Source: an uncultured Oscillospiraceae bacterium (GTDB lineage: Bacteria; Bacillota; Clostridia; Oscillospirales; Oscillospiraceae). Taken from it: a stretch of DNA of 43,162 nt. Location: the NCBI GenBank assembly GCA_964605075.1, contig CAZSAX010000001.1, positions 1-43,162 on the forward strand. The letters are read 5' to 3'. Both the position numbers and the translations under genes were made by a program. The notes beneath the pieces were generated by a model. It was not told the origin of the DNA. It searched no databases and saw only the letters and a program-made list of their open reading frames with translations. Within the stretch, counting starts at the first letter, position 1; every line of letters starts with the position of its first letter. Shown here one piece after another: positions 1 through 43,162 of this stretch.

Positions 1-2
1 TC

Positions 3-470
3 TATACAGTCCTGTTTGTTCTGGCAGGTGTCTTCTTTGCGGCAGCGATCTTCGTGTTCTTCCAGTTTAAGATACTGGACGTCTTTGAAGATCTCAGCGG
101 CGTGAAGATTCGCAAGAAACCCGGAAAGGCAACCGGAACTCAGCCTTCCAAGCGGCGGCTTGTTAAGGTTAGTGGGAAAAAAGCGGTGGTTTCTCCGGTA
201 ACCGGGCCGGTTCCGGTTCCGCAGACTCCTACTGCGGAAGGTGGAAGCAACACCGTATGGCTGGATGAACGCCAGACGGTCAATCTGGATGAGAGTAAAA
301 CCGAAGATCCCGCAACGGAGATATGCAAGACGGCAGATATGACCGCTACCGCAGGATTGACCGGCGCGGCAACAGTGAGTCTGGCTGGTGCCAACGAAGA
401 TGCCCGCGCAGCACTGGACTTCCGTCCGGGAGCAAAAATCATAGTTACCCAGTCCATGGAACGGATTTGA
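3..470 (+). CDS. 3' end of a hypothetical single-pass membrane protein (5' end outside the window)
   Basis: Frame 3 is open from the window edge. The first residues, YTVLFVLAGVFFAAAIFVFFQF, form a hydrophobic helix, followed by a K/R- and Pro/Thr-rich tail. The listed Met at 54 lies inside the helix, so the true start is upstream of the window. No family recognised. Confidence 0.4.
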   Translation, partial: YTVLFVLAGVFFAAAIFVFFQFKILDVFEDLSGVKIRKKPGKATGTQPSKRRLVKVSGKKAVVSPVTGPVPVPQTPTAEGGSNTVWLDERQTVNLDESKTEDPATEICKTADMTATAGLTGAATVSLAGANEDARAALDFRPGAKIIVTQSMERI

Positions 471-533
471 GTAGTTTATACATTTTATATATACGCAATC
501 GAACTAACACATCGGTTGAGAGGAGATACAGCA

Positions 534-3500
534 ATGAAACACTACGGTTTTGGCAGCAGAATTCTTGCTTGGGTCTGCGTTGTCGTGATGCTGGTCATGA
601 TGATGCCCCTGAGTGGTTTTACTGCGGTTGAGGAAGAAATTGTTGAAGAAAGCCCTGTGTTCGAAGCGCCGGTCGTGCTGGCTGCGCTGGACGGCGAGGG
701 CGAATCCGGCGATCAGTCTGGTGGCGATCAGTCCGGGGATCAGTCTGGTGGTGATCAAACGGATCCTGATTCCGTTTACTATACTGTTGCAGTAGCGGAA
801 GGTATTGCTAACGGAACTGTTGTGCCCAGTGTAGGGAGCGCAGCAGAAGGTGAAACCGTCAGTATTACAGCCCCGCCCGAGGAAGGCTACAAGCTGAGTG
901 AAATCACGGTGACAGATGCCAATGGTGATCCTGTAGCTGTGACGGATATGGCATTCACCATGCCTGCCGCCGATGTCGCGATCAGTGCGGTGTTTGTAAA
1001 GCTGTATACCGTTACAGTTAGTAGTGATACCAACGGTTCTATTTCGGCAAAAACGCAGGCGGTGGCCGGGGAATCGGTCAGTATTACCGTTGAGGCAAAG
1101 GCAGGCTACAAGCTGGACACCCTGAGTGCTGTAGATGCAGAAAGAAATGATGTCCATATAACGGACAATGCCTTTACCATGCCTGCGTCTAATGTGACTG
1201 TTACGGCCACTTTTAAGACGAAAGACCACGCGATTAATACTGAGATCACTGGTAGCGGCACCATTGTGGTTGTGTCCCATGCGGATGCCAATGAATCGAT
1301 TTCTTTTGAGGTGCTTCCCGCAACGGGCTATGAACTGAGTGGGAGTGTGCTGGTGAATGGAGTTCCTGTGGATGGCAATAGCTTCACCATGCCGGAGCAG
1401 GCCACCACGATCAAGGCAGAATTTGTTCAGATCAACTATACCATTGGAAGGGATATTGATTATGATTATGGTAGCGTTACCGTGGCAGACAGCGCCCATT
1501 ATGGCGATAAAGTCAGCTTTACGCTGGCCGGAGCGGACGGACGTTCTCTGGTTGCGAATTCCCTGAAGGTTACCAGCGGTACTGACAGTATTTCTGTCAT
1601 CAAGGGTGATGATGGTGCATATTCCTTCGATATGCCTGCTGGCAATGTGGTAATCGAGGCGGAATTTGCCTATACCATAACCACGGAGAATATCGATAAT
1701 GGTGCTATCAATTGCCAAGAAAGCTTTGCCAATCCTGGCGATACAGTAGATTTTACGGTTCTGGCAGATCCTGCAGATCTTTATGAGTTGGTGGAAGGCT
1801 CTGTTAAAGTCACCTATGCTGGCGGCGAAGTTGAAGTCGCTGAAACGGATGGGGTGTATTCCTTCAAAATGCCCACCGGGGATGTAACTATTACCGCTGA
1901 ATTCAAACCCATCGAGTTTACGGTTACCTTGGTTCTGGACAGCATATATGTGAGCAGCATTGTCCGTGAAGGTGATACGACCAATAAAGACATTAAAGAT
2001 GAACTGGGATATACCCAGAGCGTAAGTGATCAAAGGAAAAATCGAAGAGGGAAGCTAATTGGAGCTACCTATACTTGCACCTTTACAGCAACCTGCGAGG
2101 ATGCGCTTGTTGTTACCTTTGAAAAAATGACCCCGGAGGCATGGGGAACTTGGATTGAGTGGCCGGATGCTTTGTACGTGGGAGCGGTCGAGGTAGGTGG
2201 ATACGAGAAGGCTGCATTAAAAACGACTTGGACTGTTGAAAAAGCGGATGTAACTGCGAATATAACGGTAACAAGTGATCCTGTTGAGACCAAGGTTGAA
2301 GTGGTGCTTGCGCCTACCAACATGAGTGCTGTAGATACTGCTGAGACCAATGTTGCGGTTGAATATGGTGATTCGTATGAGGTGTTGTTTGAGGCCGATG
2401 CTGGCTACACATTGCCTGACACCATTGTAATTACAGACGTAGAGGGAACTGTGATTCAGCCGGTGGAGACCGATGATGCCGGTAATGAAACTGTCAATTA
2501 TACTTGGACAGACCATCTCGGCGTCAAAAAACTGGTGTTCAATGAAGTAACTGAAACTATTACTGTGACAGCAAAGGCTGCTTTGAACACGGATAACTAT
2601 GTGCTGGATAAGGAACAGCCTACCGGGGATGATAACTGGTACAAGAAGCCCAGTACTGGCACAGATGCGGTGGTAATCCGCGCAATCAATGGCATGACAA
2701 TCTCTCTGACGGGTGAAGAAGGAACCTTTGCGGATACTATTACCGGCATTGAGGATGGAGATTATACGGGAGATAACGCGCTGACCATCTACACCACCGA
2801 TGGCGTGGATACGGTCTCCCAGACCCAGATACTCAAGATTGACACAAAAGTGCCTGTTATTACGGTGAGTGGTATCGAGTCTGGGGATTATACAAACAGC
2901 AACATTGTTCTGACAGTTTATGTTGATGAGATCAATTTCGCAGGTCAGGCGCCTTCTGTGTCCGTTAATGACAAGACATTCACGGATTACACTTTTGAAG
3001 CGGCTCCGGCAGAAAATACTTGGACGCTGACCATTTCTGCAGATGACGTTGATCACACAACTGATGGAGTTTACACCATTACTGTTGATGCGACGGACCT
3101 TGCCGGCAATGCAGCAGAACAGGTGAAGGTCGAGAATGTAACTCTGGATACGACAGAGCCTGTGGTGGAAGTAATCAAATACAGTGTTGACACTTATGGT
3201 GAAACCGGCAATCGCTATGTCAATGACTCCATTGATATCACTTTCCAGGTGACGGAGACAAACTTTGATGAGACTCGGTTTGCCTTTGATGGCCTTCCTG
3301 AATCTGGGTTTACCATTGGCGAGTGGAGTAGCACTGGTAATGTCCACGAAATCACCGTGACGCTGACGGCGGATCAAAACGATGGTGTATACAATGACAT
3401 CAAATTGGCTGGCACTGATATGGCCGGTAATGACGGTTCTGCACCTGCCGAGCTCATCGTTCTGGACCAGGAGGCGCCTGTGGTGGAAGCAATCAAATAC

Positions 3501-6470
3501 AGTGTTGACACTTATGGTGAAACCGGCAATCGCTATGTCAATGACTCCATTGATATCACTTTCCAGGTGACGGAGACAAACTTTGATGAGACTCGGTTTG
3601 CCTTTGATGGCCTTCCTGAATCTGGGTTTACCATTGGCGAGTGGAGTAGCACTGGTAATGTCCACGAAATCACCGTGACGCTGACGGCGGATCAAAACGA
3701 TGGTGTATACAATGACATCAAATTGGCTGGCACTGATATGGCCGATAATGACGGTTCTGCACCTGCCGAGCCCATCATTCTGGATCAGACACCTCCCACA
3801 GTGGGGGAGATTACCTATGAGTCGGGAATGCAAAAGCTGCCTCAGTGGCTGTTAGAGCTTTACTACCATGTTTTTGGCAAGACAGAGGGCGAAGATGATA
3901 TCGTCAAGGCTACGATTGAAGTGACAGACGCAACATCGCCCATCGATTTGAACGACGCATACGAACTGAAAATTGAAAACCTGCCCAGCAACGTGAAGAT
4001 CGTTGATACTACGGGTGAAGACAGTGTGGGATACTCGGCGGAAATCACATTCCAGGCGTCTGCTCAATTTATGAAGCAGTTTACGATTACGGCATATGAC
4101 CGTGCCGGGAACTTCGATACTTTGGAAGCCCACAAACAAGATGGCAACACAAACCTTCTGCTGGATACTGTTGCCCCTGTTGTTAGCGAGTGGCATCTGA
4201 CCCGCGGTGATACGGCCATTGATTATGTGGCGTCTCAGGTTCATAGCCAGAATTTGGTGCTTCACTTCACCGTTGAGGATATTATCCAGGATGAAGTCTT
4301 CTCCGGTATAAGTAAAGTGACATACTATGTCGACGATGAGTATGCGGACGGAGACAAGACAGAAGGAACTCTCTATGTGAAGGATGTATCGGATAATAGT
4401 TCGAGTCAGGCGGATTATCACCAGAGTCTTGATTCTGATGGTGGTATGCAGATTGAGATCCCCGCTTCCATGCACAGCAATTTGGTCTATGTTTACATTA
4501 ATGCCGTGGACAATGCGGGCAATGTAATGGTGGAAAAGAAAATTGGTCCCTTCCGTATGGATGCCGTGGCGCCTGTGGTCAGTGTGAGCTATGACAATAA
4601 CAGCGCCGAGAATTCTACCTATTTTGATGCGACCCGTACTGCGACGATCAGCCTACAGGACATTTCCTTTGACGGTACTGGCGCCAATATTACCACAGAA
4701 GGCTCTATCGGCTCCTGGAGTGGTGTAGACACAGACGGAGATGGCTACAAGGACGATTGGACTTGTACAGTTTACTATGGCCCCGATGATGACTACACTC
4801 TCTCCATGAGCGCCTGGGATACTGCGTCTCCCAACGCGAATACCACGGCAGACAGCGCCGTTACCTATACTGGCACGGCGACGCAGGAGTTCACCGTTGA
4901 CCGCACCGCGCCCACCTTTGAGATCACCATGGGCAATGCGGATGTGGATGTCAGCAGCGGCGGTTACAGCAACCAGAATGTGACTGTGACCCTCACTGTG
5001 GATGAGCACAACTTCGACGAGAGTGCTGCTACGGCTGGCCTTTCCGTTATCTACGAAGACGAAGACATCAGCCAGGCCATCCGCAACAGCCTGGTTTGGA
5101 GTTCCAACGGTGATGTTCGTACAGCGACCTTTACCCTGACGGATGACGGTGAGTACAAGATCAATCTCAGCTTCCTTGACCTGGCCGGCAACAGTACTGC
5201 CGCCGCGGAAGACATCGTGGTTCATGTGGACCAAACCAATGCTGAGGTCTATGTGACCGGCGTGGCTGACAAGTCCGCCAACGCCCAGGATGAGATCATC
5301 CCCGTTGTGACCATCTGGGATAAGTACTACAGCCTGGAAGGCGTGGTCATTACCCTCATTAATGGCGAAGGCAAGGATGTAACCGAGCAGTATTTGGACA
5401 TGGAGACCGGCCTTTCCGATATCGCTTATGACGAAGAGCGGGATCTGTACTACCAGACCTTTACTTTCAAGAATCTTGATGAGGATCATGTGTATCACCT
5501 GGAGGTTCGCCATACCGACCTGGCCGGCAACGTCAATACCGTTATGACGGTCCTCAATGGCAAGGGCGAGGAAGAAGTCCTTGACCTGGAAGAAAGCGTG
5601 ATGCGCTTCTCCGTCAACCGCAACGGTTCTACCTACTCCGCCAGCGAGGAAACGCTGGCGATCCTGGGCCAGTATGTCCAGTCTGCCAAGAATGTCCGCA
5701 TTCTGGAGATTAACGTGGACGAGCTGGATCCTGAAAGCATTTACATCACTTTGACCCATGACAATGTCACCCGTGACCTTGTTTATGGCGAGGATTACAC
5801 CTATCAGACTCCTCCCGAGCAGAACGATGCCAGCTGGAATGTTTATGAGTACGTTCTGGAGGACTCCCTGTTTGAGGAAGACGGCGTTTATACCATTACC
5901 ATCTACTCCGTAGATGCCGCAGGCAATGTGGCTCAGAACAACACCGCAGAAAAGGACTTTGAGATCACCTTCGTGGTCGACAAGACGTCTCCTATCTTCG
6001 TGGCTCTGAATCTGGAAGCCGGTGAGATCTACAACGAGGAACAGCATGAAGTGACCATCAACTGCAGCGATAACATCGCTTTGGATACAGTTTATGTCTA
6101 TCGTCTGGACAGTACCGCTGAAAAGGATGAGGACGGCTACTATATCTGGTTCGATAACAACGGTAATGCCCTTGGCGAAGAGGTTGCGCTGACAGCTGTG
6201 GAAGGAAGCAACGGGGACTACACTTTCGTGATCTACGAAGGCGATAGTGCTGCGACATCTAAACAGAGTGTGCTGGTGGTCTGCACCGATAAGGCGGGCA
6301 ATCAGAATATGGAGCAGGAAATCCTTGATTTCACCGTTTCCAGTAGCTTCTGGATTCGATTCTATGCCAACAAGCCTCTGTTCTACGGTTCCATCGGCGG
6401 TATCAGTGCCCTGCTGATTGTCGCGGCAGTTGTGTTTCTGCGCAAGAAGAAAGAGGACGAAGAAACCTAA
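534..6470 (+). CDS. Giant cell-surface protein (1978 aa): signal/anchor helix, about 7 InlB-B-repeat-like beta domains, a long series of Ig-like domains, C-terminal TM anchor
   Basis: ATG 534 follows GAGAGGAGA. The N-terminal hydrophobic helix is ILAWVCVVVMLVMMMPL. Residues about 90-560 repeat a roughly 75-aa unit (YTVTV..NG.V....A.GE.V.I.A.P..GY.L..I.V......V.....FTMP..DV.I.A.F). After that come many units starting D.T.P.V/APVV, typical of bacterial Ig-like folds. The protein ends with LFYGSIGGISALLIVAAVVFL plus RKKKEDEET. There is no LPXTG motif. Confidence 0.85.
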   Translation: MKHYGFGSRILAWVCVVVMLVMMMPLSGFTAVEEEIVEESPVFEAPVVLAALDGEGESGDQSGGDQSGDQSGGDQTDPDSVYYTVAVAEGIANGTVVPSVGSAAEGETVSITAPPEEGYKLSEITVTDANGDPVAVTDMAFTMPAADVAISAVFVKLYTVTVSSDTNGSISAKTQAVAGESVSITVEAKAGYKLDTLSAVDAERNDVHITDNAFTMPASNVTVTATFKTKDHAINTEITGSGTIVVVSHADANESISFEVLPATGYELSGSVLVNGVPVDGNSFTMPEQATTIKAEFVQINYTIGRDIDYDYGSVTVADSAHYGDKVSFTLAGADGRSLVANSLKVTSGTDSISVIKGDDGAYSFDMPAGNVVIEAEFAYTITTENIDNGAINCQESFANPGDTVDFTVLADPADLYELVEGSVKVTYAGGEVEVAETDGVYSFKMPTGDVTITAEFKPIEFTVTLVLDSIYVSSIVREGDTTNKDIKDELGYTQSVSDQRKNRRGKLIGATYTCTFTATCEDALVVTFEKMTPEAWGTWIEWPDALYVGAVEVGGYEKAALKTTWTVEKADVTANITVTSDPVETKVEVVLAPTNMSAVDTAETNVAVEYGDSYEVLFEADAGYTLPDTIVITDVEGTVIQPVETDDAGNETVNYTWTDHLGVKKLVFNEVTETITVTAKAALNTDNYVLDKEQPTGDDNWYKKPSTGTDAVVIRAINGMTISLTGEEGTFADTITGIEDGDYTGDNALTIYTTDGVDTVSQTQILKIDTKVPVITVSGIESGDYTNSNIVLTVYVDEINFAGQAPSVSVNDKTFTDYTFEAAPAENTWTLTISADDVDHTTDGVYTITVDATDLAGNAAEQVKVENVTLDTTEPVVEVIKYSVDTYGETGNRYVNDSIDITFQVTETNFDETRFAFDGLPESGFTIGEWSSTGNVHEITVTLTADQNDGVYNDIKLAGTDMAGNDGSAPAELIVLDQEAPVVEAIKYSVDTYGETGNRYVNDSIDITFQVTETNFDETRFAFDGLPESGFTIGEWSSTGNVHEITVTLTADQNDGVYNDIKLAGTDMADNDGSAPAEPIILDQTPPTVGEITYESGMQKLPQWLLELYYHVFGKTEGEDDIVKATIEVTDATSPIDLNDAYELKIENLPSNVKIVDTTGEDSVGYSAEITFQASAQFMKQFTITAYDRAGNFDTLEAHKQDGNTNLLLDTVAPVVSEWHLTRGDTAIDYVASQVHSQNLVLHFTVEDIIQDEVFSGISKVTYYVDDEYADGDKTEGTLYVKDVSDNSSSQADYHQSLDSDGGMQIEIPASMHSNLVYVYINAVDNAGNVMVEKKIGPFRMDAVAPVVSVSYDNNSAENSTYFDATRTATISLQDISFDGTGANITTEGSIGSWSGVDTDGDGYKDDWTCTVYYGPDDDYTLSMSAWDTASPNANTTADSAVTYTGTATQEFTVDRTAPTFEITMGNADVDVSSGGYSNQNVTVTLTVDEHNFDESAATAGLSVIYEDEDISQAIRNSLVWSSNGDVRTATFTLTDDGEYKINLSFLDLAGNSTAAAEDIVVHVDQTNAEVYVTGVADKSANAQDEIIPVVTIWDKYYSLEGVVITLINGEGKDVTEQYLDMETGLSDIAYDEERDLYYQTFTFKNLDEDHVYHLEVRHTDLAGNVNTVMTVLNGKGEEEVLDLEESVMRFSVNRNGSTYSASEETLAILGQYVQSAKNVRILEINVDELDPESIYITLTHDNVTRDLVYGEDYTYQTPPEQNDASWNVYEYVLEDSLFEEDGVYTITIYSVDAAGNVAQNNTAEKDFEITFVVDKTSPIFVALNLEAGEIYNEEQHEVTINCSDNIALDTVYVYRLDSTAEKDEDGYYIWFDNNGNALGEEVALTAVEGSNGDYTFVIYEGDSAATSKQSVLVVCTDKAGNQNMEQEILDFTVSSSFWIRFYANKPLFYGSIGGISALLIVAAVVFLRKKKEDEET
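705..758 (+). repeat. Short coding low-complexity repeat (SGDQ / SGGDQ)x4
   Basis: Translates to SGDQSGGDQSGDQSGGDQ just after the signal helix of the giant protein. Confidence 0.8.
3159..3794 (+). repeat. Near-identical 318-bp (106-aa) tandem duplication, two copies (3159-3476 and 3477-3794), inside the giant surface-protein gene
   Basis: The block PVVE(V/A)IKYSVDTYGETGNRYVNDSIDITFQVTETNFDETRFAFDGLPESGFTIGEWSSTGNVHEITVTLTADQNDGVYNDIKLAGTDMA(G/D)NDGSAPAE occurs twice. I saw only a handful of nucleotide differences (for example gta/gca, ggt/gat, ctc/ccc, gtt/att, gac/gat). Confidence 0.95.
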
Positions 6471-6544
6471 GTAAAGACAACAAACAAATATTGGGCCGCC
6501 TGTCATAGGCGGCCCAACTGGAATTAAGCGATGGAGAGTATCAA

Positions 6545-8173
6545 ATGAAACGAATTCTCTCAATGATTATCTGTCTGGCGGTGCTACTCTCGGTGCAGGC
6601 TTTTGCCGCCTCGCTGACAAGTGTTGAAATCAACCAGACAGTCCAGGATGGCGAAGATCTGTATGTGTTCTTCCATGCTGACGATGAAAATGACGAGCAA
6701 ATCAGCACTCTTGGCGAAGATGCAGTTAAGCTCGACCTTGGTGGGCAGAGTTTGACTACCGAGGTCCAGCATGCCGGCTATGTTGGCGTTGGCTATGTTT
6801 TCGCAGTAGATGTGTCCAGTTCCTTGAGTGAGGCACAGTTTGCCAGTGTTCAGGAAGCTCTTAAGAACTGGGTGGAGCGCATGGGTTCCGAAGATATGGC
6901 GGCTATTGTCACTTTTGGCGAATCGGTTACGGTTGTTACGGATTTTACGGATAACAAAAATACGCTCAGTGCCGTGATTAACGGACTGAGTGCTACGGAA
7001 GCTGGAACCGCGCTGTATAGCGGTATGATGAAAGCCATCGATATTGCCAATCGCCGCAGCGAAGATCTTCCGTTGCAGCGAGCAGTTGTCATCCTTTCGG
7101 ATGGCAAGAACGACAGCTCCGATGCGGCTGGATTATCTGAAGTCGAGTCCAAGGCCATTGACGCCGGCATCTCCTTGTATGTTGCCGGTGTAAAGAGCAG
7201 CGATAACAGTGAGCAACTGGCAAAGCTTGGCGAACTGGCCAGAACAACCGGAGGTAAAATCGTTACTGCGGATAAAGACTCTCTAGCGGATACTCTGGAC
7301 AGTCTGAGCCAGTACATTGGCAGCGGCTTTATGGCCACGGCAAAGGTTCCTGCTGAACTGGCAGATGGCAGCGAGAAGGGCCTCATTCTTACAGTCACCC
7401 ATGGTGGTATTACCGTGGATGACAGCTATGATCTGCGTGTAAAGTCTCTGGGAGAACAGACGTTGGAATCTGCGGAAGCGGAAGATGCGGTTGAAACAAT
7501 TACTGCTGAGGAGACGGTTGACGTAGTTGCAGAGGAAGTTTCTGAAGATGTGATCGAGACTTCGACGGAAGAAAGTGTGGATGCGGACGCAACGCTCGAA
7601 GGGGTGGTAAACGAAGCCGTTGGAGTAGCGACTGCGTTTAACACGATTTATATCTACATAGGCGTGGGTGTTCTTCTTGTTGGTGGTCTGGCGGCCTTTC
7701 TTATCATCAGTACGAAAAAAAGACGTGACAAACAGGCAAAGAAAAAAGCCGAACTCAGCCAAGGCTATGGCGGTGGGTATGGGAATTACTCCGGCGGTAC
7801 CATGCCGTTAGACGCTTCCGATATGACCGGGACCATGCGTCTTGACGATTATGGTGTAGGCGGCGGACAGCTCGTTCTGATGGATGTTGTCCAGGGCCGT
7901 TCCTATTCGGTGCCCATGAAAGCGAAAATTTCTATCGGTCGTCGGGAAGGAAGCAATGACATTGTTATTGCAGATGGAACGGTTTCCGGTAAGCACTGCG
8001 AGATCGTCCAGGAAAATGGTCGTTTCTATGTGCGCGATGTGGGTTCATCTCATGGCACCTATGTTGTCACGAATGGTCTTCGCTATCAGGCGGACGGCAT
8101 TTCCGGATGGGAAATCCATGTCGGCGATGAGATCGACATTGGAAAGACCAGACTGGAAGTGTCTAGCTTGTGA
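6545..8173 (+). CDS. Single-pass membrane protein: extracellular VWA domain, TM helix, intracellular FHA domain
   Basis: The start follows RBS GGAGAG. Signal peptide MKRILSMIICLAVLLSVQAFA. VWA/MIDAS-like DVSSSLS and VILSDGKND. An acidic linker, then TM helix IYIYIGVGVLLVGGLAAFLII followed by KKRRDKQAKKK. A GYGGGYGNYSGG spacer, then a C-terminal FHA domain (ISIGRREGSNDIVI..VSGKHCEI..FYVRDVGSSHGTYV). Confidence 0.85.
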   Translation: MKRILSMIICLAVLLSVQAFAASLTSVEINQTVQDGEDLYVFFHADDENDEQISTLGEDAVKLDLGGQSLTTEVQHAGYVGVGYVFAVDVSSSLSEAQFASVQEALKNWVERMGSEDMAAIVTFGESVTVVTDFTDNKNTLSAVINGLSATEAGTALYSGMMKAIDIANRRSEDLPLQRAVVILSDGKNDSSDAAGLSEVESKAIDAGISLYVAGVKSSDNSEQLAKLGELARTTGGKIVTADKDSLADTLDSLSQYIGSGFMATAKVPAELADGSEKGLILTVTHGGITVDDSYDLRVKSLGEQTLESAEAEDAVETITAEETVDVVAEEVSEDVIETSTEESVDADATLEGVVNEAVGVATAFNTIYIYIGVGVLLVGGLAAFLIISTKKRRDKQAKKKAELSQGYGGGYGNYSGGTMPLDASDMTGTMRLDDYGVGGGQLVLMDVVQGRSYSVPMKAKISIGRREGSNDIVIADGTVSGKHCEIVQENGRFYVRDVGSSHGTYVVTNGLRYQADGISGWEIHVGDEIDIGKTRLEVSSL

Positions 8174-8217
8174 AAGGCTGACTAAACAAACTATTTGTTT
8201 AAACAAGGGTCATCATT

Positions 8218-8367
8218 ATGAATGTTATATCTTTAAAAGAAGGAATCCAGCAGAAAAAACAGCAAGCAGTAGGCTTCCGAGGAACGGGCTGGCTGGCAGT
8301 GGTGCTGGCTGCTTTGCTCATGGGTTACGGCTTTGTAACGGCAAGACAACAAACGGAAAAGTCTTAA
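8218..8367 (+). CDS. Possible 49-aa single-TM small protein (below the ORF-track size cut-off)
   Basis: Translates to MNVISLKEGIQQKKQQAVGFRGTGWLAVVLAALLMGYGFVTARQQTEKS, with one clear hydrophobic helix. It sits in the gap after the VWA-FHA gene. The RBS is weak (AAGGG about 10 nt upstream). Confidence 0.3.
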   Translation: MNVISLKEGIQQKKQQAVGFRGTGWLAVVLAALLMGYGFVTARQQTEKS

Positions 8368-8879
8368 GCCAGTCCGTCAATCAATTCAATAGGATTCATG
8401 TAGACGATGGCGATGAGTGACCAAATGCACAGTATGCCGGTACATAGGAATGCCCATGTGGGATGAAGACCGGACGCTTGCAGAAACAGGACAATATCAT
8501 CGCCATCTACTACTATTCCGGCATTGTATTGAAGGGCGATGCTGAACTCTACAATATAGGCTATTGAAGAAAGCAACAGCATTAATAGAACGACAAAACC
8601 TATATATCCTCGTGCGCGAATAAATGGAAGGCTAGTGATCAATGGGAATATCATGCCGGCAAGGCTGATAATGGCAACTACGGTCGTGTTATCATGAGGA
8701 ATTCCGCTTTCCACATGAGGGATGGGGAGAAAGGAAATACTTCCTATTTTCCCGCCAAGAAGAACCGTTGCCAGAGCGTGCCCGCATTCGTGGACGAGGG
8801 GATATAGAACAAACAGCGTAAAAGCGCTGATGGGAATAAGCAATAAGAATCGAAATAATCGTTTCAAGAAGAAACCCAC
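8364..8879 (-). CDS. Polytopic membrane protein with an HExxH motif (putative zincin peptidase, DUF3267/M50-like)
   Basis: 171 aa with several hydrophobic helices. The first helix carries YPLVHECGHALATVLLGG (H-E-x-x-H). GTG start. It is the only reverse-strand gene inside the T7SS block. Confidence 0.6.
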   Translation of the reverse strand: MGFFLKRLFRFLLLIPISAFTLFVLYPLVHECGHALATVLLGGKIGSISFLPIPHVESGIPHDNTTVVAIISLAGMIFPLITSLPFIRARGYIGFVVLLMLLLSSIAYIVEFSIALQYNAGIVVDGDDIVLFLQASGLHPTWAFLCTGILCIWSLIAIVYMNPIELIDGLA

Positions 8880-8952
8880 CTTTCCTGCTGGCTAAATTAT
8901 ACCACAGATAGCCGGATATACTCAAGAAAACCCAACAGGAGACAGTTTGAAC

Positions 8953-9876
8953 ATGGAACATACTATATCATCAATGATTATAAAAGAAGGCATGACAGGG
9001 AGGAATGTCACATTTCTTCTTGCCGGACACGAAGCCTATTCTCCCACAAGTCACAAGATGATGCAGGGTATGCTCGGTGCCGGGCTCCTCTCATGTTCTG
9101 TTTATAAATACAACGGCAGACCTAAAATTATGTATTTTACAGGAAGTAAAAAAGCGCTGTCTGCGTTGGGACTATTAGAGGGTCAGCGGGTTTTAACAAT
9201 TGCCAAAAGTCTCGTGAATGTGGCGGAGCAACTTTATTCAGCGGATTTTCTGAACCTTGAGAACGTAGTAATAAGTGCAGAGCGTGTCTTTGTGGACGTG
9301 GAGTCGGAAGCATGTTACTTCATGTTCCTGCCTTTAAATAACGGAGGTTTGGGACTGGGAAGAGATCGCTTTGAGGCTCAAACAATGAACCTTCTCAGAA
9401 GCTTTGTTATGCGCTATTCGGCAGATGGTAATCCAAAGCTGCAGGAGTTGATTGGGTTCTTGTCCGGTGGAGTGGCCAGCATTCGTCAGGTTAAGCAGTT
9501 GCTTTCATCTGTGGAAAGGCAGGCAACAACCACCTACGTAAAGCTGGGAGACTCGGGTGCTCTTACGGGAAGCCACGGGCTTCATCTTGTAGGTCATGGT
9601 ACACCGGTAGCTGTTGATATCGCAATTACCAAGCCGGAATTTATATTCGGGAAAAGTGTAAACGGTGTCGATGGTACGATCTCGTTTAATAATGCAATCA
9701 GTCGTGTTCACTGTAAAGTAACTCAAAGCGGTGGAAAGACCTATCTTGCCGATTTGGGCAGTTCTAACGGAACCTATGTGAACGGTAAGAAACTGGCCGA
9801 TGGTCAGCTCGTGCAGATTCGGCCAGGAGATCGAATTCGGCTGGCAAACAGCGATTTTGAACTGCGGGAGGGATAA
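8953..9876 (+). CDS. Soluble FHA-domain protein with an uncharacterised roughly 200-aa N-terminal domain
   Basis: AGGAGA at 8937-8942, then ATG 8953 (an alternative TTG lies at 8947). C-terminal FHA domain: FIFGKSVNGVDGTISFNNAISRVHCKVTQSGGKTYLADLGSSNGTYVNGKKL..GDRIRLANSDFELR. No TM helix. The N-domain resembles the DUF6382-type region found on clostridial FHA proteins; that call is from memory and not verified. Confidence 0.75.
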   Translation: MEHTISSMIIKEGMTGRNVTFLLAGHEAYSPTSHKMMQGMLGAGLLSCSVYKYNGRPKIMYFTGSKKALSALGLLEGQRVLTIAKSLVNVAEQLYSADFLNLENVVISAERVFVDVESEACYFMFLPLNNGGLGLGRDRFEAQTMNLLRSFVMRYSADGNPKLQELIGFLSGGVASIRQVKQLLSSVERQATTTYVKLGDSGALTGSHGLHLVGHGTPVAVDIAITKPEFIFGKSVNGVDGTISFNNAISRVHCKVTQSGGKTYLADLGSSNGTYVNGKKLADGQLVQIRPGDRIRLANSDFELREG

Positions 9877-9878
9877 TC

Positions 9879-10907
9879 ATGGCAAAACCTTTGTTTGTTC
9901 TGGCAGACACAAATCCCGAATACATATCCCCCCTGGAGGCAAAACTGCTGGAAACATTCCGAGACAGCATTGATTTGGAAGTAATTGATGACCCTGGCTA
10001 CATCGACGAGTTTGCAGCGACGGCCCGTCGTATCGATGTTCTGATTGTGGCGGATAGGCTGTATAATGCGTTCCTTCGTCAAAACGATATTGGTGTTGTG
10101 TATAAGCTCACCGAGGATGCATCCGAAGAAAACCTCCAAGGTTCCGCAGTCCGCGTTGTATATAAATATGCCCATATTCAAAAAGTTTTCGGCGAGATTG
10201 AATACGGTGCGCGACAGTTTGTTCAAACGACCCGTGTGCATGCGCAGAAGACGAGGATTGTTTTGGTCTACTCTGCGGCCGGTGGGATCGGCAAAACCAC
10301 GATTGCTTTAGGTCTCAGTGCCAACTTGGCAAACAACCATAAGCGGGTTCTCTATTTGGATGCAGAGAATATCCAGGATTTTGGTTATTACCTCCAAGAC
10401 AAAAGTTCTCTGGCATCTGCGGCCAATGGCGTTCTCGGTTCTCCTGGCAGTGATTTATATAGTGGGCTAAAGCCCTATATAAAGAACGAAGGGTTTGATT
10501 ACCTCCCGCCCTTGCGCATGGCGGCGTCTGCCATGGGAATTGATTGTTCGGTGTATGGGCGAGTGGCCAAGGAGTTTCAGAAGCATGTGGATTATGACTA
10601 CATCATTATGGATACGGACTCAGTATTCGATTCCAACAAGGATGAATTGATGCAACTTGCAGACAAAGTCATTTTGCTTACAGGGGCCAGCGAGTTTGCT
10701 CGATACAAGTCTGCGCTCTTGATGAATAATTTCGCAGCTGCCGACAGCGGAAAGTTTTTGGTGGTATGCAATCATGGATATGACGGCATGAACAGCGACA
10801 GCACAGCAACCACCAGCGATGCTTCTGTTGGCAATATGGCAGGGCCGATTACCTTTGCATCCATGCAGAAGAATCGGGATATGGAGAAACTCTCTTACCT
10901 TATCTAA
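9879..10907 (+). CDS. TadZ/CpaE-like protein: N-terminal receiver-like domain plus MinD/ParA-family P-loop ATPase
   Basis: Starts 3 nt after the previous stop, with RBS GGGAGGGA. Residues 1-110 alternate beta/alpha like a CheY fold (LFVLADTN..IDVLIVADRL). Deviant Walker A VLVYSAAGGIGKTTIALGLSANLA (about 10273-10302). LYLDAE and YDYIIMDTDS resemble the A' and B boxes. Confidence 0.75.
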   Translation: MAKPLFVLADTNPEYISPLEAKLLETFRDSIDLEVIDDPGYIDEFAATARRIDVLIVADRLYNAFLRQNDIGVVYKLTEDASEENLQGSAVRVVYKYAHIQKVFGEIEYGARQFVQTTRVHAQKTRIVLVYSAAGGIGKTTIALGLSANLANNHKRVLYLDAENIQDFGYYLQDKSSLASAANGVLGSPGSDLYSGLKPYIKNEGFDYLPPLRMAASAMGIDCSVYGRVAKEFQKHVDYDYIIMDTDSVFDSNKDELMQLADKVILLTGASEFARYKSALLMNNFAAADSGKFLVVCNHGYDGMNSDSTATTSDASVGNMAGPITFASMQKNRDMEKLSYLI

Positions 10908-10921
10908 AGCGGGGAAACGAA

Positions 10922-11170
10922 ATGGCAGATAAAGCAATTATTATGTTTTGTGCAAATGGGAACCAGCGCGTCGACCTTGAAGTGCCGTTGAACATAACGG
11001 CTATTGAGCTTATCCAGGCACTGAATTCCGCATATTCTTTGGGTGTTTCTCAGGATAACTTGGCGGAAAGCTATCTCAAATGTGAGAATCCTATTGCTTT
11101 GTTGCGCGGGAACAAGACGCTTGAAGAGATGGGGATTCACAACGGAAGCAAAATAAGCTTTGAGAAGTAA
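10922..11170 (+). CDS. esaB: YukD/EsaB-family ubiquitin-like T7SS protein
   Basis: 82 aa. The beta-grasp-like pattern is RVDLEVPLNITAIELIQAL...GNKTLEEMGIHNGSKISFEK. It sits immediately upstream of essC, as in T7SSb loci. Confidence 0.75.
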   Translation: MADKAIIMFCANGNQRVDLEVPLNITAIELIQALNSAYSLGVSQDNLAESYLKCENPIALLRGNKTLEEMGIHNGSKISFEK

Positions 11171-11181
11171 GGAAATGAACC

Positions 11182-14100
11182 ATGGGAAAGAAATATAAGA
11201 TCGTAATATCCAGTGGGAACATCCATCGTGAGGCTGAACTGCCGGATGATGATATTTCAATCCGTGTGGGAACAACCGTGCGCTGCGATATTCGCATTGC
11301 GCTGCTTGCTACCAAGGAACCGGTGGAATTGGTAATGAGCCGACTGGACGGCGCTTGGTCTGTCGAATGCCCGGAGGGCCTATATTTTACCGATGGCGGT
11401 GTTCGCAAGCAGATTCGAAAGCAACTGGATCACGGTGACAAAGTTTTCGTCTTCCTGCAGTCGCAGGCCAAAAGCATTTGCACCATCGACTTTATGCTGG
11501 ACTTTGATAGTCGAGCCAAAAAGTACGACCGGATGATTGACATTCGCAACGTAAACAATCTGGTCATTGGCGGTCATCCTACGGCGGCCATCTATATTGA
11601 AGACCCATTGCTGGAAACCGATTTTATTACCATTGCAAAAAGACAGGGAAAGCTTTATCTTGCCGACTTCAATGCTCGGTATGGAGCCTACATCAATGGT
11701 GTCCGGGTTGATGGAGAGAAGGAACTGACAGATACGGATTTCTTTTCCGTTGTTAGCTACAGCTTCTATTACAAAGATGGCTTCCTTTATACGGATTCGA
11801 AAAACGGAATACGCATTAACGGCCTTCGCTCTTCTTTTGACAGCCTACATTCGGACAATATGGAGTATCCCAAGTTTGTCCGCAATGTGCGCAAGAAAAT
11901 CATTTTGTCAAAAGAGCCGATCGTGATTCTGGATCCCGAACAAAAGCCCCAGAAGCCTAAAAATAACATTTTTATGCAGCTTTTGCCGGCGGTGGGTTCG
12001 TTGATTTTGGTGGTGCTTTTACGTGGAGTGATGGGGGGCGGAGGTAGCTTTGTAATCTTCAGCGCCTGCTCCATGGCATTGGGAATGGTTACTACGGTCA
12101 TTTCCTTTATCACGGGAAACAAAGACTACAAGAAGGAAGTTGAAAAGCGCGAAAAAGATTATGCTGCGTATATTGCCGGAAAGCGGAAGGAAATTGAAGC
12201 AGTCAGGAAAACCGAGGCCCTGCAGTTATCGCAAATATACATTCCGGTTCAGCAACAACTCAAGCGGGTCCGTGAATTTAGCGGAGACCTCTTTGACCGG
12301 CAACGTGAGGATGATGACTTCCTTTGCATCCGTCTAGGCGAAGGCAGGCAGGAGGCTAAGCGGCCGATCAAGATTACTGTAAAAGAGACCATTACCGCAG
12401 CAGATGAACTGGCTAAAATCCCTCAGACCATCGCCCAAAACTACAAATATATCCCTAACGCGCCTGTTTTTATTGATTTAAAAGCAGATAACGCTATCGG
12501 CGTTGTCGGCGATGATGTGCGCCAGCGGGAAATGCTGAAGATCATGACGCTGGATATCAGTGTGCGGCATTATCACAACGACGTGAAGCTGATGTACATC
12601 CTGGGCAATGATGTCCATGAAATACAGTGGCTGCGCTGGCTGCCCCATGTCAGCAATGAGGCGATGGGCGTTCGCAATATCGTTTGCGATGACGAAAGCA
12701 AAAATGCCCTTTTTGAGTTCCTGTATGTTGAACTCACCTCCCGCGAGCAGCAGAAAAGAAACAGTCCCCACTATGTTGTGTTCGTCCTGGATGATCACGG
12801 GATGAAACGGCATCCGATTTCGGAATACATCAGCAAGGCAAAAAGTCTTGGCTTTACTTTCGTTTTCTTTGAGGTGCGGCAGGAACTGTTGCCGCAGGGG
12901 GTGGATGAGGTCGTATCGCTGGAGCGAGGCAGCAACCGAGCAACAGTGGTAACGGTTGCGAATCTGAACAATACCAGAAGCTTTTCCTACAGCGTTATTA
13001 AAAACGAGGATATGGAGAAGGTCGCCCTGACGCTTTCACCTGTATACAGCGAAGAGGTCAGTCTGGAAAATACCCTGACCAAGAGCATAACACTATTTGA
13101 AATGCTGGGAATTCTCTCTCCGGAAGACATTGACCTGAACGGCAACTGGAGCCGTGCGGCGGTACATCACTCGCTTGCGGTGCCCATCGGCGTGAAGGCC
13201 AACAATGAAACCGTGTATCTCGACATCCGCAAGCATGGTCCCCACGGCCTGGTTGCGGGTACGACGGGTGCCGGTAAGAGTGAGCTTCTGCAGAGCTATA
13301 TTATTTCTGCGTCCATCCTATTCCATCCTTATGAAGTGAGTTTTGTTATCATCGACTTCAAAGGCGGCGGCATGGTCAACCAGCTTCGGGAACTGCCTCA
13401 TCTGATCGGCGCTATTACCAATATTGACGGCAGGGAAATTGATCGGTCGCTGAAATCCATCAAGGCAGAATTGATGAAGAGACAGCGGCTGTTTGCTGAG
13501 ATGGAAGTGTCGAAGATCGGCGATTATATCCGCAAGTACAAAAGTGGCGAAGCATCTGTTCCACTGCCGCATCTGGTGATTATTGTGGACGAGTTTGCTG
13601 AGCTGAAAGCGGAGCAGCCGGAGTTTATGAAAGAGCTTATCAGCGCAGCCCGCATTGGTCGAAGCCTTGGTGTACACCTGATCCTGGCCACGCAGAAGCC
13701 GGCCGGCCAGGTGAATGAGCAGATTTGGTCCAACTCAAATTTCAAAATGTGTTTGCGCGTGGCATCGCCCCAGGACTCCAACGAAGTTCTGAAGTCCCCC
13801 TTGGCGGCGGAAATCCGCGAACCGGGCCGGGCCTATCTGCAGGTGGGAAACAACGAAATTTTTGACCTTTTCCAGTCGGCATATAGCGGCGGCCCCTCTA
13901 GTGTGGATGCGGGAGAAAAGCAGAAGACTTTCAGCGTGGCTGAGGTTTCGCTTTTCGGGAAAAGAAGCATCATTTTTCAGAGAAAACCGACGGCCCAAAG
14001 TGAAGGTAACTTCACACAGCTGGAGGCTGTGGTAAATTATGTGGCCGATTTCTGCCAGAAACAAAATATTTCTAAGCTTCCAGATATCTGCCTTCCGTCT

Positions 14101-15705
14101 CTGCCTGCGGTGCTGCCATATAAGGATGAGCAGAAGGTAAACAAAACCGAGACCTTCGTTACAATCGGGTTGTACGACGATCCGGATAACCAGCTTCAGG
14201 CCCCTGTGCGGCTTAATCTTACTAGTGGCAATGTCTTTATCGTTGGCTCGTCTCAGAGTGGCAAGACAAACCTCCTGCAAACCATCATCCGCGGCCTAGT
14301 GGAAAACTATTCGCCGGACGAACTGACACTGTATGTCGTGGACTTCAGCTCCATGATCCTGAAAAACTTCGAACATATGAAGCATGTGGGCGGCGTGGTT
14401 ACCCGTGCAGAAGATGAGGCGCTCAAAAATCTGTTCAAGCTGATGATTGCAGAGATCGCCAGTCGAAAGGATAAATTGCTGAAGGTTGGTGTGAGTTCCT
14501 ATGCGTCCTACCGAGAGGCTGGCTTGATGGACATTCCTCAAATTGTGTTGGCGATCGATAATATGACCGCACTGAAGGAAATGCTTGGGCAGGACGAAGA
14601 GGTTTTGCGGATGTTGTGCCAGGAGGGTACGACTGTTGGTATAAGTGTGGTTGCGGCCAACACACAAACGACAGGTTTCGGTTATAAATACCTTGCCTAT
14701 TTCCCGAGTCGGATTGCATTGTTTTGCAACGACAGTGCTGAATACAGCACTGTGTTTGATTATTGCCGAATGCGTCCCTTGAATACTCCGGGACGCGGGC
14801 TTGTTCAAATCAACAAATCGATTTATGAGGCGCAGGTTTATCTGGCTTTTGAAGGCGAAAAAGAGATTGAGCGAGTGCGAGAGGTTCGAAACTTTGCAGA
14901 GCGCATTAATCAAAAGTATGTGGGCCAGGGGCGTGCGACTAAAATCCCAGTGATCCCTAAGGTGCTTACCGATGATATTATGAACCGGCAGATCGAATCT
15001 CTCGGGTCATATCAAATTGGCCTTGGTTTGGATTACGCAACGGTTGAACCGGTAGTTTTGAATCTTGCGGAATTGGGGCTGCTGGGTATTTCAGGACGAA
15101 AAAGAATGGGGCGGAGCAACTTTATCCGCCATATGCTGGCAGAACTTGAAAGAAACTGTACAGTGGCTCCTGTGTCTGTACATATCGTGGACGGGATGGA
15201 TAAAAAGTTTGCGTCCCTGGAGCGGCTGAGTATCGTTGAAGAGTATACATTGATTCCCGAAACTGTCCTTGAAACGATAGCCCAGTGGGACAGTATCCTA
15301 CAGCAGCGTTATGAGATGCTCCTCTCCGGTGATGCAGACAACATGGAACAGCAGCCTCTGCTACTACTGATTATCCGAAACAACGATGTGGCATCCATCA
15401 TCAGCTCCAACAGCGAGGCACTTGCGAGATACAAGAATTTCCTTGGGAAATACAAAGCGCTGAAAGTGTGTGTGATTTTTGCAGACATGGACAATGTGAG
15501 CATTCCCTTTAATGCGCCGGAGGCGGTTAAACCATTGCGGGAGAGCCATCATTTCCTGTTCTTCGACAATCTGGCTTCGATGAAGCTGTTTGATGCGCCT
15601 ATTGCGGCCATCCGCCAGTTCAAGAAGGACATTGAGCCGGGGGATTGCTATTACACCCGGGAAAATGTGGTACGAAAAATCAAAACCGTGCTGTATGAAC
15701 AGTGA
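11182..15705 (+). CDS. essC: EssC/YukB-type T7SS FtsK/SpoIIIE ATPase (two N-terminal FHA-like domains, 2 TM helices, three P-loop domains)
   Basis: 1507 aa. FHA-like LVIGGHPTAAIYIEDPLLETDFITIAKRQGKLYLADFNARYGAYINGVRV. TM region IFMQLLPAVGSLILVVLL..FVIFSACSMALGMVTTVISFI. D1 Walker A GTTGAGKSELLQS (about 13258) with IIVDEFAEL. D2 GSSQSGKTNLLQT (about 14245) with LAIDN. D3 has a degenerate loop, GISGRKRMGRSN (about 15085). Confidence 0.95.
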   Translation: MGKKYKIVISSGNIHREAELPDDDISIRVGTTVRCDIRIALLATKEPVELVMSRLDGAWSVECPEGLYFTDGGVRKQIRKQLDHGDKVFVFLQSQAKSICTIDFMLDFDSRAKKYDRMIDIRNVNNLVIGGHPTAAIYIEDPLLETDFITIAKRQGKLYLADFNARYGAYINGVRVDGEKELTDTDFFSVVSYSFYYKDGFLYTDSKNGIRINGLRSSFDSLHSDNMEYPKFVRNVRKKIILSKEPIVILDPEQKPQKPKNNIFMQLLPAVGSLILVVLLRGVMGGGGSFVIFSACSMALGMVTTVISFITGNKDYKKEVEKREKDYAAYIAGKRKEIEAVRKTEALQLSQIYIPVQQQLKRVREFSGDLFDRQREDDDFLCIRLGEGRQEAKRPIKITVKETITAADELAKIPQTIAQNYKYIPNAPVFIDLKADNAIGVVGDDVRQREMLKIMTLDISVRHYHNDVKLMYILGNDVHEIQWLRWLPHVSNEAMGVRNIVCDDESKNALFEFLYVELTSREQQKRNSPHYVVFVLDDHGMKRHPISEYISKAKSLGFTFVFFEVRQELLPQGVDEVVSLERGSNRATVVTVANLNNTRSFSYSVIKNEDMEKVALTLSPVYSEEVSLENTLTKSITLFEMLGILSPEDIDLNGNWSRAAVHHSLAVPIGVKANNETVYLDIRKHGPHGLVAGTTGAGKSELLQSYIISASILFHPYEVSFVIIDFKGGGMVNQLRELPHLIGAITNIDGREIDRSLKSIKAELMKRQRLFAEMEVSKIGDYIRKYKSGEASVPLPHLVIIVDEFAELKAEQPEFMKELISAARIGRSLGVHLILATQKPAGQVNEQIWSNSNFKMCLRVASPQDSNEVLKSPLAAEIREPGRAYLQVGNNEIFDLFQSAYSGGPSSVDAGEKQKTFSVAEVSLFGKRSIIFQRKPTAQSEGNFTQLEAVVNYVADFCQKQNISKLPDICLPSLPAVLPYKDEQKVNKTETFVTIGLYDDPDNQLQAPVRLNLTSGNVFIVGSSQSGKTNLLQTIIRGLVENYSPDELTLYVVDFSSMILKNFEHMKHVGGVVTRAEDEALKNLFKLMIAEIASRKDKLLKVGVSSYASYREAGLMDIPQIVLAIDNMTALKEMLGQDEEVLRMLCQEGTTVGISVVAANTQTTGFGYKYLAYFPSRIALFCNDSAEYSTVFDYCRMRPLNTPGRGLVQINKSIYEAQVYLAFEGEKEIERVREVRNFAERINQKYVGQGRATKIPVIPKVLTDDIMNRQIESLGSYQIGLGLDYATVEPVVLNLAELGLLGISGRKRMGRSNFIRHMLAELERNCTVAPVSVHIVDGMDKKFASLERLSIVEEYTLIPETVLETIAQWDSILQQRYEMLLSGDADNMEQQPLLLLIIRNNDVASIISSNSEALARYKNFLGKYKALKVCVIFADMDNVSIPFNAPEAVKPLRESHHFLFFDNLASMKLFDAPIAAIRQFKKDIEPGDCYYTRENVVRKIKTVLYEQ

Positions 15706-15767
15706 CCAACAGCGAACCGTTTTGGTAAGCTGAAAAAGTCAAATATATTTTTTGGAGGAATTCAACA

Positions 15768-16064
15768 ATGGCTGGACAAATTCTTATTGTCTACGAGGGA
15801 ATGCAGAATGCTGCGAACTATTACACTCAGTGTGCGGAACAGTTTCGTGAGCTCTGCACTGCGATCATCAATCGCAATGAACAGCTGGTGAGCAGCGAGT
15901 GGAATGGCGATGCTGCGCTTGCTTTCCAGGAAAGATTCTCTAGCGATCACGCGGACAAAATTGAGAAAGTGGCTGTGGCTCTCGATGAGATTTCTACCTT
16001 TATTACCACCTACATTGCGAATCAGCAGAGCGCTGACAGCGATCAGGCGGGCGCCATTCGCTAA
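15768..16064 (+). CDS. esxA: WXG100-family (EsxA-like) secreted protein
   Basis: 98 aa with RBS GGAGG. A central W-x-G motif (SSEWNGDAALAFQERF) sits between two predicted helices. A strong hairpin follows. Confidence 0.9.
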   Translation: MAGQILIVYEGMQNAANYYTQCAEQFRELCTAIINRNEQLVSSEWNGDAALAFQERFSSDHADKIEKVAVALDEISTFITTYIANQQSADSDQAGAIR

Positions 16065-16076
16065 TCCGGCACACAA

Positions 16077-16106
16077 GGCAAGCGGAGCACTCTTGCTCCG
16101 CTTGCC
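16077..16106 (+). terminator. Stem-loop after esxA (attenuating or terminating hairpin)
   Basis: ggcaagcggagca / tgctccgcttgcc form a 13-bp perfect stem with a 4-nt loop. The downstream T-tract is weak. Confidence 0.6.
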
Positions 16107-16220
16107 AGATATGTATTTAGAAGACAAAAGCTTACGTTTTTTCTGATTGATTTCATAAGCACCTTGTTTTTTTAGGCGTTTATGAAATCCATCAAGATTT
16201 TACAGCACAAGGGGATACAT

Positions 16221-16658
16221 ATGGACGGAATTGATAATCTGTTAAGCAGCTTAGACACTGCTATGGATAAGGTGCGGGCAGAAATCAGAGATTTCACGGA
16301 TCGCATTGAAAAAACAAAGCTTATTAAACGTCGCCTTGCGGATGTGAAAGACCGTTTTGAGGACGAGCAGGAATGGCTGCGCCGAAAAGCAAGAAATGCG
16401 GAAGACGATATGGCACGCCTGCGGCATCAGCCCCGAAAGCTCCCGGAGTTTTGTGATGAACTGTGTGAGGAATTATCTGGCCGGCAATGTTGGCAGTTGT
16501 TGGATACCTTGGAAGAGGACCAATTCTCTGTGGATAGCAAGCTGACGGAGCTTGCCAATAAAATTGCGGAACTGAACTCCAAACTGCGAGGCATGATGAA
16601 CCAGAGCTTGAACTATGCAGAACAGTTTGCGCAAAACATAAAAGATATTATTTTGTGA
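16221..16658 (+). CDS. Coiled-coil hypothetical protein (145 aa), first gene of cargo module 1
   Basis: ATG 16221 follows AAGGGGA; the ORF-track start at 16182 lacks an RBS. The sequence is highly charged and helical (RAEIRDFTDRIEKTKLIKRRLADVKDRFEDEQEWLRRK...). No TM helix or signal peptide. Confidence 0.6.
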   Translation: MDGIDNLLSSLDTAMDKVRAEIRDFTDRIEKTKLIKRRLADVKDRFEDEQEWLRRKARNAEDDMARLRHQPRKLPEFCDELCEELSGRQCWQLLDTLEEDQFSVDSKLTELANKIAELNSKLRGMMNQSLNYAEQFAQNIKDIIL

Positions 16659-16669
16659 GGTAGTCCTGT

Positions 16670-16960
16670 ATGAGCGGATCATCCCAAGAAATCATCATTT
16701 CCGATGACTATGTAGAGTCTGCCACGGCCGTGCTGATGAAATACGCAGAGGTTTATCAAAATACGGTCAATCAAATGATCCGAATCTTTGAAACTGATGT
16801 GAAGAGTGCTTTCCCTAGCGGGAAAACAGCCGAGGCACTGCAGTCGTTCAAAGAAAGTATTGATTCCCTGAAAAAAATTGGAGAATTGGGGAACAGCGCG
16901 GGGAAGGCGGTCAGCACATTTTTGTCAGACATTGATGAAATCGACGATGTCATTTATTGA
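16670..16960 (+). CDS. Small WXG100-like helical-hairpin protein with a degenerate motif (PSG), putative effector partner
   Basis: 96 aa. The central FPSGKTAEALQSF occupies the WxG position. The tail is the acidic FLSDIDEIDDVIY. It is a paralogue of the 20043-20324 protein. The effector gene starts 10 nt later. Confidence 0.65.
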   Translation: MSGSSQEIIISDDYVESATAVLMKYAEVYQNTVNQMIRIFETDVKSAFPSGKTAEALQSFKESIDSLKKIGELGNSAGKAVSTFLSDIDEIDDVIY

Positions 16961-16969
16961 GGAAAAAGA

Positions 16970-19336
16970 ATGAGTGATGTGTTCAGTTATATTGACGAGG
17001 CAAATGTTTTTGCGTGGACAAAGCTTGATATGCTTCGCTTGAATCTGGAAGCGGAAGTTCCGGCCCTCATCGAGTTCGATGAGGGGGATTGCTCTGGGCT
17101 TGCCATGGAGAACCTCCGTCAAGCGGCGGAGAAATTTGGTGAGATCCATGGATTTTTGATAACACTTCTGGATAATATCGCCTCCTTTATGGCCTCGGCA
17201 GGAACCAACTTTTGCGCACTGGACCAAAGAAATGCAGAAGAACTGATGGCGGCCTATTGGGAGTCGGCTAGCTTTGATCCGGCCAAGGAGTTTTCCAATG
17301 CTACCAATCGAAGGTCTTCGTCCGGCGGGAATATGCCGAGTCTGGGCCGCAGAGGGTATTACAAAGCCTCGGCTGCAAAATCTACTTCGTATACCTGTGC
17401 GGTTTCGGGTTTGGTCAGAGACTATTCTATGAGACAGCAGGAGGAACTGTTGGAAATCATTGACTCCATAACGCCGCAGAATAATTGGCAAAAGTTTGGG
17501 GACTGGTTTGGGGATATCGGGCTTGCAATCAGCAGTCTTTTCGGGACTCTGAGTATTAAAAACCATGTGGACGATTTGGACAAGTACCACAAGCGAATCT
17601 TTGACCGGCGGGATTACACGCGCGATGCCATTATCCGAAAATTTGAAGAAGTACGTGCCACAGAACCCCGTTACGGTGCTTTTCTTGGAAGCTATGGGCA
17701 AAGCATTAGTATGTATTACAACTACACAAAGGCTTTGTCAGAGCGCATATCTGGAACCATGAATGCTGGCCAGATGATCAGTACACTAGCAGGCCTGGCC
17801 AGTCTTCAGTCTTTGCTGGAGCAGGCGGATGCCCTAGTGGCTGAGACAAACCTAAATGTTGCCGGTTGCAAAGAAATTGATGATATTGAACTGAAGGAAT
17901 TTTGTGAGAAGGTTTATTCGATAAAAGTTTTCTGGGGCTTTACCTACTATCAGGTCATGTTGGCAGAAATCAATATGGGTGATGTTTTCCTCATTGCACT
18001 TCTTGAAAGAGAGGAGGTGATTTTTGATACCATCAAAGGAGCATATTCTCTCGGTGGCTTGCTGAAAGAAATGATCATGCAAGATAAGTTTGATCGGAAC
18101 ATCATCAGCGAGATGGCACAAAAAACCGGAATGTCCGAGGATAAAATTCTCCATTGGCTTCGTACCGGTCGCCTAGCAGGCTATATTCCTCCCAGAGGTG
18201 AGCATTATCTGAATAACGACGTGCGCCAGGAGCTTTATACGGATGTGCAGATGCGAAACCTGTATCTGACACTTTGTGCGGAGCTTCTGAAAGACGAGAA
18301 AAACCTGCAGCTTATATCAGAGGAAACAGGCTACAATCTGGATATTGTAAAAGCCATGGTGAACGGAGATATTGATAGCTACAGCCTCACAAGATACAAG
18401 AAACTGATTGCAGACAGCCTTGAAAGTGTGCGTGGCAAGAACGAACTGAAAGAGGAACTTCGGCTGGATTTCCTGAATGAGTACGTATCTTATGTTAAAG
18501 AGGCGAAGACACTGGGCAGTGAGATCTCCTTTGAAGTGTGGTACGCAAAACTTAATAAGCGAAAGGGGCGCACGATCTCGGCCAGCGAATACAAGATGGC
18601 CCGGGAGTGCTACGATAACTGGAACGGCGTCTTTTCGTTTGTGTCGGATGGAACGAAGCTGTTTAAGTATTTAGATCAGGCAGAGGACGGAAAGAATCTC
18701 TTGATCGATCTTCTCACAGAGTATTCTTCCACGGTTGAGGCCTTGGATGCACTTGTGGCCAACAGCGAAAATGCAGATGCGACCTATCAACTCGCTTTGA
18801 CGAAGCTCCGCGAGGAATATAGTAGCCAGATGGTCATGATACTCAACAAAGCCAAAGATGCCCTTGTGGACAAGGTCGGTGGTGAGGCGTTGGATGCAGT
18901 TACGGACGCGATTCATAAGCATCTGGGACCAAAATTTGGAAATGGTCCGTCTTTGTATGCCGTGGTGACTACAGGCATTGATGTGGCAGCGGATGTTACT
19001 GGGGCATCGGAGTATGCTTCAGCCACCATGGACTTGATCGGACTTACGACGATTTGTTCGGCACAGTCCAACGCATACATGGATGCGGTTTTGGCTGTTA
19101 GACAAATGGAAGAGCCAACTGAAGAGGCCCTGAAAATGGTGCGGCTGACCTTTGAGGCGGCCAAACAGGCCCATATTGATGTCTACAAAGCCATGATAAA
19201 AAGAGCGGAAAACCATATTCTTGGCATCAATGAAGACCAGTCTGAGATCGCTTACTTGGAGGAACAACTGCGGCGATTGGAGAATCTGCAGCTAGGCGAG
19301 GAAAAAGATGCGTACGCATATGTATCTTTTGAATAA
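16970..19336 (+). CDS. Putative T7SS substrate/effector (788 aa): N-terminal helical targeting-like domain, W..FGDWFGD module, long all-helical C-terminal region of unknown function
   Basis: The N-terminus MSDVFSYIDEANVF parallels MADVFQYIAEANES of the 20342 protein. Residues about 170-240 match the N-terminus of the 21893 protein. No TM helix, signal peptide or recognised toxin domain. Confidence 0.6.
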   Translation: MSDVFSYIDEANVFAWTKLDMLRLNLEAEVPALIEFDEGDCSGLAMENLRQAAEKFGEIHGFLITLLDNIASFMASAGTNFCALDQRNAEELMAAYWESASFDPAKEFSNATNRRSSSGGNMPSLGRRGYYKASAAKSTSYTCAVSGLVRDYSMRQQEELLEIIDSITPQNNWQKFGDWFGDIGLAISSLFGTLSIKNHVDDLDKYHKRIFDRRDYTRDAIIRKFEEVRATEPRYGAFLGSYGQSISMYYNYTKALSERISGTMNAGQMISTLAGLASLQSLLEQADALVAETNLNVAGCKEIDDIELKEFCEKVYSIKVFWGFTYYQVMLAEINMGDVFLIALLEREEVIFDTIKGAYSLGGLLKEMIMQDKFDRNIISEMAQKTGMSEDKILHWLRTGRLAGYIPPRGEHYLNNDVRQELYTDVQMRNLYLTLCAELLKDEKNLQLISEETGYNLDIVKAMVNGDIDSYSLTRYKKLIADSLESVRGKNELKEELRLDFLNEYVSYVKEAKTLGSEISFEVWYAKLNKRKGRTISASEYKMARECYDNWNGVFSFVSDGTKLFKYLDQAEDGKNLLIDLLTEYSSTVEALDALVANSENADATYQLALTKLREEYSSQMVMILNKAKDALVDKVGGEALDAVTDAIHKHLGPKFGNGPSLYAVVTTGIDVAADVTGASEYASATMDLIGLTTICSAQSNAYMDAVLAVRQMEEPTEEALKMVRLTFEAAKQAHIDVYKAMIKRAENHILGINEDQSEIAYLEEQLRRLENLQLGEEKDAYAYVSFE

Positions 19337-19471
19337 TAACTATCTGAAGGCTGAAAGAGGGTGGGAAAATCCATACAGGCTTTTGCGTGGAGATGACGGG
19401 TGCATATGTGTTGGCACAGACATTGCATAGACAAATAATATAGACAAACACGTTTTAGGGAGGTCGAAAGA

Positions 19472-20041
19472 ATGGAAATAGGAGAGATTGAGATAGAACC
19501 TGGCGTCTTCGTATACACGGACCACAAAAGACAAACACCTGAAGAAATGACAGAGGCTGTGCTTCGGGCTCTTGCACGGGAAGCCATGGAATTCTACCGC
19601 GCCAGAAAGAACGCGGTTCTTGAAGAAATCAATGAGCTTTATCCTATAATTGAGAAGATGGAGCAGATGAAAAACGATCTTGACGAAGAAAGTGAAAATC
19701 GGCGGGGGAAATGGTATCGGCTGCCGTTTGTAGCGGTGGCAGATGTGTTCAAAAGAACGGGATCGCTTATGAACCGCTTCAGCTCGGAGATACAGCAAAA
19801 AATTATGGGACAACCTTACCATGATATGATGGATGGCATTGGCATGGCCATAACCATTCTCCGACAAAAGCTGGAGACTTTATGGAATGATTACGACGTC
19901 TACCATGGAAAGTTTGTGGAAGCGACGCAGAGAGCTGCTGGAGTTCTTGCACTGAGTAGGCTTGAAATGGCAGACAGCACGGTAATAAGGAAACTTTATG
20001 AAACCGGATCAATATTGAATTTCCATGCTTGGGGTGATTAA
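19472..20041 (+). CDS. Helical hypothetical protein (189 aa), first gene of cargo module 2 (chaperone or immunity candidate)
   Basis: RBS GGGAGG. Charged helical sequence (EEINELYPIIEKMEQMKNDLDEESENRR). No TM helix or signal peptide. Confidence 0.55.
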   Translation: MEIGEIEIEPGVFVYTDHKRQTPEEMTEAVLRALAREAMEFYRARKNAVLEEINELYPIIEKMEQMKNDLDEESENRRGKWYRLPFVAVADVFKRTGSLMNRFSSEIQQKIMGQPYHDMMDGIGMAITILRQKLETLWNDYDVYHGKFVEATQRAAGVLALSRLEMADSTVIRKLYETGSILNFHAWGD

Positions 20042-20042
20042 C

Positions 20043-20324
20043 ATGAGTGAACCAATCGTTGTTGATGAGTATCTCGAGTCAGTGGCAGAGTTTTTTCAGC
20101 AGCAGGGAAGCCGTTATGAAAATGCTGTGACGGCCTACGTCAATACTTTGCAAACAATCAGTGCTGAAGGTATTATTTCCGGCGATACGGCAGAGGCCTT
20201 AAAAGAATTCATCGCGCAGGCAGAGAAACTTGTGGAGGGAATCGGGAATATATCCCGACGCGCTCGGGTTGAGGCGATTACTTTCCTGGATGATGTGGAT
20301 GAAGCCGATGAATATCTGTACTAA
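20043..20324 (+). CDS. Small WXG100-like helical-hairpin protein with a degenerate motif (ISG), paralogue of 16670-16960
   Basis: ATG 20043 was chosen by alignment with the paralogue (MSEPIVVDEYLESVAEF versus MSGSSQEIIISDDYVESATAV). Central IISGDTAEALKEF. Tail FLDDVDEADEYLY. Confidence 0.65.
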   Translation: MSEPIVVDEYLESVAEFFQQQGSRYENAVTAYVNTLQTISAEGIISGDTAEALKEFIAQAEKLVEGIGNISRRARVEAITFLDDVDEADEYLY

Positions 20325-20341
20325 ACAAAGAAGGTGAGTAG

Positions 20342-21538
20342 ATGGCAGATGTTTTCCAATACATAGCAGAGGCAAACGAAAGCGGGATCATAAAGCTGCA
20401 GGCGGCGAAAATGGCTTGGGAGCAATCGCCACCGGTTCCTCCGCAGGTTGGGAAGGCGCAGGGAACTACGATCTCTTCAATCCGGGCATTGGTCGAGGTT
20501 TACTGCGAAATTCAGGAGGTGGTCAACGATCTGTTTGAGAAAACAATTCTTTTTCTCCAGAAAATCGATGCCAACTTTTCCTCGGATGATCTAAAACAGG
20601 CACAGACTCTGTTATCGGAGGCGTTGTCTCAAAGCAAGTCCGCTTCCATGGAGACAAGGGGCAATGAGCGTCAGCGTGATTTGGATAAAAAGTCGTGGAC
20701 CGATGTTTTAATCGGCGTTCTGGGAAAAGCTGGCCATATTGGGACGGTGTCTTCTTTCCTGCTGAAGAATTTGCCGAAATGGTTTGCGAACGGACAGTTC
20801 TCCTTGCCGACCGGCGCGCAAAGTGTGACATCCTTGCTCAAGGATGGAAATACTCTTATCAAAGGGTTGATGGCCTGGTCGAAAAGCAATAAAAATCTGG
20901 ACAAGCTAAGCCGAATGCTTCCCCGGCAAGCGAAGGAACTGCGCATAAAAAGGCTGTTTGGCTTAACCGATCTTTTTGCTGGCAAAGCCTCGCAGGCCAA
21001 AACCTCTTGGGGGATGCGTTTTTATAACAACTTCCACAAGCTGGACGGCCCCCTGGAAAGCTACACTAAAGGCGGAGCCAAGTCTGCCTGTGCTTGGATC
21101 GGTCTGGGCTTGACGGCGGTGAGCAACTATCTCGACAATAAAGAGGAAGCTGAATCCGGTGAGATCAGTGAGGGGCGTGCTTGGGCAGAGACTGTTACGG
21201 AAACGGTTGTGGACGTCGGAAGTGGTTGGCTGATCAGTACTGCTGTTGCTGCTGGTGTGGCGGCATCAATTGGCTCAGCGCCGGTTTTGTTAGTGGGTGC
21301 GGCAACGGTGGGCGTTACGATGGGCTTGGACTGGGCCTGCAAAAAGATTACTAAAAAGCTTACCGGCGAGGAAAAAGAGCTTACCGAAACCATTTCCGAT
21401 GCGATTTTGGATGTTGGGGAAGCTGTGGTTGTAGGCGGAAAGAAAGTGGTATCCGAAGTTGCGACCGAAGTGAGCAAGGGCTGGAACAATCTTTGTGATT
21501 CGGTGAGTAGAGGGTTCAAGCCTCTTTTTAGCTTCTGA
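20342..21538 (+). CDS. Putative T7SS effector (398 aa) with a glycine-zipper membrane-active C-terminal region (TspA-like architecture)
   Basis: The N-terminus is paralogous to the 16970 protein. The C-terminus contains GSGWLISTAVAAGVAASIGSAPVLLVGAATVGVTMGLDWA and ACAWIGLGLTAV, which are small-xxx-small repeats. Confidence 0.6.
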   Translation: MADVFQYIAEANESGIIKLQAAKMAWEQSPPVPPQVGKAQGTTISSIRALVEVYCEIQEVVNDLFEKTILFLQKIDANFSSDDLKQAQTLLSEALSQSKSASMETRGNERQRDLDKKSWTDVLIGVLGKAGHIGTVSSFLLKNLPKWFANGQFSLPTGAQSVTSLLKDGNTLIKGLMAWSKSNKNLDKLSRMLPRQAKELRIKRLFGLTDLFAGKASQAKTSWGMRFYNNFHKLDGPLESYTKGGAKSACAWIGLGLTAVSNYLDNKEEAESGEISEGRAWAETVTETVVDVGSGWLISTAVAAGVAASIGSAPVLLVGAATVGVTMGLDWACKKITKKLTGEEKELTETISDAILDVGEAVVVGGKKVVSEVATEVSKGWNNLCDSVSRGFKPLFSF

Positions 21539-21579
21539 TAATGTGTGTATAAGATTTTATTAAATAAGGGAGAAAGAAA

Positions 21580-21873
21580 ATGACGGAAAAGATTAAAGAT
21601 TTGTTACCCATTGGATCAGTTGTTGTTTTGGAAAAAGGGGAAAAGCGGATGATGATTTTTGGAATCATTCAATCCCTTCAGAATGAAAATGAGGCGGCCC
21701 AAGAATTCGATTACATTGGCGTGCCCTACCCAGAAGGGAACATGGGTCAGGATTATCAGTATCTCTTTAATCACAAGGACATTCGGAAGGTGTTTTTCCG
21801 GGGCTTTGAAGACGTGGAAAGACAGGAATTCGTATATAATCTGACCGAGTTCTATAAAAGTCAGGAAAACTGA
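21580..21873 (+). CDS. DUF4176-like small protein (a common T7SSb-locus accessory)
   Basis: 97 aa. LLPIGSVVVLEKGEKRMMIFGI......FDYIGVPYPEGNMG...YLFNHKDIRKVFFRGF matches my recollection of the DUF4176 pattern. Confidence 0.7.
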   Translation: MTEKIKDLLPIGSVVVLEKGEKRMMIFGIIQSLQNENEAAQEFDYIGVPYPEGNMGQDYQYLFNHKDIRKVFFRGFEDVERQEFVYNLTEFYKSQEN

Positions 21874-21892
21874 ACCTAAAGGTGTCGGAGTT

Positions 21893-22885
21893 ATGACCAG
21901 AACGTTTACAGAAGAAGCAAAGAGAAAGCTTATAAAGCAAATCAACGATGTTACCGAGACAACTACTTGGGGTAGAGTTGGCGATTTCTTTGGGGATATG
22001 TGGCTGACGGTTCAAAAATGGACTGGATCTTTGAATATTCGAAATTATCTGGACGATGTAGATGCGTATCACCAAAAAGTACTGGACCAGCGGGACGCGA
22101 AGGTTTCCCAGATCGAACGCATTTTTAGCAATGTTCATGCTATTGATGCGTCTAGCAGAAGTATCTTTGAGGGGCTGGGGAGGGATGTTGCCCAGGAACT
22201 TGAGGCGGTCAAGCGAACGACTGCGCTCCTTGGAATTCCGAAATCTAATTTTACGCCTGCGAACCTTTCTGACTGCATAAGCGGCAAAAAGAAGCCATCG
22301 CAATTGCAGGTGGAGACAAACACAAATTACAGTATTCCCAAACAGCAGTATTTAGAAATCGCTCCCAGAAAAACCAATGCATCTGACTACAGGAGTGCGG
22401 ATGCCTATAACGAGGTTCTGGAAGATTTGGATGTGGAGAATCATGCGCGTTATAGACGCACGGATAATGCGACCTGGTGTAATATTTATGTGTGGGATGC
22501 GACAAAAGCCATGGGTTGCGAGATTCCGCACTATTACAATAAGCATACTGGCGAGCCTATGACGAGGGCGGAGGCGATCAAAGCAGGAACCGGAACCTAC
22601 AATGAAATGAGCGCCAACCGCATGACAAGTTGGTTGGGCAAGTATGGTGCGGATTATGGTTGGGTTGAGTGTGACGCGGCTACGGCTGTTGCTATGGCAA
22701 ACCAAGGATATCCTACGGTTGCGGCAGCAACGACAACTGGCCATGTCGCCATGGTGGCCCCGCAGAAGTCCGGGGATAAGGGCGTTATGATTTCACAAGC
22801 CGGGGCATCGAATTTTGAGCATGGCTCGCTGGAGTCGGGTTTTGGAAGTCACTCGAGCGGAGTTAAATACTACTACCATGTGTAA
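21893..22885 (+). CDS. Putative secreted papain-like (CHAP/NlpC-P60 superfamily) amidase with an N-terminal W..GDFFGD module and no signal peptide
   Basis: The C-terminal half has a candidate nucleophile in ATWCNIYVWDATKAMG and a candidate His in TTGHVAMVAPQ. The N-terminus TTWGRVGDFFGDMWL..NIRNYLDDVDAYHQKVLDQRD matches part of the 788-aa protein. Confidence 0.5.
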   Translation: MTRTFTEEAKRKLIKQINDVTETTTWGRVGDFFGDMWLTVQKWTGSLNIRNYLDDVDAYHQKVLDQRDAKVSQIERIFSNVHAIDASSRSIFEGLGRDVAQELEAVKRTTALLGIPKSNFTPANLSDCISGKKKPSQLQVETNTNYSIPKQQYLEIAPRKTNASDYRSADAYNEVLEDLDVENHARYRRTDNATWCNIYVWDATKAMGCEIPHYYNKHTGEPMTRAEAIKAGTGTYNEMSANRMTSWLGKYGADYGWVECDAATAVAMANQGYPTVAAATTTGHVAMVAPQKSGDKGVMISQAGASNFEHGSLESGFGSHSSGVKYYYHV

Positions 22886-22911
22886 GGCTGCACATGAGCA
22901 GACAAAAAATG

Positions 22912-22940
22912 AAAGGAACGGGAAACGTCCCGTTCCTTTT
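22912..22940 (+). terminator. Rho-independent terminator closing the T7SS/effector operon
   Basis: aaaggaacggga / tcccgttccttt form a 12-bp stem with loop aacg, followed by T. Confidence 0.75.
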
Positions 22941-22981
22941 GCATCTGTCAAGGGAAAGTAGACAGCGAAAACAGAATAATA

Positions 22982-23345
22982 TTAAGAGAACCCCAGTTCG
23001 GTCCTGTGCTGAACTGGGCTTTTGTAGACAAGCGCAGCTGCCGGACGGCTTTTGTTGAAAAACTAGACATAGGAATTCAGAAGAGATGGAACGTACGTTG
23101 AAGAGGCCAAACCAAAGTCAAAAAACAGTTCGGACTTCATCTATCCGTTAAGAGACTCAATGAATGGGTTATCGGTTGGAGTTCCTACTCGCGACATGGA
23201 ACGAAGTATGTTATAATCCTTATGGGTCTGGCAAAAAGCCCTTGAAGAGTAGATTGCTCCCAGGTCGGTGTGGAAGATTACCTGGAACATCTGCTCTTTT
23301 TTTGTCTATGAGGGTTTTGAGTACTTCGAGGCAATGGCCGATGAC
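22982..23345 (-). pseudogene. IS3-family transposase (DDE/rve) C-terminal remnant with in-frame stops
   Basis: The reverse-strand translation is ..AIASKYSKPS*TKKEQMFQVIFHTDLGAIYSSRAFCQTHKDYNILRSMSRVGTPTDNPFIESLNG*MKSELFFDFGL..NSYV*FFNKSRPAAALVYKSPVQHRTELGFS*. The HTDLG..Y.S, SMSR.G...DN..IES and Y.SP motifs fit an IS3 OrfB. There are at least 3 internal stops and the N-terminal part is missing. Confidence 0.7.
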
Positions 23346-23354
23346 CCTCACTAT

Positions 23355-23609
23355 TTAATGTTGCTTCTGCTGATAATAATACGGCGTCGCGATACTCGCA
23401 AATCCACTCTTCCCAGTAATGACCACACCATTGAGACTGCCGCTGGCGCAGTGGACGATCTGGATGTTTCCGTAGTCGTCCCAGCCGCCCGCGATGCCGA
23501 TATGACTGTCACCAGGATAGAACACAAGGTCTCCCGGCTCGGCCTCACTCCAGGAGATGGCGCAACAGTTGTTGTGTTGGTAGTATGGATTCTTTGCAGA
23601 AAAGAGAAC
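23355..23609 (-). pseudogene. NlpC/P60-family hydrolase C-terminal fragment (no start, catalytic Cys region missing)
   Basis: The reverse-strand translation is VLFSAKNPYYQHNNCCAISWSEAEPGDLVFYPGDSHIGIAGGWDDYGNIQIVHCASGSLNGVVITGKSGFASIATPYYYQQKQH*. The GDLVFY...HIGI...IVHCAS pattern is the C-terminal half of C40 peptidases common in conjugative elements. An upstream TGA lies at 23610-23612. Confidence 0.65.
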
Positions 23610-23786
23610 TCATCCGCAGAGTGGACGGAAAGAGATACGGCAAATGGGAAGTGTTGATTTAAGGATCGGCAAATTAAACCCGATTACCGTTCATGGCGGA
23701 TGAGTCAGAACGGTTGATCGGTCTGGTTCCGGAACGGCGGAGGTAATTCCTCAAAGTCAGATTTATTTACAAGCTAAACAATAATT

Positions 23787-23826
23787 GAAAGCCACCATTG
23801 CTACTGTCGCAGCAATGGTGGCTTTC
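23787..23826. terminator. Perfect 16-bp hairpin (orientation ambiguous)
   Basis: gaaagccaccattgct / agcaatggtggctttc with an 8-nt loop. The flanks are AT-rich on both sides. Confidence 0.5.
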
Positions 23827-23907
23827 ATATTTGCTTGTGTTGAAGCAAACTATCTACGTACTGAAGAAATAATTACTATTAACATTTATTTTATATTATT
23901 ATCTATA

Positions 23908-23936
23908 TTGATAAAAGTAATTACTTTTGGTATGGT
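23908..23936 (+). promoter_or_regulatory. Candidate sigma-A promoter for the antitoxin-like gene and RM operon
   Basis: TTGATA, 17 nt, then TATGGT, in an AT-rich stretch about 35 nt upstream of GTG 23973. Confidence 0.35.
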
Positions 23937-23972
23937 TTATGAGAGGATTCATGTGACTAAGGAGGTGGTTAT

Positions 23973-24173
23973 GTGGCGAAAACACAGCGATTGGCAATAC
24001 CCGAATATCACGCTATAACGGAATTCTTGCGTGGGCAAGCATCTCGAATCTTTGCAGATATCAAAGAAAAAGACAAGGTCGTTATTGTTAATAAGCAAAA
24101 CAAGCCACAAGCCGTCATCATTTCATACGATAGATATATACGGCTTAAGGAAAAAGAAAACTTAGACATTTAA
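23973..24173 (+). CDS. Phd/YefM-family antitoxin-like protein (solitary, no adjacent toxin ORF)
   Basis: GTG start 7 nt after GGAGG. 66 aa. FLRGQASRIFADIKEKDKVVIVNKQNKPQAVIISYDRYIRL fits the Phd/YefM N-terminal fold pattern. Confidence 0.6.
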   Translation: MAKTQRLAIPEYHAITEFLRGQASRIFADIKEKDKVVIVNKQNKPQAVIISYDRYIRLKEKENLDI

Positions 24174-24279
24174 CCTGATCATTCCTCTGTTCGTGGCAGA
24201 CCAAGCAGATCGGTTGATTGGGTTAGCATCAAAGCAGAGAGCAACTGAATGATACGTTGAAGATATGGAGGAAACCACT

Positions 24280-26310
24280 ATGGCTAAAACGAAAAAGAAA
24301 GAAGCCCTTTCTGTGAGTCGCCTCATAAATGAGGTTTTGGTCGCACAGTTAAGCATACCGTTTCGCCAAATTGTAAATGATACTACTTTTTCTAAATACA
24401 CTGGGTCAAAAAGACCGGATATTCTTATTTCTGAATTTGAATATGATGGCACAAACGACGATCAGTATATAAAAAACCTTGTTGCGTATGCAGAAGCAAA
24501 AGATGACTGCAAGGTGGATGACAAGGACTGGAAAGATGCTCTCAAACAAGGAAAGCTAAAAGCACCTAAATTAGGATTACCATATTTTATTGTCACTAAT
24601 TGTAAAACAACATATTTTTACAATGCCAAAACACTCAAACGATTGACTCTTAATGGTAATCCTATCCGAGAATTTCAAACCATTGATATTTACCGCCTCA
24701 TTAAAAACAAATTAACTCAGGATCCAGACTTGGATGCCATTAATACAAATGTTGATTCCATCTCGACTATTTCTGAAGCCATTTTTAATAAAAAACTATG
24801 GGAACTGGCAGGCGTTTATCGTGGTATTAACTTCAAAGACAATGTACAAAAAATTGATTTTACTGTTGGTTTCGTAGCTTTGGAATACTTTGAAGAAAAG
24901 GAAGAAATCGACGGAACTAAAGATTCTTCCAAGGTGTATTGGTCTAACTGTAGCGATGAAATTGCAGAAAAAGTTAAGAATAATTTGAGTGGCTATATAA
25001 AGCGATTAGAAGACGAGACAACATTTAAAGAGTTTAAAAATGTTATGGAAGTCGTCCGAATCGCTATTAGTGGTGACGATAAAAACAAGCCGCTTATCAG
25101 TGTGGATGATGTTAAGCAAATTTATAGCATTATAGATTCAATGAAACCGTTGCATGGAACAGGTTTTGATTTGTTTGGGGCGGTATATGAAATGTTTGCA
25201 TCTTCCAAGGAAAAGAAAGATTTTGGTGAATACTTTACACGAAGGCATTACACGCACATTTTTTCCAAGTTGTTGTTACTGGATGAAGATGTATACAACG
25301 AGAAAAAAGAGTTTTCTATTATTGATCCAGCCTGCGGAACAGGTGGCTTTTTGACAGAGAGTTTCAAGGTTCTTTTAAACAATTATGAAAAAAGCGGAAC
25401 CCTTACCGCATCGGCAAGAGAGTTTCTTTCAAAAAAATGTTTTTACGGGGTTGATGTGCGAGACGAAAACATCTCAAGAACACGCCTCAATATGTTCTTG
25501 GTCGGCGATGGTCATACTCATATGTACGCAGATAACTCATTGAAACCTGCGCGGAAAGGGGCAACAGCATTAAATAAAAAATATCAATATGTAATAACAA
25601 ATCCTCCATACGGCAGTGGTACAGTCAAAGCAAATACAGAAGCTATCTCCACAAATAGGACAGAAATTGCTTTTATTTGTAAAGTCATTGATTTGCTTGA
25701 AGTTGGAGGGAAAGCCTGTATCATTACGCCGGATGGAGTCTTGGAAAATCCTTCTTATAAAAAGCTGCGTCAAGAAATTCTTGAAAAATGCGAAGTATAT
25801 GCGATCGTATCCCTTCCTAAATTTGCTTTTGCGCCTTACACAAAGGAAAAAACATATGCTCTATTTATCAAAAAGAGAAGTAGTGCAATAACCAAAGTTC
25901 AAACCAAGCCTGTGTGGATGTATATCATTGACAACGATGGTTTAGCGAATTCCGATAAGAGATTTCCTACTAAACTTCGTAATAATAGAAATGGATGGAT
26001 GCACGACGAAATATCTGGCTGGGTTAGTACCGACGGTGTTGAAATGCCGGGCATTCTTGAAAAAAGATGGCTCACATTTGATGACAGCAACACGAAGACC
26101 ACATGGATTGACGAGAAAGGAATAACACAAATCGCAAGAAAAGGCGGTAATATCAATATTAATCTAATTGCGTCTGATAAGTATATAACACTGTTGCCCG
26201 AATACTATCTGCGTCCGTATTCGCCGCATTATATCAGCGAAGCAGATTTTAGTCAGGAACTGAAGAAAATAAATGATGAGATGAGGAGGGTGCTAAATGA
26301 AATTTCTTGA
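24280..26310 (+). CDS. Fused restriction endonuclease / gamma-class N6-adenine DNA methyltransferase (Type IIG / BcgI-A-like RM subunit)
   Basis: ATG 24280 lies 8 nt after GGAGG. The N-terminal PD-(D/E)xK candidate is RPDILISEFEY...VAYAEAKDDCK. SAM motif I is IIDPACGTGGFL and motif IV is YVITNPPYG. Confidence 0.8.
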   Translation: MAKTKKKEALSVSRLINEVLVAQLSIPFRQIVNDTTFSKYTGSKRPDILISEFEYDGTNDDQYIKNLVAYAEAKDDCKVDDKDWKDALKQGKLKAPKLGLPYFIVTNCKTTYFYNAKTLKRLTLNGNPIREFQTIDIYRLIKNKLTQDPDLDAINTNVDSISTISEAIFNKKLWELAGVYRGINFKDNVQKIDFTVGFVALEYFEEKEEIDGTKDSSKVYWSNCSDEIAEKVKNNLSGYIKRLEDETTFKEFKNVMEVVRIAISGDDKNKPLISVDDVKQIYSIIDSMKPLHGTGFDLFGAVYEMFASSKEKKDFGEYFTRRHYTHIFSKLLLLDEDVYNEKKEFSIIDPACGTGGFLTESFKVLLNNYEKSGTLTASAREFLSKKCFYGVDVRDENISRTRLNMFLVGDGHTHMYADNSLKPARKGATALNKKYQYVITNPPYGSGTVKANTEAISTNRTEIAFICKVIDLLEVGGKACIITPDGVLENPSYKKLRQEILEKCEVYAIVSLPKFAFAPYTKEKTYALFIKKRSSAITKVQTKPVWMYIIDNDGLANSDKRFPTKLRNNRNGWMHDEISGWVSTDGVEMPGILEKRWLTFDDSNTKTTWIDEKGITQIARKGGNININLIASDKYITLLPEYYLRPYSPHYISEADFSQELKKINDEMRRVLNEIS

Positions 26311-26848
26311 TGTCTTTAACGAGATAGAAAAAGGCAATTATGCACTAACTGATGAAGCCATATATGCCTCTCTTCAAAACGGTGATGAATTGATTCCTCT
26401 ATACGGCGGAAACAAAGATCATGTTACTACTGAACGTAGAATTTCGATTTCTGCAAAAACCAAAAAGGGCACACCAATCACCATCTTCTCGGGCGAAGGA
26501 ATTATCATTAGTTTGGATGGTAGTGCAGGAAGCATGACCTATAAAAATGGGGAAAGGTTTGCTTTAAATCACCATGCAGGTTTCATAACATTGAGAGAAG
26601 ATGCGGAAGAAAAAGTCAATCTCGAATATTTCTCAATCTTTTTACAGAATTTCTATAGAGAAATGGGGGTTAGCGATGGGTCAAAAACGCTTTCTTTAAC
26701 TCAGATATACGCTGAGGAGTTTAATTTGCCCAACCGGAATGTGCAAGACAATGTTTTGAATGAACTAAAAGCAATTCAAAACAAACTGAAAGCGTTTGAA
26801 CTATTAAAGGAACGCTATAATGCCCTGATAGACAAGGAAATCCTATAA
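26297..26848 (+). CDS. Half-size specificity (HsdS-like, single target-recognition domain) subunit
   Basis: 183 aa. The start overlaps the RM gene by 14 nt, suggesting translational coupling. The C-terminal helical conserved-region-like tail is NELKAIQNKLKAFELLKERYNALIDKEI. The family call rests on position and size and is weak. Confidence 0.55.
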   Translation: MKFLDVFNEIEKGNYALTDEAIYASLQNGDELIPLYGGNKDHVTTERRISISAKTKKGTPITIFSGEGIIISLDGSAGSMTYKNGERFALNHHAGFITLREDAEEKVNLEYFSIFLQNFYREMGVSDGSKTLSLTQIYAEEFNLPNRNVQDNVLNELKAIQNKLKAFELLKERYNALIDKEIL

Positions 26849-26859
26849 AGATTCTAAAG

Positions 26860-26900
26860 CAGTAAGTGTCGGCAAGGAAAATCCTTGCCGACACTTACTG
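26860..26900. terminator. 18-bp perfect hairpin after the RM operon (no clear U-tract)
   Basis: cagtaagtgtcggcaagg / ccttgccgacacttactg with loop aaaat. Confidence 0.55.
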
Positions 26901-27160
26901 TCATCCAGATTTGTACATTGTTCTTGGAATTTTTTATGCTTTACCCATGGGAAATCGTTGTTTTACAAAACTTGTTCAGTTTTTCTTCCATAACCTCAAC
27001 CATCATCCTGCACCCAACATAAAACTGTTCTGGAACTGCAGGCATTCTGTTGTGGTGGCCAGAAGCTTTTCTTCAGTCTTGATAATCAGATAGAGCGCTT
27101 CCTTGTGCTCCTTACAGGGGTGGAAAAAGGGCATATTTCAGGCCCTTATTCAAAGCCTCC

Positions 27161-27235
27161 GTGTCGTAAATTTTTGCTGATTTTACGACAAATTCCATCA
27201 TAGCCCGGCTTTTGTGTCGTAAAAGTGTCGTAAAA
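27161..27235. repeat. Four copies of the 11-mer GTGTCGTAAAA (three direct, one inverted)
   Basis: Copies lie at 27161-27170 (direct), 27181-27190 (inverted, ttttacgaca), 27214-27224 and 27225-27235 (adjacent direct). They sit about 60 nt from the compositional boundary. Confidence 0.85.
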
Positions 27236-27284
27236 TCAGGTGGTCAAAATCGAGGAAAGCTTTGGGCACCAAGGGTTTGCGGGT

Positions 27285-27326
27285 TTAAGTTAATACGCCG
27301 TGGCAGACGAAAAGAATGTTGGTCAT
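27285..27326 (-). pseudogene. 13-codon stub resembling the N-terminus of a low-molecular-weight phosphotyrosine phosphatase / ArsC-type gene
   Basis: The reverse strand reads AAGGAG, 5 nt, then ATG ACC AAC ATT CTT TTC GTC TGC CAC GGC GTA TTA ACT TAA, giving MTNILFVCHGVLT*. ILFVCHG is the start of the C-x5-R P-loop signature, which is lost after CHG. Confidence 0.45.
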
Positions 27327-27502
27327 ACAGGCTCCTTTTGGGTGTTGGCTGCGATGATCGTGCTGTTCGCAGCGCTGAATAATGGCGGGGCGGCTGTGCC
27401 TGCACAATACCACGGCCGCGCCGGACGAGGTTCGCCTTGTCATCTCCGGCGAGAATCTATATAATAAAGCTGTCAATGTTATTTTTTGGAGAAAGGACGC
27501 CT

Positions 27503-28216
27503 ATGAACGAACTTATCCGCGGTGCTGGAAGTGTCTGCCTGTATTTTGTTATCGCGGCTTTCGTTATGCTGAGCCTGCGCCGGCTGCTGCGCATTCCCGA
27601 CGAGGTTTTTCGGAAAACGCTGCATTTTATCCTGCTCGGTTCGTATGTTTTCTTTGTCTTTGCCTTTGATACCTGGTGGCTCTCCGTGGCCACCACCCTG
27701 GCGCTGGAGTTCCTCATCTATCCCATCCTGGCGGCGGCGGGGCGGATGCCCAGATTCTCTTCCTTTGTCAACGAGCGTAAAAAGGGAGAGTTCAAACGCA
27801 GTCTGCTTCTGGCCTTTTCCATGCTGGCGCTGTGCAATGCGGTTTGCTGGGGCTGGCTGGGGGATAAATACCTGGGGCTTGCCTGTATGTATGCCTGGGG
27901 CGTGGGGGATGCCTTTGCCGCGCTGGTGGGCAAGCGCTTCGGCAAGCACAAAACAAAGCTCAAGCACGCCGATCCCCGCAAGACGGCGGAGGGCTCGGCC
28001 GCCATGTTTCTCAGCTCCGCCATGGCTGTGCTTCTGATCCTTCTGGCCCACGGGCATCTGAGCGCCGCGGCTTACATCCTTATTCCCATCGCCGGAGCCG
28101 GCGCGGCCACGCTGGTGGAACTTGTTACCCCGGACGGCATGGACACCGTCACCTGCCCCGCCGTCGCCATGGTGGTGATGATCCCGCTGATGGCACTGTT
28201 TGGAGGTTTTGCATGA
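27503..28216 (+). CDS. Polytopic membrane protein of the CTP-dependent polyprenol/diacylglycerol kinase - CdsA superfamily
   Basis: ATG 27503 follows GGAGAAAGGA. There are multiple TM helices and the motif YAWGVGDAFAALVGKRFGKHK, typical of CTP_transf_1 / dolichol-phytol kinase-like proteins. Confidence 0.6.
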   Translation: MNELIRGAGSVCLYFVIAAFVMLSLRRLLRIPDEVFRKTLHFILLGSYVFFVFAFDTWWLSVATTLALEFLIYPILAAAGRMPRFSSFVNERKKGEFKRSLLLAFSMLALCNAVCWGWLGDKYLGLACMYAWGVGDAFAALVGKRFGKHKTKLKHADPRKTAEGSAAMFLSSAMAVLLILLAHGHLSAAAYILIPIAGAGAATLVELVTPDGMDTVTCPAVAMVVMIPLMALFGGFA

Positions 28217-28848
28217 AAAACAAGAAATCAGGGTCCCGCACGCTTTTGTGGTCGGTGATCATGAGTGCCCCCGGCCCGCTGGTGGTGGGCCTGGGTCTTC
28301 TGGCAGGACGCAGCTCCACCCAGATCGCGGACTTTGTCCGCCGCAGCTCGGAACTGCTGGCCATTATCCTGTCCTTTGCGATCTTCAAAATTACCACCCG
28401 GGACGGTGTTTGCGACGAGGAGCGCAGGGCCCGGCTGGAGCGGGGTTCCAACGCCTTTGTGGGGGCCATGATGTGCCTGGGCGGCAGTTTTATGATCCTT
28501 CTGGCCTTTCTCTCCGATACCGCCGACAAAGGCAATGTGATCCCCGGCCTGGCCATTGCGGTGCTGGGGGTGATCGCCAACACCATTTTCTGGCGGCGCT
28601 ACACAAAGCTGAACAGGGCTGAGCCCAACGCCATCCTGGCGGTGCAGGCCCGGCTGTACCGGGCCAAAAGTCTGGTGGACGGCTGCGTTACGCTGGCGCT
28701 GCTGGCGGTGGCCGTTGCGCCGGCGTCTCCGGTTTCGGCGGCGCTGGACTTCGGGGGCTCCATCATTGTGGCGGCTTATCTTATCTGGTGCGGCATCCGC
28801 ACCGTCTGGGAGGCTGTCAAGGGAACAAACAGCGGCCTCAGCCAGTGA
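28213..28848 (+). CDS. Cation-diffusion-facilitator-like membrane protein (TM domain only)
   Basis: The start overlaps the previous stop (ATGA). About 6 TM helices. The STQIADFVRRSSELLAIILSF and SLVDGCVTLALL patterns resemble CDF TM2/TM5. Confidence 0.45.
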   Translation: MKNKKSGSRTLLWSVIMSAPGPLVVGLGLLAGRSSTQIADFVRRSSELLAIILSFAIFKITTRDGVCDEERRARLERGSNAFVGAMMCLGGSFMILLAFLSDTADKGNVIPGLAIAVLGVIANTIFWRRYTKLNRAEPNAILAVQARLYRAKSLVDGCVTLALLAVAVAPASPVSAALDFGGSIIVAAYLIWCGIRTVWEAVKGTNSGLSQ

Positions 28849-28856
28849 ATACATCC

Positions 28857-28900
28857 AAACACCGCCGCCGGGGCTCTTTCCGGAGGCGGTGTTTTCTCTT
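28857..28900 (+). terminator. Rho-independent terminator
   Basis: aaacaccgcc ... ggcggtgttt stem followed by tctctt. Confidence 0.6.
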
Positions 28901-29049
28901 GCGCCGGCAGGGCGGAGAAGGGCGACGGAAGAAAGCCGGACTGTGTTGTTTGTTCCGGTTTTGTGTTTTGTGTGACGGGCTTCTTGTTTTTTGAAAAAGG
29001 GCAATGATAATATTGAAGCGGAAATTTTAAAATCTTCGGAGGAATCAAC

Positions 29050-31152
29050 ATGAAAAGAGCATTTTCCCTTTTTCTTGTTCTGGTCATGGCGCTGATGCTT
29101 GCCACCGCGGCCTTTGCCAGCGGCGAGCCTTCGCAGGAAGCGGCCAGCGACAAGGCTTACATTGAAGAAACTCTGAACATTGCCAACAACACCGAGCTTA
29201 CCTGGAGCTATGCCTCCGGGGCGGATGCCTGGACCATGTCTGTGGTGGAAGCGGTGGTCTACCCCGAGCTGCCCAATCAGCAGAGCGTGTCCGTGTGCGT
29301 GCCCGGTGCCTATGTCACCGGCATCGACACCGACCGGGACGGCAAGGCAGATGTGACCGCCGGGACCTACACCGAGGCGATCAACGGCGTTCTTGTGATT
29401 GACTACGAAGCCCGGATCACCAGCACCAACGGCCAGGTCTACACCGCCGGTACGGCCCCTGTGATCCTCAACACCGGCGCGGCTGGCTATGGCTCGTCCT
29501 CCACCCGCACGGCGGGCTCCACCTATGCCAAGGAAGGCTATATCAACGTCACCTGCGGCAACCGGGGCAAGCAGGACGCCATCAAGGATGATGATGGAAA
29601 CATTCTTTACTATACCGGCGACGCTCCCAGCTGCCTGGTGGACCAGAAGAATGCTGCCCGCTTTGTGAAGTACAACATCCTTCTGGGTAACCTCCCCGGC
29701 AGCGTGGACTACTTTGTCTCCACCGGTGGCTCCGGCGGCGCGGCCCATGCGGCCATGTTTGCTGCTACCTCCAACAATCCCGATTTCTATGACTATGAGA
29801 TCGAGGCTGGCGCAGTGGGCGTGTACCGCAATGCCGACGGCAGCTACTCCACCACCGTCACCATCGACGGCGTGGACTATGAGATCTCCGACGGCGCCTG
29901 GGGCTGTGTGGCCTACAGCGCCATCACCAGCCTGTATGAGGCCGATATGGCCATGGCCTTTGAATACTTCATGGATGTGGATCACAGCTTCAACAGCTCC
30001 TTCCAGAAGCTGCTGGCGGCCTATCTGTCCGAGGATTATCTGGTCTACATCAACGATCAGAATCTGTCCGTGGAGGAAGACGAGATCGGCTTTGACCTGA
30101 ACGAGGACGGTGATCTGGATGACCTCATTGCGCTGACCATCGAATACGACGTGGAAAAGTATCCCGAGACCAACGGCTACGGCGGCAGCTACTGCGACCT
30201 CATCAAGGCCACTTTTGCGGCCGGCATCCAGAAGTACATGGACAATCTGGATTATGCCAGCGGCTGGACCTGGTTCAATGCTGACGGCACGGCCATGAGC
30301 GATGAGCAGGTGGCCGCCATGGACCATGAAGACCGGGTGGCTGCCTTCCTGGAAGGCCGTTACTCCAGCGGCAGCTCTGCCAGCGGCGAGATGGGCGGAG
30401 CCAGCGGTGAAGCCGGCGATACCGTGGTGGTGGACGGCGTGACCGAACTGATCGTCGGTACCCCCGTGGCCGGCACTACCCAGGCGGCGGGCACCGGCAC
30501 CAACTCCAACAACTATGAGACCTTTGAAGAGATGCTGGCCTCCTATGAGGAAGATATAGCCGCGATCTATGCCGGCGATGAATACGGCAAAAACATTGTG
30601 GAGCTCTACGATCCCATCCGCTACATCGGCGCCGAAGGCACCGATAACCCCACCTGGGCCCGTATCGTCATGGGCGCCAAGGAAGGCGATATGGCCTCCA
30701 TCAACTCCCTGAACATGCAGATCAAGTGGCTGGCGGCGGGTACGGACGCTGCGGTGGAATGGCAGTACAACGGCGGCCATGTTCCCTCTGAGATCCTGGG
30801 GGATTCCTTCGCTCTGTGGGTGGATAAAATGTATGCCGAGCATGTGGAGGGCGCGCAGGCGGTGACCAAGGCGGCAGCGGAGCCTCAGACGGAAAACGGT
30901 GATGCGGAAGAAGCCAACGGGAAGGTCCTGGACTGGGTGACTTACGAAGCCGGCAGGGTCAATGTGGAGCTGGCGGACTTCGCCTCCTACCGTACTGCCG
31001 GCGCCATGAAGGCGACCCCCGGCTTTGACGTGATCGACTATGGTCAGGAGGATTATGTTTTCGGCAACACCCAGCAGGATGCCCGTCACTGGAGCATCTA
31101 TGTTCTGCAGGCGCTGCGGGAGCATGCCGAGGAACTGGCGCCCCATTTCTGA
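29050..31152 (+). CDS. Secreted alpha/beta-hydrolase-fold protein (tannase/esterase-like), 700 aa
   Basis: Signal peptide MKRAFSLFLVLVMALMLATAAFASG. Nucleophile-elbow-like VSTGGSGGAAHAAMFA. The family assignment is tentative. Confidence 0.45.
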   Translation: MKRAFSLFLVLVMALMLATAAFASGEPSQEAASDKAYIEETLNIANNTELTWSYASGADAWTMSVVEAVVYPELPNQQSVSVCVPGAYVTGIDTDRDGKADVTAGTYTEAINGVLVIDYEARITSTNGQVYTAGTAPVILNTGAAGYGSSSTRTAGSTYAKEGYINVTCGNRGKQDAIKDDDGNILYYTGDAPSCLVDQKNAARFVKYNILLGNLPGSVDYFVSTGGSGGAAHAAMFAATSNNPDFYDYEIEAGAVGVYRNADGSYSTTVTIDGVDYEISDGAWGCVAYSAITSLYEADMAMAFEYFMDVDHSFNSSFQKLLAAYLSEDYLVYINDQNLSVEEDEIGFDLNEDGDLDDLIALTIEYDVEKYPETNGYGGSYCDLIKATFAAGIQKYMDNLDYASGWTWFNADGTAMSDEQVAAMDHEDRVAAFLEGRYSSGSSASGEMGGASGEAGDTVVVDGVTELIVGTPVAGTTQAAGTGTNSNNYETFEEMLASYEEDIAAIYAGDEYGKNIVELYDPIRYIGAEGTDNPTWARIVMGAKEGDMASINSLNMQIKWLAAGTDAAVEWQYNGGHVPSEILGDSFALWVDKMYAEHVEGAQAVTKAAAEPQTENGDAEEANGKVLDWVTYEAGRVNVELADFASYRTAGAMKATPGFDVIDYGQEDYVFGNTQQDARHWSIYVLQALREHAEELAPHF

Positions 31153-31174
31153 TACAAAATAAGACAATACCGAA

Positions 31175-31217
31175 AAGGCCGGTGCGTCCCCGTGGGGATG
31201 CGCCGGCCTTCTTTTTT
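31175..31217 (+). terminator. Rho-independent terminator
   Basis: aaggccggtgcgtcccc / ggggatgcgccggcctt stem (two G-U pairs) followed by cttttttg. Confidence 0.8.
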
Positions 31218-31307
31218 GCGCGGCCTGCCTCTTGACAAAAACAGCGATCTTGCGGACAATGGAGAAAAAACAGCCGGCCGCGGGGCCGGGGAAAGACAGG
31301 TGGGAAC

Positions 31308-33002
31308 ATGAAGGTTGTTATCGTGGGCGGCGTGGCCGGCGGGGCTACGGCAGCGGCCCGGATCCGCCGGCTGGATGAGACGGCAGAGATCGTTGTTTTC
31401 GAGCGCACGGGCTATATTTCCTATGCCAACTGCGGCCTGCCTTATTACATCGGGGATGTGATCACAGACCCGGAGGAGCTCACCCTGCAGACACCGGAGA
31501 GCTTTTGGACCCGCTTCCGGGTGACGATGAAGGTGCACCATGAGGTCACGGCCATCCACACGGAAGAAAAAAGCGTGACAGTGCAGAATCTGGAGACCGG
31601 CGAGCGCTTTGAGGAGAGCTATGATAAGCTGCTTCTGGCCCCCGGGGCCAAGCCCACCCGACCGGAGCTTCCCGGCCTGGGGCTGGAGCGGGTGTTCACT
31701 CTGCGCACGGTGGAGGATACCTTCCGCATCAAGGATTTCATCCGGCGGGAGAAGCCCCGGTCGGCGATCCTGGCCGGCGGCGGCTTCATCGGTCTGGAAC
31801 TGGCGGAAAACCTGCGGGAGCTGGGCCTGGAGGTCACCATCGTGCAGCGGCCCAAACAGCTCCTGAATCCCCTGGATGCGGATATGGCGGCCTTTGTCCA
31901 CGGTGAGATGCGAAAGCACGGCGTAAAGCTGGCGCTGGGCTTCACGGTGGAAGGCTTTGAGGAAACGGCGGACGGCGTGGCGGTGCGGCTGAAGGAGCGG
32001 GAAGCCCTCCGGGCGGATATGGTGGTGCTGGCCATCGGGGTCACGCCGGACACGGCACTGGCCGGAGAAACGGGGCTGGCGCTGGGCGTTAAGGGAAGCA
32101 TCCTGGTCAGCGACCGGATGGAAACCTCGGTGCCCGATATCTATGCGGTGGGGGATGCGGTGCAGGTGAAGCACTATGTCACCGGGCAGGATACCCTGCT
32201 CTCCCTGGCGGGACCCGCCAACAAGCAGGGTCGCATCGCCGCAGACAACATCTGCGGCGGCGACAGCCGCTATGCCGGCTCTCAGGGAAGCAGCATTATC
32301 AAGCTGTTTGACCTGACCGCGGCGGCCACCGGCGTCAGCGAGACGGCGGCCCGGAAAGCGGGGCTGGATGTGGATAAGGTGATCCTGTCGCCCATGAGCC
32401 ATGCCGGTTATTACCCCGGCGGGCGGATGATGACCATGAAGGTGGTTTTTGAGAAAGAGAGTTACCGGCTGCTGGGGGCCCAGATCGTGGGCTATGAGGG
32501 CGTGGACAAGCGCATTGACGTGCTGGCCACGGCCATCCATGCGGGCATGAAGGCCACGGAGCTGAAGGAACTGGATCTGGCCTACGCGCCGCCCTATTCC
32601 TCCGCGAAGGATCCGGTGAACATGGCGGGCTTTATGATCGACAACATCCAGAAAGGCCTTTTGAAGCAGTGGTATTGGGAACAGGCGGAAAGTCTGCCCC
32701 GGGACGGCAGTGTGACCCTGCTGGATACCCGCACGCGGGGGGAATTCCGGGCGGGACACATCGAGGGCTTTGTGAACATTCCGGTGGACGAGCTGAGAGA
32801 GCGGCTGGAAGAGCTTGAACCGGGGAAGCCGGTTTATGTGATCTGTCAGAGCGGCCTTCGCAGCTACATCGCCGTCCGTATTCTGGCGGGACAGGGCTTT
32901 GAGGCCAGCAACTTTGCCGGCGGCTATCGCTTCTACGACGCGGTGGTCAATGACCGCTGCCTCATCGAAGCCGCCACCGCCTGCGGCATGGACAAACAAT
33001 AA
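31308..33002 (+). CDS. CoA-disulfide reductase / NADH-oxidase-family flavoprotein with C-terminal rhodanese domain
   Basis: FAD fingerprint VVIVGGVAGGATAAAR. Redox Cys in SYANCGLPYYIG. Second dinucleotide fold ILAGGGFIGLELAE. Rhodanese tail with VYVICQSGLRSY. Confidence 0.85.
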   Translation: MKVVIVGGVAGGATAAARIRRLDETAEIVVFERTGYISYANCGLPYYIGDVITDPEELTLQTPESFWTRFRVTMKVHHEVTAIHTEEKSVTVQNLETGERFEESYDKLLLAPGAKPTRPELPGLGLERVFTLRTVEDTFRIKDFIRREKPRSAILAGGGFIGLELAENLRELGLEVTIVQRPKQLLNPLDADMAAFVHGEMRKHGVKLALGFTVEGFEETADGVAVRLKEREALRADMVVLAIGVTPDTALAGETGLALGVKGSILVSDRMETSVPDIYAVGDAVQVKHYVTGQDTLLSLAGPANKQGRIAADNICGGDSRYAGSQGSSIIKLFDLTAAATGVSETAARKAGLDVDKVILSPMSHAGYYPGGRMMTMKVVFEKESYRLLGAQIVGYEGVDKRIDVLATAIHAGMKATELKELDLAYAPPYSSAKDPVNMAGFMIDNIQKGLLKQWYWEQAESLPRDGSVTLLDTRTRGEFRAGHIEGFVNIPVDELRERLEELEPGKPVYVICQSGLRSYIAVRILAGQGFEASNFAGGYRFYDAVVNDRCLIEAATACGMDKQ

Positions 33003-33006
33003 AAAA

Positions 33007-33045
33007 TGCCGCCGGGTCAGAGAAGACCCGGCGGTGCTTTTTATG
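33007..33045. terminator. Bidirectional terminator between convergent genes
   Basis: aaaaaatgccgccgggtc agagaa gacccggcggtgcttttta. Confidence 0.75.
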
Positions 33046-33634
33046 CGTTTTGAAAGCTCTTTTCGTGATACAGGAAACGCCGGTGGGCGAGGGCCTCGGC
33101 CTCGGTCCGGTCATGGGTGGCGAGAAGAAGCGTTTTTCCGGGGGTGTGGGTCTGGAGCAGGGCCAGCATGTCCGCCCGGGTCTCATCGTCCAGACCCTTC
33201 AGGGGTTCATCCAGAAGCAGCAGACTTCCGCCGCTGGCCAGCGCCCGGGCCAGGCTTAGCCTCTGCTGCATGCCGCCGGAGAGCTCCCGGGGATATTTTT
33301 TGGCCGCCGGGCTCAGGCCCACGGCCTCCAGCCAGCGCCGGGCCTCCGGAAGGGTCGCGGCCCGGTCGGAAAGGACGGTGTTCACATTTTCTTCCGCGGT
33401 GAGCCAGGGCAGGAGCCGGGGCTCCTGGAAAAGGAAGGCGATGCGGTCCGCCGAAACGCGGAGGGTGCCGGCGGTGGGCTTGACAAGGCCGGCAACGAGC
33501 CGCAGAAGACTGGTCTTGCCGCAGCCGGAGGGGCCCATGAGAGCGACACGCTCTCCCGGGGCGATACGGAGATCCTGGTCACTGAGCACGGTCTGGCCGC
33601 CGTAGCGGAGGCAGACGTTTGTCAGTTCGATCAT
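33041..33634 (-). CDS. ABC transporter ATP-binding protein (NitT/TauT-type)
   Basis: The start MIELTNV at 33634 overlaps the permease stop (ATGA). Walker A LMGPSGCGKTSLL, signature LSGGMQQRLSLARAL, Walker B LLLLDEP. Confidence 0.9.
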   Translation of the reverse strand: MIELTNVCLRYGGQTVLSDQDLRIAPGERVALMGPSGCGKTSLLRLVAGLVKPTAGTLRVSADRIAFLFQEPRLLPWLTAEENVNTVLSDRAATLPEARRWLEAVGLSPAAKKYPRELSGGMQQRLSLARALASGGSLLLLDEPLKGLDDETRADMLALLQTHTPGKTLLLATHDRTEAEALAHRRFLYHEKSFQNA

Positions 33635-34386
33635 GCGCCCGCACCCCCTTTCTCCAGCCGGGCGATGGCGGCGGCCAGCAGCTTTTCGATGATCAGACTG
33701 CACAGGATCACCGTGACTGTCCAGGCGAACAGATCGATGGTCTCCAGATAGAGCTTGGATTCATAGAGCATCTGGCCGATGGAGTTTTTCGGCACGGTAA
33801 GGACCTCCGCGGCCACCCCGGCTTTCCAGGCAAGGCCCAGGCCGCTGCGGCAGGCGGCGAAAAAGTAGGGCGCGGCGGAGGGAATGTAGATCCGGCGCAG
33901 TTTGCGCAGGGGCGGGAAACGGTAGACCGAGGCCAGTTCCAGAAGCTGGGGATCTGCGGCGGCTGCTCCGGCGGCCACGTTCCGCCATACCACCGGCAGC
34001 ACCATCAAAGCCACGATGACGCTGGGGAGAATGTCCCGTCCCAGCCAGATGAGAAACAGCAGAATGAAGGAAGCCACCGGCGTGGACTGGATGATGGTCA
34101 GCAAGGGGGAAAGCAGCGCCCGCAGCAGCCGGAAACGGCTGGTGGCTGCGGCCAGCAGCACCCCGGCCGGGATGGCGCACCCAAGGCCCAGCGCAATGCG
34201 CAGCAGGGTCTTTCCCGCAGTGGTCCAGAAAGGGGCGGTGCCGGCCAGGACCCAAAGCCGCTTCAGCACGGCCCAGGGCCCCGGCAGAAGCAGCGGTTTG
34301 TCCACCGCGAAAGCCAGCGCGGCCCACAGACCCAGCCAGAAGACGGCGATTATGCAGTTTTTCAGAAGCTTTTTGATCGGTTCCAT
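33631..34386 (-). CDS. ABC transporter permease (NitT/TauT-type)
   Basis: 251 aa with about 6 TM helices. Sits between the binding-protein and ATPase genes. Confidence 0.8.
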   Translation of the reverse strand: MEPIKKLLKNCIIAVFWLGLWAALAFAVDKPLLLPGPWAVLKRLWVLAGTAPFWTTAGKTLLRIALGLGCAIPAGVLLAAATSRFRLLRALLSPLLTIIQSTPVASFILLFLIWLGRDILPSVIVALMVLPVVWRNVAAGAAAADPQLLELASVYRFPPLRKLRRIYIPSAAPYFFAACRSGLGLAWKAGVAAEVLTVPKNSIGQMLYESKLYLETIDLFAWTVTVILCSLIIEKLLAAAIARLEKGGAGA

Positions 34387-34406
34387 GGCGGTGTGACCGG
34401 GACTTT

Positions 34407-35462
34407 TTACTGGCCCAGCCAGTAGAAGTCGTCACCGGGAAGCGCGCCGCCCACCGCGGAGGGCTCCAGCTCGAAGAGAATGCTGCAGAACTGGCTCATG
34501 GCGGCTTTCATGTCCTCCCCGGCCAGGAAGCAGACATTGCAGTTGGGGATGGCGCGGGCGGCCACGCCGCCGTTGGTGAACACGCCGGTTTCCTCAATGA
34601 GAGCGCCGGCGGCGGAGGCATCCTCAGAAAGATAGGCAATGGAGGCTTCATACTCTTCCAGGAAAGCGGCGATGGCTTCGGGGTGAGCCTGCGCGAATTC
34701 CGTCCGGGCCACCACGCAGCCCTGCACCAGGCTGCCGGCGGGATAAAGCGTGTCCCACGCGGCGGTGAGATCCAGGGCGGTGACGAGGCTTTCGTTGGCG
34801 GCGCAGGCGATGGTCACCATGGGCTCGGGAAGAACGGCCGCGTCCACCTCGCCGGCGGCCAGGGCGGTGCGCAGGTCGGCGGGCTGGGCGTAAGTGTTAT
34901 CGATGGTCACATCCGTAAGCCCGGCGGCGGTGAGGAGGGCTTTTACCAGGAAGGTGGGGTTCTGGGCGGGGACATAAAGGGTCATGCCGGCCAGGTCGGA
35001 AAGACTTTCCACGGTCACGGTCTCGCCGTTGACCACCAGATAGAGAACGCCCAGTGTGTTGATGGCCAGCATCTGCACGGCGCCCCCGGTCTTGTTGTAG
35101 ACGGTGGCGGCGGCGTTGGTGGGAAGGGCGGCTATGTCGCAGGTGCCGTTGATGAGAGCGGCCGTGACGGCGCTGGCGTCGGACTCCACGGAGAAGCTGT
35201 AATTCAGCGCGGCTTCGCCGGCCTGGCTGTCCGCCATGAGCCTGGCCATGCCGAAGCCGGTGGTGCCGTTGAGGACCATGACCCGGGCGGCGATGGGTTC
35301 GCCCTCCGCCGGGGTCTCCGGTGCGGCGGCAGCGGCTTCGGGGTGGGACTCCTGGGCAGGGGCGGGGACTTCGGTGGCTTCGGGCGCGGGCTGGCTGCCG
35401 GCGCAGGCGCACAGGCTCAGAAGCAGGGCGATGAGAACAAGAACAGAAGAGATGCGTTTCAT
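34407..35462 (-). CDS. ABC transporter substrate-binding lipoprotein (NMT1/THI5-like)
   Basis: The true start is MKRISSVLVLIALLLSLCACAG (lipobox LCAC) at 35462, with RBS GGAGG. The longer listed ORF has an implausible Arg/His-rich N-extension. Confidence 0.8.
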   Translation of the reverse strand: MKRISSVLVLIALLLSLCACAGSQPAPEATEVPAPAQESHPEAAAAAPETPAEGEPIAARVMVLNGTTGFGMARLMADSQAGEAALNYSFSVESDASAVTAALINGTCDIAALPTNAAATVYNKTGGAVQMLAINTLGVLYLVVNGETVTVESLSDLAGMTLYVPAQNPTFLVKALLTAAGLTDVTIDNTYAQPADLRTALAAGEVDAAVLPEPMVTIACAANESLVTALDLTAAWDTLYPAGSLVQGCVVARTEFAQAHPEAIAAFLEEYEASIAYLSEDASAAGALIEETGVFTNGGVAARAIPNCNVCFLAGEDMKAAMSQFCSILFELEPSAVGGALPGDDFYWLGQ

Positions 35463-35734
35463 TTTGATTCCTCCGCTTCGGTTTTGGTAACAAGGCGGGA
35501 ATAGGCGGTCTTGGCGCTGACGCCTCTGAGCTTTCCGATCTCCCCGGACAGGGTGTTGATCACGTCCTGGGGGGCATCGATGGCGATGCTGATGATGTTT
35601 ACGTTCTTTTCCCGGTAGGGGATGCCCATCCGGCCGAGAATGTAGCCGCTGTAGCGGTGCAGGATGGTGTTGATGGATTCGGCGGATTCCAGATCTTCCA
35701 CCAGAATACCGATGATGGCAACGCGGGTTTCCAT
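35459..35734 (-). CDS. TM1266-family small ACT-like protein (usually annotated as iron-only hydrogenase system regulator)
   Basis: The start METRVAIIGILVED at 35734 follows AAAGGAG. 91 aa. Its stop overlaps the start of the binding-protein gene. Confidence 0.6.
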   Translation of the reverse strand: METRVAIIGILVEDLESAESINTILHRYSGYILGRMGIPYREKNVNIISIAIDAPQDVINTLSGEIGKLRGVSAKTAYSRLVTKTEAEESK

Positions 35735-35753
35735 GGGATCGCTCCTTTCTGTG

Positions 35754-35788
35754 CAAAAAAATGACTGTACCCCGAAAGATACAGTCAT
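35754..35788 (-). terminator. Rho-independent terminator of the DUF1653 gene
   Basis: The reverse strand reads atgactgta tctttcgggg tacagtcat followed by ttttttt. Confidence 0.8.
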
Positions 35789-35917
35789 TGCGAATTCATT
35801 CAAAAAGCGCAGCTGAACCGGATCTTTCGCCTCAATCTTTATTTCGGCGTCAGAGGGCTGTCGTACACATTCATTATAACAGCTTTGATCTGGCTGTCAA
35901 GAAACCGGTCGGGCCGC

Positions 35918-36172
35918 TTATTCCCGGCGGCTGGCCACGCTGTCGATATCCAGCAGTTCAAAGCGGCAGCGCTGGGGACAATCGGGGTATTTGCTGCGGT
36001 CCACTTCCTCCAGAAACATGGCCTTGGGCCGGATCCAGAGGGAGCCGTCGCCGTAAAGCTTGCGGTAGATGACGTATTCTTCTCCGGTCTCGCTGTGTTT
36101 GGCGATGTCCTCGGTGAGGTAGTGGTCGCCCTTGAAGTGGCGGTAAACACGTTTGAGTTTGAGTTCCTGCAT
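35918..36172 (-). CDS. DUF1653-domain protein
   Basis: The start MQELKLKRVYRHFKGDHY at 36172 follows AAAGGAGG. The YRHFKG..Y...D.A.H.ETGEE.V.YR.LYGDG..W.RP..MF pattern fits the family. Confidence 0.75.
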   Translation of the reverse strand: MQELKLKRVYRHFKGDHYLTEDIAKHSETGEEYVIYRKLYGDGSLWIRPKAMFLEEVDRSKYPDCPQRCRFELLDIDSVASRRE

Positions 36173-36231
36173 GGCGGGCCTCCTTTTGGGGTTCTGCCTG
36201 GAGTGTAGCATGAACGGGGGCGTCTTGCAAC

Positions 36232-36258
36232 GAAAAAAGCATCGGCGGGAGCCGATGC
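36232..36258 (-). terminator. Rho-independent terminator of the acyltransferase gene
   Basis: The reverse strand reads gcatcggc tccc gccgatgc followed by tttttt. Confidence 0.75.
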
Positions 36259-36271
36259 TTTTGCTGTTTTT

Positions 36272-37297
36272 TTATTCGCCGGAAGCCAGAGCTTTGCGGG
36301 CCGGCGCTTTGCGCCGGGCCTGCTCCATTTTGTAAAGATCTTCCGTGGCCAGGGCCAGTTTGGTGATCACGTCCGGCTTTTCCGGGAAGCAGTAGAAGGA
36401 GTCGGTCTCGATGGCGATCTCAAAGGCGTCCTTCTGCACAATGCGGTGGTAGTCGTATTCCACGTGCAGGCTGCCGTCTGCCTCCAGGTTCCAGCGCTTG
36501 CCGCAGGCGGTGCAGAAAAGCTCCGTGCCCTGGGAGGCCATCCGGGATTCGGTCCGGCAGTGGGGGCAATGGTAAAGGATCTTATGCAGGCCCTCCGCCC
36601 GGTTGGGGGCGCTGATGAGGAAGCCGGCTTCCTTCTGATAGCGGTACTCATCGTACTCCAAGGCCTGACGCAGAGCGGCGTTGATCTCGTCGGCAGACAT
36701 CTGCTGCACCTGCTCGGCGGTGAGTACCTGGGTGAGGGTCAGATGCAGGGGAACGCCCTTGCGGGGGCGGCTGAAGCACCAGAAGGGGGGTTCCAGATGG
36801 TTGCCCCGATGAACGGCCACCACCAGAGGGCAGTTGTTCATCTTCACAAGCTTTCCCAGCGATTCCGGCAGGAAAGCGGTGGTGCCGATGGCGCTGTAGC
36901 GGGCTTCCGGGTACATGCAGAGGATGTCGCCCCGCTGGATGACCTTGCGGATGGACTTTACCAGATGAAGATCGGCAATGAATTTCCGGGTGGCGATGCA
37001 GCCGATGAGCTCCATGAGCCAGGGACGCAGATAGTAGCCGTCCTGGCTGACCACATTGTTGACCCGGTGGGGCCAGGTGGCCAGGGCGTTGAGCTCGAAG
37101 TCTACAAAGTACATATGGTTGCTGAAAAGAATATAGGGGGGCTTCAGGCCCTCCGTGTTGATCTTCTTGATTTTGTAGGTTTTGCCCATGAGGGCGATCT
37201 TTGACAGCAGCCAGATCAGCCCCACGACCCAGCGGGGCTGGCGAAGAGGGTAGCGGGCCGTGTTATAATAGCGTTTCTTCCGGTAGTTAACGTCCAA
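36272..37297 (-). CDS. Lysophospholipid (PlsC-family) acyltransferase-like protein
   Basis: H-x4-D motif in LFSNHMYFVDFE. An N-terminal hydrophobic segment. TTG start with GAGGAA upstream. Confidence 0.65.
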   Translation of the reverse strand: MDVNYRKKRYYNTARYPLRQPRWVVGLIWLLSKIALMGKTYKIKKINTEGLKPPYILFSNHMYFVDFELNALATWPHRVNNVVSQDGYYLRPWLMELIGCIATRKFIADLHLVKSIRKVIQRGDILCMYPEARYSAIGTTAFLPESLGKLVKMNNCPLVVAVHRGNHLEPPFWCFSRPRKGVPLHLTLTQVLTAEQVQQMSADEINAALRQALEYDEYRYQKEAGFLISAPNRAEGLHKILYHCPHCRTESRMASQGTELFCTACGKRWNLEADGSLHVEYDYHRIVQKDAFEIAIETDSFYCFPEKPDVITKLALATEDLYKMEQARRKAPARKALASGE

Positions 37298-37501
37298 AGC
37301 AAGTTCCTCGTTCCTGGAGAAATGTCAACAATTGTTGAAGTTTCGTTTATTCTAACGTATAGGATGACCGATTGCAAGTGTTTAAATGGAATCGGGGAAA
37401 TGGCCGGAACGAGGGCTTTTGGCCGCTTTTTTTCAAAGAAAGGATTTTCTTTTCGGAGGGACTGTGATACGATATTAACAAAGATGACAGGAGGTGGCGC
37501 G

Positions 37502-38833
37502 ATGAAGCAGCGCTTAAGCTATCAGCAGCGGATCCTGGTGGCCGGGACGCTGTTCGGCATGTTTTTCGGTGCGGGCAATCTGATCTTCCCGGTGCATCTG
37601 GGCCAGCTGGCGGGCAGCCGGGTGATCCCGGCCATGCTGGGCTTTATCATCACGGCGGTGACCGTTCCCATTCTGGGCGTGGCCGCCATCGGCAACACCC
37701 ATTCCGACGGTCTGCAGGCCCTGGCCGGCAAGGTGGGCAAGGGCTACGGCTATGGCTTCACCTGCCTGCTGTACCTGACCATCGGGCCCTTTTTTGCCAT
37801 TCCCCGCTGCGCCACCACCTCCTTTACCACGGGCATTGAGCCCATGCTTTCCGGCGGCTCCCAGAGAGCGGCGCTGCTGATCTTCTCGGCGGTGTTTTTC
37901 GCGCTGGTTCTGTGCTTCTCCCTGCGCCCCGCCGGCATCACCGTATGGATCGGCAAGATCATCAACCCCATTTTCCTTGTGTTTCTGGGGGTCCTGGTGA
38001 TGGCGGCGCTGCTGGATCCCGGCGCCCGGGTGGCGGAGATCGTGCCGGACCCGGCCTATGAAAGCGGGGCGCTCTTTTCCGCTCTTATTGAGGGCTACGG
38101 CACCATGGACGCCATTGCGGGCCTGGCCTTCGGCATCGTGGTCATCGATATCGTCCGCGGCATGGGCGTGCAGGAGGACGGGGCGGTGGCGAAGGAGGTG
38201 CTTCGCTCCGGCATCCTCACCGGCCTTCTGATGGCGGCGATCTACATCGTCACCATCCTCATCGGGGCCCAGTCCCGGGGCCTGTTTGAAACCAGTGAAA
38301 ACGGCGGCATCGCGCTGGCGCAGATCGCCGGACACTATCTGGGCGGCGCGGGCAGCATCGTTCTGGCGGTGACCATCACCGCCGCCTGCCTTAAGACTTC
38401 CATCGGCCTTGTGACCAGCTGTTCGGACACCTTTGTGCGCATGTTTCCCCAAGGGCCGGGCTACCGGTTCTGGGCGGTGGTCTTTTCGCTGTTTTCCTTT
38501 GTGGTGTCCAATGTGGGGCTTTCAAAGATCATTGAGTTTTCTCTGCCCATGCTGATGTTCCTGTATCCCCTGGCCATCACGCTGATCGCACTGGCTTTGT
38601 GCGGGAAGCTTTTTGGCCATGACCGGGTGGTGTATGTCTGTGTGACAGCGTTCACCGCGGCGGCGGCCCTGTTCGACTTTGTCAAAACCCTGCCCGCGGG
38701 GCTGCAGATCCCGGCGGTGGTGGAGCTGGGGAAAAAGATGCTGCCCTGGTACGACCTGAACCTGGGCTGGATCGTCCCGGCGCTGGTCGGCCTGGCTCTG
38801 GGGCTGGTGCTGCGAAAGGTGAAAAAGGCATAA
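37502..38833 (+). CDS. brnQ: Branched-chain amino acid transport system II carrier (LIVCS family)
   Basis: ATG 37502 follows AGGAGGTGG. GTLFGMFFGAGNLIFPVHLG is the hallmark BrnQ N-terminus. About 12 TM helices. Confidence 0.85.
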   Translation: MKQRLSYQQRILVAGTLFGMFFGAGNLIFPVHLGQLAGSRVIPAMLGFIITAVTVPILGVAAIGNTHSDGLQALAGKVGKGYGYGFTCLLYLTIGPFFAIPRCATTSFTTGIEPMLSGGSQRAALLIFSAVFFALVLCFSLRPAGITVWIGKIINPIFLVFLGVLVMAALLDPGARVAEIVPDPAYESGALFSALIEGYGTMDAIAGLAFGIVVIDIVRGMGVQEDGAVAKEVLRSGILTGLLMAAIYIVTILIGAQSRGLFETSENGGIALAQIAGHYLGGAGSIVLAVTITAACLKTSIGLVTSCSDTFVRMFPQGPGYRFWAVVFSLFSFVVSNVGLSKIIEFSLPMLMFLYPLAITLIALALCGKLFGHDRVVYVCVTAFTAAAALFDFVKTLPAGLQIPAVVELGKKMLPWYDLNLGWIVPALVGLALGLVLRKVKKA

Positions 38834-38837
38834 AAAG

Positions 38838-38867
38838 AAATCCCGAATGCGTCAGCATTCGGGATTT
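38838..38867. terminator. Bidirectional terminator between convergent brnQ and lipoprotein genes
   Basis: aaatcccgaatgc gtca gcattcgggattt with A/T tracts on both sides. Confidence 0.8.
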
Positions 38868-38879
38868 ATCATATTTTGC

Positions 38880-40463
38880 TTATGGGTTCAAAGCGGCGTT
38901 TACCGCGGCCAGGTCTTCCGCGCTGAGGGGGACAAAGAGTTCTTCCTCTTCCATAAAGAAGACGGTCTGGCCCATGTTCAGAAAAGAGTCGTAGGAAAGA
39001 AGCGCGGCAATGATGGGGTTAAGGGGATCGGAATAGTCGTCCCAATCCCAGGTCCAGTCGGTAAGGTCAAAGTCGGTGTCAGTGTACAGGGTGCTGCTGT
39101 TGAGGTCTTTAATATAGGTACCGGCGGAAAAACCGTACATATTGGTGTCGATGCCCTGGGCCTGAAGGAGCAGAACGTGAAGCTCGAAGCCGTTTTCGGG
39201 ATGGCGGAAGCTCAGTTCCCCGCCTGCGGAAAGCTGCAGGGAGGAGGGGTCAAAGGCGGCCTGCTTAAAGCGGGCGGTCTTGGCTGCCTCCATGGCTGCA
39301 TCGAAAAACAGACGCTGCCAATCGCTCAGCCCGACGGCCTGCTCCAGCCGGAGAGTATCTGCCTGTTCCGCGGTCTGGGCATAAAACGAGTTCAGACTTT
39401 CGTTTACGGTGGCCAGCTCCTCTGCGCTGAGGAGATAGCTGCTCTCGTTCTGGAACCAGAGTGTGGTTTCGGTGCCGCAGAGTATGTTGTCATAGGCGCT
39501 GAGCAGCTTGGCAAAGCAGTTCTCGATACATTCAAACCCACCGATGTCATTAAGATCCAGATCAGCGGCAGTATACACCGCGCCGCTGGTCATGTCCAGA
39601 AGGGCGGTGCCGCCGGGCAGACCGTGAAGATCGGGGTTGACGCTGTCTGCGTGGATGAGAAGAATGTGGACGGGATAGCCTTCCATGTTGTCCAGTTTAA
39701 ACTCCATGGCACTGTCCAGGCGGATGCCGGTGGGGTCGTCGGAGAGCTGCTGATAATGGGGGCTTTCCTGAAACGCTTTTGCGGTGTCGATGGCTTTCTG
39801 GATGCGCTCGTCGTTTCCGGTGAAAAGGATGGCGCGGCCGGAATCATCCACCGATTCCTCCGCCTCCTTGGCGCTTTCATAGCCGTTGTACTGCAGACCG
39901 AGCTCGTCATTCACAGCGGCGATCTGCTCGGCGGTCAGAGCTTTGTGGGCCCCCTGGCTGGAATAGAAAACGGGCTCATATGGATCGTTGCAGTAAAGGG
40001 TGTTCATAAGGATGGCCTGGAGTTCTTCTTCGCTGTGGATGGTGCCGTCGAAAAAAATGGTATAATCGTCCAGGGGGATGCTGAGACTGTCGACGACATC
40101 GCCGGTGTTCAGGTCAATGTAAACCTGAACGTTGTCGCCGAGGATGTCCTCGCCGTAAAGAACATCCGCTTTGATGGTCAGAAGCAGAGCGTCGACTTTG
40201 AAGCCGTTGAGGTCAGCCAGGTGATACTCCAGGGCTTTTTCCAGCAGGCATCCGCCGCTTTTGCTGTTCATGACGCTTTCAAATGCTGCCACGGCGGTCT
40301 GGTAGCTTTCCCCGGGCAGATAGGCCGCGAGAGAATCCCGGACAAAGTCTGTGGTGATCACAAAGTCATAGTTTTCCGGCGCCGGACCTCCGTTATCCCC
40401 GGAACAGCCGGCCAGGGGAAGAAACAGGAGAATGCACAGGATCAGGGAAATGGTTTTATGCAT
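38880..40463 (-). CDS. Lipoprotein of unknown function with three internal repeats of about 170 aa (527 aa)
   Basis: The true start is MHKTISLILCILLFLPLAGCSG (lipobox LAGC) at 40463. The listed longer ORF runs into tRNA-Lys. Each repeat ends LTAEQIAAVNDEL / LSAEELATVNESL / LSAEDLAAVNAAL. Confidence 0.75.
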   Translation of the reverse strand: MHKTISLILCILLFLPLAGCSGDNGGPAPENYDFVITTDFVRDSLAAYLPGESYQTAVAAFESVMNSKSGGCLLEKALEYHLADLNGFKVDALLLTIKADVLYGEDILGDNVQVYIDLNTGDVVDSLSIPLDDYTIFFDGTIHSEEELQAILMNTLYCNDPYEPVFYSSQGAHKALTAEQIAAVNDELGLQYNGYESAKEAEESVDDSGRAILFTGNDERIQKAIDTAKAFQESPHYQQLSDDPTGIRLDSAMEFKLDNMEGYPVHILLIHADSVNPDLHGLPGGTALLDMTSGAVYTAADLDLNDIGGFECIENCFAKLLSAYDNILCGTETTLWFQNESSYLLSAEELATVNESLNSFYAQTAEQADTLRLEQAVGLSDWQRLFFDAAMEAAKTARFKQAAFDPSSLQLSAGGELSFRHPENGFELHVLLLQAQGIDTNMYGFSAGTYIKDLNSSTLYTDTDFDLTDWTWDWDDYSDPLNPIIAALLSYDSFLNMGQTVFFMEEEELFVPLSAEDLAAVNAALNP

Positions 40464-40487
40464 AAGCAAACACCGCCCTTTCGGATA

Positions 40488-40525
40488 AATAAAAACATCG
40501 GAGCAAAGCGGACTTTGCTCCGATG
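40488..40525 (-). terminator. Rho-independent terminator of the tRNA cluster
   Basis: The reverse strand reads catcggagcaaag tccg ctttgctccgatg followed by tttttatt. Confidence 0.8.
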
Positions 40526-40601
40526 TGGTGACCTGGCGGGGATTCGAACCCCGGACCCACTGCTTAAAAGGCAGTTGCTCTGCCAACTGAGCTACCAAGT
40601 C
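40526..40601 (-). tRNA. tRNA-Lys (anticodon TTT)
   Basis: The reverse complement is GACTTGGTAGCTCAG...ACTGC CTTTTAA GCAGT...GGTTCGAATCC...CCA. It folds as a cloverleaf by eye and CCA is encoded. Confidence 0.9.
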
Positions 40602-40604
40602 ATC

Positions 40605-40678
40605 TGGCAGGGACGGCGGGATTCGAACCCACTATATCGGAGTCAAAGTCCGGTGTGTTACCGTTACACTACATCCCT
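40605..40678 (-). tRNA. tRNA-Gln (anticodon TTG)
   Basis: The reverse complement is AGGGATG TA GTGT AACGGTA ACAC A CCGGA CTTTGAC TCCGA TATA GTGGG TTCGAAT CCCGC CGTCCCT G CCA. There is one mismatch at the top of the anticodon stem. Confidence 0.8.
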
Positions 40679-40732
40679 ATGGATGCCGCCATCCGTTATG
40701 TGATTGGGCCGCGGACTGCGGCGAATAAAAAA

Positions 40733-40810
40733 TGGGGTGGGTAATGGGACTCGAACCCACGACACCCGGAACCACAATCCGGTGCTCTAACCAACTGAGC
40801 TATACCCACC
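40733..40810 (-). tRNA. tRNA-His (anticodon GTG)
   Basis: The reverse complement is G(-1)GTGGGTATAGCTCAGTTGG...CCGGA TTGTGGT TCCGG...TACCCAC C CCA. The extra 5' G and discriminator C are typical of tRNA-His. Confidence 0.9.
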
Positions 40811-40829
40811 ATGTTTCTGCATATGAAGT

Positions 40830-40906
40830 TGGCACGCCAGGAGGGACTCGAACCCCCGGCCTACTGCTTAGAAGGCAGTTGCTCTATCCACCTGAGCTAC
40901 TGGCGC
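40830..40906 (-). tRNA. tRNA-Arg (anticodon TCT)
   Basis: The reverse complement is GCGCCAGTAGCTCAGGTGG...ACTGC CTTCTAA GCAGT...GGTTCGAGTCC...CCA. Confidence 0.9.
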
Positions 40907-40926
40907 ATATCTTACGGCAAGAATGC

Positions 40927-41001
40927 TGGAGCGGGCGATGGGAATCGAACCCACGTCCCCAGCTTGGAAGGCTGGTGCACTAGCCGTTGTGCTACGCCCG
41001 C
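40927..41001 (-). tRNA. tRNA-Gly (anticodon TCC)
   Basis: The reverse complement is GCGGGCGTAGCACAACGG...CCAGC CTTCCAA GCTGG...GGTTCGATTCC...CCA. Confidence 0.9.
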
Positions 41002-41036
41002 AAGCTCAAAAAGGATAACACTTTATGCGCGGATTG

Positions 41037-42185
41037 TCAATATCCTTCGGCCCTGGTTTTTGAATTTTTTTTGATTTTTTCTTCCGTGTTGACCAAAATG
41101 GGGCTGTCTTTGCGGATCAGATGGATCACACCCCCGTCATCCAGGCTTTTCACAATGGCGCAGGTGAGCGGCAGACCGAGCAGGCCGATGCCGCCGAAAA
41201 GCCTGGCGCCGACGAACATACTCATCAGCGTCACCAGCGGATGCAGGCCCACGGAGCGGCCCACGATCCGGGGCTCCAGCAGCTGCCGCAGCACGATCAC
41301 GATGACCCACAGGGCCAGAAGCCCCGCGCCCTTGGCATAGTTTCCGGCCACAAAGCTCACAATGGACCAGGGCAGCAGGATCAGCCCCGCGCCCACGATG
41401 GGGAAGAGGTCGAACAGGGCGATGAGCGCGGCGATGAGCAGGGCCTTTTCCTGCCGGATGAGAACAAGCCCCAGAAAGATCTCTCCGAAGGTGATGGCCA
41501 TGAGGATCAGATAGCCCCTGGCGTACTGGCCCACCACATTTTTCAGGCTCTCCATGGTCTTGGTCGCCAGACGCTTGAAGCTCTCCGGGATCTGGCGCAG
41601 GAGAAAGGCGGAGATGTGGGGATAATCCAGGGTCATGAAGATGGTGGCGATCACGCAGATCAGAAGGCTCAGAAGGGTCTTGGGCAGGGCGGCGATGAAG
41701 CCTGTCACCGCGCTGACCGCCTTCATGGAAAGGCTGCTCACCGCGGAACTCAGAGAGGCGATGAGGTCGGGCAGGGCGGTGTCAGCCGCGGCATAGACTT
41801 CGGGGGTGAGCTCCAGCGCCAGGGTCTCCAGCCGGGCCAGCGTCTGGCGGAGATTCGGCTCCACGGTGCTTGTGTACAGCTCCGGCAGCGAGGCCACCAG
41901 GTCCAGGCCGGAGGTGATGAGCTTTGCCACCAGCAGATACAGCGCGCCGCAGAGCACGGCAAAAAACAGCAGCAGACACAAAAGCGCCGCCAGATGGTAG
42001 CGGATGTGCCAGTGCAGGGTCATATACCGGATGGCGGGGCGCAGAAGCCAGGAAAAGGCGAAGGCCAGCAGAAAGGGCCACAGCAGACCGAAGAGATATT
42101 TGAAGGCGGCAAAGACCAGCAGTGCGATGATGGCCCAGTAGGCGAGGTTGACGATCATGCGCTTGCGCCTGTTGATTTCAGCCAA
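41037..42185 (-). CDS. AI-2E family (PerM/YtvI-like) integral membrane transporter
   Basis: 382 aa with about 8 TM helices. The LFDLFPIVGAGLILLPW motif is typical of UPF0118/AI-2E. TTG start 8 nt after GGAGG. Confidence 0.75.
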   Translation of the reverse strand: MAEINRRKRMIVNLAYWAIIALLVFAAFKYLFGLLWPFLLAFAFSWLLRPAIRYMTLHWHIRYHLAALLCLLLFFAVLCGALYLLVAKLITSGLDLVASLPELYTSTVEPNLRQTLARLETLALELTPEVYAAADTALPDLIASLSSAVSSLSMKAVSAVTGFIAALPKTLLSLLICVIATIFMTLDYPHISAFLLRQIPESFKRLATKTMESLKNVVGQYARGYLILMAITFGEIFLGLVLIRQEKALLIAALIALFDLFPIVGAGLILLPWSIVSFVAGNYAKGAGLLALWVIVIVLRQLLEPRIVGRSVGLHPLVTLMSMFVGARLFGGIGLLGLPLTCAIVKSLDDGGVIHLIRKDSPILVNTEEKIKKNSKTRAEGY

Positions 42186-42337
42186 AACAACGTCCTCCTT
42201 TTGCGGGATTTTGTGGGATTGATTCCCCTTGGGTGGGCATAGAATACCAGTGCTGTGGATAGATGTGAAAGAAATAATTTTGCTTGCGCTTTGAAAAAAG
42301 TCTTTCTATAATTAAAGCAGTAAAGGAGGAAAAATCC

Positions 42338-43162
42338 ATGGACGAGAGAGCATTTTCCAAAGTACTTGTCGCCAACCGCGGCGAGATCGCCATCCGCATT
42401 TTCCGCGCCTGCTACGACCTTGGTCTGCACACCGTGGCCATGTATTCCAAAGAAGACACCATGAGCCTGTTCCGCACCCGCGCGGACGAGGCCTATCTGA
42501 TTGCCGAAAACGACACGCCTCTGGGGGCGTATCTGAATATCAATGAGATCATCAGTCTGGCCAAGCGCCGGGGGGTGGACGCCATCCATCCCGGCTATGG
42601 CTTCCTGTCCGAAAACGCCAACTTTGCCCGGGCCTGCGAGGAGGCAGGCATCAAATTCATCGGCCCCCCCTCGGACATTCTGGACAAAATGGGCGACAAG
42701 CTCTCGGCCAAGCAGATGGCCATCGAGTGCGGCGTGCCCATCATCCCCGGTTCCAAGGTGCCTCTGAAAGACGGTCAGGAGGCGCTGGAGAAGGCCAAAG
42801 AATACGGCTTCCCCATCATCCTCAAGGCGGCCGCCGGCGGCGGCGGCCGGGGTATGCGCCGCTGCGACCGGGAGGAAGAGGTCATTCCGGCCTTTGATCT
42901 GGTGCAGTCCGAGGCGGAAAAGGCCTTTGGCTGCGGCGATATCTTTATCGAGAAATACCTGGTGGAGCCCAAGCACATCGAAGTGCAGGTGCTGGCCGAC
43001 GAATACGGCAACTGCTACCATCTGGGCGAGCGGGATTGTTCCCTTCAGCGCCGCTACCAGAAAGTCGTTGAGTACGCGCCGGCCTGGTCGATCCCCGAAG
43101 AGACCCGGGAAAAGATCCGGGCGGACGCGGTGAAGATCGCCAAGCATGTGGGCTATGTCAAC
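42338..43162 (+). CDS. pyc: Pyruvate carboxylase, N-terminal biotin-carboxylase domain (3' end outside the window)
   Basis: ATG 42338 follows AAAGGAGGA. FSKVLVANRGEIAIRIFRAC, DAIHPGYGFLSEN, ILKAAAGGGGRGMR and LGERDCSLQRRYQKVVEYAP are ATP-grasp biotin carboxylase motifs. The frame is open to the window edge, so it is absent from the ORF track. An acetyl-CoA carboxylase AccC cannot be fully excluded. Confidence 0.8.
   Translation, partial: MDERAFSKVLVANRGEIAIRIFRACYDLGLHTVAMYSKEDTMSLFRTRADEAYLIAENDTPLGAYLNINEIISLAKRRGVDAIHPGYGFLSENANFARACEEAGIKFIGPPSDILDKMGDKLSAKQMAIECGVPIIPGSKVPLKDGQEALEKAKEYGFPIILKAAAGGGGRGMRRCDREEEVIPAFDLVQSEAEKAFGCGDIFIEKYLVEPKHIEVQVLADEYGNCYHLGERDCSLQRRYQKVVEYAPAWSIPEETREKIRADAVKIAKHVGYVN

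What the first reader, a model, noticed from the sequence alone, without database searches (positions are those of the whole stretch)
6545..16064. T7SS core with EssC, YukD and WXG100 but no EssA/EssB/EsaA; FHA, VWA and ParA-type proteins in their place
Seen in sequence:
- Tightly packed, co-directional genes encode a VWA-TM-FHA protein, a soluble FHA protein and a receiver-like plus MinD/ParA ATPase.
- They are followed by a YukD/EsaB ubiquitin-like protein and a 1507-aa EssC. EssC has two FHA-like domains, 2 TM helices, P-loops GTTGAGKSE and GSSQSGKTN, and a degenerate third loop.
- The last gene is a WXG100 protein (SEWNGDAA).
- Spacing is operon-like: a 3-nt gap at 9876/9879, 10907 to 10922, and 11170 to 11182.

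Established knowledge: characterised Firmicutes T7SSb machines also need EssA (small single-pass), EssB/YukC (pseudokinase plus TM) and EsaA/YueB (large polytopic).

No ORF in this window has any of those architectures.

Inference: this may be a variant T7SS membrane complex in which FHA, VWA and ParA-type components replace the canonical partners. I cannot search databases, so novelty is unproven.
Basis: partly seen in the sequence, partly recalled or inferred. Interest (0 to 1): 0.85.

Follow-up and report, generated by a model that had tools for sequence, protein, structure and literature searches.

The report
Variant type VII secretion gene cluster
This is a protein-secretion (type VII) gene cluster from an uncultured gut Clostridia bacterium that lacks the textbook partner proteins, but this general design was published in 2024, so only its particular mix of parts is new.

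Summary
Window 6545-16064 encodes a signal-peptide-VWA-TM-FHA protein, a DUF6382+FHA protein (J), a TadZ-like receiver+ParA/MinD ATPase (V), YukD, a 1507-aa EssC and a WXG100 protein. No sequence homologue of EssA, EssB or EsaA was found.

1. T7SS variants without EssA/EssB/EsaA that use FHA, kinase/phosphatase and TadZ-like parts were described by Garrett, Higginson & Palmer 2024 (T7SSc-j).
3. J's DUF6382 domain models as a kinase-like fold. Its best PDB matches are YukC/EssB.
4. VWA-TM-FHA occurs only in a small metagenome-only clade. More distant relatives sit beside Ser/Thr kinase and PP2C genes without any T7SS, so it looks like a signalling adaptor, not a core substitute.

Close relatives carry PP2C and kinase genes upstream. 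The contig ends before that position.

Gene content matches none of T7SSc-j exactly: it is T7SSe/j-like plus TsfV plus VWA-TM-FHA. Verdict: new variant of a known kind, moderate interest.

The parts
3..470 (+). C-terminal 155 aa of a small single-pass membrane protein (TsxH/K-like). It has a TM helix and then a disordered cytoplasmic tail with TxxL(D) motifs (TVWLD, TVNLD). The gene runs off the contig start.
   Evidence: Translation and TM scan. 41% identity to the 159-aa gene between the kinase and the giant protein in L001. TxxL motifs are 3-4x enriched over shuffles in 10 of 10 homologues.
516..6470 (+). 1984-aa surface protein with a signal peptide/N-terminal TM, InlB-B/Ig-like repeats, a C-terminal TM and RKKK. 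The likely ATG is at 534. This is the TsxI-type architecture, the proposed EsaA analogue.
   Evidence: Pfam Flg_new_2 x4 and Big_13. TM segments at 16-34 and 1955-1973. The C-terminal ~650-750 aa are conserved upstream of J in 9 of 13 genome loci. TsdI/TseI are described in PMC11217815.
6545..8173 (+). Signal peptide, extracellular VWA with MIDAS motif DxSxS, acidic linker, TM, Gly/Tyr linker with TMPLD/TMRLD, and cytoplasmic FHA (GR...SxxH...HGT). Predicted transmembrane phospho-signalling adaptor.
   Evidence: About 26 full-length homologue clusters, all from metagenomes. Found in T7SS loci of two layouts. More distant relatives lie with kinase/PP2C genes but no T7SS or with an ABC transporter.
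8364..8879 (-). 171-aa polytopic membrane protein with an HExxH motif (weak Peptidase_M50B-like match), on the opposite strand. Role unknown.
   Evidence: 49-51% identical copies lie at the same position in L001-L004, and a 167-aa minus-strand gene sits there in L026. Absent from the 13 genome loci.
8947..9876 (+). J: soluble DUF6382 domain (kinase-like fold, EssB/YukC-like) plus a C-terminal FHA (GK...SRxH...NGT). The likely start is 8953.
   Evidence: Pfam. Alignment. AlphaFold models with pLDDT 85.3 and 91.6. Foldseek top hits are 6z0f YukC/EssB, 9qks_C and 4ano. No TM.
9879..10907 (+). V: TadZ-like atypical receiver domain plus a ParA/MinD-type ATPase. The Walker A is SAAGGIGKTT, without the signature lysine. 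Equivalent to TsfV.
   Evidence: Profile hit to 3FKQ TadZ, E 5.8e-20 over residues 5-321. hhalign to the TadZ-position gene of a Tad operon, probability 97.6%.
10922..11170 (+). B: YukD/EsaB ubiquitin-like protein with no C-terminal GG.
   Evidence: Pfam YukD, 33.5 bits. Conserved in all related loci.
11182..15705 (+). C: EssC ATPase with two degenerate N-terminal FHA domains, 2 TM helices and three P-loop domains.
   Evidence: TIGR03928, 1115 bits. Best PDB match is B. subtilis YukB 9qks, E 1.8e-137. The FHA domains lack GR/SxxH/NG.
15768..16064 (+). A: WXG100 protein (WNG).
   Evidence: Pfam WXG100 and TIGR03930.
16182..22885 (+). Candidate substrate modules. Small helical partners (96 and 99 aa, paralogues) each precede a large protein (788 and 398 aa) that shares an N-terminal ~94 aa. 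The 398-aa protein has a Gly-zipper TM region. A DUF4176 protein and a 330-aa protein follow.
   Evidence: No family or PDB match for the large proteins. The substrate role is inferred.

Best explanation
The region is the core of a Clostridia-type variant type VII secretion system, with components of the kind catalogued as T7SSe/f/j. The motor and conserved accessories are EssC (C), YukD (B) and WXG100 (A).

Four further proteins stand in for EssB, EssA and EsaA:
- J is a soluble protein with an EssB-like pseudokinase fold fused to a phosphothreonine-competent FHA domain.
- V is a TadZ-like atypical-receiver/ParA ATPase, probably a positioning or assembly platform.
- A small single-pass protein (3-470) has a cytoplasmic tail with repeated TxxL(D) motifs.
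- A giant Ig-repeat protein (516-6470) is anchored by a C-terminal TM helix and probably spans the wall.

Proposed mechanism (inferred):
1. A membrane Ser/Thr kinase and a PP2C phosphatase are encoded just upstream in every close relative, but lie off this contig. They write and erase phosphothreonines on the TxxL tails.
2. The FHA domains of J and of VWA-TM-FHA dock on those sites.
3. J's pseudokinase domain then engages EssC's degenerate FHA domains, as EssB does in T7SSb. This licenses assembly and secretion of WXG100 and the downstream toxin-like substrates.

VWA-TM-FHA is an accessory of this clade only. It is an outward-facing MIDAS sensor wired to an inward FHA domain. Together with the kinase and phosphatase it forms a TerY-P-like triad. 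It is not a core structural substitute.
For: Shown:
- Domain identities.
- Gene order PP2C - kinase - single-pass - giant Ig protein - VWA-TM-FHA - (minus-strand gene) - J - V - YukD - EssC - WXG100 in relatives L001-L003. L026 has the same order up to EssC. Together they span 56-66% EssC identity.
- The same order without VWA-TM-FHA in up to 9 of 13 species-representative genomes.
- J's N-terminal domain model (pLDDT 91.6, pTM 0.88) has YukC/EssB as its top PDB hit (6z0f: E 2e-5, TMq 0.59-0.61). 9qks_C and 4ano are also in the top 10.
- V matches TadZ 3FKQ over both domains.
- EssC's FHA domains lack GR/SxxH/NG, whereas the FHA domains of J and VWA-TM-FHA keep them.
- TxxL motifs are enriched in 10 of 10 single-pass tails and occur in the VWA-TM-FHA linker.
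- More distant VWA-TM-FHA relatives sit next to kinase/PP2C genes without any T7SS.

From the literature:
- The EssB pseudokinase binds the EssC FHA domains, and a phospho-regulation idea has been raised for T7SSe/f/j (PMC11217815).
Against: - The kinase and PP2C genes are not on this contig, because the window is the whole contig. Their presence is inferred from relatives.
- The DUF6382-EssB similarity is structural only. No sequence-level signal was found. TM-scores are about 0.6, RMSD is above 6 Angstrom, and ordinary kinases score only about 10-fold worse, so common descent is unproven.
- J has Lys where FHA domains normally have the phosphate-binding Arg. The window's VWA-TM-FHA has His in place of the NG Asn.
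- No interaction, phosphorylation or secretion has been tested.
- J-like and V-like proteins also occur in Tad pilus operons, so their role could be something other than EssC docking.
- The substrates have no recognised LXG or toxin domain.
Confidence: 0.65

Rival explanations
1. It is an ordinary T7SSb whose essA, essB and esaA genes lie elsewhere in the genome. The FHA, VWA and ParA genes are merely neighbours.
For: EssC scores above the T7SSb EssC equivalog cutoff. Its FHA domains are degenerate, like those of T7SSb. Only 43 kb of the genome is visible.
Against: No YukC, EssA or EsaA family appears among the called genes within +/-10 kb in the related loci that were looked up. J-V-YukD-EssC are separated by 2-14 nt and are syntenic in more than 20 loci down to 40% EssC identity. 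Garrett et al. found no T7SSb partners in genomes carrying T7SSc. That statement is made only for T7SSc.
Confidence: 0.07
2. VWA-TM-FHA, J and V form a separate kinase/phosphatase signalling or surface-adhesin/Tad-like module. It would serve the giant Ig protein rather than the T7SS, and its position next to essC would be coincidental or purely regulatory at the transcriptional level.
For: J-like (2-TM) and TadZ-like proteins occur in Tad/Flp operons. VWA-TM-FHA relatives occur with kinase/PP2C genes or with an ABC transporter and no T7SS. VWA-TM-FHA is separated from J by an opposite-strand gene.
Against: J and V are immediately upstream of yukD-essC in every locus recovered with V as the query, and no Tad genes are present there. 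VWA-TM-FHA also abuts yukD-essC directly in a second layout that lacks J and V, which argues for a functional tie to EssC.
Confidence: 0.15
3. VWA-TM-FHA is a true structural core subunit that replaces EssB/EsaA. This is the first reader's reading: a membrane anchor with an extracellular domain and a cytoplasmic EssC-binding domain.
For: Its topology (extracellular domain, one TM, cytoplasmic protein-binding domain) resembles an inverted EssB. In the L005/L025 layout it is the only membrane protein directly next to yukD-essC, and J and V are missing there.
Against: It is absent from all 13 species-representative genomes with the same J-V-B-C core. The wider family (172 representatives at E<=1e-30) includes members next to kinase/PP2C genes with no T7SS.
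Confidence: 0.12

Closest known systems
T7SSf (Garrett, Higginson & Palmer 2024, Microlife 5:uqae013; Clostridium spp.)
   Same: WXG100, YukD and an EssC with N-terminal FHA domains whose phosphothreonine motifs are poorly or partly conserved. A DUF6382+FHA protein (TsfJ). A TadZ-like receiver+ATPase (TsfV). No EssA, EssB or EsaA.
   Different: TsfJ has two TM helices, whereas J here is soluble. T7SSf has no kinase, no giant Ig protein and no single-pass protein, whereas this lineage has all three. VWA-TM-FHA and the M50B-like gene are not part of T7SSf. EssC clade membership could not be tested.
T7SSe / T7SSj (same paper)
   Same: The component set of kinase (D), PP2C (F), giant signal-peptide-Ig-TM protein (I), DUF6382+FHA (J; soluble in T7SSe), a single-pass protein with a disordered tail (H/K), YukD, EssC and WXG100.
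   Different: Neither subtype has a TadZ-like V. Their EssC FHA domains keep the phosphothreonine-binding residues, whereas here they are lost. T7SSe has two WXG100 genes. TseK is zinc-ribbon-like. Neither has VWA-TM-FHA.
Canonical T7SSb (S. aureus Ess, B. subtilis Yuk)
   Same: EssC (TIGR03928 equivalog score; YukB is the best PDB hit), YukD/EsaB, a single WXG100 and degenerate EssC FHA domains. J carries a pseudokinase-fold domain most similar to YukC/EssB.
   Different: No sequence homologues of EssA, EssB or EsaA. The pseudokinase-like protein has no TM or extracellular domain and carries an FHA domain. The wall-spanning candidate is a bitopic Ig-repeat protein, not the polytopic EsaA.
TerY-P triad and vWA-STPK-FHA-PP2C operons (Anantharaman et al. 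2012 as cited in PMC10542128; D. radiodurans DRA0331-0334, bioRxiv 10.64898/2026.01.23.701218)
   Same: A VWA protein, a Ser/Thr kinase and a PP2C phosphatase (plus FHA) act as a portable phosphorylation switch attached to other systems. Relatives of the window protein sit beside kinase and PP2C genes.
   Different: Here VWA and FHA are fused in one membrane-spanning protein, and the VWA is predicted to be extracellular. The module is attached to a T7SS.
T6SS threonine-phosphorylation pathway (PpkA/PppA/Fha1; Agrobacterium TssL-Fha, cited in PMC11217815). That PpkA has a periplasmic VWA domain is from my own knowledge.
   Same: The logic is the same: a membrane kinase, a PP2C and an FHA adaptor gate assembly of a secretion machine, and a VWA domain faces outward.
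   Different: The machine is unrelated. In PpkA the VWA is fused to the kinase, not to the FHA domain.
TadZ/CpaE of Tad (Flp) pili (E. rectale TadZ, PDB 3FKQ)
   Same: V aligns over both the atypical receiver and the ATPase domain (E 5.8e-20). Clostridial Tad operons also encode a DUF6382-2TM-FHA protein.
   Different: There are no Tad genes in this window or in the 13 related genome loci. V has an intact GKT Walker A.

Membership tests
T7SSb (Ess/Yuk) | EssC: N-terminal FHA domains, 2 TM helices, FtsK/SpoIIIE P-loop domains | tested here: met
   TIGR03928 1115 bits, cutoff 778. FtsK_SpoIIIE E 5.9e-53 and FHA E 1.8e-4. 2 TM helices.
T7SSb (Ess/Yuk) | WXG100 EsxA and YukD/EsaB | tested here: met
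   PF06013 32.1 bits and PF08817 33.5 bits, both above their cutoffs.
T7SSb (Ess/Yuk) | EssB/YukC: cytoplasmic pseudokinase, one TM, extracellular domain | tested here: not met
   No YukC or T7_EssB HMM hit. J's N-terminal domain has an EssB-like fold, but it has no TM or extracellular part.
T7SSb (Ess/Yuk) | EssA and EsaA/YueB | tested here: not met
   No HMM hit in any ORF tested. Only architectural analogues are present (3-470 and 516-6470).
T7SSf | TsfV: TadZ-like atypical receiver plus ATPase, encoded among the T7SS genes | tested here: met
   Profile hit to 3FKQ, E 5.8e-20, residues 5-321. The gene lies between J and yukD.
T7SSf | TsfJ: DUF6382, 2 TM helices, FHA | tested here: not met
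   DUF6382 and FHA are present, but there is no hydrophobic segment. Homologues of 284-326 aa also lack one.
T7SSf | PPM phosphatase present, no associated kinase, no TsxI | tested here: not met
   A TsxI-like gene is present. Close relatives carry both PP2C and kinase upstream. The window itself is cut before that position.
T7SSf / T7SSj / T7SSe | EssC falls in the TsfC, TsjC or TseC clade | not tested
   Reference sequences could not be retrieved.
T7SSe / T7SSj | Kinase TsxD and phosphatase TsxF in the cluster | not testable with these tools
   The contig ends inside the single-pass gene. Both are present upstream in L001, L002, L026, L010, L015 and L021. In L003, L012 and L020 the kinase is seen and the PP2C is cut off by the edge of the fetched stretch or lies beyond it.
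T7SSe / T7SSj | TsxI (signal peptide, Ig repeats, C-terminal TM) and a single-pass TsxH/K | tested here: met
   This is an architecture-level match only. TseK is zinc-ribbon-like, and the window protein is not.
T7SSe / T7SSj | Phosphothreonine-binding residues conserved in the TsxC FHA domains, and no TadZ-like component | tested here: not met
   GR/SxxH/NG are absent from both EssC FHA domains across 18 homologues. V is present.
TerY-P-like triad (VWA + PP2C + Ser/Thr kinase) | A VWA protein with an intact MIDAS motif encoded with a PP2C and a kinase | tested here: inconclusive
   MIDAS D89/S91/S93 are conserved. PP2C and kinase lie in the same cluster in relatives but are not visible on this contig. 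The VWA is predicted to be extracellular, unlike TerY.
TadZ/CpaE | Atypical receiver plus MinD/ParA ATPase, encoded in a tad locus | tested here: inconclusive
   The fold and sequence criterion is met. The tad-locus context is not met here.

The most novel reading that the evidence does not exclude
This is a T7SS subtype not among the published c-j set, confined so far to uncultured gut and rumen Clostridia.
- A portable 'pseudokinase-FHA + TadZ' platform, shared with Tad pili, replaces EssB/EssA.
- Assembly is gated by phosphothreonine docking onto a TxxL-repeat scaffold.
- In one metagenome-only clade, an outward-facing VWA/MIDAS sensor fused to a cytoplasmic FHA domain couples an extracellular cue (cell contact or metal) to firing of the secretion machine.
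Probability: 0.3. Interest if true: 0.7.

Novelty: new variant of a known kind. Interest (0 to 1): 0.5.

Why it matters
T7SSb-type machines deliver antibacterial toxins, and how they assemble and are switched on is still unclear. This lineage offers three things.
- **A testable switch.** It suggests a simple, testable circuit of kinase, PP2C, a TxxL scaffold and FHA adaptors.
- **A link to EssB.** It ties the uncharacterised DUF6382 domain to the EssB pseudokinase fold. That suggests a pseudokinase-EssC(FHA) contact may be a shared feature of otherwise different T7SS variants.
- **Wider diversity.** It extends the published catalogue, which was built from RefSeq, into uncultured gut Clostridia. 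These bacteria mix parts of three described subtypes and share two parts with Tad pili.

It does not overturn current understanding.

Tried and rejected
- Full-length J fold search: the hit list was dominated by FHA domains and said nothing about DUF6382. I re-modelled residues 1-196 alone.
- Sequence-level tests of a DUF6382-EssB link: the PDB profile search gave only spurious interferon hits. Pfam at E<=10 on 17 domains gave only DUF6382.
A direct comparison or EssC phylogeny against TsfC/TsjC was therefore not possible.
- Promoter and terminator scan of 6300-16700: counts were at shuffle background, so it says nothing about operon structure.
- PDB, Pfam and NCBIfam searches of the presumed substrates (788, 398 and 330 aa): nothing found. 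Their toxin nature remains an inference.
- VWA-TM-FHA as a rare, T7SS-specific family: rejected after the exhaustive search found 172 representatives at E<=1e-30. More distant relatives also lie in non-T7SS contexts.
- A chimeric assembly as the cause of the GC jump at ~28 kb: this cannot be excluded, but no T7SS conclusion depends on it.
Full report
**1. The observation**

- 6545-8173 encodes a 542-aa protein with VWA (residues 85-231, E 2.9e-18) and FHA (462-533, E 4.2e-16). A hydrophobicity scan finds an N-terminal signal-like segment and one TM helix at about 372-390, followed by KKRRDKQAKKK. The VWA domain is therefore predicted to face outward and the FHA domain inward.
- 8947-9876 encodes an FHA protein with no TM helix.
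- 9879-10907 has a ParA/MinD-type P-loop.
- 10922-11170 is YukD. 11182-15705 is EssC (TIGR03928, 1115 bits against a cutoff of 778). 15768-16064 is WXG100.
- The quoted P-loops and the WNG motif are in the sequence.

Four points need correcting.
- A conserved minus-strand membrane gene (8364-8879) sits in the 773-nt gap between the VWA-TM-FHA gene and J.
- The J/V gap is 2 nt, not 3.
- Only the second EssC FHA domain has a Pfam hit.
- The "soluble FHA protein" carries an N-terminal DUF6382 domain (37.5 bits).

**2.

Immediately upstream, ORF 516-6470 encodes a 1984-aa protein. It has a signal peptide or N-terminal TM, InlB-B/Ig-like repeats (Flg_new_2 x4, Big_13) and a C-terminal TM helix followed by RKKK.

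Frame 3 of bases 3-470 is the last 155 aa of a protein that runs off the contig start. It has one TM helix and then a disordered tail.

These are the architectures that Garrett, Higginson & Palmer (Microlife 2024, PMC11217815) call TsxI and TsxH/K. TsxI is a giant signal-peptide-Ig-TM protein proposed as an EsaA analogue. TsxH/K is a single-pass protein with an unstructured cytoplasmic stretch. The statement that no ORF in the window has comparable architectures is therefore not correct.

**3. Prior art**

That paper defines eight T7SS variants, T7SSc-j, that lack EssA, EssB and EsaA.
- T7SSf (Clostridium) has WXG100, YukD, an FHA-bearing EssC, a PPM phosphatase, TsfJ (DUF6382, 2 TM, FHA) and TsfV (TadZ-like atypical receiver plus ATPase).
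- T7SSe and T7SSj have a kinase (D), a phosphatase (F), I, J and K.

The central idea of the finding is therefore published. Literature searches found no later paper describing a VWA-TM-FHA component or the particular combination seen here.

**4. Synteny**

The VWA-TM-FHA protein has about 26 full-length homologue clusters (38-92% identity). All come from metagenome sources and none from NCBI or UniRef. Six neighbourhoods were looked up.
- *Layout 1* (L001/L002, L003 and L026; 45-66% identity). The order is PP2C, Ser/Thr kinase (569-588 aa), a 150-159-aa single-pass protein, a giant Ig protein (1805-2579 aa), VWA-TM-FHA, a minus-strand M50B-like gene, J, V, YukD, EssC and WXG100. In L026 no WXG100 family is called after EssC. 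L003's fetched stretch starts inside the kinase gene, so no PP2C is visible there.
- *Layout 2* (L005/L006 and L025). The order in L005 is kinase, a 1297-aa protein, PP2C, VWA-TM-FHA, YukD and a 1401-aa EssC that lacks the first FHA domain. There is no J or V.
- *One further relative* (38% identity) lies next to an FHA-FHA-ABC transporter.

The window equals the whole contig. The kinase and PP2C predicted upstream therefore cannot be seen.

I then scanned one genome per GTDB species with a profile of V. This found 13 loci. All but one are labelled as Clostridia and most are metagenome-assembled genomes: Roseburia, Acetatifactor, Lachnospiraceae, Oscillospiraceae, Ruminococcaceae, Anaerovoracaceae and Eubacteriales. 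One bin is labelled Gastranaerophilales, and one is an isolate, Lachnospiraceae KH1P17.

tblastn with the window proteins and with the L001 kinase and PP2C gave these results.
- J-V-YukD-EssC is present in all 13.
- The giant Ig protein lies directly upstream of J in 9.
- A kinase and/or PP2C is found wherever the flank reaches far enough.
- VWA-TM-FHA and the M50B-like gene are found in none.

The conserved machine is therefore (F-D-K-I)-J-V-B-C-A. VWA-TM-FHA is a clade-specific insertion between I and J.

**5. J has an EssB-like fold**

AlphaFold2 on an alignment of 21 homologues gave a confident full-length model (pLDDT 85.3). Its PDB matches were all FHA domains.

I re-modelled residues 1-196 alone (pLDDT 91.6, pTM 0.88) and searched the PDB again. 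The ranked hits were:
- rank 1-2: B. subtilis YukC/EssB 6z0f (E 2e-5, TMq 0.59-0.61);
- rank 3: the N-domain of TraF from the pIP501 type IV system;
- rank 4: chain C of the B. subtilis T7b core unit 9qks;
- rank 10: the G. thermodenitrificans EssB cytoplasmic fragment 4ano;
- the other hits were ordinary and RIO protein kinases, with E-values about 10-fold weaker than the YukC hit or worse.

No canonical catalytic motif is conserved in the family. There is no sequence-level link to YukC.

I conclude that DUF6382 is a minimal kinase-like (pseudokinase) fold whose nearest solved relatives are EssB/YukC. Common descent is plausible but unproven. The paper's supplement lists "protein kinase domain" as a FoldSeek hit for TsfJ, but the main text never connects DUF6382 to EssB.

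**6. V is a TadZ homologue, and J and V are shared with Tad pili**

The V profile matches E. rectale TadZ (3FKQ) over residues 5-321, E 5.8e-20. The Walker A is SAxGGxGKT, without the signature lysine of deviant Walker A ATPases. The receiver's acceptor position is mostly Glu, as expected of an atypical receiver.

DUF6382-2TM-FHA proteins with the TsfJ architecture (P0064, P0067) turned out to be the last genes of Tad/Flp pilus operons. In L022 the gene at the TadZ position matches the V profile (hhalign probability 97.6%, E 3e-12). P0064 matches the DUF6382 profile (97.2%, E 3e-11). The J+V pair therefore looks like a portable module used by two different envelope machines in Clostridia.

**7. 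The phospho-switch**

EssC's two FHA domains lack the GR, SxxH and NG residues in all 18 homologues aligned, as in T7SSb.
- J keeps GK...SRxH...NGT, invariant or nearly so.
- The VWA-TM-FHA family keeps GR...SxxH...(N/H)GT and an intact MIDAS motif DxSxS.

The cytoplasmic tails of all 10 single-pass homologues examined carry repeated TxxL(D/N/E) motifs. Examples are TVWLD and TVNLD in the window and EATTALD repeats in L010. These motifs are 3-4 times more frequent than in composition-preserving shuffles. The VWA-TM-FHA linker carries TMPLD and TMRLD. pTxxL/D is a classical FHA ligand pattern; this last point is from established knowledge.

Together with the kinase and PP2C in relatives, this supports, but does not prove, the following model. 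The kinase phosphorylates the TxxL sites. The FHA domains of J and VWA-TM-FHA dock on them. J's pseudokinase domain then engages EssC's degenerate FHA domains, as EssB does (Tassinari 2022 and Bobrovskyy 2022, as cited in PMC11217815).

**8. What VWA-TM-FHA is**

An exhaustive phmmer search of 1.84 billion representative proteins found 172 at E<=1e-30. Most are 480-600 aa and match in both the VWA and FHA regions. Two more distant members were looked up.
- One lies next to a PP2C gene (L027).
- The other lies between a kinase and a PP2C, with no T7SS in the fetched stretch (L028).

This matches a known kind of module, a VWA + PP2C + Ser/Thr-kinase "TerY-P" switch that attaches to diverse systems (PMC10542128). 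It also resembles the D. radiodurans vWA-STPK-FHA-PP2C operon (bioRxiv 10.64898/2026.01.23.701218).

I therefore read the window protein as a membrane-spanning signalling adaptor recruited to this T7SS, not as a structural replacement for EssB or EsaA. Its direct adjacency to yukD-essC in layout 2 keeps the structural reading alive at low probability.

**9. Downstream genes and context**

Genes 16182-22885 look like substrate modules. Two small paralogous helical proteins (96 and 99 aa, 33% identical) each precede a large protein (788 and 398 aa). The two large proteins share their first ~94 aa (28% identity). The 398-aa protein has a Gly-zipper TM region. A DUF4176 protein and a 330-aa protein follow. 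None has a recognisable LXG or toxin domain.

GC content falls into three blocks.
- The T7SS block has 46-51% GC.
- A restriction-modification fragment at 24-27 kb has 37% GC.
- From 28 kb onward the GC content is 58-64%. This block holds housekeeping genes and five tRNAs.

This suggests horizontal acquisition.

**10. Verdict**

The gene set matches none of T7SSc-j exactly. It is T7SSe/j-like (D, F, I, soluble J, H/K), plus the T7SSf-specific V, plus VWA-TM-FHA and an M50B-like gene. Its EssC FHA domains are degenerate, as in T7SSb.

EssC clade membership could not be tested because reference sequences were unobtainable. I classify it as a new variant of a known kind, of moderate interest.

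Noticed in passing
window 1-23000 vs 24000-27000 vs 28000-43162: GC content steps from 46-51% (T7SS block) to 37% (N6 DNA methylase 24265-26310 plus a type I specificity-subunit fragment 26297-26848) and then to 58-64%. The last block holds housekeeping genes and a five-tRNA cluster at 40526-41001 on the minus strand. The T7SS block looks horizontally acquired. A chimeric assembly cannot be excluded.
   Followed up: partly
L022:1576-11326 and L023:497-5684: DUF6382-2TM-FHA proteins (the TsfJ architecture) are the terminal genes of Clostridial Tad/Flp pilus operons. In L022 the gene at the TadZ position is homologous to the window's V protein. The J+V pair therefore appears to be a module shared between Tad pili and this T7SS class.
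   Followed up: partly
window 8364-8879 (minus strand): A 171-aa polytopic membrane protein with HECGH (HExxH) and a weak M50B-like match. It is conserved at this position on the opposite strand only in loci that also carry VWA-TM-FHA in layout 1. A promoter-like site lies at 8925-8896. Its role is unknown; it could be an intramembrane protease.
   Followed up: partly
window 3-470; L010:2348-2995; L015:3692-4462; L021:3641-4342: The cytoplasmic tails of the single-pass proteins carry tandemly repeated (E/A)TxxL(D/N/E) units, for example EATTALD/EATAVLD x5 in L010 and ETAPLRE x5 in L021. This is consistent with multivalent phosphothreonine docking sites for FHA domains.
   Followed up: partly
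L008:9416-9985; L010:7983-8531; L018:8487-9053: Some related loci carry an extra 189-aa DUF6382-only paralogue (no FHA) directly upstream of J.
   Followed up: no
window 6490-6518: A strong palindromic hairpin (12-bp stem, 8 GC pairs) lies between the stop of the giant Ig-repeat gene (6470) and the start of the VWA-TM-FHA gene (6545). It may be a transcript-processing or attenuation element.
   Followed up: no
window 516-6470 vs L009-L021: Only the membrane-proximal C-terminal ~650-750 aa of the giant Ig-repeat protein is conserved (25-31% identity) across distant loci. The N-terminal, distal part is variable, as expected if the tip recognises targets and the base contacts the machine.
   Followed up: no
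L005:11265-15470; L025:2992-7200: In the layout that lacks J and V, EssC is about 1401 aa and lacks the first ~112 residues (the first FHA domain). This hints that the first FHA domain is the partner of J or V.
   Followed up: no
window 21893-22885 and 16970-19336: The first ~120 aa of the 330-aa protein recur inside the 788-aa protein (residues 148-247) and at the start of downstream genes in L001 and L005. This suggests a shuffled targeting module among the putative substrates. The 330-aa C-terminus has a Cys...His pattern reminiscent of amidases, but no database match.
   Followed up: no

Follow-up and report, generated by a model that had tools for sequence, protein, structure and literature searches.

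The window, that is, the whole stretch of DNA analysed (43,162 nt, the complete contig CAZSAX010000001.1 of an uncultured Oscillospiraceae bacterium), carries genes of a type VII secretion system (T7SS). In their midst lies a gene that encodes a VWA and an FHA domain on either side of a transmembrane (TM) helix:

3..470, + strand: TseH-like protein with one TM helix, its gene cut at the 5′ side by the contig end; the cytoplasmic tail has T84 (TVWLD) and T92 (TVNLD)
516..6470, + strand: giant Ig-like surface protein, TseI/TsdI-like, 1984 aa (Pfam Flg_new_2 and Big; signal peptide and C-terminal TM)
6545..8173, + strand: VWA-TM-FHA gene, the feature studied, ATG start, 542 aa
8364..8879, − strand: small polytopic membrane protein with an invariant H-E-x-G-H (weak Peptidase_M50B-like match)
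8947..9876, + strand: DUF6382 and FHA protein (TseJ-like), FHA with G-K (Pfam, motif check)
9879..10907, + strand: ParA/MinD/TadZ-like ATPase (TsfV-like; profile scans)
10922..11170, + strand: YukD/EsaB ubiquitin-like protein, 82 aa (Pfam YukD, E 7e-8)
11182..15705, + strand: EssC ATPase with two degenerate N-terminal FHA-like domains (TIGR03928, 1115 bits)
15768..16064, + strand: WXG100 protein (Pfam WXG100, E 1.4e-7)

The VWA-TM-FHA gene is preceded by a Shine-Dalgarno sequence (GGAG, 9–12 nt 5′ of the ORF start), and its product is built as follows:

6545..6607, + strand: signal peptide, aa 1–21 (MKRILSMIICLAVLLSVQAFA then ASL; cut AFA/AS), a conserved hydrophobic segment with A-x-A
6608..7438, + strand: extracytoplasmic module, a beta-sandwich (aa 22–80 and 262–298) with the VWA domain inserted (aa 82–259) (Pfam, AF2, Foldseek)
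7442..7633, + strand: acidic disordered stalk, aa 300–363 (64 aa with 20 D/E and 1 K/R)
7637..7711, + strand: single TM helix, aa 365–389, then TKKRRDKQAKKK (hydropathy, flank charges)
7715..7867, + strand: cytoplasmic disordered linker, aa 391–441, with two T-M-x-L-D motifs (sequence motif)
7799..7813 and 7832..7846, + strand: the linker T-M-x-L-D motifs at T419 and T430, respectively
7868..8170, + strand: FHA domain, aa 442–542 (G465-R466, S481, H484, H503-G-T505) (Pfam, AF2, Foldseek)

An earlier, sequence-only reading of this DNA had proposed a signal peptide and a MIDAS-type VWA domain (DVSSSLS), and both are borne out. The signal peptide ends in an A-x-A site and is modelled by AF2 as a helix at aa 2–17 (one family member is N-terminally truncated), and Pfam VWA matches residues 85–231 with an E value of 2.9e-18. 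The MIDAS is complete (D89-V-S91-S-S93, T155 and D186) and near-invariant in the alignment of the family; this combination of D-x-S-x-S with a later Thr and Asp in a Rossmann-like fold is that of a VWA domain with a MIDAS. AF2 gave a pLDDT of 81–94 over aa 31–300, and the best Foldseek matches of the ectodomain were ITIH1 (6fpy), ArnB (8s05, just below ITIH1) and integrin I, VWF A and anthrax-receptor domains. The stalk region (aa 306–365) has a pLDDT below 50, and a modelled helix at aa 364–403 separates the two folded modules.

The same reading had seen one TM helix with a strongly basic cytoplasmic flank and had placed the VWA domain outside and the FHA domain inside the cell. This agrees with the hydropathy and charge pattern of the family: the flank charge is +6, and exactly two hydrophobic segments are present in 23/23 members, the N-terminal one ending in A-x-A and the second at about residues 365–389. 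Behind the TM helix the members have a net charge between +2 and +9 (in most of them at least +3) and in front of it mostly one of −4 to +1, with two members carrying +3 on both flanks. Together with the AF2 model, this predicts a type I membrane protein with the VWA domain outside and the FHA domain inside. A lipoprotein signal was considered and rejected, since Cys10 is not part of a lipobox and the family retains the A-x-A site. Likewise, an anti-phage defence system was rejected because PADLOC gave zero matches for the target and its neighbours, bar weak ParA-like noise.

Pfam FHA matches residues 462–533 with 59.6 bits (cutoff 20.7; E 4.2e-16), and the pLDDT of the domain is 93–97. The motif residues are I-G465-R466-REG, S481-G-K-H484 and S501-S-H503-G-T505. 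G-R is invariant in 23 relatives and S-x-x-H nearly so, S481 being replaced by Gly in one subclade (type C); position 503 is His only in the clade of the query and Asn in most other relatives. The earlier claim that the canonical FHA positions are kept therefore stands for G-R and S-x-x-H, but its "(N/H)-G-T" was slightly generous. The comparison with phosphothreonine (pThr)-binding structures that had been suggested there put ArnA on top, followed by GarA (also with PknB), EmbR (also with a phosphopeptide), OdhI and FhaA, whereas T3SS structures appeared first at rank 45. The target-normalised TM scores of 0.73–0.82 (single-domain chains) are those of the 11-stranded pThr-FHA beta-sandwich, and the best PDB sequence matches were GarA and OdhI. 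Judged by motif residues and model, the domain is predicted to be of the canonical pThr-binding class and a reader. Pfam Yop-YscD_cpl also matched the protein, barely above its cutoff (33.7 vs 33.2 bits); a T3SS YscD-type, non-phospho FHA was rejected as primary assignment, since the FHA profile scores far higher, the key residues are kept and T3SS structures rank low.

That the FHA-like domains of EssC lack G-R and S-x-x-H, as stated before, was found in 9/9 aligned orthologues, whose three motif sites read I-G-G, E-T-D-F and A-R-Y-G-A. A canonical pThr pattern was present in none of these nine, which come from all three locus types, and the EssC of this locus is predicted to be unable to read pThr itself. 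The TseJ-like FHA has G-K or G-S instead of G-R, and in type B/C loci no called gene besides VWA-TM-FHA reaches Pfam's own FHA threshold. On these motifs, the VWA-TM-FHA protein is the sole predicted fully canonical pThr reader of the locus.

The earlier assignment of the gene to a T7SS locus is supported. The variants T7SSe, T7SSf and T7SSj were described by Garrett, Higginson & Palmer in 2024 in a catalogue built from RefSeq (PMC11217815). As in these variants, the locus has an EssC-type ATPase, a YukD-like protein, a WXG100 protein, a one-TM protein with an unstructured tail (TseH-like) and a DUF6382 and FHA protein (TseJ-like), and the loci of relatives encode counterparts of TseD (a membrane Hanks kinase) and TseF (a PPM phosphatase); the TadZ/ParA-like ATPase has its counterpart in T7SSf (TsfV). 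From the T7SSe core set (TseA, A2, B, C, D, F, H, I, J, K), the window contains A, B, C, H (cut), I and J; D and F are found only in the loci of relatives, K was not identified, and VWA-TM-FHA, the ParA-like ATPase and the HExxH protein come in addition. In contrast to these variants, e-type and f-type parts are mixed here and joined by the HExxH membrane protein. Unlike TseC, TsdC and TsjC, which keep the pThr motif, the ATPase has FHA domains without it, so that the pThr consensus of the T7SSe ATPase is missing from the nine EssC orthologues. A VWA-TM-FHA component is listed for no subtype of the catalogue: its only VWA protein, TscE of T7SSc, is cytoplasmic without signal peptide or TM helix, and TseK is a bare one-TM protein (PMC11217815). 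With regard to T7SSb, EssC, YukD and WXG100 are present, but EssA, EssB (a pseudokinase) and EsaA had no match in Pfam and NCBIfam scans of the locus ORFs. Going by its predicted genes, the locus is assembled, mosaic-like, from parts known from T7SSe and T7SSf and from an undescribed VWA-TM-FHA subunit.

Since EssA, EssB and EsaA are missing from the locus, other proteins must build the membrane complex. VWA-TM-FHA might be such a builder and purely structural: its VWA domain and beta-sandwich would anchor the giant Ig-like (TseI-like) protein via the MIDAS, the FHA domain would dock EssC, YukD or TseH constitutively, and no signal would pass. In this role the FHA domain is likened to the cytoplasmic, FHA-like part of YscD/PrgH in T3SS, or to EssB of T7SSb. 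Besides the missing builders, two points speak for this: the giant gene immediately precedes VWA-TM-FHA in L011 and the type A loci (a fragment is left in L001), and the Yop-YscD_cpl match is just over its cutoff. But the phosphate-binding G-R and S-x-x-H are kept here and lost from T3SS and EssC FHA-like domains, and T3SS structures rank far below pThr-binding FHAs; taken with the kinase linkage and Thr motifs described below, this makes the purely structural role unlikely.

The earlier statement that the window has neither a Ser/Thr kinase nor a PP2C phosphatase is correct: profile scans found no Pkinase or PP2C in any sizeable ORF of the window, which is the whole contig. That reading had pointed upstream, and in relatives a PP2C and an active-looking Hanks kinase lie exactly where the contig ends. 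The window starts inside the small TseH-like gene, which in relatives comes directly after a PP2C-Hanks kinase pair; in L003, L005, L006 and L015, a homologue is the next gene after the kinase. Because the contig begins in a gene that follows the kinase in relatives, the kinase/PP2C pair of this genome should, by synteny, lie just past the contig 5′ end. In an attempt to recover the missing upstream DNA, public sequencing runs contained at most 17% of the sampled words, hence related strains only, and contigs aligned to the window gave no usable extension.

Eight distinct loci, 42–66% identical to the query, have enough upstream sequence for a comparison (L003/L004, L005, L006, L015, L008/L009, L010, L013 and L014). 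A kinase and/or PP2C is encoded in 8/8 of them and both in 7/8; L005 shows the kinase only, as the fetched stretch ends inside the kinase gene. YukD and EssC are also present in all eight, in three different gene orders. In type B/C loci, the gene is located between PP2C-STK and YukD-EssC on the same strand, 23–33 nt from YukD. The kinase of the relatives keeps the K, the catalytic-loop D, DFG and APE and is predicted to be active, and the PP2C keeps DGMGG. More generally, VWA-TM-FHA is found with STK, PP2C or both, and mostly with EssC, in every examined relative on a long enough contig. Co-inheritance with kinase, PP2C, YukD and EssC is thus directly established, and the link of the FHA reader to phospho-signalling, proposed in the sequence-only reading, is supported because the loci of relatives carry kinase and/or PP2C. 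For the close family, neither NCBI nor UniRef has a named entry, and it is known from metagenome assemblies and one MAG; a scan of GTDB genomes gave a single full-length relative, in an Oscillospiraceae MAG with a decayed locus. The locus of L001, in which the gene persists, is decayed: the 10 kb fetched downstream contain no ORF of the size of EssC. L011 has the gene next to an FHA-ABC transporter.

All type A loci shown with genes have kept the H-E-x-G-H gene immediately downstream of VWA-TM-FHA, on the opposite strand. This polytopic protein could be a protease that cuts the TM helix after an extracellular event at the VWA domain, freeing linker and FHA domain into the cytoplasm. Such regulated intramembrane proteolysis appears highly improbable: the gene is absent from type B/C loci, which retain VWA-TM-FHA, the Pfam M50B match is below threshold (17.9 vs 26 bits) and no site-1 protease was identified.

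A motif of the form T-[VM]-x-[LM]-D recurs in the linker of the protein itself (T419, T430), in the TseH-like tail and in the tails of the soluble kinases of type B loci; the latter align with TseH tails (blastp E 7e-6). In family linkers, T..[LIM]D was observed 25 times as compared to 1.06 ± 1.0 in shuffles, a difference in which the independence of the related sequences is overstated. Among the + strand ORFs of the loci, motif clusters occur only in VWA-TM-FHA and the TseH tails, bar a 1805-aa protein that has one by chance. In distant representatives with pairwise identities below 50%, T[VMI].[LIM] was counted 29 times (6.0 ± 2.3 expected; Ser control 7 vs 6.6), whereas T..[LIM]D is not enriched in distant superfamily members (2 observed, 2.9 expected). 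The T-x-x-[LIM]-D form of the linker motif is therefore specific to the T7SS-linked clade and the looser, Thr-specific T[VMI].[LIM] is also enriched in distant members. New here is the Thr-specific T-[VM]-x-[LM]-D motif shared by linker, TseH-like tail and type B kinase tails; these sites are candidate ligands of the FHA domain. Both AF2 models have mini-strands at T419 and T430, but with a pLDDT below 50, and a docking of these motifs to the FHA domain was not taken as evidence. The enrichment of a Thr-specific motif beside the FHA domain and the tight linkage to kinase and PP2C in every gene order speak against a purely structural subunit.

In GarA and OdhI, the switch is a pThr located some 30 residues before the FHA domain of the same protein, and T419 and T430 sit at the matching position. 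Like ArnA and ArnB, they are soluble cytoplasmic regulators of metabolism or archaellum expression. ArnA, the top fold match of the FHA domain, and ArnB (VWA and beta-sandwich), which ranks high for the ectodomain, form a phosphorylation-dependent FHA-VWA pair (PMC6509490). In contrast to this pair, the VWA domain is predicted to be outside the cell here and therefore cannot be the ligand of the FHA domain.

The same overall architecture and length are found in a large SP-VWA-TM-FHA superfamily annotated as "VWFA-related protein" (for example, Desulfamplus MBF0112609.1), with 857 representatives at E ≤ 1e-30. Among the best 132 of 440–680 aa, 110 have the signal peptide and TM helix, 125 have D-x-S-x-S and 105 the strict FHA pattern. 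This architecture is widespread and uncharacterised. Unlike the T7SS-linked clade, those superfamily members that were examined come from outside Bacillota and have no T7SS genes next to them; one of them is adjacent to PP2C and STK genes. VWA-TM-FHA could thus belong to a generic VWA-FHA/PP2C/STK cassette with an output other than the secretion machine, such as transcription or envelope remodelling, which stands beside the T7SS through a shared island or co-regulation. The distant L016 has PP2C, FHA, MotA/ExbB and STK genes nearby and no T7SS gene within the 8 kb shown on each side, a preprint describes a VWA/STK/FHA/PP2C operon of Deinococcus as a signalling module (bioRxiv 10.64898/2026.01.23.701218), and the Esr1 pathway works transcriptionally (PMC13622651). 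Yet in type B/C loci the gene is embedded between PP2C-STK and YukD-EssC, the linkage is kept through three rearrangements, and a DNA-binding output protein was not seen among the core-locus genes. A generic cassette is distinctly unlikely.

Control of secretion by pThr has precedents. In T6SS, binding of a phosphorylated membrane component by an FHA protein activates firing, and pThr control of the variant T7SSs has already been suggested by analogy (PMC11217815). Like the T6SS with PpkA/PppA/Fha1-TagH, or TssL-Fha of Agrobacterium, the T7SS loci of the relatives combine genes for an FHA protein with those for a Hanks kinase and a PP2C. Unlike VWA-TM-FHA, TagH/Fha1 is cytoplasmic and has neither VWA domain nor TM helix; homology is limited to the FHA fold (TIGR03354 TagH gave 31.6 bits on the FHA domain only, with a cutoff of 120.25), and the secretion machine differs. 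For an actinobacterial Esx-linked pathway, pThr control has been demonstrated: in the Esr threat-sensing pathway of Schaalia odontolytica, described in a bioRxiv preprint, a surface sensor acts via an STK and pThr of an FHA protein on Esx (PMC13622651). Phosphorylation of the FHA protein takes place on a Thr in the disordered stretch beside its FHA domain, and Esr adjoins and controls a type VII system, which is an experimental precedent for outside-in control (PMC13622651). Common to Esr and the locus described here are a surface Ig-repeat filament protein, vWA, STK, phosphatase and FHA. Esr has a MoxR ATPase, a transglutaminase and separate vWA and FHA proteins, whereas VWA and FHA are fused across the membrane here; MoxR and transglutaminase had no match in the window, and the resemblance to Esr is one of logic only.

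Altogether, we consider it probable, with considerable room for doubt, that VWA-TM-FHA is a type I membrane protein and a dedicated, conserved subunit of an unclassified T7SS variant, whose FHA domain reads pThr for the Hanks kinase and PP2C of the same locus. The variant is probably one of uncultured gut Oscillospiraceae, and the protein probably a phospho-signal adaptor. The phosphorylation partners, the FHA ligand and the direction of signalling we infer as follows. The kinase would phosphorylate the T-[VM]-x-[LM]-D repeats in the TseH-like tail (in type B, its own tail) and in the juxtamembrane linker. The FHA domain would bind these pThr sites, in trans or in cis, which may assemble or release a membrane complex around EssC/YukD and thereby license secretion, and PP2C would reset the system. 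Outside, the MIDAS may bind an acidic ligand, which could be an external cue, as the earlier reading proposed, or with equal likelihood the giant Ig-like protein encoded next to it; in the latter case the VWA domain could serve as a structural anchor.

Some observations count against this adaptor function. His stands in place of Asn503 in this clade and Gly in place of S481 in type C, and the gene is kept in the decayed locus L001. The contig itself encodes neither kinase nor PP2C, and AF2 places the linker motifs with low confidence. In addition, SP-VWA-TM-FHA proteins are widespread outside T7SS (L016, L011) and may form a generic cassette that merely adjoins it.

The Hanks kinase of type B loci is soluble and lacks a sensor domain. 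It is tempting to speculate that VWA-TM-FHA and the kinase form a split receptor kinase, with VWA-TM-FHA as its ligand-binding half, and that this receptor gates the T7SS by contact, a bolder idea to which we give a small chance. The type B kinase would be attached to the membrane solely via its pT-x-D-[LM]-D tail, bound by the FHA domain; engagement of the MIDAS by a ligand on the surface of a target cell or the host, directly or via the giant Ig filament, would cluster the receptor, leading to trans-phosphorylation of T-x-x-L-D and switching EssC on. If true, this would be a bacterial integrin-like outside-in trigger of T7SS firing.

Under the favoured reading of a phospho-signal adaptor, one membrane-spanning protein joins an outer adhesion or ligand domain to the canonical pThr reader of the locus, and the T-x-x-L-D repeats supply exact residues and phosphopeptides, so that the hypothesis is directly testable. 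The data extend the published T7SS variant catalogue to abundant uncultured gut Oscillospiraceae and tie it to a large SP-VWA-TM-FHA superfamily that in other phyla occurs together with PP2C/STK pairs. The family is a concrete candidate for a T7SS trigger in Bacillota and for the membrane-complex builder of non-canonical variants.

The VWA-TM-FHA gene (6545-8173, +) encodes a protein of 542 aa, with an ATG start and GGAG 5' of it. Pfam assigns residues 85-231 to a VWA domain (E 2.9e-18) and residues 462-533 to an FHA domain (E 4.2e-16). The MIDAS is complete (D89-V-S-S-S93, T155, D186), and the FHA domain carries I-G465-R466-R-E-G, S481-G-K-H484 and S501-S-H503-G-T505. A sequence-only reading had described this ORF and these motifs; Pfam and the family alignment place them exactly where it had put them, confirming a VWA-TM-FHA protein with the canonical G-R and S-x-x-H of FHA domains. 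Across the 23 aligned family members, the FHA G-R and D89 and S91 of the VWA domain are invariant and S93, T155, D186 and H484 nearly so; position 503 is His only in the target's clade and usually Asn elsewhere, and residue 481, Ser in the target, is Gly in one subclade.

All family members have only two hydrophobic segments, an N-terminal one ending in A-x-A and one near residue 375. Net charge on the C-terminal side of the TM helix ranges from +2 to +9, in most members from +3 to +9; on the N-terminal side it is mostly -4 to +1, and two members reach +3 on both sides. An AlphaFold2 model of the target based on the family's alignment has a mean pLDDT of 74.9 and predicts this layout:

N-terminus: signal helix
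aa 24-76 and 262-298: beta-sandwich
aa 82-259: VWA domain, inserted into the beta-sandwich
aa 300-363: acidic, disordered stalk (also from composition: 20 D/E, 1 K/R)
aa 364-403: long helix
between helix and FHA domain: disordered linker
C-terminus: well-folded FHA domain

When the C-terminal 150 residues were modelled separately, the FHA domain reached pLDDT 93-97. Foldseek matched the ectodomain to ITIH1, ArnB and the A domains of integrin, VWF and anthrax-receptor. For the FHA domain the matches were ArnA, GarA in complex with PknB, EmbR with phosphopeptide, OdhI and FhaA, with T3SS FHA-like domains much further down the ranking; by sequence GarA and OdhI are the nearest solved FHAs. From hydrophobic segments, flank charges, AlphaFold2 layout and fold matches, the best reading is a VWA domain predicted outside and a canonical FHA domain predicted inside, as proposed before, and the FHA matches are pThr-binding domains.

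The surrounding T7SS locus contains the following genes (Tse and Tsf names follow T7SSe and T7SSf components, PMC11217815):

3-470 (+), one-TM TseH-like protein by homology to relatives, cut by the contig start
516-6470 (+), giant Ig-like surface protein of type A, plain TM anchor at its end
8364-8879 (-), small HExGH membrane protein
8947-9876 (+), DUF6382+FHA (TseJ-like) protein
9879-10907 (+), ParA/MinD/TadZ-like ATPase, between the TseJ-like gene and YukD
10922-11170 (+), YukD
11182-15705 (+), EssC (TIGR03928, 1115 bits)
15768-16064 (+), WXG100 protein

LXG-like and DUF4176 genes follow WXG100. The window locus has no EssA, EssB or EsaA, and searches of the ORFs of the window, a whole contig, found neither kinase nor PP2C, as noted before. 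Both FHA-like domains of EssC have I-G-G, E-T-D-F and A-R-Y-G-A in place of G-R, S-x-x-H and S-x-N-G-T; the earlier claim that they lack G-R and S-x-x-H thus holds, and none of nine orthologous EssC proteins shows the canonical pattern. In the TseJ-like protein and its relatives the Arg is Lys (6/7) or Ser (1/7), with S-R-x-H and S-x-N-G-T retained, and this domain may read pThr more weakly or in an altered way. Of the FHA and FHA-like domains compared, those of EssC and of the DUF6382+FHA protein lack G-R, and the one in the VWA-TM-FHA protein alone keeps this phosphate-contacting pair.

The close family, ~26 full-length clusters without a named NCBI or UniRef entry, comes from metagenome assemblies and one Oscillospiraceae MAG. 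In eight distinct loci that extend far enough upstream, three architectures were seen (L numbers denote relatives' loci, STK a Hanks Ser/Thr kinase):

Type A (window, L003/L004, L005, L006, L012, L015): PP2C, STK, TseH-like, giant, VWA-TM-FHA, HExGH (opposite strand), DUF6382-FHA, ParA-like, YukD, EssC, WXG100
Type B (L010, L013, L014): PP2C, STK, VWA-TM-FHA, YukD, EssC
Type C (L008/L009): STK, 1297-aa protein, PP2C, VWA-TM-FHA, YukD, EssC

Kinase and/or PP2C occurs in 8/8 loci and both in 7/8; in L005 the kinase alone was seen because the fetched stretch stops within its gene. The kinases retain catalytic Lys, catalytic-loop Asp, DFG and APE, the phosphatases DGMGG. The kinase has ~570 aa, one TM and a helical ectodomain in type A, 357-368 aa and no TM segment in type B, and 1008 aa with one TM in type C, where weak or faint Pfam matches hint at a beta-propeller C-terminal to that TM. 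Among the other called genes of type B and C loci there was no second FHA match at Pfam's own threshold. In type A relatives the kinase gene is immediately followed by the TseH-like gene, and the window starts at about residue 11 of the latter. The upstream kinase and PP2C for which the sequence-only reading had proposed a search are thus found by synteny in relatives; in this genome they would lie outside the window contig. This synteny and the canonical FHA domain support its link to phospho-signalling.

A giant gene lies just 5' of PP2C in L013 and L014. Type B and C giants (L013 488-4597, L014 2-3634, L008 4536-8429) terminate in [SAI]-P-[EAK]-T-G-D followed by hydrophobic residues and then a basic tail, which is by sequence a sorting signal of the sortase type; giants of type A loci, that of the window among them, instead have FWIRFYANKPLFYGSIGG ahead of the plain TM anchor. 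The Oscillospiraceae MAG (CAKTQV010000003, L001 9170-13954) carries a decayed copy: a 255-aa Ig fragment, VWA-TM-FHA, HExGH and TseJ-like genes, then directly genes for a WHH nuclease fragment of 99 aa and a SUKH immunity protein, with no EssC-sized ORF within the 10 kb fetched downstream. The most divergent member (L011 4146-8212, 38% identity, Ala at MIDAS T155) lies on a contig of only 9 kb; the genes after it encode an FHA-FHA-ABC transporter ATPase and an ABC2 permease, a Rv1747-like arrangement, not YukD/EssC.

The target linker holds two T-M-x-L-D copies (T419, T430), and the TseH-like tail holds T-V-W-L-D at T84 and T-V-N-L-D at T92; relatives' TseH tails have 1-4 T-x-x-L-D-type motifs each. 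The disordered tail of the TseH-like protein in the window also has a third motif, KTADMTAT, and a conserved C-terminal A-R-x-x-L-x-F-x-P-x-x-K-I-I-V. Among + strand ORFs of the loci, motif clusters occur in target and TseH proteins only, bar one chance case (a 1805-aa protein). Family linkers contain the motif 25 times versus 1.06 +/- 1.0 in shuffles, a figure that overstates independence because the sequences are related. The 119 distant representatives (<50% mutual identity) contain T-[VMI]-x-[LIM] 29 times, where 6.0 +/- 2.3 are expected, and its Ser version 7 times, where 6.6 are; this Thr specificity fits an FHA ligand. Type B soluble kinase tails (L010, L013, L014) align with TseH tails (blastp E 7e-6), sharing T-x-D-[LM]-D-x-T and, at the terminus, A-R/K-x-x-L-x-F-x-P-x-x-K-I; this is a fusion-type link between kinase and TseH-type tail. 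Within its kinase domain the type C kinase (L008 1492-4518) has a long Ser/Thr-rich insert that includes several T-x-L motifs; in type C, the VWA-TM-FHA protein has T-D-[IF]-[RK] in its linker and Gly for S481, and motif and reader may co-vary.

The anatomy, the conserved key residues, the co-inheritance and the motif enrichment are observations; from them we infer, as the most likely mechanism, that the kinase would phosphorylate the T-x-x-L-D motifs and that the FHA domain would bind them. Binding in trans would assemble a complex or recruit the soluble kinase, and binding in cis would be auto-inhibitory. The target Thr, ~20-30 residues before the FHA domain, recalls GarA and OdhI, in which a pThr upstream of the protein's own FHA domain acts as a switch. 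Binding would license EssC activity, and PP2C would reset the system. The MIDAS site may respond to a cue from outside or may just hold the giant Ig-like protein; a constitutive scaffold is, beside the Thr enrichment and the invariant G-R, an unlikely reading. The SP-VWA-TM-FHA superfamily (857 representatives with E <= 1e-30) is widespread and unstudied, with this layout in 110/132 best representatives of 440-680 aa. One distant member has PP2C, STK and MotA/ExbB beside it, and the 8 kb covered on either side contain no T7SS gene, as for a generic signalling cassette that is a mere neighbour of the T7SS; in the close family the gene is co-inherited with kinase, PP2C, YukD and EssC, and we consider such a cassette quite improbable.

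In type A loci the conserved HExGH gene comes immediately after the VWA-TM-FHA gene and runs on the opposite strand; it is missing from types B and C. Its polytopic product (invariant H30-E-x-G-H34, P54-H55-x-E57, D127-D128; weak Peptidase_M50B-like match) may be an intramembrane protease; to signalling through intramembrane proteolysis by it we give very little credence. Between the giant's stop (6470) and the target start (6545) lies a perfect 8-bp GC-rich hairpin without T-run (6493-6515, GGGCCGCC-TGTCATA-GGCGGCCC), which may be an attenuator or mRNA-stabilising element. Genes at 16970-19336, 20342-21538, 21580-21873 and 21893-22885 probably are effector and chaperone modules of this T7SS: two large proteins share the N-terminus M-[SA]-D-V-F-x-Y-I-x-E-A-N without a Pfam LXG match, each preceded by a helical protein of ~96-99 aa, and a DUF4176 and a 330-aa protein lie downstream. 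GC (window 1-28000 versus 28000-43162) falls from ~0.47 in the T7SS locus to 0.37 in a restriction-modification pair (N6_Mtase/Eco57I-like 24265-26310, S-subunit-like 26297-26848) and then rises to ~0.60 in housekeeping genes; the T7SS region appears to have been acquired horizontally. One of these housekeeping genes shows ~80% identity to proteins from MAGs of Candidatus Faecousia and other Eubacteriales. Contigs of gut metatranscriptome run X4, ~88-95% identical to parts of 1-16200 with the target gene thinly covered, are weak evidence for in vivo transcription of a related locus, DNA carry-over being possible.

T7SSc-j were defined from RefSeq by Garrett, Higginson and Palmer 2024 (PMC11217815). 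T7SSe comprises A, A2, B, C, D (kinase), F (PPM phosphatase), H, I, J (DUF6382+FHA) and K, and T7SSf includes a TadZ-like ATPase; pThr control was suggested there by analogy with T6SS. None of these components is a VWA-TM-FHA protein: the sole VWA protein, TscE, is cytoplasmic, and TseK has no recognised domains. TseC retains a pThr motif, whereas the window EssC does not. Since the ATPase at 9879-10907 resembles TsfV, described solely for T7SSf, and accompanies T7SSe-like parts, the locus is a mosaic of e-type and f-type parts. In Schaalia, experiments showed that a surface Ig-filament sensor, an STK and a Thr-phosphorylated FHA protein control Esx, with vWA, MoxR and phosphatase proteins also in the pathway (2026 preprint, PMC13622651); that pathway has a MoxR ATPase and keeps vWA and FHA on different proteins, whereas here VWA and FHA are fused. 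We found no paper describing this VWA-TM-FHA protein in a T7SS. The protein is an undescribed, conserved subunit of a T7SSe/f-like mosaic system found in uncultured gut Oscillospiraceae and adds, to a general idea already published, a concrete membrane-spanning candidate and the exact residues to test.
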